Below, piece by piece: positions 1 through 64,000 of a stretch of DNA of 64,000 nt. A program made the translations under genes and the position numbers. The notes beneath the pieces were generated by a model. That model searched no databases. It saw only the letters and a list, made by a program, of their open reading frames with translations, and was not told where the DNA came from. Origin of the DNA: Dendrobates tinctorius (Eukaryota); the NCBI RefSeq assembly GCF_039654945.1, contig NW_027361738.1, forward strand, positions 81,840,001 through 81,904,000, in the 5' to 3' direction. Within the stretch, counting starts at the first letter, position 1. Each line of letters begins with the position of its first letter.

Positions 1-344
1 AATGGGTCTGGATGGTAAATGACGGGGGGTGGGGGAGAATGATAAACCCGAAATCAATCATTAAGACGTGTCCAAATACTTCTATGTAGAGGCCAATAAC
101 TGCCTGGCTGTCCGTGTCAGAGGGACACTGGGGGTAGTAACTGTGGCTGTGATGTTCTGGGTTGTTCCGCTTTGGATGGCCTCCTTTTGGCACACATACA
201 TAATACAGACCCCATCCAGCAGTCACATTCCCACCTAACTACACATTACATCACCTCGTCTAACTATCACTCACGAAACAACTGCTTGTGCTCCTGTGCT
301 GAGACTGCACCTGTGCTTTTATAAAGTCACGTGTTGCCCGCGTT

Positions 345-432
345 ACAGAAGTGACCAATGAGGTAAAAGGCGCAACGTGATGACGTATGGGGAGCGCTGA
401 AGCCGGTTGGCTCTGGCTGTTACCATGGCTAC
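345..432 (+). promoter_or_regulatory. CLXN/EFCAB1 proximal promoter with CCAAT box, CRE-like TGACGTA and RFX X-box (GTTACCATGGCTAC, 419-432)
   Basis: Motifs read directly about 100-190 bp upstream of the ATG. The X-box is one mismatch from GTTNCCATGGNAAC, as expected for a motile-cilia gene. Confidence 0.6.
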
Positions 433-537
433 GCTTGTTGTGCCGCTGAAGCTTTGCTGAGAGATTTCTAACACGTCTCTAGGGTCCGCGGACTACAACC
501 CCCAGCAGAGCTCGCCATGTCCCAGCATGTGGCTGCC

Positions 538-595
538 ATGAACCGCAAGAACCTGAAGAAGCTGGCGGAGACCCTGAGCAAGAACGCCCGGCACT
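538..595 (+). CDS. CLXN: CLXN/EFCAB1 coding exon 1
   Basis: [19 protein letters not shown], donor gtaact at 596. Confidence 0.85.
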
Positions 596-3500
596 GTAAC
601 TATCCCGGGAGCGGTGGGGGAGCCAGAGAGGGGGGATCTGCTGCGCCTCATGCTGGGGGTTGTAGTGTGTAAGCAGACATTGCCTGCTGGGAGTTGTAGT
701 GTATAAGGAGACATTGCCTGCTGGGAGTTGTAGTGTGTAAGGAGACATTGCCTGCTGGGAGTTGTAGTGTGTAAGGAGACATTGCCTGCTGGGAGTTGTA
801 GTGTATAAGCAGACATTGCCTGCTGGGAGTTGTAGTGTGTAAGGAGACATTGCCTGCTGGGAGTTGTAGTGTGTAAGGAGACATTGCCTGCTGGGAGTTG
901 TAGTGTGTAAGCAGACATTGCCTGCTGGGAGTTGTAGTGTGTAAGGAGACATTGCCTGCTGGGGGTTGTAGTGTATAAGGAGACATTGCCTGCTGGGGGT
1001 TGTAGTGTGTAAGGAGACATTGCCTGCTGGGGGTTGTAGTGTGTAATGAGACATTGCCTGCTAGGAGTTGTAGTGTATAAGCAGACATTGCCTGCTGGGG
1101 GTTGTAGTGTATAAGGAGACATTGCCTGCTGGGAGTTGTAGTGTATAAGGAGACATTGCCTGCTGGGAGTTGTAGTGTATAAGCAGACATTGTCTGCTGG
1201 GGGTTGTAGTGTGTAAGCAGACATTGCCTGCTGGGGGTTGTAGTGTATAAGCAGACATTGCCTGCTGGGGGTTGTAGTGTGTAAGCAGACATTGCCTGCT
1301 GGGGGTTGTAGTACGCTAAGTCCTGACATATAGGGTAAATGGGGGTATTCAGTGCTCTCCTAAAAATGTCGCACAATCTGCTGCCGGGCGCAAAAAAAAG
1401 CTTTGGGAATTTACAGGAGTTAGTAAAAAGAGCAGATAAAGGGGCTGTATAACTTAGTGGGGGCACAACCAGCGCCCCGGGGGTGGGGGTCGACATGCGG
1501 CTGTGATTCAGTCCATAAGGACAATCAGATCCAGTTTACAAGATAAAACTTTTACAATCAATACTTCATTTACAAATATGTAAAACCACAGAGTGTTTGC
1601 TGTGGATTTGATGGATTGATGGAGGGGAATCGTGTAGAGGCGCAGCCGGGCATCCAGATAAGTGCTGCACTGGATTCAGGACTCGTGCTGTGTAGTGATG
1701 AGCGAGTATGCTCGTTGCTTGGTTGTCCTCCCGAGTATTTTGGCGTGCTCGGAGATTTAGTTTTCGTCTCCGCAGCTGTATGATTTGCAGTTACTTGACA
1801 GTCTAAATACATGTGTGGAATGCCTGTTTGTTAGGGAATTCCCACATGTATTCAAGCTGTCCAGCAGTCGCAAATCATGCAGCTGAGACGACGAAAACTA
1901 AATCTCCAAGCATGCCATATTACTCGGAGGACACCCAAGCAACAAGTATACTCGCTCATCACTAGTGCTGAGCTGTTCTAATTGTGGATGATCTGTACCA
2001 GGGATACATATGGAATAATGTCCGACGTGTGGACCGCACCAAAAGGTGTATAGTGCCTACGTGTATCCACCGAGACACCACAGAACGCTCTGCTCTCCTT
2101 ATCCATTAGTAACTATAACGCCTATTCTATCTAGTATCGATATAGGGCTGTCCAAGAATATGCAGGGCTAGTCCGCGTTCAGTGGGGGGCGCCATCCTTA
2201 TACTGAAGATCCAAAAGCAGTGACTGGGGGAAACTATATGCAGATGGATAATGAACTGGCTAAATGACAGGAAACAAAATGGTAAATTATCTGAATGGGA
2301 GATGGTCCACACTGGGAACCACAAGGATCAGTACTGGGAGCAGTGAGGACCGCAAGGATCAGTACTGGGAGTATTGGGGACTGCAAGGAACAATACTGGG
2401 AGCAGTGGGGACCGCAAGGGATCTGTACTGGGAGCAGTGGGGACTGCAAGGAACAATACTGGGAACAGTGGGGACCACAAGGATCTGTACTGGGAGCAAT
2501 GGGGACTGCAAGGAACAATACTGGGAACAGTGGGGACCACAAGGATCTGTACTGGGAGCAGTGGGGACCACAAGAATCAGTACTGGGAGCAGTGGGGACC
2601 ACAAGGATCAGTACTGGGAGTATTGGGGACTGCAAGGAACAATACTGGGAGCAGTGGGGACCGCAGGGATCTGTACTGGGAGCAGTGGGGACTGCAAGGA
2701 ACAATACTGGGAACAGTGGGGACCACAAGGATCTGTACTGGGAGCAATGGGGACTGCAAGGAACAATACTGGGAACAGTGGGGACCACAAGGATCTGTAC
2801 TGGGAGCAATGGGGACTGCAGGGATCTGTACTGGAAGCAGTGTGGACTGCAAAGAACTATACTGGGAGCAGTGGGCACCACAAGGATCTGTACTGGGGGC
2901 AGTGGAGACCGTAGGTATCTGATCTGGGAGCAGTGCGGACTGCAGGGATCTGTAATGGGAGCAGTGGGGACCACAAGGATCTGTACTGGGAGCAGTGGGG
3001 ACCGTACTTATCTGTACTGGGAGCGGTGGGGACTGCAGGGATCTGTACTGGGAGCGGTGGGGACTGCAGGGATCTGTACTGGGAGCGGTGGGGACTGCAG
3101 GGATCTGTACTGGGAGCGGTGGGGACTGCAGGGATCTGTACTGGGGGCGGTGGGGACCGCAGGGATCTGTACTGGGAGCAGTGGGGACTGCAGGGATCTG
3201 TACTAGGACTGATTCTGTTTAACCTCTTTTTTAATGACCTTGTGGATGGGATTGAGAGTAAAGTGTCCGTCTTATTCTTATTCTTTTCTGACGACACCAA
3301 ACTATGTAGGGTACTAAAATCTGAGCTTGACATTACGATATCACAGAACGATCTGGATAAGACGTCTGATGGGCAAACACTTGGAAAGTGAGGTATAATG
3401 TAGATAAATGTAGAGTAATGCACCGAGGACGGAGTAATCCCATTGCTGCACATACATTAGATGGGAGAATACTCGGGATACAGAACAGGAGAAGGACGGG

Positions 3501-6500
3501 GGATTCTGGTACAAGTAAGCTGAGCAGCAGCACTCAATGTCAGGCAGCTGCCGCAAAAGCAAACAAGATTTTAGGATGTATGAAAAGAGAGAGAAAATCC
3601 TGCAATCCTAATGTATTATTACCCCTTCATACATAACTGGTGAGGCCACATCTAGAATACGGGATCCAGTTTTGGGCTCCACATTTTAGAAAATATATTC
3701 AAAAGTTAGAGTCAATGACGGACAACTAGATTATTACAAGGAATGGAGGCCTCTTATATGATGAAGAGTTGGAAAAGTTGGGCTTGTTTTGCTTAGAAAA
3801 AAGACGCCTCAGAGGAGAAATCATTTGCATGTATAAATATGTGTGTAATCAGTACAGAGGACGACACATTACTTATACCTGCCAAAGACCATACTGAGGA
3901 CCAGGGAGCATTCATTACTGGTGGAAGAAAGGCGATTCCGGCAGCTAAATAGGAAAGGGTTCTTTACAGTTAGAGCAGTCAGACTGTGGAATGCCGACCA
4001 CAAGGGGTAGTAATGGCCGACACTATAACAGCTTTTATACGAGAGCCGGATGATTTCCTCAGTACACAGAATATTGTGGGATATAGCTGTTTTTACTGCA
4101 AATCCACTTAAAATACTCTTTGAATAAAGCTTCCTATTAGTTTTATTGGGAAATGTTCAAAATAATGTGAAAAAACCAACACTGTGTGAATATAGGAGCT
4201 TTTACCATTAACAAAAGTTGGAAGCTTAAGGATTTGGGAGCAGAATCTATTTCGAAATCCTTGTAAAGGAAAAAAAAAAAGAAAAGAAACTCCGTGTGAA
4301 CGTGTCATTAGACGTCATAGTGCTCACATCCGCAGTATCGCTGCCATTCATTGTTTATGTGACTAATGGAGATACCTAAGCGCAGCGCTCGGCTTTCACT
4401 ATCAGCCCCATAGACAATGGATGGAGCGAATGGCATGCAAGGCAATTTCCCCCACTTAAACAGGGGACTCCTCAGCCCCATACATGGGATTGGTAAGTCG
4501 GACCCCTGTGTTTAGCAAGTTGTCACCTGTCTTTGAAATAAATGATAACTTGCTAAAGTGGGAGAACCCATTTGGCTCTTTTCCAACATCCGCCATACAT
4601 ATCCAGCACGTCAGGTGCTAGTGTGCAGAGCGGGCTCAGGTCCTGATCTCGCTTCTCGTAAGACAGGTGCCGGCTGTGTTGTACAGCCGGAATCTGCCGG
4701 TAACAGCAGCGATCAGAGTCTCAAAAAGCAGCCTTTAAGTTTTGCGATCCCAGAGCTGATACAGGTGCTCATCACCTCTCATCCCCCCAATGTGATTGTG
4801 GGGTGCACATGTGTTGCTATGGCCAGCTGAAGACCCCCATCATTGCCATTTTTGCACTCTCAAAAAAGGTTTCAAAGATAGATAATTACAAGGAAAGTGA
4901 CTGAACAGTTGCAGTATCAAGTCCCCTTTAAATACTACAAGATAATGTAAATTTTTTTAGATAAAAGAAATGTTTGACTCACACAACTTTTCCCAATTAA
5001 CAAATTTAAAAAACTATATAAAAATTAAAAAAGAGATAAAAAAAAAATAAACATATTTGTTATCGTCAAAGTCCGATCTGTGAAACATAATTAATCCATA
5101 TGGTAAATAAAAAGTATTTAAAAAAAACAAAATAAAGTTTGAATGTTTCGGACACTGTACGTCGCCCCAAAAATGCAACAATAAGCAATAGGAAAGTTGT
5201 GTGCACCCCGAAATTGTAGCAATAAAAACGACAGCTCGTCGCGCTAAAATCCATCCACAACATCAGTGGAAAAACAGAACGACGAGTCTCAGAAGACGGT
5301 TTTGTTTTTTTTTTTCTTTTTTTTTACAAAGATTTGGAATCTTTTAAGCCACAAAAATATAAAACTAAAAAAGTCTACAAGTTTGGTATCGCTGTGATTA
5401 AAGTGACCCGGAGAATCGTGTCGCCGGGTTTATCGGACACTGAATGTCAGAAAAAGAAAATAAAAACATCAATAGTGGAAATACGTTGTCACAATTTCAC
5501 CCTGTGTTTTTTTTCGCATCTTTCAGTACATTCTATAGTAGTAGCGAGAACGCTGTCATGTAGAGCGACAGCTCGTCCTGCAGAAGGACACCTTTATATT
5601 CAGCTATTGGCTCATCAGTACCGGATGATCCCACCATGTAAAGCTTTCTGGGGTCTCATCGGGGATTGTTGCGATTCTTGCAGTCACCAGACAAGAGGTG
5701 GAAAGTCTCATCCGTCTGTACAACACGATCGTTGGACGCCCGATAGATCCGTACAGCAGAGGCGGCATCGACAGGAACACGTTCAGGAACATCCTGCACA
5801 ACACGTTCACCATGACGGACGACATGATCATGGACCGCGGTGAGTGCAGGACTCGGGGCGCAGCGCTATAGTAAGGAGGGGCGCAGCGCTCTATAGTGAG
5901 GGGGGCGCAGCGCTCTATAGTAAGGGGCCGCACTCCGCTCTATAGTAAGGGGCCGCACTCCGCTCTATAGTAAGGGGAGGCGCAGCACTCTATAGTAAGG
6001 GGGGGCGCCACACGGGGCGCCACACTCCACTCTATAGTAAGGGGCCGCACTCCGCTCTATAGTAAGGGGGGGCGCAGCACTCTATGGTAAGGGGCCACAC
6101 TCCGCTCTATAGTAAGGGGGGCCGCATTCCGCTCTATAGTAAGGGGCCGCACTCCGCTCTATAGTAAGGGGCCGCACTCCGCTCTATAGTAAGGGACCGC
6201 ACTCCGCTCTATAGTGAGGGGCCGCACAGCGCTCGATAGGGGCCGCACTCCGCTCTATAGTAAGGGGGGGGGGCGCAGCACTCTATGGTAAGGGGCCACA
6301 CTCCACTCTATAGTAAGGGGCCGCACTCCGCTCTATAGTAAGGGGGGGCGCAGCACTCTATGGTAAGGGGCCACACTCCACTCTATAGTAAGGGGCCGCA
6401 CTCCGCTCTATAGTAAGGGGGGGCGCAGCACTCTATGGTAAGGGGCCGCACTCCGCTCTATAGTAAGGGGGGTGAAGCACTCTATGGTAAGGGGCCGCAC

Positions 6501-9500
6501 TCCGCTCTATAGTAAGGGGCCGCACTCCGCTCTATAGTAAGGGCGGCGCAGCACTCTATGGTAAGGGGCCACACTCCACTCTATAGTAAGGGGCCGCACT
6601 CCGCTCTATAGTAAGGGGGGGGCGCAGCACTCTATGGTAAGGGGCCACACTCCACTCTATAGTAAGGGGCCGCACTCCGCTCTATAGTAAGGGGGGGCGC
6701 CACACTCTATGGTAAGGGGCCGCACTCCGCTCTATAGTAAGGGGGGGTGAAGCACTCTATGGTAAGGGGCCGCACTCCGCTCTATAGTGAGGGGCCGCAC
6801 TCCGCTCTATAGTGAGGGGCCACACTCCGCTCTATAGTGAGGGGCCGCACTCCGCTCTATAGTGAGGGGCCGCACTCCGCTCTATAGTGAGGGGCCGCAC
6901 TCCGCTCTATAGTGAGGGGCCGCACTCCGCTCTATAGTGAGGGGCCGCACAGCGCTCGATAGTTAGGGGCCGCACTCCGCTCTATAATAAGGGGGGGGGC
7001 GCAGCACTCTATGGTAAGGGGCCACACTCCACTCTATAGTAAGGGGCCGCACTCCGCTCTATAGTAAGGGGGGGGCGCAGCACTCTATGGTAAGGGGCCA
7101 CACTCCACTCTATAGTAAGGGGCCGCACTCCGCTCTATAGTAAGGGGGGGCGCAGCACTCTATGGTAAGGGGCCGCACTCCGCTCTATAGTAAGGGGGGT
7201 GAAGCACTCTATAGTAAGGGGCCGCACTCCGCTCTATAGTAAGGGACCGCACTCCGCTCTATAGTGAGGGGTCGCACAGCGCTCGATAGTTAGGGGCCGC
7301 ACTCCGCTCTATAGTAAGGGGGGCGCAGCACTCTATGGTAAGGGGCCACACTCCACTCTATAGTAAGGGGCCGCACTCCGCTCTATAGTAAGGGGGGGCG
7401 CCGCACTCTATGGTAAGGGGCCGCACTCCGCTCTATAGTAAGGGGGGGTGAAGCACTCTATGGTAAGGGGCCGCACTCCGCTCTATAGTGAGGGGCCGCA
7501 CTCCGCTCTATAGTGAGGGGCCGCACTCCGCTCTATAGTGAGGGGCCGCACTCCACTCTATACTGAGGGGCCGCACTCCGCTCTATAGTGAGGGGCCGCA
7601 CTCCGCTCTATAGTGAGGGGCCGCACTCCGCTCTATAGTAAGGGGCCGCACAGCCCTCTATACTGAGGGGCCGCACTCCACTCTATAGTGAGGGGCTGCA
7701 CAGCGCTCTATAGTAAGGGGCCGCACTCCGCTCTATAGTAAGGGGGGCGCAGCCTCTATGGTAAGGGGCCACACTCCGCTCTATAGTGAGGGGCCGCACT
7801 CCGCTCTATAGTGAGGGGCCGCACTCCGCTCTATAGTGAGGGGCCGCACTCTGCTCTATAGTGAGGGGCCGCACTCTGCTCTATAGTGAGGGGCCGCACT
7901 CTGCTCTATAGTGAGGGGCCGCACTCTGCTCTATAGTGAGGGGCCGCACTCCGCTCTATAGTAAGGGGCCGCACTCCGCTCTATAGTAAGGGACCGCACT
8001 CCGCTCTATAGTGAGGGGCCGCACAGCGCTCGATAGGGGCCGCACTCCGCTCTATAGTAAGGGGGGGGGGCGCAGCACTCTATGGTAAGGGGCCACACTC
8101 CACTCTATAGTAAGGGGCCGCACTCCGCTCTATAGTAAGGGGGGGCGCAGCACTCTATGGTAAGGGGCCACACTCCACTCTATAGTAAGGGGCCGCACTC
8201 CGCTCTATAGTAAGGGGGGGCGCAGCACTCTATGGTAAGGGGCCGCACTCCGCTCTATAGTAAGGGGGGTGAAGCACTCTATGGTAAGGGGCCGCACTCC
8301 GCTCTATAGTAAGGGGCCGCACTCCGCTCTATAGTAAGGGCGGCGCAGCACTCTATGGTAAGGGGCCACACTCCACTCTATAGTAAGGGGCCGCACTCCG
8401 CTCTATAGTAAGGGGGGGGCGCAGCACTCTATGGTAAGGGGCCACACTCCACTCTATAGTAAGGGGCCGCACTCCGCTCTATAGTAAGGGGGGGCGCCAC
8501 ACTCTATGGTAAGGGGCCGCACTCCGCTCTATAGTAAGGGGGGGTGAAGCACTCTATGGTAAGGGGCCGCACTCCGCTCTATAGTGAGGGGCCGCACTCC
8601 GCTCTATAGTGAGGGGCCACACTCCGCTCTATAGTGAGGGGCCGCACTCCGCTCTATAGTGAGGGGCCGCACTCCGCTCTATAGTGAGGGGCCGCACTCC
8701 GCTCTATAGTGAGGGGCCGCACTCCGCTCTATAGTGAGGGGCCGCACAGCGCTCGATAGTTAGGGGCCGCACTCCGCTCTATAGTAAGGGGGGGGGCGCA
8801 GCACTCTATGGTAAGGGGCCACACTCCACTCTATAGTAAGGGGCCGCACTCCGCTCTATAGTAAGGGGGGGGCGCAGCACTCTATGGTAAGGGGCCACAC
8901 TCCACTCTATAGTAAGGGGCCGCACTCCGCTCTATAGTAAGGGGGGGCGCAGCACTCTATGGTAAGGGGCCGCACTCCGCTCTATAGTAAGGGGGGTGAA
9001 GCACTCTATAGTAAGGGGCCGCACTCCGCTCTATAGTAAGGGACCGCACTCCGCTCTATAGTGAGGGGTCGCACAGCGCTCGATAGTTAGGGGCCGCACT
9101 CCGCTCTATAGTAAGGGGGGCGCAGCACTCTATGGTAAGGGGCCACACTCCACTCTATAGTAAGGGGCCGCACTCCGCTCTATAGTAAGGGGGGGCGCCG
9201 CACTCTATGGTAAGGGGCCGCACTCCGCTCTATAGTAAGGGGGGGTGAAGCACTCTATGGTAAGGGGCCGCACTCCGCTCTATAGTGAGGGGCCGCACTC
9301 CGCTCTATAGTGAGGGGCCGCACTCCGCTCTATAGTGAGGGGCCGCACTCCGCTCTATAGTGAGGGGCCGCACTCCACTCTATACTGAGGGGCCGCACTC
9401 CGCTCTATAGTGAGGGGCCGCACTCCGCTCTATAGTGAGGGGCCGCACTCCGCTCTATAGTAAGGGGCCGCACAGCCCTCTATACTGAGGGGCCGCACTC

Positions 9501-12500
9501 CACTCTATAGTGAGGGGCTGCACAGCGCTCTATAGTAAGGGGCCGCACTCCGCTCTATAGTAAGGGGGGCGCAGCCTCTATGGTAAGGGGCCACACTCCG
9601 CTCTATAGTGAGGGGCCGCACTCCGCTCTATAGTGAGGGGCCGCACTCCGCTCTATAGTGAGGGGCCGCACTCTGCTCTATAGTGAGGGGCCGCACTCTG
9701 CTCTATAGTGAGGGGCCGCACTCTGCTCTATAGTGAGGGGCCGCACTCTGCTCTATAGTGAGGGGCCGCACTCTGCTCTATAGTGAGGGGCCGCACTCTG
9801 CTCTATAGTGAGGGGCCGCACTCCGCTCTATAGTAAGGGGCCGCACAGCGCTCTATACTGAGGGGCCGCACTCCACTCTATAGTGAGGGGCTGCACAGCG
9901 CTCTATAGTAAGGGGCCGCACTCCGCTCTATAGTAAGGGGGGCGCAGCCTCTATGGTAAGGGGCCACACTCCGCTCTATAGTGAGGGGCCGCACTCCGCT
10001 CTATAGTGAGGGGCCGCACTCTGCTCTATAGTGAGGGGCCTCACTCTGCTCTATAGTGAGGGGCCTCACTCTGCTCTATAGTGAGGGGCCGCACTCTGCT
10101 CTATAGTGAGGGGCCGCACTCTGCTCTATAGTGAGGGGCCGCACTCTGCTCTATAGTGAGGGGCCGCACTCTGCTCTATAGTGAGGGGCCGCACTCTGCT
10201 CTATAGTGAGGGGCCGCACTCTGCTCTATAGTGAGGGGCCGCACTCCGCTCTATAGTGAGGGCCGCACGCCGCTCTATAGTGAGGGGCCGCACTCCGCTC
10301 TATAGTAAGGGGGGGCGCAGCACTCTATAGTAAGGGGCCGCACTCCATAGTAAGGGGCCGCACGCCGCTCTATAGTAAGGGGGGGGGGGTCGCAGCGCTG
10401 TATGGTAAGGGGCCGCACTCAGCTCTATAGTAAGGGGCCACACAGCGCTCTATGGTAAGGGGCCGTACTCCGCTCTATAGTGAGGGGCCGCACAGCGCTC
10501 TATTGTAAGGGGGGCGCAGCGCTCTATAGTGAGGGGCCGCACTCCGCTCTATAGTAAGGGGCCGCACAGCACTCTATAGTAAGGGGCCGCACAGCGCTCT
10601 ATGGTAAGGGGCTGCACTCCGCCCTACATTATAGTGAGGGGCCGTGCAGCGCTCTATGGTAAGGGGCCGCACTCCGCTCTACATTATAGTAAGGGGCCGC
10701 ACTCTGCTCTATAGTAAGGACTGTGCTTCTATCTCCAGTATTCAGAGGGTTCGATAAGGACAATGACAGCTACATCAGTGTGAGCGAATGGATCGAAGGC
10801 TTGTCTGTGTTTCTCCGGGGAACGCTGGACGAGAAGATTAAATGTAAGTGATCCCATGTGCCAGAATGTAAAGGAGGCAAGAACTCTCTTTTAGCCATGA
10901 CTTATCAGCCTATCTACATGGCAGAACTGGAGGCTACTATAAGGCATCTACAGTGCCTTGCGAAAGTATTCAGCCCCCTGGAACTTTTCAACCTTTTCCC
11001 ACATATCATGCTTCAAACATAAAGATACCAAATGTAAATTTTTGGTGAAGAATCAACAAGTGGCACACAATTGTGAAGTTGAGCGAAATTTATTGGTTAA
11101 TTTAAATTTTTGTGGAAATGCAAAAACTGAAAAGTGGGGCGTGCAATGTTATTCGGCCCCTTTAACTTAATACTTTGTGGCGCCACCTTTTGCTGCGATT
11201 ACAGCTGCAAGTCGCTTGGGGTATGTCTCTTTTGGTTTTTGTACATCGAGAGACTGAAATTCTTGCCCATTCTTCCTTGGCAAACAGCTCGAGCTCAGTG
11301 AGGTTGGATGGAGATCGTTTGTGAACAGCAGTTTTCAGCTCTTTCCACAGATTCTCGATTGGATTCAGGTCTGGACTTTGACTTGGCCATTCTAACACCT
11401 GGATACGTTTATTTGTGAACCATTCCATTGTAGATTTTGCTGATGGCAGGGGGCATCGATATACCTCTGTAGCAAATCCAATTTTTAATGCCCCAGTCAG
11501 CATTGACTACAGCAGTAAGAGGGGAGGAAGATACAACTATAACTCAGGATCAGTAATGTAATGTATGTGCACAGTGACTGCACCAGCAGAATAGTGAGTG
11601 CAGCTCTGGGGTATATAATACAGGATGTAACTCAGGATCAGTAATGTAATGTATGTACACAGTGACTGCACCAGCAGAATAGTGAGTGCAGCTCTGGAGT
11701 ATAATACAGGATGTAACTCAGGATCAGTAATGTAATGTATGTACACAGTGACTGCACCAGCAGAATAGTGAGTGCAGCTCTGGAGTATAATACAGGATGT
11801 AAGTCAGGATCAGTAATGTAATGTATGTACACAGTGACTGCACCAGCAGAATAGTGAGTGCAGCTCTGGAGTACAATACATGATGTAACTCAGGATCAGT
11901 AATGTATGTACACAGTGACTGCACCAGCAGAATAGTGAGTGCAGCTCTGGAGTATAATACAGGATGTAACTCAGGATCAGTAATGTAATATATGTACACA
12001 GTGACTGCACCAGCAGAATAGTGAGTGCAGCTCTGGAGTACAATACATGATGTAAGTGTAAATCGTTTTCTGGTACAGAACATTATCATTATATAACACT
12101 GGGGGCAGAGATCTCATGATTATTGCATTTTTCTGCAGATTGCTTTGAGGTCTATGACCTGAACAATGACGGTTTTATCTCCAGAGAAGAAATGTTCCAC
12201 ATGCTGAAGAACAGTCTCCTTAAGCAGCCGACGGAGGAAGACCCAGATGAGGGTATAAAGGACCTGGTAGAAATTACACTAAAAAAGATGGTATGTGTGT
12301 TTCATATCCTTCTTTCTTCAGTTTTCAGTTGAGTTCCTGCAGGGATAGTACACCTAAATTAAGTTTCTTACATTTGCTTAGTAGCTAATTGCCCTGTATT
12401 ATTAAGTAAACTGTCACGAGAGAGCCCTAAGAAGCAGTCGGTTTTGCTAGGGGCATCCATGTGACATACGCATGACTTGAATTAATGAGAAAGAAAATTG

Positions 12501-14760
12501 CTGTCACAAATGTGTGCGTATACACTGCTCAAGAAATAAAGGGAACACTAAGATACAACATCCTAGATATCAGCAATTGTTGGTGGATGAAACGAGACAT
12601 GATGCCATTGGATTCAGGTCTGGGGACGGGTAGGCTAGTCGATAGAATTGATGCCTTCATCATGCAGGAACTGCTGACACACTGCCAATTGTGCTGCACA
12701 CTGTTGGGCTGTAAGGACAACACCCACTTGTGGACATCGTGACCTCATACCTCGATCATGGAGTCTGTTTCTGACAGTTTGACCAGACATATGGATGTTA
12801 GTGGCCGCTGGAGGTCATTTTGCAGGGCTCCGGCAGTGCTCCTCCTGTTCCTCCTTGCACAAAGGAGGGGAGGTAGTGGTCCTGCTGCTGGGTTGTTGCC
12901 CTCCTACGGCCCCCTCCATGTCTCCTGGTATCTGCGCCATGCTCTGGACACTGTGCTGACAGACACAGCTACACTTCTTGCCACAGCTCGCATTGATGTG
13001 CCATCCTGGATGAGCTGCACTACCTGAGCAACTTCTGTGAGTTGTAGACACCGTCTCATGCTACTGTACTGAACCTCTAGGGATTGGAACAATGACAAAA
13101 TGCAAAAGTGACCAAAACAAGAGCCAAAAAGGATGAGAACAGAGAGATGGTCTGTGGTCACCCCCTGCAAAACCGCTGCTTTATAGGGGTTGTCTTGCTA
13201 ATTGCCGATCATTTCTACCTGTTGTCTGCTCCATTTCCCCAACAGCAGGTGAAATTGATTCACAATCGTTGTTGCTTCATAACTGGACAGGTTAATTTCA
13301 CAGAAGTGTCTTTGACTTGGAGTTACATTGTGTTATTTAAGTGTTCACTTTTATTAAAAAAAAAAAAAGGTGTATTTTTTATATATAAGACGAAGGGGAG
13401 GATAGGATTTTTTATTTTTTTTAAAGCCTAATGCAGAAGTGGATTCAGGAGGTGGCGAATAGGACAGACTGATACTACTTCCTGCTGGATCCACTTCAGG
13501 TGTTGGCTGTGTGAGCCTAACATTTGCCTCCACAACTGGGGGGTCAAAACCTACAGTATTATGTAGGGTCTGCTATTGAGGAACCATCCATCAGTCAGAT
13601 TGTACGCGTCATTACCATCACACGTGATCCTTGCCTTTCTGATCCTATGACTGACAGTCACGTCCCGGCCCCCTGTCGTGGAGGGAACTGATCCACGGCT
13701 CCACTGATCCAGTACCTGCACATCTAAACATGCGCCTACAGCGTATGTATGCCTGTACATAAGACGTGACACATGTATTCTGCTTTCTCCCGCAGGATTA
13801 CGACCATGACAGCAAGCTATCATACTCAGATTTTGAGAAAGCAGTCAGAGAGGAAAACCTTTTACTGGAGGCATTTGGTCCTTGTTTGCCAGACAGTAAG
13901 GTGAGATGTTGAAAAGTCGCCAAGTGTCTCATCAGAACACTGGGGGGGGTCGTTAACTAAGAAGGTATCTGACGTAGAAACACTGAGCTGGTAGACCTCT
14001 TCTAATGGGGAACTGGTAAAGGACCATCATCGCCATCTTGGTGCAGCCGGACGCCTTCTTAAGGGGCCGAGATTTTAACCATTTACTGCAATAGTAAAAT
14101 ATCGCAATATGAATTACAAGAGGCCATGGGCTCAAAGTCCCCGGAGGGAGGGAGAGACTGAAAGTTAAAACGAAAAAAATAAAATAGTTTTGAAAAAAAA
14201 AAAAAACGAACAAAAACTCAGAAAACGTCTAATCATCCCCTTTTCGTTATCCAAAAATGTAAAATATTATGAGTTTCATATTCAGTATTGACGCAGCCAG
14301 AAAAAAGCAAAATTAAAAAAAAAAAAAATTGAAACTCCAGAATAGCTGGTTTTTGGCTGCTGAAACTCCCCCCATAAGGCATAATGCAAAGCAGACAAAA
14401 CATTGTATGTGTCTCAAAACGGGACCAATGCAAATATAAACGCAGCATCCCCCAAAAAAACAAACCCTCATACGGCTATGTCGGCAGAGAATTAAAAAAG
14501 GTAAGACTTTTGGAAGAAGGAGAGGACAAAAAAAATGAAAAACTCGCTGCGTCCTTAGAAGCTTAAAGGGAACCCGTCAGGTCGGAAAACGCTATTCTAG
14601 GGTTATTCTGCAGGTTAATAGCGTTATGAAGGTGCCCGGCCGCTGTACTGAACGTGCGGCCCCTGAGAAAGATGAACTTTATTTCTCCCTTTTGTTTTTC
14701 TTCTCGCAGAGCATCATGGCGTTTGAAAGTCAAGCATTTGCCGAGCCGGGGGACCTGTAG
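538..14760 (+). CDS. CLXN: Calaxin / EF-hand calcium-binding domain protein 1, 208 aa. Coding exons 538-595, 5684-5839, 10739-10843, 12139-12290, 13796-13900, 14710-14760
   Basis: Spliced translation [20 protein letters not shown]...[33 protein letters not shown]...[56 protein letters not shown]...[12 protein letters not shown] matches vertebrate EFCAB1/calaxin. All introns are GT-AG with consistent phases; total 627 nt. An in-frame upstream ATG at 517 would add 7 aa. Confidence 0.93.
651..1312. repeat. 34-bp minisatellite, about 19 copies (TGCTGGGAGTTGTAGTGTGTAAGGAGACATTGCC), CLXN intron 1
   Basis: Direct tandem repeat. Confidence 0.95.
1693..1964. mobile_element. hAT-type MITE (foldback), TIR TAGTGATGAGCGAGTAT
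   Basis: Long imperfect inverted repeats. 8-bp TSD gtgctgtg / gtgctgag (7 of 8 match). Confidence 0.75.
2225..4085 (+). mobile_element. Degenerate CR1 LINE 3' fragment (RT region), interrupted by an internal tandem expansion
   Basis: Translations [27 protein letters not shown]...[46 protein letters not shown] are typical CR1 ORF2 motifs. Frameshifts and stops present. Confidence 0.85.
2310..3205. repeat. ~30-bp minisatellite (GCAGTGGGGACCACAAGGATCTGTACTGGGA-like) inside the CR1
   Basis: Tandem units translate as repeated PQGSVLG. Confidence 0.9.
5684..5839 (+). CDS. CLXN: CLXN/EFCAB1 coding exon 2
   Basis: ttcttgcag acceptor; [13 protein letters not shown]...[23 protein letters not shown]; gtgagt donor. 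Confidence 0.92.
5862..10718. repeat. ~25-bp GC-rich minisatellite (CTCTATAGTAAGGGGCCGCACTCCG) filling CLXN intron 2, with a ~1.8-kb higher-order duplication
   Basis: Direct tandem repeat. Rare variant units recur 1797 bp apart. Confidence 0.96.
10739..10843 (+). CDS. CLXN: CLXN/EFCAB1 coding exon 3 (EF-hand [12 protein letters not shown])
   Basis: ctccag acceptor, gtaagt donor; [35 protein letters not shown]. Confidence 0.93.
10951..11441 (-). mobile_element. Truncated Tc1-like transposon (one terminus plus transposase C-terminus)
   Basis: TA|CAGTGCCTTGCGAAAGTATTC terminus. Minus-strand [22 protein letters not shown] motif. Confidence 0.85.
11537..12055 (-). repeat. 81/86-bp satellite, about 6 copies; same family as 25160-31460 in opposite orientation
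   Basis: Unit is the reverse complement of CATTACTGATCCTGAGTTACATCCTGTATTATACTCCAGAGCTGCACTCACTATTCTGCTGGTGCAGTCACTGTGTACATA. Confidence 0.93.
12139..12290 (+). CDS. CLXN: CLXN/EFCAB1 coding exon 4 (EF-hand [12 protein letters not shown])
   Basis: ttctgcag acceptor, gtatgt donor; lies within ORF 12123-12332. Confidence 0.94.
12523..13355 (-). mobile_element. Internally deleted Tc1-like element
   Basis: TA|CACTGCTCAAGAAATAAAGGGAACAC left end and degenerate GTGTTCACTTTTATT right end. Minus-strand HTH-like [17 protein letters not shown]...[14 protein letters not shown]. Confidence 0.75.
13796..13900 (+). CDS. CLXN: CLXN/EFCAB1 coding exon 5
   Basis: [35 protein letters not shown]; cgcag acceptor, gtgaga donor. 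Confidence 0.93.
14710..14760 (+). CDS. CLXN: CLXN/EFCAB1 last coding exon
   Basis: Polypyrimidine tract plus cgcag; [16 protein letters not shown] then TAG. Confidence 0.85.
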   Translation, partial: SIMAFESQAFAEPGDL

Positions 14761-14805
14761 GCAAAAACATCACAGGAGAGGGCTGTGGATCGTCTGCAAG
14801 AATAA

Positions 14806-15105
14806 GGGTATATTCACATGCATGTGTTTTTGGTGCGTTTTTTTTTTTTGCTGCATTCTACAGTACCAGCCAGGTCTGAGATCTCAGAAATCTCATGCAA
14901 ACAGCTTGGTCTTTTTTATCTTTTGAAGTAGAATCAGGTTTGGGGGTTTTGGGTTTTTTTTGGCACTAACTTTTATCAGCGTGCCCAAAAGACAAATGTA
15001 AGCGTGACAAAAACACAGCAAGAAAACTCAACAAAAAGCAAGCAAAACCTGATTTTATGCAGCAAGAAAAAAAACGCAGCAAAAATGCAACATGTGAACA
15101 CAGCT
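14806..15105. mobile_element. PIF/Harbinger-type MITE in the CLXN 3' UTR
   Basis: TAA|GGGTATATTCACATG ... CATGTGAACACAGCT|TAA. Confidence 0.6.
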
Positions 15106-15272
15106 TAAGTGGGAAGTAATAATGTCTGTGCCGATCTTCAACAGTAATACCAAATGCTACGCAGCGAGCACTGTATACCCGGAGTGAGGAGGCAGCATGA
15201 TCATCAGGGTCGATGCTGGGATCTGTGGTCCTCTCATTGGCCCCTCACTAGTGACGGACCCTGCTCTGCTAA

Positions 15273-15339
15273 AATAAACTTCTGACAACAACACAAGTCA
15301 TATATTCTCTGCTATTTATAATAAAAATAATAATTTATT
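15273..15339. terminator. Convergent polyadenylation signals: AATAAA on + at 15273 and 15320 (CLXN), AATAAA on - at 15334-15339 (RBM48)
   Basis: Canonical hexamers lying between the two convergent stop codons (14760 and 15391). Confidence 0.55.
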
Positions 15340-15390
15340 CTCTGCTGCATTCACAAAGCTGGGGACTGAGCAAACAAAGCTTATACTTTT

Positions 15391-15480
15391 TCATATTCTT
15401 CTTCTCTGTTTGACTGGGGGTGCAGATGTGTTGGCACCTGACGTGGCTTCTGGTTTAGTTACTGTAGAAAATTCAGACAC
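15391..15480 (-). CDS. RBM48: RBM48 last coding exon
   Basis: ttctttag acceptor; VSEFSTVTKPE...PPVKQRRRI then TGA. Confidence 0.9.
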   Translation of the reverse strand: MSEFSTVTKPEATSGANTSAPPVKQRRRI

Positions 15481-18400
15481 CTAAAGAAAACAGGATGAAA
15501 AGAAAAAAAATAAAATTATTGACGATAAACTGTTTCCTGTGCACAGAAGTGATCAATGTCTCCTATAACGAGGGGTCCATAGCACGATTACCAGCAGGGA
15601 GAGACCTGCTCTGCTTTTTCCGACAGCTCCATGCATTATAGGTGATTGATACCAGAGCTCCAAGTCTAGCTGTGTAGGTAAAGGACAAAATCCTGTCCGC
15701 CAGCAGCCACCACTAGGGGGAGCACACAGTTTATACATTGGATTCAATGATAAAACAGTATGCGGTCAGCTCCCCCTAGTGGAGGCCAAAAGAAGAACCG
15801 TCCGATAAAGTCTAATGGGCAATGATATCATATCCATCAATCACCTTCCAATAGCAGGGATCAGAGTTAGCTCAGATCTCTGCTGCTTAACCACTTAAAT
15901 ACCGATGTCAGTCTGCGATAGTGGCAGTTTCATGGTGCAACCCAATGCGATGGTCCGTTCTAATGCCCACTGCAACGAGAACACGGCCATGTGGTCTGCC
16001 GAAAGCCCCGATCTCTGCCATCTTTATACTATTCGGCTGTACTTCATAGGAGATCGTTAATTTTACTGCCAACGCCAATACTCTAGCATTGCAGAAAAAA
16101 GTACAAGCAATTCGATGATCGCAGGATCAAATCCCCTAGAAAGATTAAAAAAAAAAAATAATTAAAATTTTTTTTTTCTTGAAATAATTTATATTGTCCG
16201 CCTTTTCCCTGTTTAAAAATAAAGAAATGTAAGAAGAAAACCAATTCACCCTCCCCAAATATTTGGCATCACCTAGTAACAGTCCAATCAACACCCTTAA
16301 GAAAAAAGTAATTGAAATGCCAGAGTTGCGATTTTTCTGTCTGAGCTCCTCCAGCAAAAATACAATAAAGAGAGATCAAAATGTCGTCTGTACCCCAAAG
16401 TATTTCAATAAAAATTGTCAACTCATCTTGCAAAAAACGAGCCCTCACACCACTCCATAGATGGAATAATCTAAAAGTTACGGGTCTGAAATGGTAAAAA
16501 AATATATATATTTTTTCTTATTATTGTTTTACAGAGTTGAGAATTTTTTTCTTTTTTAACCACTGAAATAATAGGAAGAAAAATGCTGTAATAACCTGGA
16601 CTATCCAACAGTTGTGCTGTACATTTAATGTAGTAAAATGTAAAGTTTAACCCCTTCACGACCTTTGACGCCACGTAGGCGTCATGAAAAGTCGTGTCAG
16701 AACGACCCATGACGCCTATGTGGCATCATGACTTTAAAGCCCCCCTGCGGGTCGGGTGACCTAGGTCACTGAAAGGTCACCCGACCCGCAGATACAGGGG
16801 GCTTTGTTCTTCGCCACAGGGGGCGTGGCTTCGCCCCCACGTGGCTACGATCGCTCTGATTGGCTGTTAAAAGTGAAACAGCCAATCAGAGCGATAGTAA
16901 TATTTCATCAATGAAAATTGATGAAATATTACAATCCAGCCATGGCCGATGCTGCTGAACATTGGGCATGGCTGGAGACACCGATTCCACCCCCCCCACC
17001 GGCGATCTCCCCCCCCCGCAACTGAATGACAGCGGCAATCTGCCGCCGCTGTCATCATCTGCCCCCCTCCCATTCCCTCTGCTCCGCGCCAGCCTCCGAT
17101 CCCCCCCTCACCCCCTCTCACCTCCCCCGGCACCTTCTAAGTCCCCCTGTCGCTCCCGGTGTCCGGCGGGTCCGGTTCATGGGCGCCGCCATCTTAGAAA
17201 ATGGCGGGCGCATGCGCAGTGCGCCCGCCCGAATCTGCCGGCTGCAGATTCCATTCTTTCATTTTGATCACTCTCACAGTGATCAAAATGAAAGAAAAAG
17301 TAAATAAACCCCCCGATTATCACCCCCATAGGTAGGCAGAACTAATAAAATAAAGAAAATATTTTTATTTTTCCATTAGGGTTAGGGTTGAAAAGAGGGT
17401 TAGGGTTGGAAAGAGGGTTAGGGTTGGAAAGAGGGTTAGGGTTGGAAAGAGGGTTAGGGTTGGAAAGAGGGTTGGAATTAGGGTTAGGGATGTGTTTAGG
17501 GGTGTGTTGGGGTTAGGGTTGGAGTTAGAATTGAGGGGTTTCCACTGTTTAGGCACATCAGGGGGTCGCCAAACGCGACATGGTGCAACCATTGATTCCA
17601 GCCAATTTTGCGTTCAAAAAGTCAAACGGTGCAACACATCTTACATACGTTCCTTGGAAGGTCTAGTTTCCAAAATGGGGTCACTTGTGGGGGGTTTCCA
17701 CTGTTTAGGCACATCAGGGGCTCTGCAAACGTAATGACGACCGCAGACTATTCCATCAAAGTCTGCATTTCAAAACGTCACTACTTCCATTCCGAGCCTT
17801 GACGTGTGCCCAAACAATGGTTCCCCCCACATATGGGGTACCAGCGTACTCAGGACAAACTGGACAACAACTTTTGGGGTCCAATTTATCCTAGTACCCT
17901 TGTGAAAATAAAAAATTGTCAACTAAAAAAATTTTTTTTAGGAAAAAAAAAGATTTTTTATTTTCACTGCTCTGCATTATAAACTTCTGTGAATCACCTG
18001 GGGGTTCAAAGTGCTCACTATGCATCTAGATAAGTTCCTTAGGGGGTCTAGTTTCCAAAATGGGGTCATATGTGGGGGAGCTCCAAAGTTAAGGCACACA
18101 GGGGCTCTCCAAACACGACATGGTGTCCACTAACGATTGGAGCTAATTTTCATTTCAAAAAGTCAAATGGCGCTCATTCCCTTCTGCGCCCTGCCGTGCA
18201 CCCAAACAGTGCCCCCCCCCCCCACATATGGGGTACCAGCATACTCAGGACAAACTGGACAACAACTTTTTTTGGGGTCCAATTTCTCCTGTTACCCTTG
18301 TGAAAATAAAAAATAGCGTGCTAAAAAATCATTTTTGAGGAAAAAAAATGATTTTTTATTTTCACTGCTCTATGTTATAAACTTTTGTGAAGCACTTGGG

Positions 18401-21400
18401 GGTTCAAAGTGATCACTACACATCTAGATAAGTTCCTTCGGGGGTCTAGTTTCCAAAATGGTGTCACTTGTGGGGGAGCTCCAATGTTTAGGCACACAGG
18501 GGATCTCCAAACGCGACATGGTGTCCGATAACGATTGGAGCTAATTTTCCATTCAAAAAGTCAAATGGCGCTCCTTCCCTTCCGGGCCCTGCCGTGCGCC
18601 CAAACAGTGGTTTATGACCACATATGAGGTATCGGTGTACTCAGGAGAAATTGCCCAACAAATTTTAGGATCCATTTTATCCTGTTGCCCATGTGAAAAT
18701 GAAAAAACTGAGGCTAAAAGATAATTTTTGTGAAAAAAAGTACTTTTTTTTTTTTTACGGATCAATTTGAGAAGCACCTGGGGGTTCAAAGTGATCACTT
18801 TGCATCTAGATAAGTTCCTTGGGGGGTCTAGTTTCCAAAATGGGGTCACTTGTGGGGGAGCTCCAGTGTTTAGGCACACAGCGACTCTCCAAACGCGACA
18901 TGGCAAGAGCTAAATATTCCAGCATATTTTCCATTCAAAAAGTCAAATGGCACTCCTTCCCTTCTGAGCCCTGCCGTGCGCCCAAACAGTGGTTTTTGAC
19001 CACATATGAGGTATCGGTGTACTCAGGGGAAATTGCCCAACAAATTTTAGGATCCATTTTATCCTGTTGCCCATGTGAAAATGAAAAAATTGATGCTGAA
19101 AGAAAATTTTTGTTGGAAAAATTAAAATGTCCTTTTTTTCCTTCCATGTTGCTTTAGTTCCTGTGAAACACCTAAAGGGTTAATAATCTTCTTGAATGTA
19201 GTTTTGAGTAGCTTGAGGGGTGCAGTTTTTAGAATGGTGTCACTTTTGGGTATTTTCTGCCATATAGACCCCTCAAAGTGACTTCAAATGTGAGGTGGTC
19301 CCTAAAAAAAATGTTTTTTGTAAATTTTGTTGTAAAAATGAGAAATCACTGGTCAACTTTTAACCCTTATAACTTCCTAATAAAAAAATATTTTGCTTCC
19401 AAAATTGTGCTGATGTAAAGTAGACATGTGGGAAATGTTATTTAGTAACTATTTTGTGTCACTTAACTCTCTAGTTTAACAGAATAAAAATTCAAAATTT
19501 GAAAATTGCGAAATTTTCAAAATTTTCGCCAAATTTCTGATTTTTTCACAAATAAACGCAAAAATTATCGATCTAAATTTACCACTAACATGAAGCCCAA
19601 TATGTCACGAAAAAACAATCTCAGAATCGCTAGGATGCGTTGAAGCGTTCCAGAGTTATTACCTCATAAAGGGACACTGGTCAGAATTGCAAAAAATGGC
19701 CAGGTCATTAAGGTCAAAATAGGCTGGGTCATGAAGGGGTTAAAAAAAAATATTTTTTTTTACATTTTTTTTCCACCCCAATGGGAATTTTTTTTTTCTC
19801 CATATTATATGGTAAAATCAATGGTTCCATTCAAAGCTACAACTTGTCCTGCAAACAACAAGCCCTGGTACGCCTGTCGAATGAAAAAAGAAAAAAAAAA
19901 AAAAAGTTATGGATATTGTAACAGGGGCAAAAAAAGTGCAATCCGAAAACTAGTTGCAGGTGGAAATCAACCACGGGCCACAATCACATTCTTTCAGTAG
20001 TGCAGCCTCAGCCCTATAACCTTGTGTCTTTATATCTTGGCATACAAGCACAATATTAAATAGGGCTGCTCACGGTTTCAGTATACGCTATACAAGTGTG
20101 TAATAAATAAGACCGCGCCGATGTAGCTTCCAGGATCGCCTATATACACACCTCTTTTAGTTTATCGGTTATTAATTTGGCAGAGGCGTTTAGGGAATCA
20201 TCCTCCAGATCTAACTTTGGCAGTGCGGGAAGTTTTGGTCCCATTACGATCTCTGGGGAATCGGAAAGAGATAGAGAAAGTGCCAAACTGGCCTCCCGTC
20301 TCCTCTGGCGCTCCTGAAGCTGGGTCGTCCTTGGCATAAACCGGGCAGCGCTGCTCCTCACAAGCACTTGCGCTGGATTGCTCGTTTCCTCTAGTCTGTT
20401 GCAGGGTGGGGGATGGACGGAGCCCCCGGAAGGCAACTTATCAGTGCCTGAAGTCGAACTGTATTCCTGGTAGGGTTCAGGAGTCACATATGGCTGGAGG
20501 GGTGAAAAATCATCAGGCTGCGGAACAGGGCCCCACGTGGAGGCGCTCACAAATTTGGACTCCACAGATGCAGACACCGAACCAGATTTCTCTGATATGT
20601 CTTTTCTTTTTTCTTTACCTTGATAGCCTTGAGTAATAATATATGGATGTTAGGGTCTAAAGATGAACAGTGCAATGTACAGGTAACATGACAAACAGTT
20701 TGACATTCATACAAATATGTAATACTGCCCCCAATGTACAAGAATATAACTACTATAATACTGCTCCCTATGTACAACAATATAACTACTATAATACTGC
20801 TCCCTATATACAAGAATATAACTACTATAATACTGCCCCTATGTACAAGAATATAACTACTATAATACTGCCCCCTATGTACAAGAATATAACTACTATA
20901 ATACTGCCCCTATGAACAAGAATATAACTACTATAATACTGCTCCCTATGTACAACAATATAACTACTATAATACTGCCCCTATGTACAAGAATATAACT
21001 ACTATAATACTACCCACATGTACAAGAATATAACTACTATAATACTGCCCCTATGTACAAGAATATAACTACTATAATACTGTCCCTATGTACATGAATA
21101 TAACTACTATAATACTGCTTCTATCTACTATAATACTGCTCCTATGTACAAGAATATAACTACTATAATACTGCTCCCTATATACAAGAATATAACTACT
21201 ATAATACTGCTCCCTATGTACAAGAATATAACTACTATAATACTGCCCCTATGTACAAGAATATAACTACTATAATATTCTTGTACATAGGGGCCAGTAT
21301 TATAGTAGTTATATTCTTGTACATAGGGGCAGTATTATAGTAGTTATATTCTTGTACATAGGGAGCAGTATTATAGTAGTTATATTCTTGTACATAGGGA

Positions 21401-24400
21401 GCAGTATTATAGTAGTTATATTCTTGTATATAGGGAGCAGTATTATAGTAGTTATATTCTTGTACATAGGAGCAGTATTATAGTAGATAGAAGCAGTATT
21501 ATAGTAGTTATATTCATGTACATAGGGACAGTATTATAGTAGTTATATTCTTGTACATAGGGGCAGTATTATAGTAGTTATATTCTTGTACATAGGGGGC
21601 AGTATTATAGTAGTTATATTCTTGTACATAGGGGCAGTATTTTAGTAGTTATATTCTTGTACATAGGGGCAGTATTTTAGTAGTTATATTCTTGTACATA
21701 GGGAGCAGTATTATAGTAGTTATATTCTTGTACATAGGGGCCAGTATAACTACTATAATACTGCTCCCTATGTACAAGAATATAACTACTATAATACTGC
21801 TCCCTATATACAAGAATATAACTACTATAATACTGCCCCTATGTACAAGAATATAACTACTATAATACTGCCCCCTATGTACAAGAATATAACTACTATA
21901 ATACTGCCCCTATGTACAAGAATATAACTACTATAATACTGTCCCTATGTACAAGAATATAACTACTATAATACTGCTCCTATGTACAAGAATATAACTA
22001 CTATAATACTGCCCCTATGTACAAGAATATAACTACTATAATACTGCTCCCTATGTACATGAATATAACTACTATAATACTGCTCCTATGTACAAGAATA
22101 TAACTACTATAATACTGCCCTATGTACAAGAATATATCTACTATAATACTGCCCCTATGTACAAGAATATAACTACTATAATACTGCTCTTATGTACATG
22201 AATATAACTACTATAATACTGCTCCTATGTACAAGAATATAACTACTATAATACTGCCCTATGTACAAGAATATATCTACTATAATACTGCTCCTATGTA
22301 CAAGAATATATCTACTATAATACTGCCCCTATGGACAAGAATATAACTACTATAATACTGCCCCTATGTACAAGAATATAACTACTATAATACTGCTCCT
22401 ATGTACAAGAATATAACTACTATAATACTGCTCCTATGGACAAGAATATATCACCAATGTGTGAGGATATAACTGACCTCTATCATCTGTAGCTCGTGCC
22501 ACGTATCGTCTTCTATCTTGAAGTTTTTCTCTGGTCTCTTGAACACTCTCAAACTCTGGAGCGTAGCAGACATGAAGGATTCCTCCGAAGAAACTGTTTT
22601 CATCTAATTTCCGTTTGGCAACTCTAAAGAGTAAAGAGAGAAACCATGGAATTAAAGGGATGTTCCCATCTCACATCGAGAGAGAGAGATTTTTTTTTTC
22701 CGGCGTTTAGGGTTAAATTACATGAATAGAAGATTTTTTGGGCATGCGCAGTTTAAGAAAGCGGGCCCGCCAACGACAAAAAAACATTACTATGTCCGTC
22801 TACTCCACACGGACGCTGAAATACCAACGGATCCGTCAAATAACGGAAGCAACGGATGACCATCCGTCACAATCCGGCACTTATGTAAGTCTATGAAAAA
22901 AAAAATAACGGATTCCGGGAAAAAAAAAAAAAATACATTTTTTTTTTTCAAACAAGGGCGGAATTTGACTGACGTAAAAAAACTGAAGTGTGAAAGAGGC
23001 CTAAGCCCTGTATGTCCCTAGAGCTAGGGAGGGGGTGAGATGAGCACTGGTCTGTCCCCACTGTAAACAAAAGAAAAAAAGGTAGACAAGGGGAATGAAC
23101 TTAGCTTGAGCAGTCTCAGAGAGGTATCACCAAACATCCTCAAACAGCTCCAGAGAGGAATTTAGCAGACAGCTATAGCTCCAAGCCTTCACAAGGGAAA
23201 AATGTGAATATCACCGGAAACTCTCTGCAGCAGACTGGGAATTTATAAACACCCAGGTCCAGGTGTGTCATCTAGAGCCGGAGGGGGGTTGACGCTGGGT
23301 ACAAGAGTCAGAAGGATTAAGGAGGCGTCTGTAATGCCAAACGCTGAGACCTTCTGGAGCCAGATGCAGAGCGACAGTCTGTTGCATCTGACACACCCGT
23401 GACGCTACGGTATCACAGGATGAATGCACCGGAGTATTTCCCGTCCTGCCTCCGGCGTGTCGTGTTTCTGGAGACTCCACTGCGGTATCATAGGATGGAT
23501 GCGCCGCAGTATTTCCTGTCCTGCCTCCAGTGCGTCATGCCTCTGGAGACTTATGCCCACAATGGTGATATGACTATATGATAAAATATCAGCAATGTCA
23601 TCAGTATGACAGGTATGTGATGGGTATTTTAGGCAATCAACACAAGAGGTAGGGATTAGAGATGGGAGAACGTGCTGGCACATGGTGTTATCTGAGCATG
23701 CTCGGGTGCTAAGAGTGTCTCTGGCGTGCTCGAATAATATGTTCGAGTCGCCGTGGCTGTATGTCTCGTAGCTATTCGACAACCGCAGTATATACAGGGA
23801 TTCCCTAACAAACAGGAAATCCGTGCATGTTTTCTGACTGTCTAATAGCTGTGAGACACGCAGCCGCGGGGACTGGAACAGAGTATGTGAGCACTCTGAA
23901 GACACTTGATTAGCACTGAGCATGCTCAGATAACGCCTTATGTGAGCACGTTCGTTCATCACTGCTGGCCCATTTATCAAATGTTGATATTAGGTGCGTG
24001 ATCTTCTCTTTCCGACCCGAAAGTGTTGGGAAGCTTCTCTTACCAAAGAATCGGGGTGCCCCCTACCAAAGAACCTTTGTCCCTTAATCGCTGGATGAAG
24101 TCCCTTTTATCAGAACAAACTGGACGGCGGCTATTCCACTTTAAAAATGAATTTGTAGCAGTTGGCTTACAAAAAATGGCAGCTTGTAATGGCCCATCCC
24201 CTGTTTCAGAGGATCCAGGAACGAGTTTTTGTTCATGAATTTCAAATGCAAATTTGAGTCCAATGTTATTGGTATTTAGGGACCCACAAAACTTCTGGAT
24301 CCCCTCCACCGGACCCTTCCATAGCAGGGACACATCAGCTACGTCTCTGACCCGAAGGTCGATGTATTCAGATGCGACACAATTACCCTCCAAAAAAGAC

Positions 24401-27400
24401 AACGGTCTTTGACTATTCCCCGGGGGGGCTGCCGATCCTAGGAGAGGGGGATGGGGGGGTGTATTCTTATGTTTTGGAAATCCAGCCGTGTATTTGTGAT
24501 GAACATTCTTCGCTAATCTGCTCACAGACAGGAATGTTTGATCCCCGATTGGACCAGTGACGTCTGATTCTTAAAGGGATATTCCCAGTAAGAGAACAGC
24601 GAGTTTCCAAATTAAATAACTGGGAGGGTGGGCAAGCCATCAATCATCATGGAACAGCGTATTATAACACTGGAGTGACAGTCCTAATAAGTCACCATTC
24701 CCCCCATCGCCTTGTCACCACCCAGTACTAAGTACAGTGGATCTCCACCTGTCTGGGGTCCCATCCCTGGTGTAGTCTCTCCTCTCCAGGTAACATTAGG
24801 GGGTCTCTACTAGAAAGGGAAGGTATAAAGTGAAAGATCCTGATACAGAAGAAAGCCGCTGCCCGAGTCTCACCGTGCGCTCTGTAACCGCTGGAACTTA
24901 ATGAGGTAGACCTCTGTGAACTGCTCGGCCGGGTATTCATCCAGCGGATTGTATTCTGCTACTGCTCCAAAAAGTGCAAACTGCTCAATCAGTTCCTTCA
25001 TAACACCAATGGCCGGGACCCCCTGCACCAGCAAATACCGAGACTCCAGATTAATCGTGTACACCTAGAGATGAGAGGGCAAAGAAAGGTACTGAGCACT
25101 ATAGAAACCCACCCAAGGGGCACAGTCTATGTAATGACATTATTCTACATATATAGGAGTCACTGTCTACATACATTACCGAGTTACATCCTGTATTATA
25201 CACCAGAGCTGCACTCACTATTCTGCTGGTGCAGTCACTGTGTACATACATTACATTACTGATCCTGAGTTACCTCCTGTATTATACTCCAGAGCTGTAC
25301 TCACTATTCTGCTGGTGCTGTCACTGTGTACATACATTACTGATCCTGAGTTACATCCTGTATTATACCCCAGAGCTGCACTCACTATTCTGCTGGTGCA
25401 GTCACTGTGTACATACATTACATTACTGATTCTGAGTTACCTCCTCTATTATCCTCCAGAGCTGCACTCACTATTCTGCTGGTGCAGTCACTGTGTACAT
25501 ACATTACATTACTGATCCTGAGTTACATCCTGTATTATACTCCAGAGCTGTACTCACTATTCTGCTGGTGCAGTCACTGTGTACATACATTACTGATCCT
25601 GAGTTACCTCCTGTATTATACTCCAGAGCTGCACTCACTATTCTGCTGGTGCAGTCACTGTACTTTATACATACATTACATTACTGATCCTGAGTTACTT
25701 CCTGTATTATACTCCAGAGCTGCACTCACTATTCTGCTGGTGCAGTCACTGTGTACATACAATACATTACTGATCCTGAGTTACCTCCTGTATTATAATT
25801 CAGTGCTTCACTCACTATTCTGCTGGTGCAGTCACTGTGTACATACATTACATTGCTCATCCTGAGTTACCTCCTGTATTATACTCCAGAGCTGCAGTCA
25901 CTGTGTACATACATTACATTACTGATCCTGAGTTACATCCTGTATTATCCTCCAGAGCTGCACTCACTATTCTGCTGGTGCAGTCAATGTGTACATACAT
26001 TACTGATCCTGAGTTACATCCTGTATTATACTCCAGAGCTGCACTCACTATTCTGCTGGTGCAGTCACTGTGTACATACATTACATTACTGATCCTGAGT
26101 TACATCCTGTATTATACTCCAGAGCTGCACTCACTATTCTGCTGGTGCAGTCACTGTGTACATACATTACATTACTGATCCTGAGTTACATCCTGTATTA
26201 TACTCCAGAGCTGCACTCACTATTCTGCTGCAGTCACGGTGTACATACATTACATTACTGATCCTGAGTTACATCCTGTGTTATACTCCAGAGCTGCACT
26301 CACTATTCTGCTGGTGGAGTCACTGTGTACATACATTACATTACTGATCCTGAGTTACATCCTGTGTTATACTCCAGAGCTGCACTCACTATTCTGCTGG
26401 TGCAGTCACTGTGTACATACATTACATTACTGATCCTGAGTTACATCCTGTGTTATACTCCAGAGCTGCACTCACTATTCTGCTGGTGCAGTCACTGTGT
26501 ACATACATTACATTACTGATCCTGAGTTACATCCTGTATTATACTCCAGAGCTGCACTCACTATTCTGCTGTTGCAGTCACTGTGTACATACATTACTGA
26601 TCCTGAGTTACATCCTGTATTATACCCCAGAGCTGCACTCACTATTCTGCTGGTGCAGTCACTGTGTACATACATTACATTACTGATCCTGAGTTACATC
26701 CTGTATTATACTCCAGAGCTGCACTCACTATTCTGCCGGTGCAGTCACTGTGTACATACATTACTGATCCGGAGTTACATCCTGTATTATACTCCAGAGC
26801 TGCACTCACTATTCTGCTGGTGCAGTCACTGTGTACATACATTACTGATCCTGAGTTACATCCTGTATTATACTCCAGAGCTGCACTCACTATTCTGCTG
26901 GTGCAGTCACTGTGTACATACATTACTGATCCTGAGTTACATCCTGCATTATACTCCAGAGCTGCACTCACTATTCTGCTGGTGCAGTCACTGTGTACAT
27001 ACATTACATTACTGATCCTGAGTTACATCCTGTATTATACCCCAGAGCTGCACTCACTATTCTGCTGGTGCAGTCACTGTGTACATTCATTACATTACTG
27101 ATCCTGAGTTACATCCTGTATTATACTCCAGAGCTGCACTCACTATTCTGCTGGTGCAGTCACTGTGTACATTCATTACATTACTGATCCTGAGTTACAT
27201 CCTGTATTATACTCCAGAGCTGCACTCACTATTCTGCTGGTGCAGTCACTGTGTACATACCGTACATTACATTACTGATCCTCAGCTACATCCTGTGTTA
27301 TACTCCAGAGCTGCACTCACTATTCTGCTGGTGCAGTCACTGTGTACATTCATTACATTACTGATCCTGAGTTACATCCTGTATTATACTCCAGAGCTGC

Positions 27401-30400
27401 ACTCACTATTCTGCTGGTGCAGTCACTGTGTACATTCATTACATTACTGATCCTGAGTTACATCCTGTATTATACTCCAGAGCTGCACTCACTATTCTGC
27501 TGGTGCAGTCACTGTGTACATACATTACATTACTGATCCTGAGTTACATCCTGTATTATACCCCAGAGCTGCACTCACTATTCTGCTGGTGCAGTCACTG
27601 TGTACATACATTACATTACTGATCCTGAGTTACATCCTGTATTATACTCCAGAGCTGCACTCACTATTCTGCTGGTGCAGTCACTGTGTACATACATTAC
27701 ATTACTGATCCTGAGTTACATCCTGTATTATACCCCAGAGCTGCACTCACTATTCTGCTGGTGCAGTCACTGTGTACATACATTACATTACTGATCCTGA
27801 GTTACATCCTGTATTATACTCCAGAGCTGCACTCACTATTCTGCTGGTGCAGTCACTGTGTACATACATTACATTACTGATCCTGAGTTACCTCCTGTAT
27901 TATACTCCAGAGCTGCACTCACTATTCTGCTGGTGCAGTCACTGTGTACATACATTACATTACTGATCCTGAGTTACATCCTGTATTATACTCCAGAGCT
28001 GCACTCACTATTCTGCTGGTGCAGTCACTGTGTACATACATTACTGATCCTGAGTTACACCATGTATTATACTGCAGAGCTGCACTCACTATTCTGCTGG
28101 TGCAGTCACTGTGTACATACATTACTGATCCTGAGTTACATCCTGTATTATACTCCAGAGCTGCACTCACTATTCTGCTGGTGCAGTCACTGTGTACATA
28201 CATTACTGATCCTGAGTTACATCCTGTATTATACTCCAGAGCTGCACTCACTATTCTGCTGGTGCAGTCACTGTGTACATTCATTACATTACTGATCCTG
28301 AGTTACATCCTGTATTATACTCCAGAGCTGCACTCACTATTCTGCTGGTGCAGTCACTGTGTACATACATTACTGATCCTGAGTTACATCCTGTATTATA
28401 CTCCAGAGCTGCACTCACTATTCTGCTGGTGCAGTCACTGTGTACATACATTACTGATCCTGAGTTACATCCTGTATTATACTGCAGAGCTGCACTCACT
28501 ATTCTGCTGGTGCAGTCACTGTGTACATTCATTACATTACTGATCCTGAGTTACATCCTGTATTATACTCCAGAGCTGCACTCACTATTCTGCTGGTGCA
28601 GTCACTGTGTACATTCATTACATTACTGATCCTGAGTTACATCCTGTATTATACTCCAGAGCTGCACTCACTATTCTGCTGGTGCAGTCACTGTGTACAT
28701 ACCGTACATTACATTACTGATCCTCAGCTACATCCTGTGTTATACTCCAGAGCTGCACTCACTATTCTGCTGGTGCAGTCACTGTGTACATTCATTACAT
28801 TACTGATCCTGAGTTACATCCTGTATTATACTCCAGAGCTGCACTCACTATTCTGCTGGTGCAGTCACTGTGTACATTCATTACATTACTGATCCTGAGT
28901 TACATCCTGTATTATACTCCAGAGCTGCACTCACTATTCTGCTGGTGCAGTCACTGTGTACATACATTACATTACTGATCCTGAGTTACATCCTGTATTA
29001 TACCCCAGAGCTGCACTCACTATTCTGCTGGTGCAGTCACTGTGTACATACATTACATTACTGATCCTGAGTTACATCCTGTATTATACTCCAGAGCTGC
29101 ACTCACTATTCTGCTGGTGCAGTCACTGTGTACATACATTACATTACTGATCCTGAGTTACATCCTGTATTATACCCCAGAGCTGCACTCACTATTCTGC
29201 TGGTGCAGTCACTGTGTACATACATTACATTACTGATCCTGAGTTACATCCTGTATTATACTCCAGAGCTGCACTCACTATTCTGCTGGTGCAGTCACTG
29301 TGTACATACATTACATTACTGATCCTGAGTTACCTCCTGTATTATACTCCAGAGCTGCACTCACTATTCTGCTGGTGCAGTCACTGTGTACATACATTAC
29401 ATTACTGATCCTGAGTTACATCCTGTATTATACTCCAGAGCTGCACTCACTATTCTGCTGGTGCAGTCACTGTGTACATACATTACTGATCCTGAGTTAC
29501 ACCATGTATTATACTGCAGAGCTGCACTCACTATTCTGCTGGTGCAGTCACTGTGTACATACATTACTGATCCTGAGTTACATCCTGTATTATACTCCAG
29601 AGCTGCACTCACTATTCTGCTGGTGCAGTCACTGTGTACATACATTACTGATCCTGAGTTACATCCTGTATTATACTCCAGAGCTGCACTCACTATTCTG
29701 CTGGTGCAGTCACTGTGTACATTCATTACATTACTGATCCTGAGTTACATCCTGTATTATACTCCAGAGCTGCACTCACTATTCTGCTGGTGCAGTCACT
29801 GTGTACATACATTACTGATCCTGAGTTACATCCTGTATTATACTCCAGAGCTGCACTCACTATTCTGCTGGTGCAGTCACTGTGTACATACATTACTGAT
29901 CCTGAGTTACATCCTGTATTATACTGCAGAGCTGCACTCACTATTCTGCTGGTGCAGTCACTGTGTACATTCATTACATTACTGATCCTGAGTTACATCC
30001 TGTATTATACTGCAGAGCTGCACTCACTATTCTGCTGGTGCAGTCACTGTGTACATACATTACTGATCCTGAGTTACATCCTGTATTATACCCCAGAGCT
30101 GCACTCACTATTCTGCTGGTGCATTCACTGTGTACATACATTACATTACTGATCCTGAGTTACATCCTGTATTATACTCCAGAGCTGCACTCACTATTCT
30201 GCTGGTGCAGTCACTGTGTACATACATTACATTACTGATCCTGAGTTACCTCCTGTATTATACCCCAGAGCTGCACTCACTATTCTGCTGGTGCAGTCAC
30301 TGTGTACATACATTACTGATCCTGAGTTACATCCTGTATTATACCCCAGAGCTGCACTCACTATTCTGCTGGTGCAGTCACTGTGTACATACATTACATT

Positions 30401-31707
30401 ACAGATCCTGAGTTACCTCCTGTATTATACCCCAGAGCTGCACTCACTATTCTGCTGGTGCAGTCACTGTGTACATACATTACATTACTGATGCTGAGTT
30501 ACACCCTGTATTATACTCCAGATCTCCACTCACTATTCTGCTGGTGCAGTCACTGTGTACATACATTACATTACTGAACCTGAGTTACATCCTGTATTAT
30601 ACTCCAGAGCTGCACTCACTATTCTGCTGGTGCAGTCACTGTGTACATACATTACATTACTGATCCTGAGTTACCTCCTGTATTATACCCCAGAGCTGCA
30701 CTCACTATTCTGCTGGTGCAGTCACTGTGTACATACATTACATTACTGATGCTGAGTTACACCCTGTATTATACTCCAGATCTGCACTCACTATTCTGCT
30801 GGTGCAGTCACTGTGTACATACATTACTGATCCTGAGTTACCTCCTGTATTATACCCCAGAGCTGCACTCACTATTCTGCTGGTGCAGTCACTGTGTACA
30901 TTACATTACTGATCCTGAGTTACATCCTGTATTATACCCCAGAGCTGCACTCACTATTCTGCTGGTGCAGTCACTGTGTACATACATTACATTACTGATG
31001 CTGAGTTACACCCTGTATTATACTCCAGATCTGCACTCACTATTCTGCTGGTGCAGTCACTGTGTACATACATTACTGATCCTGAGTTACCTCCTGTATT
31101 ATACCCCAGAGCTGCACTCACTATTCTGCTGGTGCAGTCACTGTGTACATTACATTACTGATCCTGAGTTACATCCTGTATTATACTCCAGAGCTGCACT
31201 CACTATTCTGCTGGTGCAGTCACTGTGTACATACATTACATTACTGATCCTGAGTTACATCCTGTATTGTACTCCAGAGCTGCACTCACTATTCTGCTGG
31301 TGCAGTCACTGTGTACATTACATTACTGATCCTGAGTTACATCCTGTATTGTACTCCAGAGCTGCACTCACTATTCTGCTGGTGCAGTCACTGTGTATAT
31401 AATTACATTACTGATCCTGAGTTACATCCTGTATTATACTCCAGAGCTGCACTCACTATTATTACTGTCTCTGTATCACCATTTCCATGTATTGTAGGAC
31501 TACAAGTACCAGGTCCTCGCTGTCCTCTGTGCAGGTGTTTCTAATCCCTCAGTAAACTGCAGTGTCACATTTAGCGTTGTAATAAATGACTCCACGCACT
31601 TTGACTGCTCTCGGATTCCGTCCATCTCGGTACTTTGCCCGGGAGGCGCAGATCTTTCGCTGCTCGTGGTGCGGATGGACTTCTATCTGCAAACGGGGAT
31701 CCGTCAT
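15391..31707 (-). CDS. RBM48: RNA-binding protein 48, ~336 aa. Coding exons 31600-31707, 24874-25064, 22478-22623, 20152-20627, 15391-15480
   Basis: HHEQRKICASRAKYRDGRNPRAVK|VYTINLESRYLLVQGVPAIGVMKELIEQFALFG...LQSAR|VAKRKLDENSFFGGILHVCYAPEFESV...RFMPRTTQLQERQRRRE...KQRRRI* matches RBM48. GT-AG introns in phase. Head-to-head with PEX1 as in other vertebrates. Confidence 0.93.
16651..19739. mobile_element. Non-autonomous piggyBac-type (Tx1D-like architecture) DNA element, 3.1 kb, with internal ~390-bp tandem repeats and TTAGGG-rich repeats
   Basis: TTAA|CCCCTTCACGACC ... GGTCATGAAGGGG|TTAA. The marker GGTCTAGTTTCCAAAATGG recurs at about 17660, 18045, 18442 and 18825. No transposase ORF. Confidence 0.8.
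20152..20627 (-). CDS. RBM48: RBM48 coding exon 4 (5' boundary approximate)
   Basis: RFMPRTTQLQERQRRRE...IVMGPKLP...DDSLNASAKLITDKLKE; donor gtgtgt; acceptor chosen by reading phase. Confidence 0.82.
20720..22450. repeat. 35-36-bp AT-rich minisatellite (TATGTACAAGAATATAACTACTATAATACTGCCCC) filling RBM48 intron 3, with an inverted internal block at about 21278-21745
   Basis: Tandem repeat; orientation flips at about 21277 and back at about 21746. Confidence 0.95.
22478..22623 (-). CDS. RBM48: RBM48 coding exon 3
   Basis: VAKRKLDENSFFGGILHVCYAPEFESVQETREKLQDRRRYV; tttag acceptor, gtcagt donor. Confidence 0.93.
23657..23964. mobile_element. hAT-type MITE related to 1693-1964
   Basis: TAGAGATGGGAGAACGTGCT ... 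AGCACGTTCGTTCATCACTG degenerate TIRs. Confidence 0.55.
24020..24450 (-). mobile_element. Degenerate Penelope-like retroelement RT fragment
   Basis: Minus-strand ADVSLLWKG...LNTNNIGLKF...IFCKPTATNSFL resembles PLE RT motifs (DDxxxIWxG, LNxxxxxLKFT, YRKPT). Confidence 0.5.
24874..25064 (-). CDS. RBM48: RBM48 coding exon 2 (RRM)
   Basis: ORF 24870-25064; ctag acceptor, gtgaga donor. Confidence 0.94.
25160..31460 (+). repeat. 81/86-bp satellite array (about 74 units) filling RBM48 intron 1, with a 1442-bp higher-order duplication
   Basis: Tandem repeat. The variant unit CATACCGTACATTAC...CTCAGCTA occurs at about 27260 and 28702. Confidence 0.97.
31600..31707 (-). CDS. RBM48: RBM48 coding exon 1
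   Basis: MTDPRLQIEVHPHHEQRKICASRAKYRDGRNPRAVK, donor gtgcgt. Confidence 0.88.
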
Positions 31708-32262
31708 TTTCTTCTTCACTCCTAACACTCCAGGCCTCTTTCACTCCCATCACTGACCTCCTACACATAATATACCATCACTGCGCTGTCTGCCTGTGCA
31801 GGAACCATTTTCCTGAAGCCTCTGGCTTGATTATTAAAGCTCTTGGTCTTCGGAATGATGGCCGCCCTTACATAGCCTTAAATCGTACAGGTGGCGACAC
31901 TTGTATTTACTACGCCTGACGCGCTCTGCAAATCACGTGTCCACACAGAACCCGGAAACGCCAACTACAAATCTGATTGGTCGGAAGGAACCATCATGCA
32001 GAATAATGAAGGGGGGGGGATGTACAATTTTTTTTCTGAATTTCAACAATAATATTATACACACCTATATTATACCCTTTGTGTGTTTTTTTGTAGAAGT
32101 AGAATAATCTTGAATTTATCCCAGACGAAGTTTATTATTATACTCGCGTTTCACTGATAAATGTGAACAGTCCCCCCCTGTAAGTGGTAGAATGCTGAGC
32201 TCCAGCAGCGGTGTGTCCCCAGCACTGGAGAGTGATGTTGTGAGCCGGAGCCGCCGTGGGGA
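31708..32262. promoter_or_regulatory. Bidirectional RBM48/PEX1 promoter region
   Basis: Divergent ATGs about 555 bp apart. E-box CACGTG at 31934, ETS-like CCGGAA at 31952, ACTACAA at 31964, CCAAT (ATTGG) at 31976. Confidence 0.7.
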
Positions 32263-32376
32263 ATGCTGGGAGGGGGGATATCGGGGGCTGCGGCTGTCAC
32301 CGTGACCCTCACCGGCGCCAAGGATGCGTTCCTGCGCCTGACACCCGAGCTCAGCGCACAGCTGCGCCTGGAACAG
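32263..32376 (+). CDS. PEX1: PEX1 exon 1
   Basis: [38 protein letters not shown], gtgaga donor. Confidence 0.88.
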
Positions 32377-35300
32377 GTGAGAGCGTCCCCTGCCGACCCC
32401 CTGCAGGCTGTGCACTCAGTGACTGGGGGCCCCTCCTCTCCAGCTTATATACAGGGGGCCACAATGTCTCCTCACTGTGCAGGCAGGAGCGTCTGGTCGT
32501 CCCTGTTGTAGAACTACATCTCCCAGCGTGCTGCTGCTAGGGCATGCTGGGAGTTGTGGTTCTGCAGCAGCTGGAGTCATATCTACGTGAGATCTGGATT
32601 TGTAGAAGGCAGGGAGCATGGAGCCCTTTGGCACGGCTCAGAGATTGCTCTGCACGCTCCCTTTGACCTCCATCATCTTTTTGTGTGTGTGTTCCCCTTT
32701 AAATATTTTATTCTGTGAGACAAAACCGTCTTTTTTTTTTTTCCTGCAGAATCTAATCGCTTTTCGTAACGTCCCCGCGAGTACGTGAGATCCGCGGCGT
32801 CACCGTCCTCCTGTCATAAAACCTTTGCTCCAAGAGAAGCCGAGAAAAGAGCCACGTTAATGAGTAATGGTGGCGCGAGGCGTCCAGGCTGGGGGAGGGG
32901 AGGCTGCTGCAGCGGCGGCTCGTGCGGAGCTTACGTGATTTAGCTCCTGAAAACCGAGGTGCGGTGAATGGGCGCCAGCTTTGTCTGTGTGGTCATATTA
33001 GTGCACTCGTTTTTTAATTGAAGGACTGGTTCTGTACCGAAAGATCCCGTTAAAGGGATTTTCTCATTTCTGCAAGTGATTATATATTACTCGGATACGA
33101 TCGACCTTCGGGATCTTTAGGCCGCGTGCACACATTGCGGTTTTTTTTTTTTTTCAGTGCAGATTTGTCACAAAACTTGAAGGGAGCGAGAATCCTGCCG
33201 TCTCCTGCACACGTGGCTGATTTGTGACTGGTAGATTATATCTGCAGCGTGTCAGTTCTCAGGCTATGTTCACACGTGGTGGGGTTTTTTTTTTTGCTGC
33301 GTTCTTTATGCAAATTGAAAGCTGCGTTTTACAGAACCGGCCGAAGCGACGAGAGATCACAAATCTCATGCGCGCACTTTTTTTTTTTTTTCCTGACCGA
33401 ATTGGAAAACTGCTGAGTTTTTATAAATTGCAGCACTTTTTTTTTTTTTTTCAGCGTTTTCTTTCATCCATAGAAAGCAATGAGTGCAAAAAAAAAAACG
33501 CAGCAACAAATTAAGAACGCCGGTATCAGGTTCTGCTTTTTTTGGTGCAGAAAACTCAAGCTCAACAAGCACTAAAGTGTATCAGCGTGCACAAGAGACA
33601 AATGTGCCAGAAAACCGCAGCCAAACCTGCATTGTGTAAGCAGATTCTTTACTGCCGAGACAGCAGGATTCCCTGCAAAGAAAAATGCAATGTGTGAACA
33701 GAACCTTACAGGGGTTCTGCTGCAGATTTCCCCCAGACCAATAAGTGGGGGAAATATGTAAGAAAAACGCAAGTAAAAAAAGAAGCAAATTAAACTTTTG
33801 CTTTTATCTGCCAAGAGATGCACCAAATACACAATGCGAGCACATGTGAAGAGGTTTATTTATAGACAGTAACAAAAACTCATGAGAGAAACAATTACTC
33901 AATTATTTCCACTTGCAAGTCTGAAAAACGTGTGAACATACCCTAAACAACTATGCACGTGCAGGGACCACCGTGGTGAGTCCACAAGGGCAGCCCCATA
34001 GACGTTCCTGATGTGCCGTTCAATTCATCGTGTCTCCAGGGCCAGTCAATGAGTTTCTGGTTTGGATGAAGAAGGCGCTCATAGGGGAGAGCAGGGAATC
34101 TGTCGGTAGGATCACCCCTCATAAGCAGTCTATGTTGATACGCTATTTGTTTTAACCAAAAAAAAAAAGTCAGTACATGGTGAAGCACAGACCGCTGATT
34201 GCACGCTATCATGTTTCCTCCAGGGCGGCGCTCTAGAGGTGACATGGGAGGAGCAGCGGGTCTATCTCGGTTGGATGGCGAACCGCAGCAGAGTTACAGA
34301 CTACACCATGGTGGAGCTCAACAGACAGCTGGCCGAAAAACTGGGACTTGTGGATGGACAGCAGGTACTGAGCATGATCTCCAGCTCCGGGGACATGTGA
34401 CTTCTCGGCTGTTGAGAAACTACAGCTCTCAGCATGCCCGGACAGTCACACGTATGTATTGTCATAGAGTTTGAGCCATACATATCCAGGATATTTTGTG
34501 CTCAGTCTTTTGAGATTATGTACCTGTAGCCATTCTTTATATTTGGTGGCAGAATTGGCCTATTCCCGAGAGGGAATCCTCCCCAAGGTGCCGGACACTG
34601 AAAAATCATGTTTTATTCGGCATTTTTCCATGTAATTTGTATAAAATAACTAATTTACTACTGAAACAGAAAAATCCAGGTTTGAAACCATATGCAGATT
34701 GGCATGAAAATGCATTCGGGGTGTGTCAGTGCACAGAGTAGTGACACCCTCCCAATGCATTGGCAGACTGATTTGCATGTGGCTTCAAGGCTTGATTTCT
34801 CAGCGCTGACACATTGGATTACTACAAGACACGTGTCACCTATACGGACAAACTGCTAGTTTTATTATAAAAATCTTCCCTGCAAGATTCACTTCTCGCA
34901 CCTGTAACAAGTTTGCCCCCAACTTTTTTTTTTTCCTTATAAGACTATTGATATTTTATTCCAGAAAATAAGTACCGTATATACCAGTGTATAAGCAGAC
35001 CCCCCCCCTAATTTTGCCACAAAAAAATGGGAACTTATTGAAGCCTAGGATCAATGGTGGTCCAAGAAGATGCTCTATAGAAACGCCCCCCCCCCATATG
35101 CTGGCCCAAGAAGATGCTCCATAAATACCCCCCATATATTGCTGCACAAGGGTTAATGCTGCCCCATAAATACCCCTTATTTGCTGCTGCAATTAAAAAA
35201 AAAAAAAATGACACTCACACCTCCATCGCTGGGGGCCAGGTGCCGTTGCCTTGAGCTCCTGGCACCGGTGATATTTTTTTCTCCTACTGGCAGACACGTA

Positions 35301-38300
35301 ATGTACAAGGGCTGGTATTCTTTCATGGAAACATATCTAAATATTCAAAACTTCACATATTGCCTGTTTTACACTCTGACATGTGGTCCCAAGTTTGGTG
35401 CTTTTTCTATAGCTCCACCAGCCCTCTTCTGTTTCGGGGGTCTCTCTGTATCAATCAAGATGCTGGCTTAGCTCCTTTCTACTCTAGTCAGGTCCTAAGC
35501 TACAAGTCTGTGGTCACTGACTGCAGATTACTTCTCACAGCGCGCATACTATGAGGATTCACCTATGTTGGCCATCATGCATACTTTCGGCCACATTCCG
35601 ACTAGACGTACACAGCCTCACTCAATGTATTGGGCAAGGCCAGAAACAGTCTACTCTGATTGTGGCCGGGCGTATATCACATGATCGCCCGCTCCCGACA
35701 TTGGAGAATCCTCACAGCGTGCAGTGCATGTGTGCTACGAGGATTCACACGTCTGCAGTCACAGAGTAACTACAGACTTGTACTTCAAGGCCGGACAACC
35801 CTTTCAAGAAAGCTATCACTGAGTCACTGGTGAAAAGCGATTTAGCCTCCCCTCCAACCTATCATCATTCTGCACTTAAGAATGAAATCCATTTGTATCT
35901 TGTAGAAATGAAATACATTTATTTATGTGAACAATATAGGAGATAAATCCCCAAAACATTGGTAGAGTATTGCAAAGCAAGAAGTCCATCAACACGAATG
36001 ACATTAGCTCTTCAGAATTAAATCTAAGTCAGCAGAATAGTGCACGTAGGACACATGCCGATATATAGAATATATACAGTAATACAGTGCTCAGTGATGG
36101 CAGTGCCAGGAAAGAAGGTATAGATCTCACCCAATTCTTGTAGTGGACCAAGTCACATGCTGATGCAAGAGTATATGACCAGAGGGGTGAACCGGTAGCC
36201 TTATGTGCCCAGTGTAACTCCCGCCCTGACAAGGGCAGTACCTAAGTATAACCTATGAAGACTAGCCCACGAATACGTTTCCACCTCAAAAGCAAATCCT
36301 CATCAGGGGAGTACCAAAAGAGGAAAAAGGATCCATTAGATTCACAGCTAAAGGGTATAAGTCAGGGCGCTGCAGTGACAGCAAGCTCTAAAAGAAGCAT
36401 GCAGGGCGCCACACGGCCTCTTGGAAGTATATGCTCCTGCTGAGGCTGAAACGTGTCGGGTGGACTACTCTTTTGGGGCATGTTACATGTTCAAACTTGA
36501 GTCCTGTCCTTGTCTGGGCAGGAGATATACAGGGGATATTAGGTTACCAATTCACCCTTCTGGCCATATACTCTTGCATCGGCATGTAACTCGGGTCCTC
36601 TACAAGAATTGGGCGAGAGCTATACCTTCTTTCCTGGCAGCACTGTACTATTGTAGTGTGGCACAGAGCTCTTTTACTCATTAAAAGTTACAGTAAGTTC
36701 TAACCATTTATCCTACTTCTGCTGATGTAATCATATCAGATTTCAGTGTTAAAGTAAAACATATAAAGCGCACAAACAATGTAGAACAAAGGTAACAAGG
36801 GAAAAAAAAAAAAACCAGGGGAGAAGGGAATCAGTGGCTGATGACACAAGGATTCAATTGTGAACAAGAATCAAAACAGATAATGGAGAAATTCTACCTA
36901 TAAAACATCTGGATATCAGACCATGGCCGCATGGTGGGACCGGCTGAGCAATGGACTCCGATGTCGCTGGCAGTCCTATGGAGAGGTACACATGCCCGAG
37001 CCTTATCTGGGTTGTTGGGGGGGGGGGGGGATCCCCGCAGTTGTACTCTTTAAGACAATACTTGGACATTAGGTGCCATTACCAGCAGTACAAATAACAT
37101 ACAACTGTACGGTGATAGCTGATTACTCTCTCAAGCAGGCGACCCAAAAAGAAGGCATGAAAATGACTATTTGGCACATACGGGACTATTGTACCCAGGC
37201 CAGGGAGTCAGCTCTGCTGCAGAAGGTTCAACTCAATGGACCCAAAACACAACCTCATACCTCTGTCAGCAGGAGGACACACCACCAATAAGAATAATAC
37301 AGATATGGTGTAAAAGTTATAGGGGTATTCCTATCTACAAGATCCTATCCCAGTATGTAGTAGGTGTAATAGTAATTTTAGCAAATACCTCCAATAAGAA
37401 ACGTAGTACAGTTTTTCTGATTCACTGCATCTTTCTTCATGTGCAGGCATTACAGGATCTTGGGTATCCATGGTTATGACCACTATCAGTGGTCGTAACC
37501 ATGGATACCCAAGGTCCTGTAATGCCCCTTGCATGAGGAAAGAGTGAATCAGAAAAACTATAAGTTTCTTATTGGAGGTATTTGCGAATATTATTACTAC
37601 ACCTACTACATACTAGGATAGGATCTTGTAGATGGGAATACCCCTTTAAACTACTGATCTAGACCTGTGAAGAGTAGTTATAACCGGCCATTTATTAATC
37701 TCTTCATTCTGGACAAAGATTGGGCTCCGTGAATGATCTGTCCATCTACAAGTAGGACCGCCCACCGGACTCCTAAACCAAATTGAGTAGAGAAAAAAAA
37801 CAAAACTGCAAGTTACAAGAAATTACTTGTCACTGCTATCAATGTTTAATGGGTTGTTCCCATTTTTAGAAGTTAGCACCAAACTTGCTGATGGGCCTGG
37901 TGTCCTAATGCTGGGACACCTACCTATTTGAATGTAGCGGTGGCCGGACATGTGCCGCCCTGCTATGTTCAGTCTCTGTGGAGCTCCCAGAGTACAGTGC
38001 TCAGCCTCCGGTGACAGTCCCATAGAGAATGACACAGTGGTGCACACATCCGGCCACCACGACATTCAGAAACCATTCTGTGGAGTCCAGTTTTTGGGAT
38101 TAGTGCGGGTCCCAGCAGTCAGACCACCAGACAGGTGATAATCTCTAAAGATTGGAATACCCCTTACTAACACAGGATATAATCAGCAATCCGATAGACC
38201 CTGATCAGTGGTGGCTTATACCCCTGCAAAACAGCACTATTCTAGTGACTTGGCTTCATACACGTCAGTCTTACTAATCCAGATTTAATCGCATATATCC

Positions 38301-41300
38301 AGATGGGCAGAGCTGCATGTGGTCAACATTGCTTCTCCACGTATGCCAGCAGGTCATGTCCAGTTACCATGGGATGTTATGTCCTCTGCAGCTTTTGATC
38401 TCAGAGTCAGACGTAAGAGACAGGAGAGCTTAGGTGAAGCACCAACAATTATGGCAGAGTCCAGAAAAGATAAGAGCTGTAATATCGTAATCTTAGCTGC
38501 CAACCAGTTATCGCCCCCTCTCATAACCCGGGAAGAGGTGGCCGAGGACGCTCTGCAGGGGTTTGTTCACCCGCATGTCATAGTTCTTGCCCAGGTCATG
38601 TCGGCAGGCCGGACAGCTGTACACTGAGGCCTTGAAGGAGCGGTCCAGGCAGCTCTTGCAGATGTTGTGCAGACACTCGGTGGTGATGGGCTTGTACACC
38701 ACCTCCTGGCAGCAGATGCACAGGAAGGTCTCCTCCACCTTGCTGATGAATTTGGGCCCTTCCTTTAGATGAGTCATCACTTCGCTCCATAACTTAACGT
38801 TCAGCTCGTCCTTTTCGATCAGCTCTTTTTGCTCCGGAGTCAAGTCGTACACAAGCTCAGTTTTAGTTTTCTTCTGCGTTCCCTCCTCGTCGTCATCATC
38901 ATCATCATCATCAATGACAGATTTCCTTTTTCTCTTCCCTTTGACCGGACTTTCTAGTTCATCTGAATCTAGGTTCTCCTTCTCCCTCTCCTTGTTGGCC
39001 ACAGACTCTAGATAACCCTCGGGGTACTGCATAGTGAGGCCAAGTTTTTTACCACGTTCTTTGCCCTCTTTGGTCCATGGCGCCGGCTCGTCGTCATCTC
39101 TCCTCAGAAGGTAGCGCCATATGAGGAAGCCGGACTTGCCCTTCTCAGGCCAGTATTTCACTACTTTGTAGATGCCGTCGTATCGGTTGCCCTCTTCTGG
39201 GGCGAATTTGCTGTGCTTGCTCCCTTTGGCATTACGCACAACACGTACGGGTTTGCCCGCTTTCCAGTCTTTAGCTTCGGCCCCTTCTTTATTATTGATG
39301 GGGGTGTTACAGTTCATGGCTAGTGCTCGATTCATGTTGGTCAGTTTCTGGTCACATGACTGCTCCGCCGTCCGCTTGTTACCGGAGAGATCACGACCTC
39401 CGCTCCCGGTGTAGGTAAACTCTGTGCCATCATCAGCATCATCTTCATAACCACCAGCCAGGACCAGAGAAAAGGAGCCGTCATTGCTTCTCCCATGGAT
39501 GCCCGCCACATGAGGCCGATGCACGCCAGCCTCACTAACCTGCACCCTGAACTTCCACATGGTGCCAACTGGTACACCGGGTATCTTGCCGTAGTGATTG
39601 GATGGGACAATGGTGCACTCTCTGGAGCGCCCGACGCACGCCATGCCTTTCCCCCAGTCTCTTTGAGAAGATGAGCTGGCGGACGCCATCTTGGCTTTCT
39701 TCTTGCTCTCCTTTAGCTTTTCCCCCGCCAGCACCACCTCGCTGGTATCGTTCCTGCAGTCCGGGCAGTACCAGTCATCCACATCTGGCAGGGCGGACAG
39801 CGGCGGGTCCAGGCAGTAGATATGGAAGGCCATGTCACACTCATCGCACAGCAGCTGCTTCTCGGGGTCCTGTTTGCCCCCACAGATGTGGCAGGCGCAC
39901 ATGCGGCACTTGGTTTTGGGGTCATCCTTGCACAGCTTGCATTGGGGTCCAGTCTGCGGTTTGGCCGGCACTTCCTCGGGAGTCGGGGGCAGGGTCTCTG
40001 CTGGGATTGGGGTCTCGGGCCTCTCGATCTTAAACACCTCATCCACAAATACGATTTTGCAGTCATTTATGGGGTCTCCAGCGTCCCCCATTAGCAGCTT
40101 GGCGTACAGTTCCTTGCTGTTCTTGCCCTCTTTCTTGCGGAGGATCTCGGCGTCGTACCAGTAGCCCCGCTCCATGGGCTCCTCCGGGTTGTAGTTGAGC
40201 ATGACCACCAGTCCGGCCCGCAGCTCCTCCCAGGACAGCGTGCTCCGGGCCCGGGGGCGCACGTCTTGGCCCCTCAGCTGCACCACCCCATTCTCAGGAT
40301 AGCCCTCGTACTGGATATGGTAGATGACGTCATCAGCGGGGTCTCCGGGGCTTCCCCGGGTCACGTTCACCACCTCCGCCTCGAACCAGGCGCCCATGTG
40401 CAGGTCCCGGGCGTCCACCGGCTGCTTTATCCGGTACAGGCCGCGGGCGCTGGGCTCCTCCTCCGGCTCAGTCTCAGACATCGGGGAGTCGTCATCGGGC
40501 TCTTCCGCCGTTGCCGGCACCGGGGGAGGAGGAGGCGGCGGCGGGAGCTGGCGGAGCAGCAGCTGCACGATGTCATTCAGGCCGACGCTGTAATCAAAGA
40601 GCGTGTGTCCGTCCTCCATCTGCTTCCCCCGGTAGAAGAGCCGCTGCCGGTCCTGCTCCGCTCCGAACACCTCCTGGATCCGCTCCCGCAGCTCCTCCAC
40701 CTTGGTCAGTTTAGACAGGGAGTCAATGCGGTGAGTCTCCCGGCCGTCCATGGTGCGCACCTGGATCCACATGATGGCGGCTACTTGTCACTCACTACGG
40801 AACTGAGACTTCCGAACTCCCGCTCTCCGCCGGCGGCGCGGTTTATAATCTGGCGGGATCCTGACACGCCCGCTGATGATTGGTTAGCGCTGATTGGTAG
40901 GGAGGAGTTTCCTAAACGTAGCTCCTCCCCCCTATTCGCCGACACTGCTTTCCCGCCCGTTGTTCCTGTTGTCATGGAAACGTCGTTACCCCATACATTA
41001 GTGATATTGTCCTCCCCTCACTATAATATATACACGTCCTCCCCTCACTATAATATATACACGTCCTCCCCTCACTATAATATATACACGTCCTCCCCTC
41101 ACTATAATATATACACGTCCTCCCCTCACTATAATATATATATATATATACGTCCTCCCCTCACTATAATATATATATATACGTCCTCCCCTCACTATAA
41201 TATATATATATATACGTCCTCCCCTCACTATAATATATATATATATACGTCCTCCCCTCACTATAATATATATATATATACGTCCTCCCCTCACTATAAT

Positions 41301-42044
41301 ATATACACGTCCTCCCCTCACTATAATATATACACGTCCTCCCCTCACTATAATATATACACGTCCTCCCCTCACTATAATATATACACGTCCTCCCCTC
41401 ACTATAATATATATACGTCCTCCCCTCACTATAATATATATACGTCCTCCCCTCACTATAATATATATATATATATATACGTCCTCCCCTCACTATAATA
41501 TATATATATACGTCCTCCCCTCACTATAATATATATATATACGTCCTCCTCACTATAATATATATACGTCCTCCTCCTCACTATAATATATATACGTCCT
41601 CCCCTCACTATAATATATATACGTCCTCCTCACTATAATATATATATATATATATACGTCCTCCCCTCACTATAATATATATACGTCCTCCCCTCACTAT
41701 AATATATACACGTCCTCCCCTCACTATAATATATATACGTCCTCCCCTCACTATAATATATATACGTCCTCCCCTCACTATAATATATATATATATATAC
41801 GTCCTCCCCTCACTATAATATATATATATACGTCCTCCCCTCACTATAATATATATATATACGTCCTCCCCTCACTATAATATATATATATATATATACG
41901 TCCTCCCCTCACTATAATATATATACGTCCTCCTCCTCACTATAATATATATATACGTCCTCCTCCTCACTATAATATATATACGTCCTCCTCACTATAA
42001 TATATATACGTCCTCCCCTCACTATAATATATATACGTCCTCCT

Positions 42045-42087
<43 letters not shown>

Positions 42088-45000
42088 GTCCTCCCCTCAC
42101 TATAATATATATATATATACGTCCTCCCCTCACTATAATATATATACGTCCTCCCCTCACCATAATATATATACATCCTCCCCTCACTATAATATATATA
42201 CGTCCTCCCCTCACTATAATATACACTCACTGGCCACTTTATTAGGTACACCTGTCCAACTGTGTGTTAAGACTTAATTTCTAATCAGCCAATCACATGG
42301 CGGCAACTCAGTGCATTTAGGCATGTAGACATGGTCAAGACAATCTCCTGCAGTTCAAACTGAGCATCAGTATGGGGAAGAAAGGTGATTTGAGTGCCTT
42401 TGAACGTGGCATGATTGTTGGTGCCAGAAGGGCTGGTCTGAGAATTTCAGAAACTGCTGATCTACTGGGATTTTCACGCACAACCATCTCTAGGGTTTAC
42501 AGAGAATGGTCCGAAAAAGAAAAAAAATCCAGTGAGCGGCAGTTCTGTGGCCGGAAATGCCATGTTGATGCCAGAGGTCAGAGGAGAATGGGCAAACTGG
42601 TTCGAGCTGATAGAAAGGCAACAGTGACTCAAATTGCCACCCGTTACAACCAAGGTAGGCAGAAGAGCATCTCTGAACGCACAGTGCGTCGAACTTTGAG
42701 GCAGATGGGCTACAGCAGCAGAAGACCACACTGGGTACCACTCCTCTCAGCTAAGAACAGGAAACTGAGGCTACAATTTGCACAAGCTCATCGAAATTGG
42801 ACAGTAGAAGATTGGAAAAACGTTGCCTGGTCTGATGAGTCTCGATTTCTGCTGCGACATTCGGATGGTAGGGTCAGAATTTGGCGTAAACAACATGAAA
42901 GCATGGATCCATCCTGCCTTGTATCAACAGTTCAGGCTGGTGGTGGTGGTGTCATGGTGTGGGGAATTTTTTCTTGGCACTCTTTGGGCCCCTTGGTACC
43001 AATTGAGCATCGTTGCAACGCCACAGCCTACCTGAGTATTGTTGCTGACCATGTCCATCCCTTTATGACCACAATGTACCCAACATCTGATGGCTACTTT
43101 CAGCAGGATAATGCGCCATGTCATAAAGCTCGAATCATCTCAGATTGGTTTCTTGACCATGACAATGAGTTCACTGTACTCAAATGGCCTCCTCAGTCAC
43201 CAGATCTCAATCCAATAGAGCATCTTTGGGATGTGGTGGAACGGGAGATTCGCATCAGGGATGTGCAGCCGACAAATCTGCGCCAACTGTGTGATGCCAT
43301 CATGTCAATATGGTCCAAAATCTCTGAGGAATGCTTCCAGCACCTTGTTGAATCTCTGCCACGAAGAATTGAGGCAGTTCTGAAGGCAAAAGGGGGTCCA
43401 ACCCGTTACTAGCATGGTGTACCTAATAAAGTGGCCAGTGAGTGTATATACGTCCTCCCCTCACCATAATATATATACGTCCTCCCCTCACTATAATATA
43501 TATATATACGTCCTCCCCTCACTATAATATATATACGTCCTCCCCTCACCATAATATATATACGTCCTCCCCTCACCATAATATATATACGTCCTCCCCT
43601 CACCATAATATATATACGTCCTCCCCTCACTATAATATATATATATATGTCCTCCCCTCACTATAATATATATACGTCCTCCCCTCACCATAATATATAT
43701 ACGTCCTCCCCTCACCATAATATATATACGTCCTCCCCTCACCATAATATATATACGTCCTCCCCTCACTATAATATATATATATATGTCCTCCCCTCAC
43801 TATAATATATATACGTCCTCCCCTCACTATAATATATATACGTCCTCCCCTCACTATAATATATATACGTCCTCCCCTCACCATAATATATATATGTCCT
43901 CCCCTCACTATAATATATATACGTCCTCCCCTCACCATAATATATATACGTCCTCCCCTCACCATAATATATATACGTCCTCCCCTCACCATAATATATA
44001 TACGTCCTTCCCTCACTATAATATATATACGTCCTCCCCTCACTATAATATATATATACGTCCTCCCCTCACCATAATATATATACGTCCTCCCCTCACC
44101 ATAATATATATACGTCCTCCCCTCACCATAATATATATACGTCCTCCCCTCACTATAATATATATACGTCCTCCCCTCACTATAATATATATACGTCCTC
44201 CCCTCACTATAATATATATACGTCCTCCCCTCACTATAATATATATATACGTCCTCCCCTCACCATAATATATATACGTCCTCCCCTCACTATAATATAT
44301 ATACGTCCTCCCCTCACCATAATATATATACGTCCTCCCCTCACCATAATATATATACGTCCTTCCCTCACTATAATATATATACGTCCTCCCCTCACTA
44401 TAATATATATACGTCCTCCCCTCACCATAATATATATGTCCTCCCCTCACTATAATATATATACGTCCTCCCCTCACTATAATATATATATACGTCCTCC
44501 CCTCACTATAATATATATATACGTCCTCCCCTCACCATAATATATATACGTCCTCCCCTCACTATAATATATATATACGTCCTCCCCTCACTATAATATA
44601 TATATACGTCCTCCCCTCACCATAATATATATACGTCCTCCCCTCACTATAATATATATACGTCCTCCCCTCACCATAATATATATACGTCCTTCCCTCA
44701 CTATAATATATACGTCCTCCCCTCACTATAATATATATACGTCCTCCCCTCACCATAATATATACGTCCTCCCCTCACCATAATATATATATACGTCCTC
44801 CCCTCACTATAATATATATATGTCCTCCCCTCACTATAATATATGTACGTCCTCCCCTCACTATAATATATATACGTCCTCCCCTCACTATAATATATAT
44901 ATATACGTCCTCCCCTCACCATAATATATATATACGTCCTCCCCTCACCATAATATATATACGTCCTCCCCTCACCATAATATATATACGTCCTCCCCTC

Positions 45001-48000
45001 ACCATAATATATATACGTCCTCCCCTCACCATAATATATATACGTCCTCCCCTCACTATAATATATATACGTCCTCCCCTCACTATAATATATATACGTC
45101 CTCCCCTCACCATAATATATATACGTCCTCCCCTCACCATAATATATATACGTCCTCCCCTCACTATAATATATATACGTCCTCCCCTCACTATAATATA
45201 TATACGTCCTCCCCTCACTATAATATATATACGTCCTCCCCTCACTATAATATATATACGTCCTCCCCTCACTATAATATATATATATACGTCCTCCCCT
45301 CACCATAATATATATACGTCCTCCCCTCACTATAATATATATATATAGGTCCTCCCCTCACCATAATATATATACGTCCTTCCCTCACTATAATATATAT
45401 ACGTCCTTCCCTCACTATAATATATATACGTCCTCCCCTCACTATAATATATATACGTCCTCCCCTCACTATAATATATATACATCCTCCCCTCACTATA
45501 ATATATATACGTCCTCCCCTCACCATAATATATATACGTCCTCCCCTCACCATAATATATATACGTCCTCCCCTCACTATAATATATATACGTCCTCCCC
45601 TCACTATAATATATATACGTCCTCCCCTCACTATAATATATATACGTCCTCCCCTCACTATAATATATATACGTCCTCCCCTCACTATAATATATATATA
45701 CGTCCTCCCCTCACCATAATATATATACGTCCTCCCCTCACTATAATATATATACGTCCTCCCCTCACCATAATATATATACGTCCTCCTCCTCACTATA
45801 ATATATATACGTCCTCCCCTCACCATAATATATACGTCCTCACCATAATATATATATACGTCCTCCCCTCACTATAATATATATATACGTCCTCCCCTCA
45901 CCATAATATATATACGTCCTCCCCTCACTATAATATATATATACGTCCTCCCCTCACTATAATATATATATATACGTCCTCCCCTCACCATAATATATAT
46001 ACGTCCTCCCCTCACTATAATATATATACGTCCTCCCCTCACCATAATATATATACGTCCTCCCCTCACCATAATATATATACGTCCTCCCCTCACCATA
46101 ATATATATACGTCCTCCCCTCACTATAATATATATACGTCCTCCCCTCACCATAATATATATATACGTCCTCCCCTCACCATAATATATATATACGTCCT
46201 CCCCTCACCATAATATATATACGTCCTCCCCTCACCATAATATATATACGTCCTCCCCTCACCATAATATATATACGTCCTCCCCTCACTATAATATATA
46301 TACGTCCTCCCCTCACTATAATATATATACGTCCTCCCCTCACTATAATATATATACGTCCTCCCCTCACTATAATATATATACGTCCTCCCCTCACCAT
46401 AATATATATACGTCCTCCCCTCACTATAATATATATACGTCCTCCCCTCACTATAATATATATACGTCTTCCCCTCACTATAATATATATACGTCCTCCC
46501 CTCACTATAATATATATACGTCCTCCCCTCACTATAATATATATACGTCCTCCCCTCACTATAATATATATATACGTCCTCCCCTCACCATAATATATAT
46601 ACGTCCTCCCCTCACTATAATATATATACGTCCTCCCCTCACCATAATATATATACGTCCTTCCCTCACTATAATATATATACGTCCTCCCCTCACCATA
46701 ATATATACGTCCTCCCCTCACCATAATATATATATATACGTCCTCCCCTCACTATAATATATATATACGTCCTCCCCTCACCATAATATATATACGTCCT
46801 CCCCACACTATAATATATATATACGTCCTCCCCTCACCATAATATATATATGTCCTCCCCTCACTATAATATATATACGTCCTCCCCTCACTATAATATA
46901 TATACGTCCTCCCCTCACCATAATATATATACGTCCTTCCCTCACTATAATATATATACGTCCTCCCCTCACCATAATATATACGTCCTCCCCTCACCAT
47001 AATATATATATATACGTCCTCCCCTCACTATAATATATATATACGTCCTCCCCTCACCATAATATATATACGTCCTCCCCACACTATAATATATATATAC
47101 GTCCTCCCCTCACCATAATATATATATACGTCCTCCCCTCACCATAATATATATACGTCCTCCCCTCACTATAATATATATACGTCCTCCCCTCACCATA
47201 ATATATATACGTCCTTCCCTCACTATAATATATATACGTCCTCCCCTCACCATAATATATACGTCCTCCCCTCACCATAATATATATATATACGTCCTCC
47301 CCTCACTATAATATATATATACGTCCTCCCCTCACCATAATATATATACGTCCTCCCCACACTATAATATATATATACGTCCTCCCCTCACCATAATATA
47401 TATATACGTCCTCCCCTCACCATAATATATATACGTCCTCCCCTCACTATAATATATATACGTCCTCCCCTCACTATAATATATATACGTCCTCCCCTCA
47501 CCATAATATATATACGTCCTCCCCTCACCATAATATATATACGTCCTCCCCTCACCATAATATATATACGTCCTCCCCTCACTATAATATATATACGTCC
47601 TCCCCTCACTATAATATATATACGTCCTCCCCTCACTATAATATATATACGTCCTCCCCTCACCATAATATATATACGTCCTCCCCTCACTATAATATAT
47701 ATACGTCCTCCCCTCACTATAATATATATACGTCTTCCCCTCACTATAATATATATACGTCCTCCCCTCACTATAATATATATACGTCCTCCCCTCACTA
47801 TAATATATATACGTCCTCCCCTCACTATAATATATATACGTCCTCCCCTCACTATAATATATGTACGTCCTCCCCTCACTATAGTGTATATATACGTCCT
47901 CCCCTCACTATAGTGTATATATACGTCCTCCCCTCACTATAGTGTATATATACGTCCTCCCCTCACTATAGTGTATATATACGTCCTCCCCTCACTATAG

Positions 48001-49976
48001 TGTATATATACGTCCTCCCCTCACTATAATATATATACGTCCTCCCCTCACTATAATATATGTACGTCCTCCCCTCACTATAATATATGTACGTCCTCCC
48101 CTCACTATAGTGTATATATACGTCCTCCCCTCACGCTACACGTCTTCCTACATCACCACTGGTCTTAGTAAAGCAATGCCGAGGTTATACGGTGTCATTA
48201 TCATATAATGTGACGCCATTGCTACATCCCATAATATTGTGACACAAAATGCGTCATCTGTGCGGAAAAAATAGTGTAATTTCTACAATATCTGTCATTG
48301 TCCAGCACCAGTCACACGGAGGGGTTGTTATTTTTGTTTTTTTAAGTCATTTTGATCCAAAATTATCAAAAAAAAAAAAAAGCGCCATAAATGCATTCTT
48401 ATCTAATCCTGCTAAAAATCCAATGAAATGTCAGGGGGTTTTAAGCATTTTTTCTATGAAGAGGCTTTGGAAAAACTGGTGTTCAGTCCAGTCAAAAGGC
48501 TGCTAAAAATAAATAAAACTTCCCCAAAAATGAAATTTCCTGAGGTGGTTTCTACTTGGAAAAACGTGTCGTTTTTGAACACCTCAAAAACTTGTGTGTG
48601 AACAGGGCCTGATAGGGATTTAGGCCGGTTTCACACATCTGACTTTCACGGTGTGCGTGCACAGCGCTGCGAGGATCGGCCCTGGCTCTCCGGATAGACA
48701 TATATGGCCTGCGGTCAGTCTGGGCTTTGTGGCCCGTATATGGTCTGTGAAATACGCCAGTCTGAACCCAGGCCTAAAAAAAGCAGTCACACATACACTG
48801 GCTAAAGCTGGTGTGCATGTGTGTGTGTATGTGTGTATATATATATAATTTGTATAAAAAATGTAAATAAAATCTAATAAATAATCCAAGCAAATGAATT
48901 TCAATGTGCGGAACTATCGAAAGCCGTAAAAAATAATAATAATATTTATGCCACGCGGTGAAAGCTGAAGTGAAAAATAGAAATGGCAGAATTTCTGGTT
49001 TTCAGTCACCTTGCCTTAAAAAAAAAAAAAAAAAGAAATAGAAGGAATCAGAAAATCATCTGAACCCCAAAATTTGAATGAATTAAGAAGTACAGCTGTA
49101 GTGCAAGAAAAAAAAACCCCAAAAAACAAACTCTGATACGACTCTGTCGACCAAGAAATAAAAAAAAGTAATGTCTCTCGTAGCCCTCTGGAGCTCTATT
49201 GCCCAAGGACCTCATAATCCTGCAGCCGCCACAAGGGAGGAGACCAGATCTGCTGTTAGGGGAAGACTCATGGTTCGGAAGACTAGTGTCTTAGGCCGGG
49301 TTCACAAGTGATGGCCGAGGTGCAGACAGGATGCCTTGTTGGTGCAACACTCTTGGACCCCGTGGGGACCGTAATTCCTATTAATTGCAATAGAGACAGA
49401 CCATAAATTATAGGAGTCTTAGCTGCCGATCCCTCTCCAATCTGCGATGAATGTAATATCTTCTCTGTTAATTTTTCTTTTCAGGTGTTCCTTAAGCCGT
49501 GTAGGTCTGTCCCATCTTGTAAGGAAGTCACAGTGGAGCCTCTGTCTGCTGATGACTGGGAGATACTGGTAATTAGCTTCTTTCATTTTTACATCACCTA
49601 CCACAAGGGGGAGCTCACCGAATACATATTTATAAAGGTTCCGTGGTTGCGTCTGACTTGTACAGCCAGCACCTGGCAGCTTCAAGTCCCATAAGGAAAA
49701 TATATATATGTCCAAAAAGATGAAAGCAGCACACCAAGATGGAATCGATTCAAATGCAATCTAATTGACCATTCGGCGACGTTCCGGTCCCAAAGGAATG
49801 TGGACCTTTTTCCACATTCCTTTGGGACCGGAACGTCGCCGGATGGGCAGTTAAATTGCATTTGAATCGATTCCAACTTGGTGTGCTGCTTTCATCTTTT
49901 TGGACATATTTATTGAGGTTTGATACATACCTAGAATGTGTTTTGCACCCATTGATTATCCTTTGTGCTGCTTTTT

Positions 49977-50019
<43 letters not shown>

Positions 50020-53000
50020 CAAATTAACCCTTTCCACTTTCTTATTAATATAAAAAATTAGAATTTATTAAAATATAAAATTATTTCACTTTTACTCGTA
50101 CACTTTTACCCTCCTTTAAAAAGCAATCAAAACATCCAGTGTATCCCAAAAACTTTCAATAAAGATATCCACTCTGCACACAAAGAAACAATCTCTTCCC
50201 CAGCGCCATTTACATACAATTGAAAAGTCCCAGAAAATGGCAGCACAAACCAAACTTTTAATTTACGGTGTTTATTTTAGAAATGTATGATTTTTTTTTT
50301 TTTCTCTAATAAAATATTACAATAATATGTAAGTTTGGTTTCCCCGTAGGTAGAAGAGTCATGGTGTTGCATCTTTTTTTTTACTGCCTCATGAATGCCA
50401 TAAAATAAAAAGAGCAAAAAAAAAAAAATACAATGGTGGAATTGCATTTTTTTTTTTCACCATTTTACTGCATTTGGATTTTTTCCCCTCAGTTTTTCAG
50501 TACATTATATAGCTATATATGGTATTTATTCAAATTTCAGCTCGTCCTGCTAAAAAATAAATAAATCCGCATACACCTATGATTAAAAAAAAAAAAAAAA
50601 AACGACTTATGGCTCTTGGAAGAAGGGGAGGAAAAAGTGAACGCTCAAAAATGAAAATTGGCCGGTGTGGTAGGGGTTAATATAACATACAAGAAAATTA
50701 TCTCTTTGACTCTATAGCCAAGGAGTGCGGTCACGGGAGTTCCTGCCGTGGCTAAATTTGTCTCGGTAACATTGGAGATCCATAGCTTCCCGTGAGCCTC
50801 ATGACCACAATGACAAAGTCAATGTTCAGAGTCTGATTTATGACATATCATACAGTGGTATTAACCTCTGTGTGTTCTCAGGAGCTGCATGCGTCTGCCC
50901 TTGAAATGCACCTTCTGGACCAGATCCGGATAGTTTACCCCAAGGCCGTGTTTCCAGTGTGGGTGGATCTGCACACGTGTATATACATTCAGATAGGTGA
51001 GTAGTAATGTGTAGCCTATAGACCAACATATTCCCTTCTATACGCAGCAATAAATATCTGGAAGCCCTGGAATAGAACGATCTCCTGCTTCATATCTTTG
51101 ACCTCTTGCTTACATAAGTTCCGTCTCTATGGGTCCATTCTGACCTAGATGTATACATGATGTATATTGGCTTGCGTCACCTATGGCCTCCAATCCTGCA
51201 TGCATCCCCTCTTATAACTTCTACATTGATTTTCCCTTAGGGAAAATAAAGGATACTGTTCTACACTAGTCAGACGTATTGTATATGGTTGTGGCGTATG
51301 AATCGTTTATAATATTCTATGAGCAGGTTCGGCCGATATGTCTGGGGTCGATTCCATTGCATTAATTATTTATGGTTCCGTCAAAAAACTAAACAGTTTG
51401 ACTATGGTTTTCTTATAAGGAAATCGCTATCAGAAAAATTACCTATCTTTTAAATCTGATTTTTATCTTACTTTTTTTTCTTTTAAATTGAAGTTCAGAA
51501 ATCTTGTAATTTTGACACTGTTCACTAGCTCTAGTACTAGACATATATTTCATGTTATGTACAGATTTATTTTCACCAGTTTAATTGTTAAAATGAATGA
51601 TAACACCTTCATATACAGGAGGTAAAACAGGATCCACCTTTCACAATAGGTGATGTTACAGCTCACCTCCTCCTCCTGTGCAATGACTGATAACATCTCT
51701 ATATACAGTAGATAACACAGGACCCACCATTCACAATATGTGATGTCACAGCTCACCTCCTCCTCTTGTACAATGACTGCTAACACCATTATATACAGCA
51801 GATAACACAGGATCCATCATCCACAATAGGTGATGTCACCTCTCACCTCCTCTACAGTGACCTCTATAAACAGGAGATAACACATGTGATGTCACCGCTG
51901 TGTGTTTGTAATAAGTATTTATATGATTGACAGGGTGATGGTAATCTCTGTACAGCGCTGCAGAATATGTTGGTGCTATATAAACAAGGTGGGAGTAAAA
52001 ACATTTTACACTCATGAAAAACTTTTTTCTCTCCAGGAGCTTTGACTCCGGCTGCAAGCTATGGTCGACTAGAACCTCTGACAGAGTTAATCGTGACTCC
52101 GAAAAACAGAACTGCTGAGAATGTTTTGTCACATATGCCCCCTGCAGAATATGATCTTGGATCCCATAGAACAACTCGTGGAACCACAAGTAGCAGCGAT
52201 ACGTCTTCACTCAAAGACAGGAGTGAAACCTCTGAAATGCCCCCTCCGGAGGACTCCAGTATATGGGACTCTTTAGGAAATCTCTTTTCTTGGGCTTTGG
52301 GAAAAAATCCCTCTAAGACTCATCGCGTCCTCGACAAGGACGTCTTTGGGAGGACTGTGCTGAAAAGCGTTAGCCTAGGAGCGGTTTTCCGAGTCTCCCG
52401 CCATGTTCATCCCATCATAAGAAATAGCCGAGCGTTCCTAGACCATACAGATGAGAACACAGTTCAGGTTTTTCTATGGTATCCAGAGCCTCCAGGTTTA
52501 CTTCCAGACGTGGTTGTATCCTATGGGACAATTGTCGAAATCCCTTCTCCTAAGAGACGAAAAAAAAGGAGTAGCAAGTCGAGTGTGGAGCGATCTGACG
52601 GGAAGAATGAGGAGGCCGTGAAGATACCTGAAGCCGTGGTGAAGATTGTGTGGCACGGGTTTGAGGATATCAAAGACGTCATTGACTATGACACCAGAAA
52701 TGGAAATACACACATTGCAAAAGTTTGGGTCAGTGACTACAACGACCGTCCAATAATTGTTGTTAAATAAGTCGCTGTATAGTTTAGCGTTGTTACAGGG
52801 TTCCTTATCCCCTTCCTGATCCAAGACCTATTATGATGTCTTGAAGGGGATTCAGGAGTTGAGCCCGCACTACACAGGGCTGATTCAGGCTGTGCTTTAC
52901 AGCCGTCACCTGACTCTAACAGCAGGGATCAGAGATAGCTCTGATCTCTGCCGTTTAACCTCCTGTAGTCGTGGAGTGCCCATGGGTTTCAGTGGCAGCC

Positions 53001-56000
53001 TGGCCCCTGTAAAGCCCAGCCACATGTCGTGATTTTTACTATATACTGCAACACTGAAGTATATATTTCTATACATGTTTAAAAATTTTTTTAAAAACTT
53101 ATTTTTTTTTATTTAGCCCCTATAGGGGACTTGCACCTGCTAGTGATATATACTCAATTGTAATATATACTCCAATTCTTCACTATTGCAGTATATATCA
53201 TAAACAATCAAAGAATCTTAGGTTCAAGTCCCCTATGGGGGCTAAAAAATAAAGTAAAAAAAAACCCAACAAATTATAGGGGCAATGAGCAACTATTCTA
53301 ATTTTTTTTTGAATCAGTGTTGATAAATTTAAGCCTTTGGACCTCATGTATCAATACTATTTAAAAAAAAAACTGTCCTGGCTGCAAGCAATCACAATAC
53401 AGCTTTAATTTTTGCAGAGCAGTTTAATTAATGAAATCTCAGTTCTGATTGGAAGCTGTGGGCAATAAGGCCATTTTTTTTTTCTGTTGGATAGTATTGT
53501 GAATTTAATTAAAATATTTAATTCTTCACAGTATAGAATATTTCTGATTGCTGTCAGTGAAAACATTTTTTCTCTATCGCTTCATTGGGGGACACAGAGA
53601 CCATGGGTGTATGCTGCTGCCACTAGGAGGCTGACACTATGCACAAAAAAGGTTAGCTCCTCCTCCGCAGTGTACACCCCACCGACCGGCAGGAAATTCC
53701 TCAGTTTAGCTTAGTGTCAGTAGGAGGTGGACACGGGTCTTTCATTAGACCCATATGTACCTCGATGTGCGTCGTTTCTTTTCAGGTTTTTCCGGAGGGA
53801 TACAGTGTGAAGAGTCACAACTGTAGTCCCACAAAGAGACTATGAGTACGGCATGTACTGCCACCCCGTATCCTCATAGCTCTCAGTGGCGGGACCACAG
53901 CTTAGCACGGGTGCATGCCAGCGATCCGGAGAGTCCTCGCCCCCCGCCTTCCACCCACTCGCCTATCAGAGCCTGTCGGTCGGGTGAGGCGCGGATACCA
54001 CAAAAGACGCAGACAGCGTGGGATACATCAGGTACCTTTATTGCAGACGGATCACAGGGTGAGTATGCAGTCCAAGTCGTGGCCCTCTGGCGGTTTCAGG
54101 AATCTTGGGAGTGGTCGCCAGGGGAGCACTGTAGGGTCTCTGCGCCGCCCGCTCCTCCCAGCGGCCGCCGCATCCGTACAGGCCCCGGCTGTTGCACGGG
54201 CCTTGTTCTGCGCTTCCCCACCTCCTTCTTTCTTCGGCGTTCGGCGGCGGTAGCGCAGGAATCTAGCGGCAATAAGTAGGGAGGTGGCCGCGGCGATGCT
54301 GCGAGACCTCCGCGCCGACCCGCGCTGACAGGCGGCTGCCGCCATTAATTTAGTCCCCGGCTTCATTTCGGGCCTTCTCTGACGTTGCGGCCACGCCCCC
54401 CGCTCTCTCTCATAGGCGGGATTCTCTCCCGCCCGTTCTAGGACCACCTACCGCCTCTCAGAGCCTGTGGGGGGCAGCGGGCGGTACCTTCCTTGGCTCA
54501 GCAGCTAGCTCCGCCCATCCTCGTGTGAAGGCGCGCGTTTATCCACAGGCTGCCGCCATTTTCTCAGCCTGTCAGCCGGACACAGGGATCCCACGTTCTA
54601 CTCTGCTGAGGCCTTGCTCCTTCAGACGAGCTGTGTATCAGCACTTTTGGGGACACCAGATCGTGAGTATCTCTGCAACTGCAGACTGACACCCTCCTCT
54701 GCCTTCTGTCCCCCAACCTTCCGGCATTTCTTCAGGGTCCTTCCTTTCTTCCTTCATTATGCCTAACTCTAAAGCTGAGCGTGGCCGCCCACCGGCCCAC
54801 ACGGGTTCTCTAGTCCAGTTCTTCGCTTGCGTCTGCGTGGACTGCAGCAATCCCATTCGGCATGACACGGTCCAGGAGCCATCTAATGCGCCACGTGAAA
54901 GCGAACCCCCCCCATTCCTGGTTGGGACTCGTCTCTTTCTCAATCTGTGGCAGACCTCACCAGGGTGTCTCAGTCCCTAGTAGCCGTCCTTGATAAGTTG
55001 CCCCTGGACCCTTCTGCAGGGTCCAGCAGGTCACATGAAGCTCCATCTGAGCCAGGCAGCAGAAGCCGCAAAAGACCCAGACAGGATCTCCGGCCGGGAT
55101 CCCCTCCTGACCTCACATCCCCACATAGTCCTTCCCAGCAGTCGCCCTCCCGTGCCTCCTCACCCGAGTCAGGTGAAGCGTTCTCGGATGTGTCATCCGA
55201 AGAGATCTTAGAGCTGGATTCGGACCAGGACGCGGACATGAAGGTTATGGTACAGAACCTCATTGCTGCGATTAACACACCTTCAAAATCTCAGACTTCC
55301 CTGCGAAATCCTCAGAACAGGAGGTTTTCGTTCAGACGGGCAGAAACACCTGCCAGGGTCTTCGCCTCCCACTCTAAGTTTGGCAAGATCCTTACCAGGG
55401 ATAGAGAAAATCCGACCAGGCGATTTCAAAGAGGGAAGCGCCTCGGCGTGCTGTACCCGTCTGCCAAAGAGCTCACCGACAACTGGTCCGCTTCCCCCTC
55501 GGTAGACGCACCCGTGTCCAGACTGTCTAACAACACGGTCCTCCCGATTTCAGGTGTGGCGTCACTAAAGGATTCTAATGATAGAATTATAGAATCTTTA
55601 GCAAAGTCAACATTCAAAGCGGCTGCAGCGGTGCTAAGCCCAGCCTTCGCTTCATCTTGGGTAGCGAAGGCCATAGCCACTTGAGCAGAGGATCTCCGCC
55701 AGGGCATCCTAGATAAGGCCCAACCAGAGCAATTGGCTGAACTAGCCAACCAGATCTCCCATGCAGGGGATTATCTGCTCTCGGCCTCCTTGGATGCCAC
55801 GTCTTGCGCAGTCCAGGCGTCTAGCAACCTTGTGGCAATCCGACGTACAATTTGGCTCAAGGCTTGGCAGGCGGATTTGTCTTCGAAAAAGTCCCTTACC
55901 AATCTGCCTTTTCAGGGAGCGCGTCTCTTCGGGTCCCAGCTGGACCAGATTATTAAAGACGCCACTGGAGGCACGAGTTCCCTCCTCCCTCAGTCCAAAC

Positions 56001-59000
56001 CTCGCAGACCTCCGCTAAGACGTCAGTTTCGGCCCTTTCGGTCTTTCCGCCGTTTCAATACAGCAGACAATTCCTCTAACCAACAGAGAGCGCAGGCACG
56101 CCTTCAGACCCACTCCCTCCCGGCGATCTCACACCTCCCAGGGCAGATCCTCCAGATCTGGACGGTCCACATCAGCATGACTATCAACGAACTCCCGAGG
56201 GTCCCTCCCAATTGGGAGGTCAACTCCTCTTCTTCAGAGACTCCTGGCTTGCTTCAGTAGAGGACGCTTGGGTCAGGGAAGTTGTATCATCAGGATACAA
56301 GATAGAGTTCGTTTCTCGTCCCCGGGATCGTTTCTTCGAGTCCCGACCTCCAAAAGATCCTGCCTTAGTTCCAGGGTTCTTTGCGTCCATCGCCTCTCTC
56401 CTCAGTTCCGGAGTGATTGTGCCCGTTCCCGAATCAGAACCTTTCACAGGGTTTTATTCAAACCTGTTTGTGGCGCCGAAAAAAGGCAGTACAGTTCGCC
56501 CCATCTTGGACCTCAAGTTACTCAACAAGAGAGTCCGACTGCGTCATTTTCGAATGGAGTCTCTTCGGTCGGTAATCGCTTCCATGGAGACGCAGGAGTG
56601 CATGCGTTCAATAGACATTCAAGATGCCTATCTACATGTTCCCATATTCTCCGGCCATCAGAAATTCCTGCGTTTTGCGATTCGCGAGGAGCAGTACCAG
56701 TTTGTTGCACTGCCGTTCGGTCTCGCCACCGCACCCAGAGTATTTACAAAGATCATGGCGGCGTTGATGGCCTTGTTAAGAATCAGAGGTCTCGTTCTTT
56801 TTCCGTACCTCGACGACATTCTGATCAAAGCTCCATCCTTTCATCAAGCTCACCACAGTCTTACCATCGTCCTCGACACCTTGTCCAATATCGGGTGGCT
56901 CTTCAACAAAAAGAAGTCCTGCCTTGTTCCGACACAACGCCTTGTGTTTCTGGGTCTATTGTTCGACACTCGTCGATCGAGGGTTTTTCTCCCACGAGAA
57001 AAGATTTGCTCCCTGCAGCAGGATGTACGATCGCTGCAGATCATACGACTTCCATCTCTCCGGACAACCATGAAAGTCCTGGGAAAGATGGTGGCGGCGA
57101 CAGAGGCAGTTCCCTTTGCCCAATTTCACTCCAGACCTCTCCAACACGCCATCCTGTCTCGGTGGAACAGGTCTGTTCTTTCCCTGGACTGCCCATTTCG
57201 TCTTTCATACCGGGTCAAGCAGTCCCTCAATTGGTGGCTGACGTCTCCTCTCATCTCCCTAGGACGGTCATTCCTTCCCATCCACTGGCAGATTGTGACA
57301 ACGGATGCCAGCCTCCTCGGTTGGGGGGCAGTGTTCCGTAATCACACTGTTCAGGGTCGATGGTCGACTCAGGAGTCAGCTCTGCCGATCAACGTCCTCG
57401 AGATACGAGCGATTTATCGGTCTCTCATTCACTGGGAAAGTCTTCTCAGGGGCCTGCCTATCCGGATTCAGACAGACAATGCCACAGCGGTGGCATATGT
57501 CAACCGCCAGGGGGGGACACGGAGTGTCTCAGCCCTGGCAGAAATGTCCAAGATTCTTCATTGGGCAGAGCTTTCAGTCCCGGCAATATCCGCGGTGCAC
57601 ATCACCGGCGTGGACAACTGAGCGGCCGATTTTCTCAGCCGCAAGGGTCTCGCAGCGGTAGAGTGGTCCCTACATCCGGAGGTATTTCTTCAGCTTTGCA
57701 GTCATTGGGGAACCCCGGACGTAGACCTGCTAGCTTCTCGCCTCAACAGGAAAGTTCCACAGTTTGTATCCAGAGCTCAAGATCCTCTCACAGTGGGCGC
57801 TGACGCTCTGGCCATTCCTTGGTCGCAGTTCGAGCTACCCTACCTATTCCCTCCCCTGCCTCTTCTTCCCAGACTGTTGATGAAAATCAAGGCCGAAGGA
57901 ATTCCAGTCATTCTCATAGTCCCGAATTGGCCCAGAAGGTCTTGGTTCGCGGACATCGTCAACCTTCTCGCGGACGCCCCCTGGAAGCTTCCAGACAGGG
58001 CAGATCTGCTGTCTCAAGGTCCGATTTGCCACCCCAATTCTCGGCCGCTCAATTTAACGGCGTGGCTGTTGAAACCGAGGTTTTGAAGCGATCAGGCTTT
58101 TTGGATCGAGTTATTCATGCTATGATCCGGGCCAGAAAGCCATCGTCTTCCAAAATTTATTACCGTACCTGGAAGGCCTATTTCACTTGGTGCGAGTCCA
58201 ACGACATTCCGCCCATGCATTTTTCGCTCCCTTCTGTCCTGGCGTTTCTTCAGGCAGGGCTTGATGCAGACCTTGCCCTCAGCTCTTTAAAAGGTCAAGT
58301 TTCGGCGCTGTCCATTTTATTTCAGAAGACGTCAAGACCTTCCTTCAAGGAGTGGCTCATACGGCTCCTCCGTACCGAGCGCCCATAGATCCTTGGGATC
58401 TTAATCTGGTTCTTGAGGCTCTGCAAGGTCCTCCCTTTGAACGTCTCAGGGAAGTTTCCCTAGCCCTCCTTTCATGGAAAGTAGCCTTCCTAGTAGCCGT
58501 CACCTCCATCTGGCGCGTGTCGGAATTGGCGGCCCTCTCTTGCCGCTCTCCTTTCTTGGTACTCCACCAGGACAAGGTAGTTCTGCGGCCTCCGCCCTCT
58601 TTCCTTCCTAAAGTGGTGTCCACTTTCCACCTGAATGAGGATATTGTTCTCCCGTCCTTTTGTCCGGGTCCAACTCATCCTCGGGAGCGCTCCTTGAACA
58701 AGCTGGACTTAGTCAGGGCGATGAAGGTCTACCTAGCTAGGACGACTTCTTTGCGGAAGACAGATTCTCTCTTCATCATTCCAGATGGAGCGCGGAAAGG
58801 TCAGCCGTCCTCTAAGGCTAGTTTCACACTAGCGTTTTGGAGCGCAGCGATGGCCTGCGCACGGCCGCCGCTAAGCCCCGCCCCCTGCCGCGCCCCGCCG
58901 GTAGCTCCGCCCACCGGCGCATGACGCTGCATGCGCCCTGCGTCCCCTATCTTTATCACAGGGGGCGCAGGCCGTGCGCAGTATGCGTTTGGCGGCGCAT

Positions 59001-62000
59001 GCGTCCTTTTGACGGCGCGCCGACCTGCGCCAAACGCAACCTGCTGCATTTTGGTTGCGTCGGCGCACCGTCAAAAAGGCGCATGCGCCGCCAAACGCAT
59101 ACTGCGCACTGCCTGCGCCCCCTGTGATAAAGATAGGGGACGCAGGGCACATGCAGTGTCATGCGCCGGTGGGCGGAGCTACCGGCTGGGGCGCGGCAGG
59201 GGGCGGGGCTTAGAGGTGGCCGTGCTCAGGCCGTCGCTGCGCTCCAAAACGCTAGTGTGAAACTAGCCTAAGGCTACCATTGCTCGCTGGATCACATGGG
59301 CAATTTTGGAGGCCTACCGGGTCAAACATCGATTGGCCTCTCCGGGAATTGGAGCTCACTCTACCCGGGCAGTGAGTGCCTCCTGGGCGGTGCGCCACAG
59401 AGCCTCCGCGCTGCAGCTTTGCAAAGCTGCAACCTGGTCATTGGTTCACACATTTGTGAAATTCTACAAGGTCCACACCTACGCTTCGGCGGATGCCAGC
59501 CAAGGTAGAAGGATCCTGCAGGCAGCGGTGGTGAGTCCGCAGGCCTGATGGAAGTTTGTTTTCCCGCCCCAGGGACTGCTTTGGGACGTCCCATGGTCTC
59601 TGTGTCCCCCAATGAAGCGATAGAGAAAACAGGATTTTTGGGTTGCTTACCGTAAAATCTGTTTCTCGGAGCCTTCATTGGGGGACACAGCACCCTCCCA
59701 TTTTCTACAACTCCTGTTCTTATGTTGTTTGTTAGTTACAGTTGAGTTGTCTGTTCTGTTTTTCAATCTATTCTGTTACTTCTCCTACTGCTTTCTCACT
59801 AACTGAGGAATTCCCTGCCGGTCGGTGGGGTGTACACTGCGGAGGAGCTAACCTTTTTTGTGCATAGTGTCAGCCTCCTAGTGGCAGCAGCGTACACCCA
59901 TGGTCTCTGTGTCCCCCAATGAAGGCTCTGAGAAACAGATTTTACGGTAAGCAACCCAAAAATCCTGTTTTTGCTAATGACCGAAGGCTGAAAATCTGTC
60001 CAGAACATTTTCCCCCAAAATGACCCAAACCTGTAAGGCGATGTGCACACGCTGCGGTTTTTGCTGCGGATTTGGCCACTGCGGATCTGCAGACAATGTA
60101 CAGTACAATGTAAGTCTATAAGATTTACATTCTGCTGTGCACATGCTGCAGATTTTCAACTGTGGAAAAGCTGCTGTTTTGAATCCGCAGAAAGAATTGA
60201 CATGCCAATTCTTTCTGCGGATTCCGCTGCGGTTTGCCACCTATTCCATTGTCCAGGTGTCAAACCGCAGGGGAAAACCGCTGACCAATCCACAGGTAAA
60301 ACTGCAGGTCATTTTACCTGCGGTTTTACCAGCGGATCCGCAGATACAAACCCACGAGTGAATCCGCAGCATGTGCACGTAGCCTAAGAAACAGTTCATG
60401 GTCCAGGCTTTATACCAGATAGTGTGTTTTTTTTTTTTTTTTTTTTTTTTTCCACTATGTACCACAATACTAAAGTAATTTAGTGTACTAAAGTACTGTA
60501 TCTTCTGTTTTTCCCATCTGATCATAAAAAAAAACTTACTTGGACTCGCAGCATTGGTTAAAGTTCGATGTATGAAAATAAGAAATTAATCGATCCACGA
60601 GGTGAACTTTAATATAAAAAAAATCTGTAAAATATTCAATAAAAAGATATCAAAATGTTTTACGTACCACAAAATGGTATCAATAAAAAAACTACAGCAC
60701 ACTATGCGAGAAACGAGCACCGATGCTGCACCATTGACGGAGGAGTAAATGGGCCTCAGAAAATTGTAACAAACCAATTTTAATTATTAATTATTTTTTT
60801 TATCCACTAAAATATATTAAAAAAAAATGTACACCTTTGCAGAGATGATGAAATCGCGATTTCCAGGACCTTGGTCAATCAGTGACATCAGTATTCACAG
60901 GCCTCTCGACAGGAGCTTTGCAGACGTCCCTCCTACCTGCGGGAACACCTGGCATCTTTCTTAATTGGTAGGCCCAGCGCATCGCCATTATTGCTGTGTG
61001 ACGTTGGGCCAAGCCTACTAATCAGAAGAGGTAGCGGCCTAGGAGGTGGTTCACAGGGCTCTCATCCAGTCTAGTCCGGTCACAAACATGGCCGCTGGAC
61101 TATGCCTTTTGTTCGGCTCCCCCAGCAGTCACTCGTAATACTTCTGCAAGCCAGGTTCCTTTTTTTTTTTTTTTTTGCAGCGCCACCACAGGGTAAATGA
61201 AGTGTTACATGGTGACCATTCATATTTGTGAGTTTTCTGCATATTATAGAACAGGACGTTTCCTAACATAGTATCAGAGCAAAGTGAGGGGGAAGGACAG
61301 AGTAACTAAGTGTGGCGTCATACACATTGTGATATGATGTGACAGTATTGTGTTTCTTGATTGTATGATTTTTTTTTCCTTTATGTTGTCTTCATGCAGA
61401 TTCCTGAGAGATTAAGAAAGAACTTGAATGTTAATATATCCTCTGCTGTCAGGATACAGTCAATGGAACCCCGGCCCAAAATCCCTTCATCGATCACGCT
61501 GCAGCCCAGGCAGTGCTTGGTGAGTGGCTGGAGCATAATTGTCCCATGGAAGACGCACAGATACTGAGTTTTCGGGTAATAGCAAGTGTGGGAAATTAAT
61601 GACAAAAAAAAAGTCTGTTTTCAAATTTACCCAAGATGCACGAGCATTCTAAAAGGTTGCAGTGTAAAGCATGGAGAAAAGACATTCCCTATAAGACTGT
61701 GAGTTATATGATCCAGCAGTACAAAGTGTATTTATGTCCTCTGTTTAGGTCAGTGGCTTAATTACCCTTGCAAACTACGTACACCATGAGCAATCATCTC
61801 GCCATCTGAAGGTTTATTGTTCTTTTCCTGGGCCACGTTATTCAGATTTCAGCAATCACAGAAATGGTAAACCCTAAAATCACTTTTAATACCGTTATAA
61901 TTGTCTTTTAAAGGATAAAGAAATTACCTCTGATGAAATAAAAGCTGCGTTCAACTCATGGCTGCGCTCACACAGTACCTCGTCTTCACCGTGGATTTCA

Positions 62001-63720
62001 GGGAAAACGGATACTGCGCAGCTTTCTCTTGGTGAAGGCAAGTAATAATAGAATGTTTTTTAATTTATTGGCCTGAGTATCTGTAACTTAACTTGTTCTC
62101 ACTGGACAACCCCTTTAACATCTACTGCAGGACAGGTGACAGCTTGCTGATCAGTGGGGGCCCAGTCTCAGGACTCACACGGATCGGCTGAATGGAATTT
62201 TTTTTTTTTATCTCCGATGTGGCACCATTATCTCTGGTACAAAATATAGCGCCGATAGGTGATGACTTTTAATATCAAGCAAAAGGGTTATTTATTATTA
62301 AACTTTATGGATCTGGTTTATATGGAGATGAAACTTATATTTCAGATATTGTACATATTTGAGTCAGGACCACATTAAGGTCTGTAAAGGCTCCTTGACA
62401 AGTCATTGTATGCAAAGCACTTCTTCCAGAACATACAGGGAAAACTGAATAACTGCTTTCACAGAGTGCCCAAATAATACCTCCATACAGTGCTCAGATA
62501 ATAACTCAATACAGTGCTAAAATATGTCCATACAGTGCCTAAATAATATCTCCATACAGTGCCCAAATAATACCTCATGCAGTGCTCAAATAATGCCACA
62601 ATATAGCACCCAAAAATACCACCATATTGTGCCCAAATAATTCCACCATATACCACCTAAATAGCACTTTCATACAGTGCTCAAATAATATGTCCATACA
62701 GTGCTCAAATAATACCTCCATACAGTGTCCAAAAAATACCACCATATAGCACCAAGAAATAACATCATATAGCACTCAAATGATACCACCATATAGTGCA
62801 AAAATAATATCACATATAGCACCAAAATAATAATTCCATACAGTGCCCAAATAATACCTCCATATTATACTCATACACACCTGTGTCCATGTACTGTAAA
62901 AGGGTATATGAAAAAGAGTTCGCGAGACAGTGTTCCCTTTATGAACTGTGTTTTGGTCCGGTGCTCCTGGTAGAGGCTGGGCGGTGGATCCCCGGACAGT
63001 GGCTTCTTTTTGCCTGTGCTTTATTCATGCGACCTAAAGAGGTTGTCTTCTTTAGACAATCCCCATTTTTGTTAAGACTCTTCGGTATTTAATCTGTTAG
63101 CAAAGTGTCCTCCTTCTGAGTCCCCTGTAATCATCGTCAGCTGTGAGCTTTGGGGAGACCTGTCATTAAAGGGATATTCCCCGAATATCAATCACAGCTC
63201 ATTGGCTGAAAATCCAAGTGAATTGGTGGTCCTCTCCACACAGGGTGCACATGGTAGAGGCAGACAATCACATGTATGGAGGATCTAATATTAGACACTA
63301 GCTCAGCTGTGCCCCGGGGGCCATTACCAGATCACAGAGCAGCTGGAGGAGCAGCTAATGTCATCTGTGCATGTAGGACAGCAGGAGCCTGGAGTAAAAA
63401 CCAAGGGGCTGTGGGAAATGTAGTTTACAGGGGTCACATGGGCAGCAATGAAGGACCTCTCACTTCTCAGCGAGCAAAGAGACAAGTATGGAGGAGCTGG
63501 GGCCAGAACAAGATGGAAGACAGATCTCGGGTTATTATACGATAGGGAGGGAGGTGGGAAAAATTATAAATGATAATCCCCTTTAAGTGCTCTTTATTTA
63601 TTTTTTTTTGCTACAGAAATTGCAGAATTTTCATTTACTGCACACGATTCTTCAGAAACGGCGAGACCAGACGAAATTTTCATGTTATGTCAAGATTTCC
63701 TACAGAAGACTAAAATTCAT
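32263..63720 (+). CDS. PEX1: Peroxisomal AAA ATPase PEX1, N-terminal 498 codons (gene continues past the window). Exons 32263-32376, 34224-34364, 49485-49568, 50882-50996, 52037-52728, 61400-61519, 61914-62037, 63617-63720
   Basis: [18 protein letters not shown]...[17 protein letters not shown]|VFLKPC...[12 protein letters not shown]|[29 protein letters not shown]...PAASYGRLE...KVW|IPERLRK matches the PEX1 N-domains. Exon phases are consistent. Confidence 0.94.
34224..34364 (+). CDS. PEX1: PEX1 exon 2
   Basis: [17 protein letters not shown]...[17 protein letters not shown]. Confidence 0.9.
37321..37645. mobile_element. Palindromic T2/Kolobok-type MITE
   Basis: TTAT|AGGGGTATTCC ... GGAATACCCCT|TTAA; nearly the whole element is self-complementary. 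Confidence 0.7.
38508..40772 (-). CDS. UHRF1: Intronless E3 ubiquitin ligase UHRF1 (UBL-TTD-PHD-SRA-RING), 754 aa; probable retrogene nested antisense in PEX1 intron 2
   Basis: Single uninterrupted [16 protein letters not shown]...; TTD VDARD..GAWFEA..YPENG; PHD C4HC3; [33 protein letters not shown]; [24 protein letters not shown]. Kozak context GCCGCCATCATG with an in-frame upstream stop. Confidence 0.95.
40800..40985 (-). promoter_or_regulatory. Putative promoter of the intronless UHRF1
   Basis: TATAAA (40842-40847, - strand); E2F-like TGGCGGGA 40851-40858 and TTTCCCGCC 40949-40957; CCAAT boxes 40879-40883 and 40893-40897; RFX X-box GTTGTCATGGAAAC 40968-40981; CpG-rich. Confidence 0.7.
42224..43444 (+). 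mobile_element. Full-length Tc1/mariner element, DD36E (Incomer-type), 1221 bp
   Basis: Perfect 29-bp TIRs CACTCACTGGCCACTTTATTAGGTACACC, TA target duplication, intact transposase. Confidence 0.93.
42372..43412 (+). CDS. Tc1-like transposase, 346 aa, DD36E catalytic triad
   Basis: N-terminal HTH; [13 protein letters not shown] and [11 protein letters not shown] motifs; 36 residues counted between the second D and E. Confidence 0.93.
49485..49568 (+). CDS. PEX1: PEX1 exon 3
   Basis: [28 protein letters not shown]. Confidence 0.94.
49706..49909. repeat. ~200-bp near-perfect palindrome (~100-bp arms, ~6-nt loop)
   Basis: ATATGTCCAAAAAGATGAAAGCAGCACACCAAG... pairs with ...CTTGGTGTGCTGCTTTCATCTTTTTGGACATAT. 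Confidence 0.9.
50882..50996 (+). CDS. PEX1: PEX1 exon 4
   Basis: [38 protein letters not shown]. Confidence 0.94.
51590..51900. repeat. Degenerate ~90-bp tandem repeat (GATAACACAGGATCCACCATTCACAATAGGTGATGTCACAGCTCACCTCC), 3-4 copies
   Basis: Recurring motif. Confidence 0.7.
52037..52728 (+). CDS. PEX1: PEX1 exon 5 (large exon)
   Basis: ORF 52042-52770; ctccag acceptor; KVW then gtcagt donor. Confidence 0.92.
54759..56260 (+). pseudogene. DIRS ORF1 (gag-like), disrupted
   Basis: ORFs 54947-55684 and 55733-56260 share a frame, broken by a TGA at 55682. [30 protein letters not shown] are typical of vertebrate DIRS ORF1. Confidence 0.75.
56212..58086 (+). pseudogene. DIRS reverse transcriptase / RNase H / methyltransferase-like ORF, with an in-frame stop at 57619
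   Basis: [59 protein letters not shown]; after the TGA, AADFLSR...DLLAS...YLFPP...PNWPRRSWF. Confidence 0.9.
58070..59548 (+). pseudogene. DIRS tyrosine recombinase, frameshifted and split by a MITE
   Basis: [44 protein letters not shown] motifs. Confidence 0.85.
58816..59268. mobile_element. Palindromic PIF/Harbinger MITE (453 bp) inserted in the DIRS YR gene
   Basis: TAA|GGCTAGTTTCACACTAGCG ... CGCTAGTGTGAAACTAGCC|TAA. Removing it restores [10 protein letters not shown]. Confidence 0.9.
60037..60384. mobile_element. PIF/Harbinger MITE
   Basis: TAA|GGCGATGTGCACACGCTGCGG ... CCGCAGCATGTGCACGTAGCC|TAA. Confidence 0.75.
61400..61519 (+). CDS. PEX1: PEX1 exon 6
   Basis: [40 protein letters not shown]; gtgagt donor. 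Confidence 0.9.
61914..62037 (+). CDS. PEX1: PEX1 exon 7 (GC donor)
   Basis: [22 protein letters not shown]...; donor AAG|GCAAGT gives the phase needed for exon 8. Confidence 0.82.
62460..62870. repeat. Degenerate ~25-bp minisatellite (CAGTGCCCAAATAATACCTCCATA)
   Basis: Recurring motif. Confidence 0.7.
63617..63720 (+). CDS. PEX1: PEX1 exon 8
   Basis: ctacag acceptor; IAEFSF...[16 protein letters not shown]; gtaaat donor. Confidence 0.82.
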
Positions 63721-64000
63721 GTAAATATCAAGTAAGATCATTTATTAGAGAAGTTGTGCCATGTGCTGGTAACGAGGGGCTCAGAACAATGTGGGAGGGA
63801 GATGACTAAGACATGTTAGATAGGTGTCCCAAAGAACCACTTATAGGCTGTTAAAATAATTACTTTATTGATCCATGAGTATAAAAGGTACAAAAAATGG
63901 TTGAACACAACGGCACAAAAATTAAAAAGGCAGAAAAGAGATATCTGCTGCACTCCCAGGCAACATGTTTCAGACCTACTTGGTCCAGGACGACGCAGGT

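Follow-up and report, generated by a model that had tools for sequence, protein, structure and literature searches.

DNMT1 has UHRF1 as its obligatory partner, and many of the biochemical findings on UHRF1 come from Xenopus egg extract. The Xenopus lineage still has the multi-exon gene. Canonical vertebrate UHRF1 proteins (human 9lpk_A, Xenopus tropicalis and Spea bombifrons) have the same five-domain order as the frog protein described here and can be aligned with it over the full length. A second protein of UHRF domain architecture in one genome is known in UHRF2. The closest described cases of gene replacement are orphan retrogenes, which are intronless, stand at a new locus, are selected and expressed, and have a multi-exon parent that survives in outgroups but is undetected in the lineage itself (Ciomborowska et al. 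2013, PMC3548309; Carelli et al. 2016, PMC4772013).

The gene under study, which we call paralogue A, is intronless and under purifying selection like an orphan retrogene, and probably resembles one in its new locus, its expression and the absence of its parent. It differs in that the gene it would have replaced is central to the inheritance of DNA methylation, that the absence of the parent is seen at the level of annotated proteins, and that the retrocopy has been duplicated into an inverted pair (A and B) that evolves as a conversion mosaic. Like UHRF2, the pair gives one genome a second protein of UHRF architecture, but in the tree A and B both group within UHRF1, with the pelobatoid sequences as their sister; they would be a frog-specific RNA-mediated duplication and not the UHRF1/UHRF2 split. 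In comparison with canonical UHRF1, paralogue A is intronless where the canonical gene has at least 16 coding exons, occupies a probably new locus inside PEX1, and differs in regulatory linkers, with the DSG/S108 motif absent, a proline at the equivalent of R296 and an acidic run after the polybasic region. We give a probability of roughly 0.8 to the reading that this locus is paralogue A of an ancient, functional intronless UHRF1 pair that replaced its multi-exon parent.

The analysed window is a stretch of 64,000 nucleotides from Dendrobates tinctorius. Paralogue A is a single intron-free open reading frame on the minus strand (38508-40772) that runs from an ATG through 754 amino acids to the stop codon, with zero internal stops or frameshifts in the ORF listing. 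The encoded protein was a 100% match to a protein on record in the database protein search. Pfam showed ubiquitin (aa 3-75), TTD (aa 111-252), PHD (aa 294-339), SAD_SRA (aa 393-561) and RING (aa 685-723) domains with E-values from 1e-57 to 5e-5. A phmmer search against the PDB aligned aa 1-754 over the full length with human UHRF1 (9lpk_A, 1152 bits), and UHRF2 domains in the PDB also matched. These results confirmed a full UHRF1 protein, its domains following one another in the order UBL, tandem Tudor, PHD, SRA and RING, in agreement with the sequence-only reading, which had claimed an intact intronless five-domain frame of 2265 nt with a Kozak start. The ATG sits in the context gccgccatcATGt, which has A at position -3. 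The Rfam scan of the window gave no match.

Paralogue A shows 71-72% identity to archaeobatrachian UHRF1 and retains every residue that is invariant across an alignment of 47 vertebrate UHRF1 proteins, including the reader and catalytic residues. All domains are encoded on the minus strand. The UBL domain (40548-40766) keeps the invariant F46. In the tandem Tudor domain (40017-40442) the aromatic cage is intact, with human F152, Y188 and Y191 corresponding to the invariant F130, Y155 and Y158, and D142/D145 are also kept. The PHD finger (39756-39893) keeps its zinc ligands and both H3R2-binding aspartates (human D334 = D310, invariant; human D337 = D313, nearly invariant). The 5mC pocket of the SRA domain (39090-39596) is intact, human G448, Y466, D469, Y478 and S481 being G424, Y442, D445, Y454 and S457 in the frog protein, and so is the NKR finger (human N489-K490-R491 = N465-K466-R467); both are invariant in the 47 sequences. 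The RING finger (38604-38720) keeps all of its zinc ligands (C685, C688, C700, H702, C705, C708, C720 and C723), which are likewise invariant. The conserved residues suggest that the protein would read hemimethylated CpG via SRA and the H3 tail via TTD-PHD, and that UBL and RING would ubiquitylate H3 and PAF15, leading to DNMT1 recruitment. A TPKK motif in the frog protein was considered as the equivalent of a known human CDK site and dropped; the alignment places it opposite human T665-S666.

Two exons of the host gene were placed on the plus strand of the window. The coding part of PEX1 exon 1 (32263-32376) is followed by the donor GTGAGA, and exon 2 (34224-34364) is flanked by AG and GT. 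Both align to PEX-2N exons annotated in Engystomops, and exon 2 matches residues 44-89 of the PEX1 N-terminal domain 1wlf_A (E = 6.6e-4). Paralogue A lies antisense to PEX1, 4.1 kb past exon 2. PEX1 exon 3 was located neither in the window nor in a 10-kb stretch of the Engystomops locus. An earlier placement of A between PEX1 exons 2 and 3 on the opposite strand was borne out for the strand and for exon 2. Nesting in a PEX1 intron is drawn from the orthologous loci, where annotated PEX1 spans the opposite-strand UHRF1-like gene.

In hyloid, ranoid and myobatrachid frogs alike, orthologues of A were found at this place in PEX1. In Ranitomeya a 2265-bp intronless gene lies antisense inside PEX1, in Engystomops the intronless gene lies beside the 5' exons 1-2 of PEX1, in Pyxicephalus it is intronless and lies antisense inside PEX1 at 7.6 kb from the PEX1 5' end with RBM48 head-to-head, and in Pseudophryne it is intronless too and lies antisense within PEX1. 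The earlier reading had no mention of a sister copy, B, or of the A/B conversion mosaic. In Engystomops, Nanorana and Pyxicephalus, copy B is intronless and follows PEX1 in the same orientation, at a distance of 2-5 kb downstream of its 3' end. D. tinctorius likewise has an intronless B, on the same contig as A. The Mixophyes B copy had no PEX1 exon within 10 kb.

Paralogue A is under purifying selection. The comparison of D. tinctorius A with Engystomops A gave dN of 0.075, dS of 0.73 and omega of 0.10, far from the value near 1 that would have spoken for neutral drift. Among A orthologues omega was 0.07 in the divergent middle of the gene and at most 0.36 in every region. The earlier statement that folded domains are conserved while linkers have drifted was also borne out. 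About 150 bp of promoter upstream of A is conserved with Engystomops.

Paralogue A is probably transcribed into an unspliced mRNA, as seen in contigs from four runs whose type was guessed as RNA and whose contigs are unstranded. The contigs were collinear with 36800-40785 and showed no splice joints within the CDS. They ran unbroken past the stop codon to 37615, into unique genomic 3' flank, with more contigs at similar depth over 36800-37353, and we assign a probable long 3' UTR to 36800-38507 on the minus strand. Candidate poly(A) signals on the same strand, downstream of the CDS, are at 38289, 37850, 37696 and 35923. Contig depth in the four runs fell to zero at 40889-41000, the contigs ending near the TATA box; the roughly 200 bases upstream of the transcription start are the sole silent control for transcription, in runs recorded as 'RNA?' with strandless contigs.

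These data bear on the explanation that the gene is a neutral processed pseudogene still open by chance, or an artefact of assembly or cDNA contamination. Such an origin would fit an intronless gene with GC above that of its surroundings. However, independent assemblies place the same gene at this position in species that have been apart since the hyloid/ranoid/myobatrachid radiation, omega is about 0.1, the upstream promoter is conserved, and the transcript contigs continue into unique flank. The explanation as a whole is effectively refuted and can be set aside with near certainty.

The multi-exon parent is present in outgroups. In Spea the UHRF1 gene is spread over 18.6 kb and has at least 16 coding exons; in Ascaphus it extends over 13.2 kb. 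None of the coding introns of the parent (at least 15) is present in paralogue A. No PEX1 exons were found over 3-10 kb of the flanks of the Spea and Ascaphus parent genes, while the positive controls showed them; we take UHRF1 and PEX1 to be unlinked in other tetrapods. An old retrocopy under purifying selection had been proposed from the sequence, and the complete absence of parental introns, the common PEX1 position across frogs and the omega of 0.10 all agree with it. Downstream of A, no A-rich 20-mer was found within 4 kb, in line with the lack of an obvious poly(A) relic that had been noted before, and homology of A to its orthologue and paralogues stops at the stop codon. Missing hallmarks of retroposition are expected given an age of more than 100 My. 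A shift in GC3 was considered as a retrogene signature and dropped; GC3 is 0.58-0.73 in the retrocopies and 0.43 in Spea, but it reaches 0.62 in the Ascaphus parent.

The predicted short 5' UTR and proximal promoter of A occupy 40773-40922 on the minus strand; conservation with Engystomops A reaches as far as 40922. The promoter contains CCAAT boxes at 40893-40897 and 40879-40883, an E2F-like site at 40852-40859 and TATAAA at 40842-40847, all on the minus strand. This core block is common to A and B copies. A CpG-island-like stretch covers the promoter and the 5' CDS (40200-41000), with GC of 0.56-0.69 and CpG o/e of 0.74-1.14 against 0.2-0.5 in the flanks. The combination of the CCAAT/E2F-like/TATA block and the CpG island supports a putative promoter at A. 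The Spea upstream region shares only two short motifs with the A/B promoter, AAACCGCGC and GGAGCGCG, and blastn-short of the retrocopy promoter against the parental upstream regions gave no match.

The promoter is relevant to a different origin of the intronless state, in which introns were lost without classical retroposition, either through a cDNA-converted DNA duplicate beside PEX1 or through loss in place at an ancestral PEX1-adjacent uhrf1. A CCAAT/E2F-like promoter at both A and B is what a cell-cycle gene like the parent would be expected to have, and the two motifs shared with Spea and the missing poly(A) relic fit as well. On the other side, no fewer than 15 coding introns have gone together, PEX1 exons were absent from the 3-10 kb of flank covered around the Spea and Ascaphus genes, and the upstream regions of these two parents align neither with each other nor with the retrocopy promoter. 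We consider this origin quite improbable, and retroposition is the probable mechanism of the intronless copies.

No parent-type UHRF1 protein was found in any neobatrachian in two protein database searches of annotated proteomes. The roughly 20 annotated neobatrachian species had only A- or B-type proteins, whereas every archaeobatrachian had a parent-type protein. In the tree, all neobatrachian copies formed one clade (100/100) with Pelobatoidea as its sister, and no neobatrachian lineage branched off deeper. From these annotated proteins we infer that the multi-exon parent was lost in neobatrachians. The competing explanation is that A and B are extra, specialised retrogenes and that a canonical multi-exon uhrf1 persists in these frogs, unannotated or in assembly gaps. 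The absence search covered annotated proteins, large repeat-rich frog genomes are hard to annotate, and paralogue A has the derived regulatory linkers expected of a specialised copy. However, the distribution of A- and B-type against parent-type proteins is complete in the annotated species, the neobatrachian clade is placed where orthologues belong, and B copies are conservative and keep ancestral linkers. We judge a persisting parent unlikely. The sequence-only reading had left a choice between an additional, specialised factor and a gene that replaced the parent; the evidence favours both together, since the annotated proteomes gave no parent-type neobatrachian protein, there are two retro-paralogues, and A is derived.

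A and B are conversion mosaics. Between Engystomops A and B, dS by region rose from 0.02 at the ends of the gene to 1.23 in its middle, and the sliding-window profile was concordant. In D. tinctorius the UBL domain is 100% identical between A and B, consistent with gene conversion, and the RING finger shows 96% identity. The tree of linker 2, PHD and linker 4 separated an A clade (100/99) from a B clade (95/87), with hyloids and ranoids in each, whereas the tree of UBL, linker 1 and RING paired A with B by species with support of 96/91 to 100/99. UBL, linker 1 and RING are homogenised within species, while linker 2/PHD and the SRA-RING linker stay paralogue-specific.

The regulatory linkers of UHRF1 were compared between A, B and outgroups. 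R295/R296 and the polybasic region have a role in UHRF1, and linker-2 residues R295-R296-K297 couple TTD and PHD (PMC4615792). Linker 2 of A (aa 253-290; 39903-40016, minus strand) is one of the two islands of A/B divergence, and human R295-R296-K297 corresponds to K-P-Q in the D. tinctorius protein and to K-R-Q in B copies and outgroups. All hyloid A copies are without the linker-2 arginine. The second island (38862-38942, minus strand) holds the polybasic KGKRKRKS (aa 611-618), followed by an A-specific acidic run (aa 621-630) and GTQKKTK. In linker 1, the S108/DSG motif is subject to CK1-betaTrCP control (PMC8216287). The corresponding motif SDTDSGCGSG..SDKNS is conserved from lungfish to archaeobatrachian frogs and is missing from linker 1 of A (aa 76-110; 40443-40547, minus strand), which is poly-Pro/acidic. 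All 15 outgroup proteins have the DSG/S108 motif and none of the 27 neobatrachian A and B proteins does, a shared loss that the earlier reading had not noted. At the 85% threshold there were no clade-fixed substitutions for A; under a relaxed criterion there were 10 such sites in A and 2 in B, mainly within TTD and linker 2. These differences suggest that A is the derived copy of the pair and that B keeps the ancestral mode, and A may have become a regulatory variant in which TTD-PHD coupling or auto-inhibition is changed. AlphaFold2 models of full-length A and B, built on the 47-sequence alignment, had mean pLDDT of 55 and 53 (PHD and SRA below 50), and these low values make them unusable for a comparison of linker-2 docking.

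In the history that we propose, a uhrf1 mRNA would have been reverse-transcribed on the stem of Neobatrachia, in the interval between the divergence from spadefoot-type frogs and the hyloid/ranoid/myobatrachid radiation. A single retrocopy would have inserted in or next to PEX1 and then been duplicated locally in inverted orientation, giving copy A antisense in PEX1 intron 2 and copy B on the PEX1 strand a few kb beyond the PEX1 3' end. The multi-exon parent would then have been lost, and the A/B pair would now supply UHRF1 function, with a compact CCAAT/E2F-like/TATA promoter inside a CpG island driving an unspliced mRNA. Non-crossover conversion between the inverted copies would keep UBL, linker 1, part of TTD and RING near-identical in each species, and would also cover SRA in some lineages. 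Selection would maintain two islands of difference, one in linker 2 and pre-PHD/PHD and the other in the SRA-RING linker, and A would have lost the arginine by which linker 2 docks in the TTD groove and gained the acidic run after its polybasic region. The biochemical activity of the pair and a functional split between A and B are predicted from these residues.

A broader proposal goes further and is tentative, and we think it more doubtful than probable. All modern frogs may maintain methylation with two intronless UHRF1 paralogues that flank PEX1 in inverted orientation, their catalytic ends kept identical by conversion and two linkers held apart by selection. Without the arginine switch and with the acidic patch, A might read chromatin in a mode constitutively unlike that of B (for example uncoupled from H3K9me3, or specific to germline or early embryo), so that the allosteric states of UHRF1 would be split into two genes. 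Both copies might escape CK1/beta-TrCP control through the loss of DSG/S108.

Full-text literature searches for a UHRF1 retrogene or intronless UHRF1, frogs and neobatrachian taxa found no paper that describes the gene, which many frog genome annotations already list as 'UHRF1-like'. For annotators, the neobatrachian 'UHRF1-like' gene appears to be the sole UHRF1-type gene annotated there. Modern frogs (Neobatrachia) are the great majority of anuran species. If most frogs rely on the retrogene pair, this would show plainly that an essential epigenetic regulator can give way to its own retrocopy. A and B would also serve as natural variants whose differences lie almost entirely in the linkers believed to govern the open and closed states of UHRF1, and models of linker-2/PBR allostery and of the S108 degron would be testable by A/B swaps in existing assays. 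The inverted, conversion-prone pair around PEX1 would in addition be a compact system in which to study islands of divergence against concerted evolution.

The open reading frame (ORF) of paralogue A occupied window positions 38508..40772 on the minus strand and ran from an ATG start for 754 uninterrupted codons. Pfam placed a ubiquitin-like domain (UBL) at aa 3-75, a tandem Tudor domain at aa 111-252, a PHD at aa 294-339, an SRA at aa 393-561 and a RING at aa 685-723, which is the UHRF1 order, and the protein aligned over its full length with human UHRF1 (9lpk_A, 1152 bits). These results bore out the intact intronless UHRF1 ORF described in the sequence-only reading. The coding part of PEX1 exon 1 (32263-32376, donor GTGAGA) and PEX1 exon 2 (34224-34364, AG/GT flanks) were located on the plus strand. 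Exon 2 matched 1wlf_A, the structure of the PEX1 N-terminal domain, and both exons aligned with annotated PEX-2N exons of Engystomops. With these exons placed upstream, the ORF lies 4.1 kb past exon 2 in antisense. The earlier placement of the ORF between exons 2 and 3 thus held for exon 2 and for orientation, but exon 3 was not found within the window.

Tandem repeats made up roughly one third of the window. An 86-bp satellite (~66 copies, 95% alike) lay directly upstream of PEX1 exon 1 at 25181-31460, and also at 11540-12055. The same family, 80-84% identical, occurred at the same position in Engystomops, with a fragment just upstream of its UHRF1 A copy (database loci L001:17478-19695, L001:9589-9750 and L002:7741-8029, L002 carrying the PEX1 exons). 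A satellite with its position conserved between two frog families is unusual, and this one had no Rfam match. A 27-bp minisatellite with strong C-over-G skew (41009-42223 and 43445-48134, ~210 copies in total) started ~90 bp upstream of the UHRF1 promoter block and was split by a Tc1/mariner-type element at 42372-43412 with an intact 346-aa transposase ORF (HTH_Tnp_Tc3_2 and DDE_3). The 61% GC of the block at 5866-10719 was due to a GC-rich 25-bp minisatellite (~194 copies, 81% matches), and this region held no ORF of at least 150 aa. A second GC-rich block (54000-59500) contained a reverse-transcriptase/RNase H ORF at 56212-57621 (RVT_1, RT_RNaseH), whose neighbouring ORFs had no Pfam matches, and is probably a decayed LTR retroelement. 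Further tandem arrays were found at 651-1312 (period 34 bp), 2313-3208 (31 bp), 17637-19121 (382 bp), 20720-22450 (35 bp) and 62465-62864 (24 bp).

The ~150 bp upstream of the paralogue A ATG was conserved with Engystomops A up to 40922. A core promoter block, common to the A and B copies of hyloids and one ranoid and situated within a CpG-island-like stretch, contained a CCAAT box, an E2F-type site, TATAAACCGCGC, AGCGCGGGAG and, at the start, GCCATCATG. In an alignment of the upstream regions of database loci L005 and L003 (A1), both of the B copies examined carried a perfect TTTCCCGCC at the E2F-type site (window 40852-40859), where the two A copies carried GATCCCGCC or CCTCCCGCC, a sequence difference that hints at different cell-cycle control of A and B.

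Four runs supplied the read contigs: two, of organism A, were guessed to be RNA, one was untyped and the fourth came from a related organism B. Contigs of all four runs were collinear with 36800-40785 and showed no joints within the paralogue A CDS, and one contig was continuous across the stop codon to 37615. Contig depth collapsed at 40748-40888 and was zero at 40889-41000, a short silent control. These contigs, which are unstranded and of guessed run type, fit an unspliced paralogue A mRNA with a start ~30 bp downstream of the TATA box and a long 3' UTR. One RNA contig (run X18) matched the RING-coding end of A and had a loose end at 38518, just before the stop codon, as would be seen if it came from a B-copy mRNA whose 3' UTR differs. 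Other contigs, with many differences at 39620-39836, likewise matched A only in converted segments and then diverged. Such contigs indicate that the D. tinctorius B copy is also expressed, at comparable depth.

The B copy of D. tinctorius was P0007, a 743-aa 'UHRF1-like' protein 86% identical to the window protein (GCA_039654945.1). Protein database searches returned two 'UHRF1-like' proteins, often on the same contig, in many neobatrachian frogs, and one 'UHRF1' of ~770 aa in each of the archaeobatrachians Xenopus, Bombina, Discoglossus, Pelobates, Spea, Leptobrachium, Rhinophrynus and Ascaphus. Every neobatrachian copy looked up, including D. tinctorius B and the Mixophyes copy, was intronless, the gene range on record being equal to the CDS length. 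The intronless copy A lay antisense inside PEX1 in Ranitomeya, Pseudophryne and Pyxicephalus (in the last, 7.6 kb separates it from the PEX1 5' end and RBM48 lies head-to-head) and adjoined PEX1 exons 1-2 in Engystomops. The intronless B copies of Engystomops, Nanorana and Pyxicephalus lay 1.8-5 kb past the 3' end of PEX1 and on the same strand as that gene, and in Pyxicephalus A and B were ~35 kb apart and mutually inverted. The Spea parent gene had at least 16 coding exons spread over 18.6 kb, and that of Ascaphus spanned 13.2 kb. The probe that detected PEX1 exons beside B copies found none in the 3-10 kb of flank covered at these two parents.

All coding introns are absent at once and the locus appears to be new, which suggests that a UHRF1 mRNA was retroposed. 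As the sequence-only reading had noted, no poly(A) relic remains. The promoter may have been carried over because the parental transcript was initiated upstream, or it may have been assembled where the copy inserted. Since two intronless copies with a common promoter block lie beside one host gene, a single insertion followed by local inverted duplication is the most economical history of the pair.

In the full-length tree the neobatrachian proteins formed a single clade (100/100) with a long stem, sister to Pelobatoidea, the position expected of orthologues of the parent. Relationships of A and B within this clade were blurred because identity between them differed by domain: in D. tinctorius it was 100% in the UBL, 97% in linker 1 and 96% in the RING, against 37% in linker 2, 83% in the PHD and 70% in the SRA-RING linker. 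Trees built from two sets of segments confirmed the mosaic. In the tree of linker 2, PHD and linker 4, the hyloid and ranoid A copies grouped with Pseudophryne (A clade, 100/99), and the hyloid and ranoid B copies grouped with Mixophyes (B clade, 95/87). In the tree of UBL, linker 1 and RING, the A and B copies of the same species came out as pairs (Engystomops 100/99, Dendropsophus 100/97, Pyxicephalus 100/99, Gastrophryne 96/91). Between Engystomops A and B, dS was lowest at the ends (0.02), higher in the SRA (0.20) and the TTD (0.43), and highest in the middle islands (1.23). In sliding windows, A versus B nucleotide identity was 97-100% over codons 1-146, went down to 54-59% near codons 227-286 and 603-657, and was again 97-100% over codons 678-754 in Engystomops. 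Together with the diverging RNA contig, these results show that the duplication is older than the hyloid/ranoid split, that conversion has been recurrent since, and that two islands resist it. A crossover between the inverted copies would invert most of PEX1, which may be why only conversion tracts are seen.

Paralogue A kept all residues invariant across 47 aligned vertebrate UHRF1 proteins, including UBL F46, the TTD cage, the PHD aspartates, the SRA 5mC pocket, the NKR finger and the RING ligands. The linker-1 motif SDTDSGCGSG...SDKNS was present in 15/15 outgroup proteins and absent from 27/27 neobatrachian A and B proteins; human linker 1 carries S108, a CK1/beta-TrCP degradation signal (PMC8216287). 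Human R295-R296-K297 reads K-R-Q in outgroups and B but K-P-Q in the window protein, and the linker 2 change was confined to paralogue A. The linker-2 arginines dock in a TTD groove, their mutation abolishes multivalent H3 binding, and the polybasic region competes for the same groove (PMC4615792). Paralogue A alone had an acidic run immediately after its polybasic region KGKRKRKS. Ten ancestral residues were lost in A (TTD 4, linker 2 5, PHD 1) and two in B. These sequence differences suggest that the ancestral regulatory mode persists in B and that A would be a regulatory variant; AlphaFold models of A and B were of poor quality. A TPKK motif was seen in B copies, outgroups and several non-dendrobatid A copies, and read TQKK in the three dendrobatid A proteins (window 38862-38882, aa 631-637). 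This change would remove a candidate proline-directed phosphosite, whose match to a known human site is uncertain.

Comparison of Dendrobates and Engystomops A orthologues gave dN 0.075, dS 0.73 and omega 0.10, in agreement with the purifying selection proposed earlier. Omega was 0.07 in the divergent middle of A and 0.06-0.10 for B orthologues, with a maximum of 0.36 over all regions compared. A full-text literature search turned up no description of a UHRF1 retrogene in frogs, and the sequence-only reading had likewise known of none. With the window protein and, after it, the Spea parent as query, the protein collection yielded parent-type matches solely from archaeobatrachians and other vertebrates; every neobatrachian match was of A or B type, with no parent-type protein among the annotated proteins. 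This supports replacement of the parent by the retrogene pair in neobatrachians at the level of annotated proteins. A retrogene that replaces its own parent is a known phenomenon, the 'orphan retrogene' (PMC3548309, PMC4772013), and the genes themselves are already annotated as 'UHRF1-like'; what is unusual is the conversion-mosaic pair.

Follow-up and report, generated by a model that had tools for sequence, protein, structure and literature searches.

The window, the whole 64-kb stretch of Dendrobates tinctorius DNA that was analyzed, contains an intact, intronless UHRF1-like gene (copy A), which is read as a single 2265-nt frame from an ATG at 40772 (Table 1). The encoded protein matches P0001 at 100% and the Ranitomeya ortholog at 96%. 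Copy A is nested in antisense orientation within PEX1, with RBM48 adjoining, and is flanked in the window on both sides by colinear PEX1 blocks. The nested arrangement was found in five other species, represented by Ranitomeya, Phyllobates, Bufo, Pseudophryne, and Pyxicephalus; in Pelobates and Bombina, no PEX1 call lies within 10 kb of the parental uhrf1. On its upstream side the gene is bounded by a minisatellite, and a related array of 20-bp units in Ranitomeya stops at the same place.

Table 1 Features of copy A and its upstream region (window coordinates; motif positions in parentheses are relative to the ATG at 40772)
Feature	Position	Strand	Remarks
Intronless UHRF1-like ORF (copy A), 754 aa	38508..40772	-	UBL, TTD, PHD, SRA, and RING domains
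Probable 3' UTR, about 860 nt	37648..38507	-	Contigs of RNA-like runs end at 37615-37648
Predicted short 5' UTR	40773..40823	-	TSS placed from the TATA position
GCGGGAG element	40817..40823	-	24 nt downstream of TATA-like box, at predicted TSS; 8/8 neobatrachian copies, 0/2 parental genes
23-nt core TCCCGCCAGATTATAAACCGCGC, i.e., TCCCGCCA(N3)TAYAAACCGCGC	40836..40858	-	E2F core (GGCGGGA on + strand) abutting TATA-like box, then CCGCGC; in all 10 frog loci
TATA-like box TATAAA	40842-40847 (-75..-70)	-	Inside 23-nt core
Proximal E2F-like site TCCCGCC	40852-40858 (-86..-80)	-	Inside 23-nt core
Proximal CCAAT box (AACCAATCA)	40879..40883	-	26 nt upstream of core
Distal CCAAT box	40893..40897	-	14 bp from proximal CCAAT box; this species only
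Degenerate GC box (GGGAGGAG)	40922..40929	-	Intact GGGGCGG there in Ranitomeya, Phyllobates, Bufo, and Pseudophryne
Distal E2F site GGGCGGGAAA	40949..40957	-	With GCGGGAAA at 40949-40956 (-184..-177)
X-box-like quasi-palindrome GTTGTCATGGAAAC	40968..40981	.	Loose RFX-type match
27-bp minisatellite	41009..42223	.	Promoter boundary, 236 bp upstream of ATG

The region between the ATG and the minisatellite (40773-41008) has a GC content of 0.55 and a CpG observed/expected ratio of 1.13 and lies in a CpG island of about 40250-41000, flanked by DNA with ratios of 0.2-0.4. It thus has the composition of a CpG-island promoter (GC >0.5, CpG o/e >0.6, at least 200 bp at the gene 5' end). A previous reading made from the letters alone (the sequence-only reading) had described a TATAAA, two E2F-like sites, and two CCAAT boxes 14 bp apart in CpG-rich DNA upstream of the ATG. 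All of these elements, and the CpG-rich setting, were confirmed; the cluster reads in the sense of the gene, on the minus strand, and occupies the interval 45-209 bp upstream of the ATG. Taken singly, the short motifs do not exceed chance expectation; their conservation across species does, for part of the cluster only. The CpG-rich stretch before the ATG is very probably the real promoter of copy A.

Several sequencing runs that appear to be RNA cover the gene. These runs are stored as contigs, which cannot show a transcription start. In four small runs from two studies the contigs span 37615-40785 and none lies in 40786-41008; in two runs the gene-body depth is 200-490. The contig end at 40785 is the exact point at which copy A and a second intronless paralog (copy B) become identical, the final 13 nt 5' of the ATG being the same in both, and the stop may be a break in the assembly graph rather than a 5' end. 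Words from the promoter are absent from X1, X2, and X33 (study P1) and from X29-31 (study P8) and are present, besides the source DNA, in X22, X27, and X28, three small runs belonging to another study; X18 and X19 are not in the promoter-word list.

A core element common to ten frog loci

A single-exon UHRF1 was found at all 8 neobatrachian loci checked, and about 16 coding exons were counted in the parental-type uhrf1 of both Pelobates and Bombina. In the protein tree, all 27 neobatrachian UHRF1 sequences group together (100/100), separate from the products of the multi-exon genes; introns were checked at 8 loci of this 27-member clade. Full-length proteins of 736-765 aa with all domains are kept across Hyloidea, Myobatrachidae, and Ranoidea, and no parental-type UHRF1 protein occurs among the protein lists of these neobatrachian species. 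This suggests, on the basis of the protein lists and the 8 loci, that the neobatrachian genes are orphan retrogenes that have replaced their parent.

The upstream regions of 10 frog loci were compared, comprising 6 orthologous PEX1-nested copies, 2 copies of paralog B, and uhrf1 of Pelobates and of Bombina, each with 16 exons. The 23-nt core occurs once, in sense orientation, at each of the 10 loci, its distance upstream of the ATG ranging from 85 to 383 nt. The core of the window matches that of Pelobates at 21/23 positions, and by our own binomial estimate the chance of such a match inside 400 nt is roughly 1e-8. The upstream region can be aligned to that of the parental gene, a comparison that the sequence-only reading had suggested: BLAST alignments between retrogenes and parents extend over 29-63 nt around the core, and no parental flank is recognizable by BLAST beyond about 100 nt upstream. 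When the promoters of Pelobates and Bombina are compared with each other by BLAST, the same core (24 nt) is the sole shared stretch.

In 8/10 loci the core is preceded by a CCAAT box at a distance of 26 nt (all five hyloid copies) or 36 nt (Pseudophryne A and both parental genes); in the two Pyxicephalus copies it is inverted or absent. Within the core, GGCGGGA is present at 10/10 loci. The proximal E2F-like site has no T/A flanks in the dendrobatid A copies (GATCCCGCCAGA), in contrast to TTTCCCGCCAAA in paralog B and Bombina, where the full TTTSSCGC is found. The TATA-like box reads TACAAA in 3/10 loci and, given these variants, might not act as a TATA box. The interval from core to ATG is 383 nt in Bombina and includes an intron-like, AT-rich stretch, whereas it is short in all retrocopies; Pelobates is ambiguous for a 5' UTR intron.

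Outside the frogs, the exact core was not found in the 10 kb upstream of the Podarcis UHRF1 ATG, where the core with up to 5 substitutions and its sub-strings were searched. There the ATG exon is preceded by an intron, and a CpG-rich stretch with two CCAAT boxes (L010:7440-7760) is the only candidate. The exact core is therefore established for frogs only. Its presence at all 10 loci, the multi-exon genes included, supports the view that the promoter core, with its CCAAT, E2F, and TATA-like elements, was inherited from the parental uhrf1 promoter and did not newly evolve.

Elements upstream of the core and the X-box-like site

The remaining elements are of narrower distribution. The distal E2F site is present in 4/4 hyloid A copies and absent from copy B, ranoid A, Pseudophryne A, and the parents, and the distal CCAAT box is replaced by CTGAT/GTGAT in Ranitomeya and Phyllobates. 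The X-box-like site lies inside a block, ACGT(T/A)TCCATG(A/C)CAACAG, that is common to the dendrobatids and Bufo; the site itself is kept in Phyllobates, differs at 1 position in Ranitomeya, and shares 12 of its 14 positions with Bufo. The parents, paralog B, and the ranoid and myobatrachid orthologs lack it. Two proposals of the sequence-only reading are accordingly divided. Co-retroposition of the parental core promoter is supported for the CCAAT/E2F/TATA-like core, which is homologous to that of Pelobates and Bombina, and not for the distal E2F site, the distal CCAAT box, and the X-box-like block, which are not ancestral. Conservation of the motifs across the 10 loci is likewise found for the core (10/10) and the CCAAT box (8/10), and not for the distal CCAAT box (this species only), the distal E2F site (hyloid A only), or the X-box-like site (dendrobatids and, in part, Bufo).

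How far this conservation indicates constraint depends on the depth of the comparison. Among dendrobatids, promoter identity (83-84%) is no higher than that of 4-fold sites (85-89%), so only Bufo and deeper comparisons are informative. With Bufo the promoter aligns at 69% identity over 75% of its length, 4-fold sites there being 65% identical, and unlike the promoter, the 3' UTR and the downstream flank give no alignment.

RFX X-box promoters belong to ciliary and spermatogenic genes, and the sequence-only reading took the site for a consensus RFX X-box that hinted at germline or ciliated-cell expression. The sequence exists, but its identity as a consensus X-box is rejected: the strict consensus GTNRCC(N0-3)RGYAAC fails, and the site is not among the matches to GTNRCCNNRGYAAC with at most one mismatch, 2 mismatches being needed. 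Against GTNRCC(N)RGYAAC the dendrobatid site has one mismatch per half-site, and the Bufo version, by reading of the alignment, also has two. What copy A shares with RFX X-boxes is a 14-nt quasi-palindrome with an AT center that fits the loose pattern GTHNYYATRRNAAC; it differs from them in being mismatched in each half-site and restricted to a lineage. A working RFX site that adds germline or ciliated-cell expression to copy A, which would be compatible with the origin that we favor below, is nevertheless conceivable. The loose pattern is rare (two sites in the 64-kb window, 3 matches over both strands against 0.53 expected, although 5/100 shuffles gave as many), and the block around the site is more similar to that of Bufo than are the 4-fold sites. 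Because of the two mismatches, the dendrobatid identity at the neutral level, and the absence of the site from copy B, ranoid A, Pseudophryne A, and the parents, we regard such a function as doubtful and the hint as weak.

Origin of the promoter and fate of the parental gene

We consider it likely that the minus strand of 40773-41008 serves an ancient, intact UHRF1 retrogene as its proximal CpG-island promoter and that its core is parental, having come along with the processed copy in the stem lineage of Neobatrachia. The core, with a CCAAT box, 20 nt, TCCCGCC (the E2F site), TATAAA (the TATA-like box), and CCGCGC in this order, would be the core promoter of the intron-containing parental uhrf1. 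It would have entered the PEX1 locus together with that copy and been copied again at the local duplication of the retrogene into A and B. The likely vehicle would be a spliced uhrf1 RNA whose start lay at least 60-100 nt upstream of the usual one and which thereby retained the downstream core promoter. The second E2F site and the X-box-like block in hyloid A copies, and the second CCAAT box in D. tinctorius, would have been added later, upstream of the core.

E2F plus NF-Y (CCAAT) proximal promoters are typical of S-phase genes, and mammalian UHRF1 is an E2F target. The frog promoter resembles these promoters in that a CCAAT box whose flanks are of the NF-Y type (AACCAATCA) lies 20-30 nt upstream of GGCGGGA(A), near the start and in a CpG island, and is unlike them in that the E2F site abuts a TATA-like box and CCGCGC in one invariant 23-mer. 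From the identity of the motifs, and since E2F is known to control UHRF1, binding of NF-Y to the CCAAT box and of E2F to the neighboring site would be expected to confer proliferation- and S-phase-linked transcription, with a predicted start about 45 nt upstream of the ATG; E2F1 and E2F8 have been named as regulators of UHRF1 (PMC9036120). The E2F and NF-Y elements thus appear to fit a cell-cycle reading. Should neobatrachian frogs lack any other UHRF1 gene, which the protein tree suggests, cell-cycle expression would be what the gene needs.

A parental transcription start at or upstream of the E2F element would remove the need for an unusual upstream transcript. The core would then be part of the 5' UTR of any full-length mRNA and would re-create a promoter at the new site. 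The DHFR promoter has a TTTCGCGCCAAACT element at its start site, and the frog core TTTCCCGCCAAACT appears to resemble this initiation-site element. E2F/NF-Y promoters function inside or close to transcribed sequence, a 5' UTR could accommodate the core-to-ATG distances of 85-383 nt, and the TACAAA variants speak against a strict TATA role. Against this stand the CCAAT box, which the parents and most retrocopies share, with conserved spacing, upstream of the core, and the RNA-like runs, which have no contig over 40786-40885 despite their depth in the gene body. We therefore think this more ordinary vehicle unlikely.

An origin at the DNA level, in which genomic uhrf1 and its promoter were duplicated into the PEX1 region and the introns were lost by recombination with cDNA, would also have kept the promoter without an unusual transcript, the promoter never having been on RNA. 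A later local DNA duplication is real, copies A and B sharing 111-150 nt upstream of the ATG. However, their homology, as seen by BLAST, stops at the stop codon, and the parental flank is lost past about 100 nt upstream. The core-ATG interval, short in all retrocopies, differs from that of Bombina with its intron-like stretch, and a precise loss of about 15 introns would be required. This route is quite improbable. That a new promoter evolved or already existed in the PEX1 intron, its likeness to uhrf1 promoters reflecting convergence on cell-cycle motifs, was the other possibility raised by the sequence-only reading and is hardly credible: new CpG-island promoters are the usual acquisition by retrocopies (PMC4772013), and the distal E2F site, distal CCAAT box, and X-box-like block are lineage-specific, but for the core this origin is contradicted by a string that is nearly identical to the parental promoter, unique per locus, and in the same orientation and order relative to CCAAT and ATG at every locus, parental genes included.

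With an inherited core, copy A is a further clear case of a mechanism already known, parental promoter inheritance. Retrocopies normally arrive without a promoter, and inheritance of the parental one is thought to be rare and hard to recognize in old copies; Okamura and Nakai reportedly put forward a model of such inheritance in 2008. Among the expressed retrocopies of human and mouse, about 3% are documented cases (Carelli et al. 2016, PMC4772013), the mammalian examples having dS values of 0.08-0.39. Like these, copy A is intronless at a new locus and its upstream sequence aligns to the parental 5' region, and the proposed vehicle is an upstream-start transcript with the downstream core promoter. 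Unlike them, the frog case is much older, being common to Hyloidea, Myobatrachidae, and Ranoidea; its inherited part is recognizable only as the 23-nt core and the CCAAT box. Among mammalian orphan retrogenes, 9/10 have a CpG-island promoter (Ciomborowska et al. 2013, PMC3548309; Carelli et al. 2016). The frog UHRF1 copy has one too, and it shares with these orphans a single clade with no parental-type protein in the protein lists, whereas its promoter core appears inherited rather than newly recruited and there are two linked copies. In the literature searched, a search of limited coverage, we found no report of a frog UHRF1 retrogene.

UHRF1 is indispensable for maintaining DNA methylation, and Neobatrachia comprise the majority of living frog species. 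This raises the possibility, which we put forward tentatively, that all neobatrachian UHRF1 comes only from orphan retrogenes. One processed copy would have entered PEX1 with the parental E2F/NF-Y core promoter, permitting loss of the parent, and would then have been duplicated; the hyloid PEX1-nested copy would have gained the second E2F site and X-box-like module, a possible start of regulatory subfunctionalization between A and B. The minimal cis-element that survived, the 23-nt E2F/TATA-like string and a CCAAT box, can be read from the comparison of copies and parents at 10 loci and is a candidate minimal uhrf1 promoter for frogs. With the parent seemingly lost, the locus offers a natural experiment on how much regulatory DNA a retrocopy needs to replace its parent.

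The intronless UHRF1 gene and its upstream region

Copy A, the intronless UHRF1-like gene of the window, is a single long open reading frame on the minus strand, so that "upstream" means higher plus-strand coordinates, and its 754-amino-acid product has the full UHRF1 architecture (ubiquitin-like, tandem tudor, PHD, SRA, and RING domains). Its best non-self matches in the protein search are from Ranitomeya (96%) and Phyllobates (94%). In the fetched loci of Ranitomeya, Phyllobates, Bufo, Pseudophryne, and Pyxicephalus, the orthologs of copy A are single-exon genes antisense within PEX1; the parental uhrf1 genes of Pelobates and Bombina have ~16 coding exons across 23 and 14 kb, respectively. 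The window is colinear with the Bufo locus (31585-34391 and 49457-52778), with RBM48 exon 1 and PEX1 blocks ahead of the retrogene and further PEX1 blocks past it. If the three blocks that precede the retrogene are all exons, copy A may sit in PEX1 intron 3 and not in intron 2.

Features of the window, with positions relative to the ATG of copy A and occurrence among retrocopies and parental genes (promoter motifs are in minus-strand gene sense)
Feature	Relative to ATG	Window position	Occurrence or remark
RBM48 exon 1		~31.6 kb	colinear with Bufo
PEX1 blocks before retrogene		32299-32393, 32817-32897, 34213-34391 (~32.3, 32.8, 34.2 kb)	colinear with Bufo
UHRF1 open reading frame		38508-40772	minus strand
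GCGGGAG	-51 to -45	40817-40823	retrocopies 8/8, parents 0/2; 24 nt downstream of TATA-like box, the expected position of a TATA-directed start
CCGCGC			ancestral to all copies and parents
TATAAA	-75 to -70	40842-40847	as TAYAAA, ancestral to all copies and parents
TCCCGCC, proximal E2F-like	-86 to -80	40852-40858	E2F core ancestral to all copies and parents
CCAAT, proximal	-111	40879-40883	one CCAAT box ancestral to all copies and parents
CCAAT, distal	-125	40893-40897	D. tinctorius only
GGGAGGAG, degenerate GC box	-157	40922-40929	GC box ~-74 from core in several A copies; degenerate in window
GGGCGGGAAA, distal E2F	about -185	40949-40957	site GGGCGGGAA only in hyloid A copies, 4/4
GTTTCCATGACAAC, X-box-like	-209 to -196	40968-40981	dendrobatids; Bufo 12/14 identical
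Minisatellite, 27-bp unit		41009-42223 and 43445 onward	CpG o/e 2-3.5
PEX1 blocks past retrogene		49.5-52.8 kb	colinear with Bufo
GTAGCCATGGTAAC, strict RFX consensus		419-432	perfect; sole one in window, far from UHRF1 gene

All motifs of the promoter-like cluster described in the sequence-only reading were located in the 236 bp between the ATG and the adjoining minisatellite. Both the cluster and its CpG-rich setting are real: the stretch (GC, 0.55; CpG observed/expected [o/e], 1.13) is the upstream end of a CpG island at ~40250-41000 with flanks of o/e 0.2 to 0.4, and by sequence definition the cluster would be an E2F/NF-Y CpG-island promoter. The two reported E2F-like sites are both present, the proximal one being just a GGCGGGA core in this lineage. 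The X-box had been called a consensus site; it matches only the loose GTHNYYATRRNAAC pattern, with two mismatches to GTNRCCNNRGYAAC, and thus falls outside the sequence definition of an RFX X-box. The hint of germline or ciliated-cell expression taken from it is not supported by these sequence comparisons, the site lacking the strict consensus and the block being limited, among the ten loci compared, to dendrobatids and Bufo.

The minisatellite has a counterpart in Ranitomeya (L002:8258-9767) with a 20-bp unit, which ends at -233 from the ATG (-237 in the window); no counterpart array was detected in the Phyllobates or Bufo loci.

The promoter core in retrocopies and parental genes

The window promoter was compared with those of the two parental genes and seven other retrocopy loci (ten loci in all). 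A 23-nt string, TCCCGCCA-N3-TAYAAA(C/A)CGCGC, which takes in both the proximal E2F-like site and TATAAA, is present in 10/10 loci, unique within each 22- to 46-kb locus and in sense orientation throughout. Measured from the ATG, its position is -85 (window), -100 (D. tinctorius copy B, the second intronless UHRF1 paralog), -86/-92 (other dendrobatids), -140 (Bufo), -193 (Pseudophryne), -119/-131 (Pyxicephalus A/B), -207 (Pelobates), and -383 (Bombina). Window and Pelobates cores differ at 2/23 positions. Aligning the 200 bp to the parental promoter, as had been proposed, yields the 23-nt core and a CCAAT box common to both parents. This box lies upstream of the core at -26 in 5/5 hyloid copies and at -36 in Pseudophryne A and both parents; it is inverted in Pyxicephalus A and absent from Pyxicephalus B. 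The myobatrachid Pseudophryne A (L005) retains the parental spacing, and the -26 spacing of hyloid A and B amounts to a 10-nt deletion (one helical turn).

In BLAST searches with small words, retrogene-parent alignments extend over 29 to 63 nt around the core, and the promoters of the true orthologs in Pelobates and Bombina have only the same 24 nt in common; retrogene-parent promoter similarity therefore equals that between the parents. Because the 23-mer is unique and keeps one order and orientation across all ten loci, convergence is ruled out as its source, and, judged by sequence homology, the core promoter of the retrogene is inherited. Co-retroposition of the parental promoter, one of the two origins suggested earlier, is thus supported for the TATA-like/E2F/CCAAT core, while the distal E2F site, distal CCAAT box, and X-box-like block are lineage restricted; the other, a newly evolved promoter, fails for a core that the parents also carry.

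Promoter identity among dendrobatids (83 to 84%) is no higher than that of 4-fold degenerate sites (85 to 89%), so that the promoter overall is not better conserved and agreement among these three species proves nothing. Between the window and Bufo, however, the promoter remains alignable (69% identity across 75% of its length) and no alignment at all was obtained for the 3' UTR or the flank downstream, a contrast which indicates that the promoter is under constraint.

Copy B and coverage in sequencing runs

Copy B is single-exon in D. tinctorius (L001:10001-12232; same scaffold as the window; 743 amino acids, 86% identical to copy A) and in Pyxicephalus (L008:10001-12220), where it lies 3 kb past the PEX1 3' end and ~37 kb from copy A. 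It shares the promoter core of copy A, and its E2F site, TTTCCCGCCAAA, is the better of the two; by alignment the A/B duplication took in 111 to 150 nt of upstream sequence and ended at the stop codon. In the protein tree, hyloid A and B form a group separate from ranoid A and B, in contrast to the position of copy A, which is inside PEX1 and positionally orthologous in both groups. This grouping suggests either that the linked copies underwent gene conversion or that hyloids and ranoids each had a duplication of their own.

Copy A was found in four small runs from two studies (48 to 79 Mb of contigs each) that are RNA-like by inference. Their contigs span 37615/37648-40785, and none covers 40786-41008. 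A loose end in all four matches the copy B stop codon and 3' UTR exactly, so that the same samples contain both copies. None of 18 sampled promoter words occurs in X1, X2, and X33 (study P1) or X29 to X31 (study P8), a listing that leaves X18 and X19 outside; all 18 occur in four runs marked "DNA?", possibly from the source sample of the assembly. The pattern is consistent with an mRNA whose 5' UTR is short and a promoter that is not transcribed, but the contig ends are no map of transcription starts: 40785 is the exact point where copies A and B become identical, and the contig end there may therefore be an assembly break. Three small runs of study P9 (X22, X27, and X28; 90 to 113 Mb of contigs) contain 61 to 100% of the words sampled from the 223-bp promoter stretch and could represent open-chromatin data, reduced-representation DNA, or upstream-initiated RNA. 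RNA-like contigs also occur at 37000-37353 with high summed depth, dropping at 37402-37535 with many loose ends; coverage at 37000-37400 probably comes from an expressed repeat and not from the UHRF1 transcript. The promoter-like cluster very probably functions as the promoter of copy A.

Origin and age of the retrocopy

Our results show that copy A is an intronless relocated copy whose upstream core is homologous to the parental promoter. The processed template RNA would have started upstream of the CCAAT box and hence borne the core promoter, as in the Okamura-Nakai model of upstream-start RNA, which applies to ~3% of expressed mammalian retrocopies (PMC4772013). Binding of NF-Y and E2F would then give the proliferation-linked transcription expected for UHRF1, of which E2F1 and E2F8 are named regulators (PMC9036120), with a start predicted near -45. 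The chief rival reading accepts the homology and has parental transcription begin at or before the E2F element, in which case an ordinary mRNA would have carried the core. DHFR is a case with such a start. A duplication at the DNA level with later loss of every intron could also account for the copy, at the cost of many more events.

In a maximum-likelihood tree of 40 proteins, 27/27 neobatrachian UHRF1 sequences form one clade (support, 100/100), which under outgroup rooting branches beside Pelobatoidea, where Neobatrachia are expected, and none of the neobatrachian proteins clusters with the multi-exon genes. On this phylogenetic evidence, the retrocopy arose on the neobatrachian stem. Judged from protein lists, parental uhrf1 was apparently lost in Neobatrachia.

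By the features tested, copy A belongs to the retrocopies with an inherited parental promoter, and probably also to the orphan retrogenes (PMC3548309, PMC4772013). The literature searched contained no description of a UHRF1 retrogene in frogs. The case is not a new kind of system; it is a clear, unusually old example of a known mechanism in an essential epigenetic gene, and as such is of interest for retrogene and promoter evolution.
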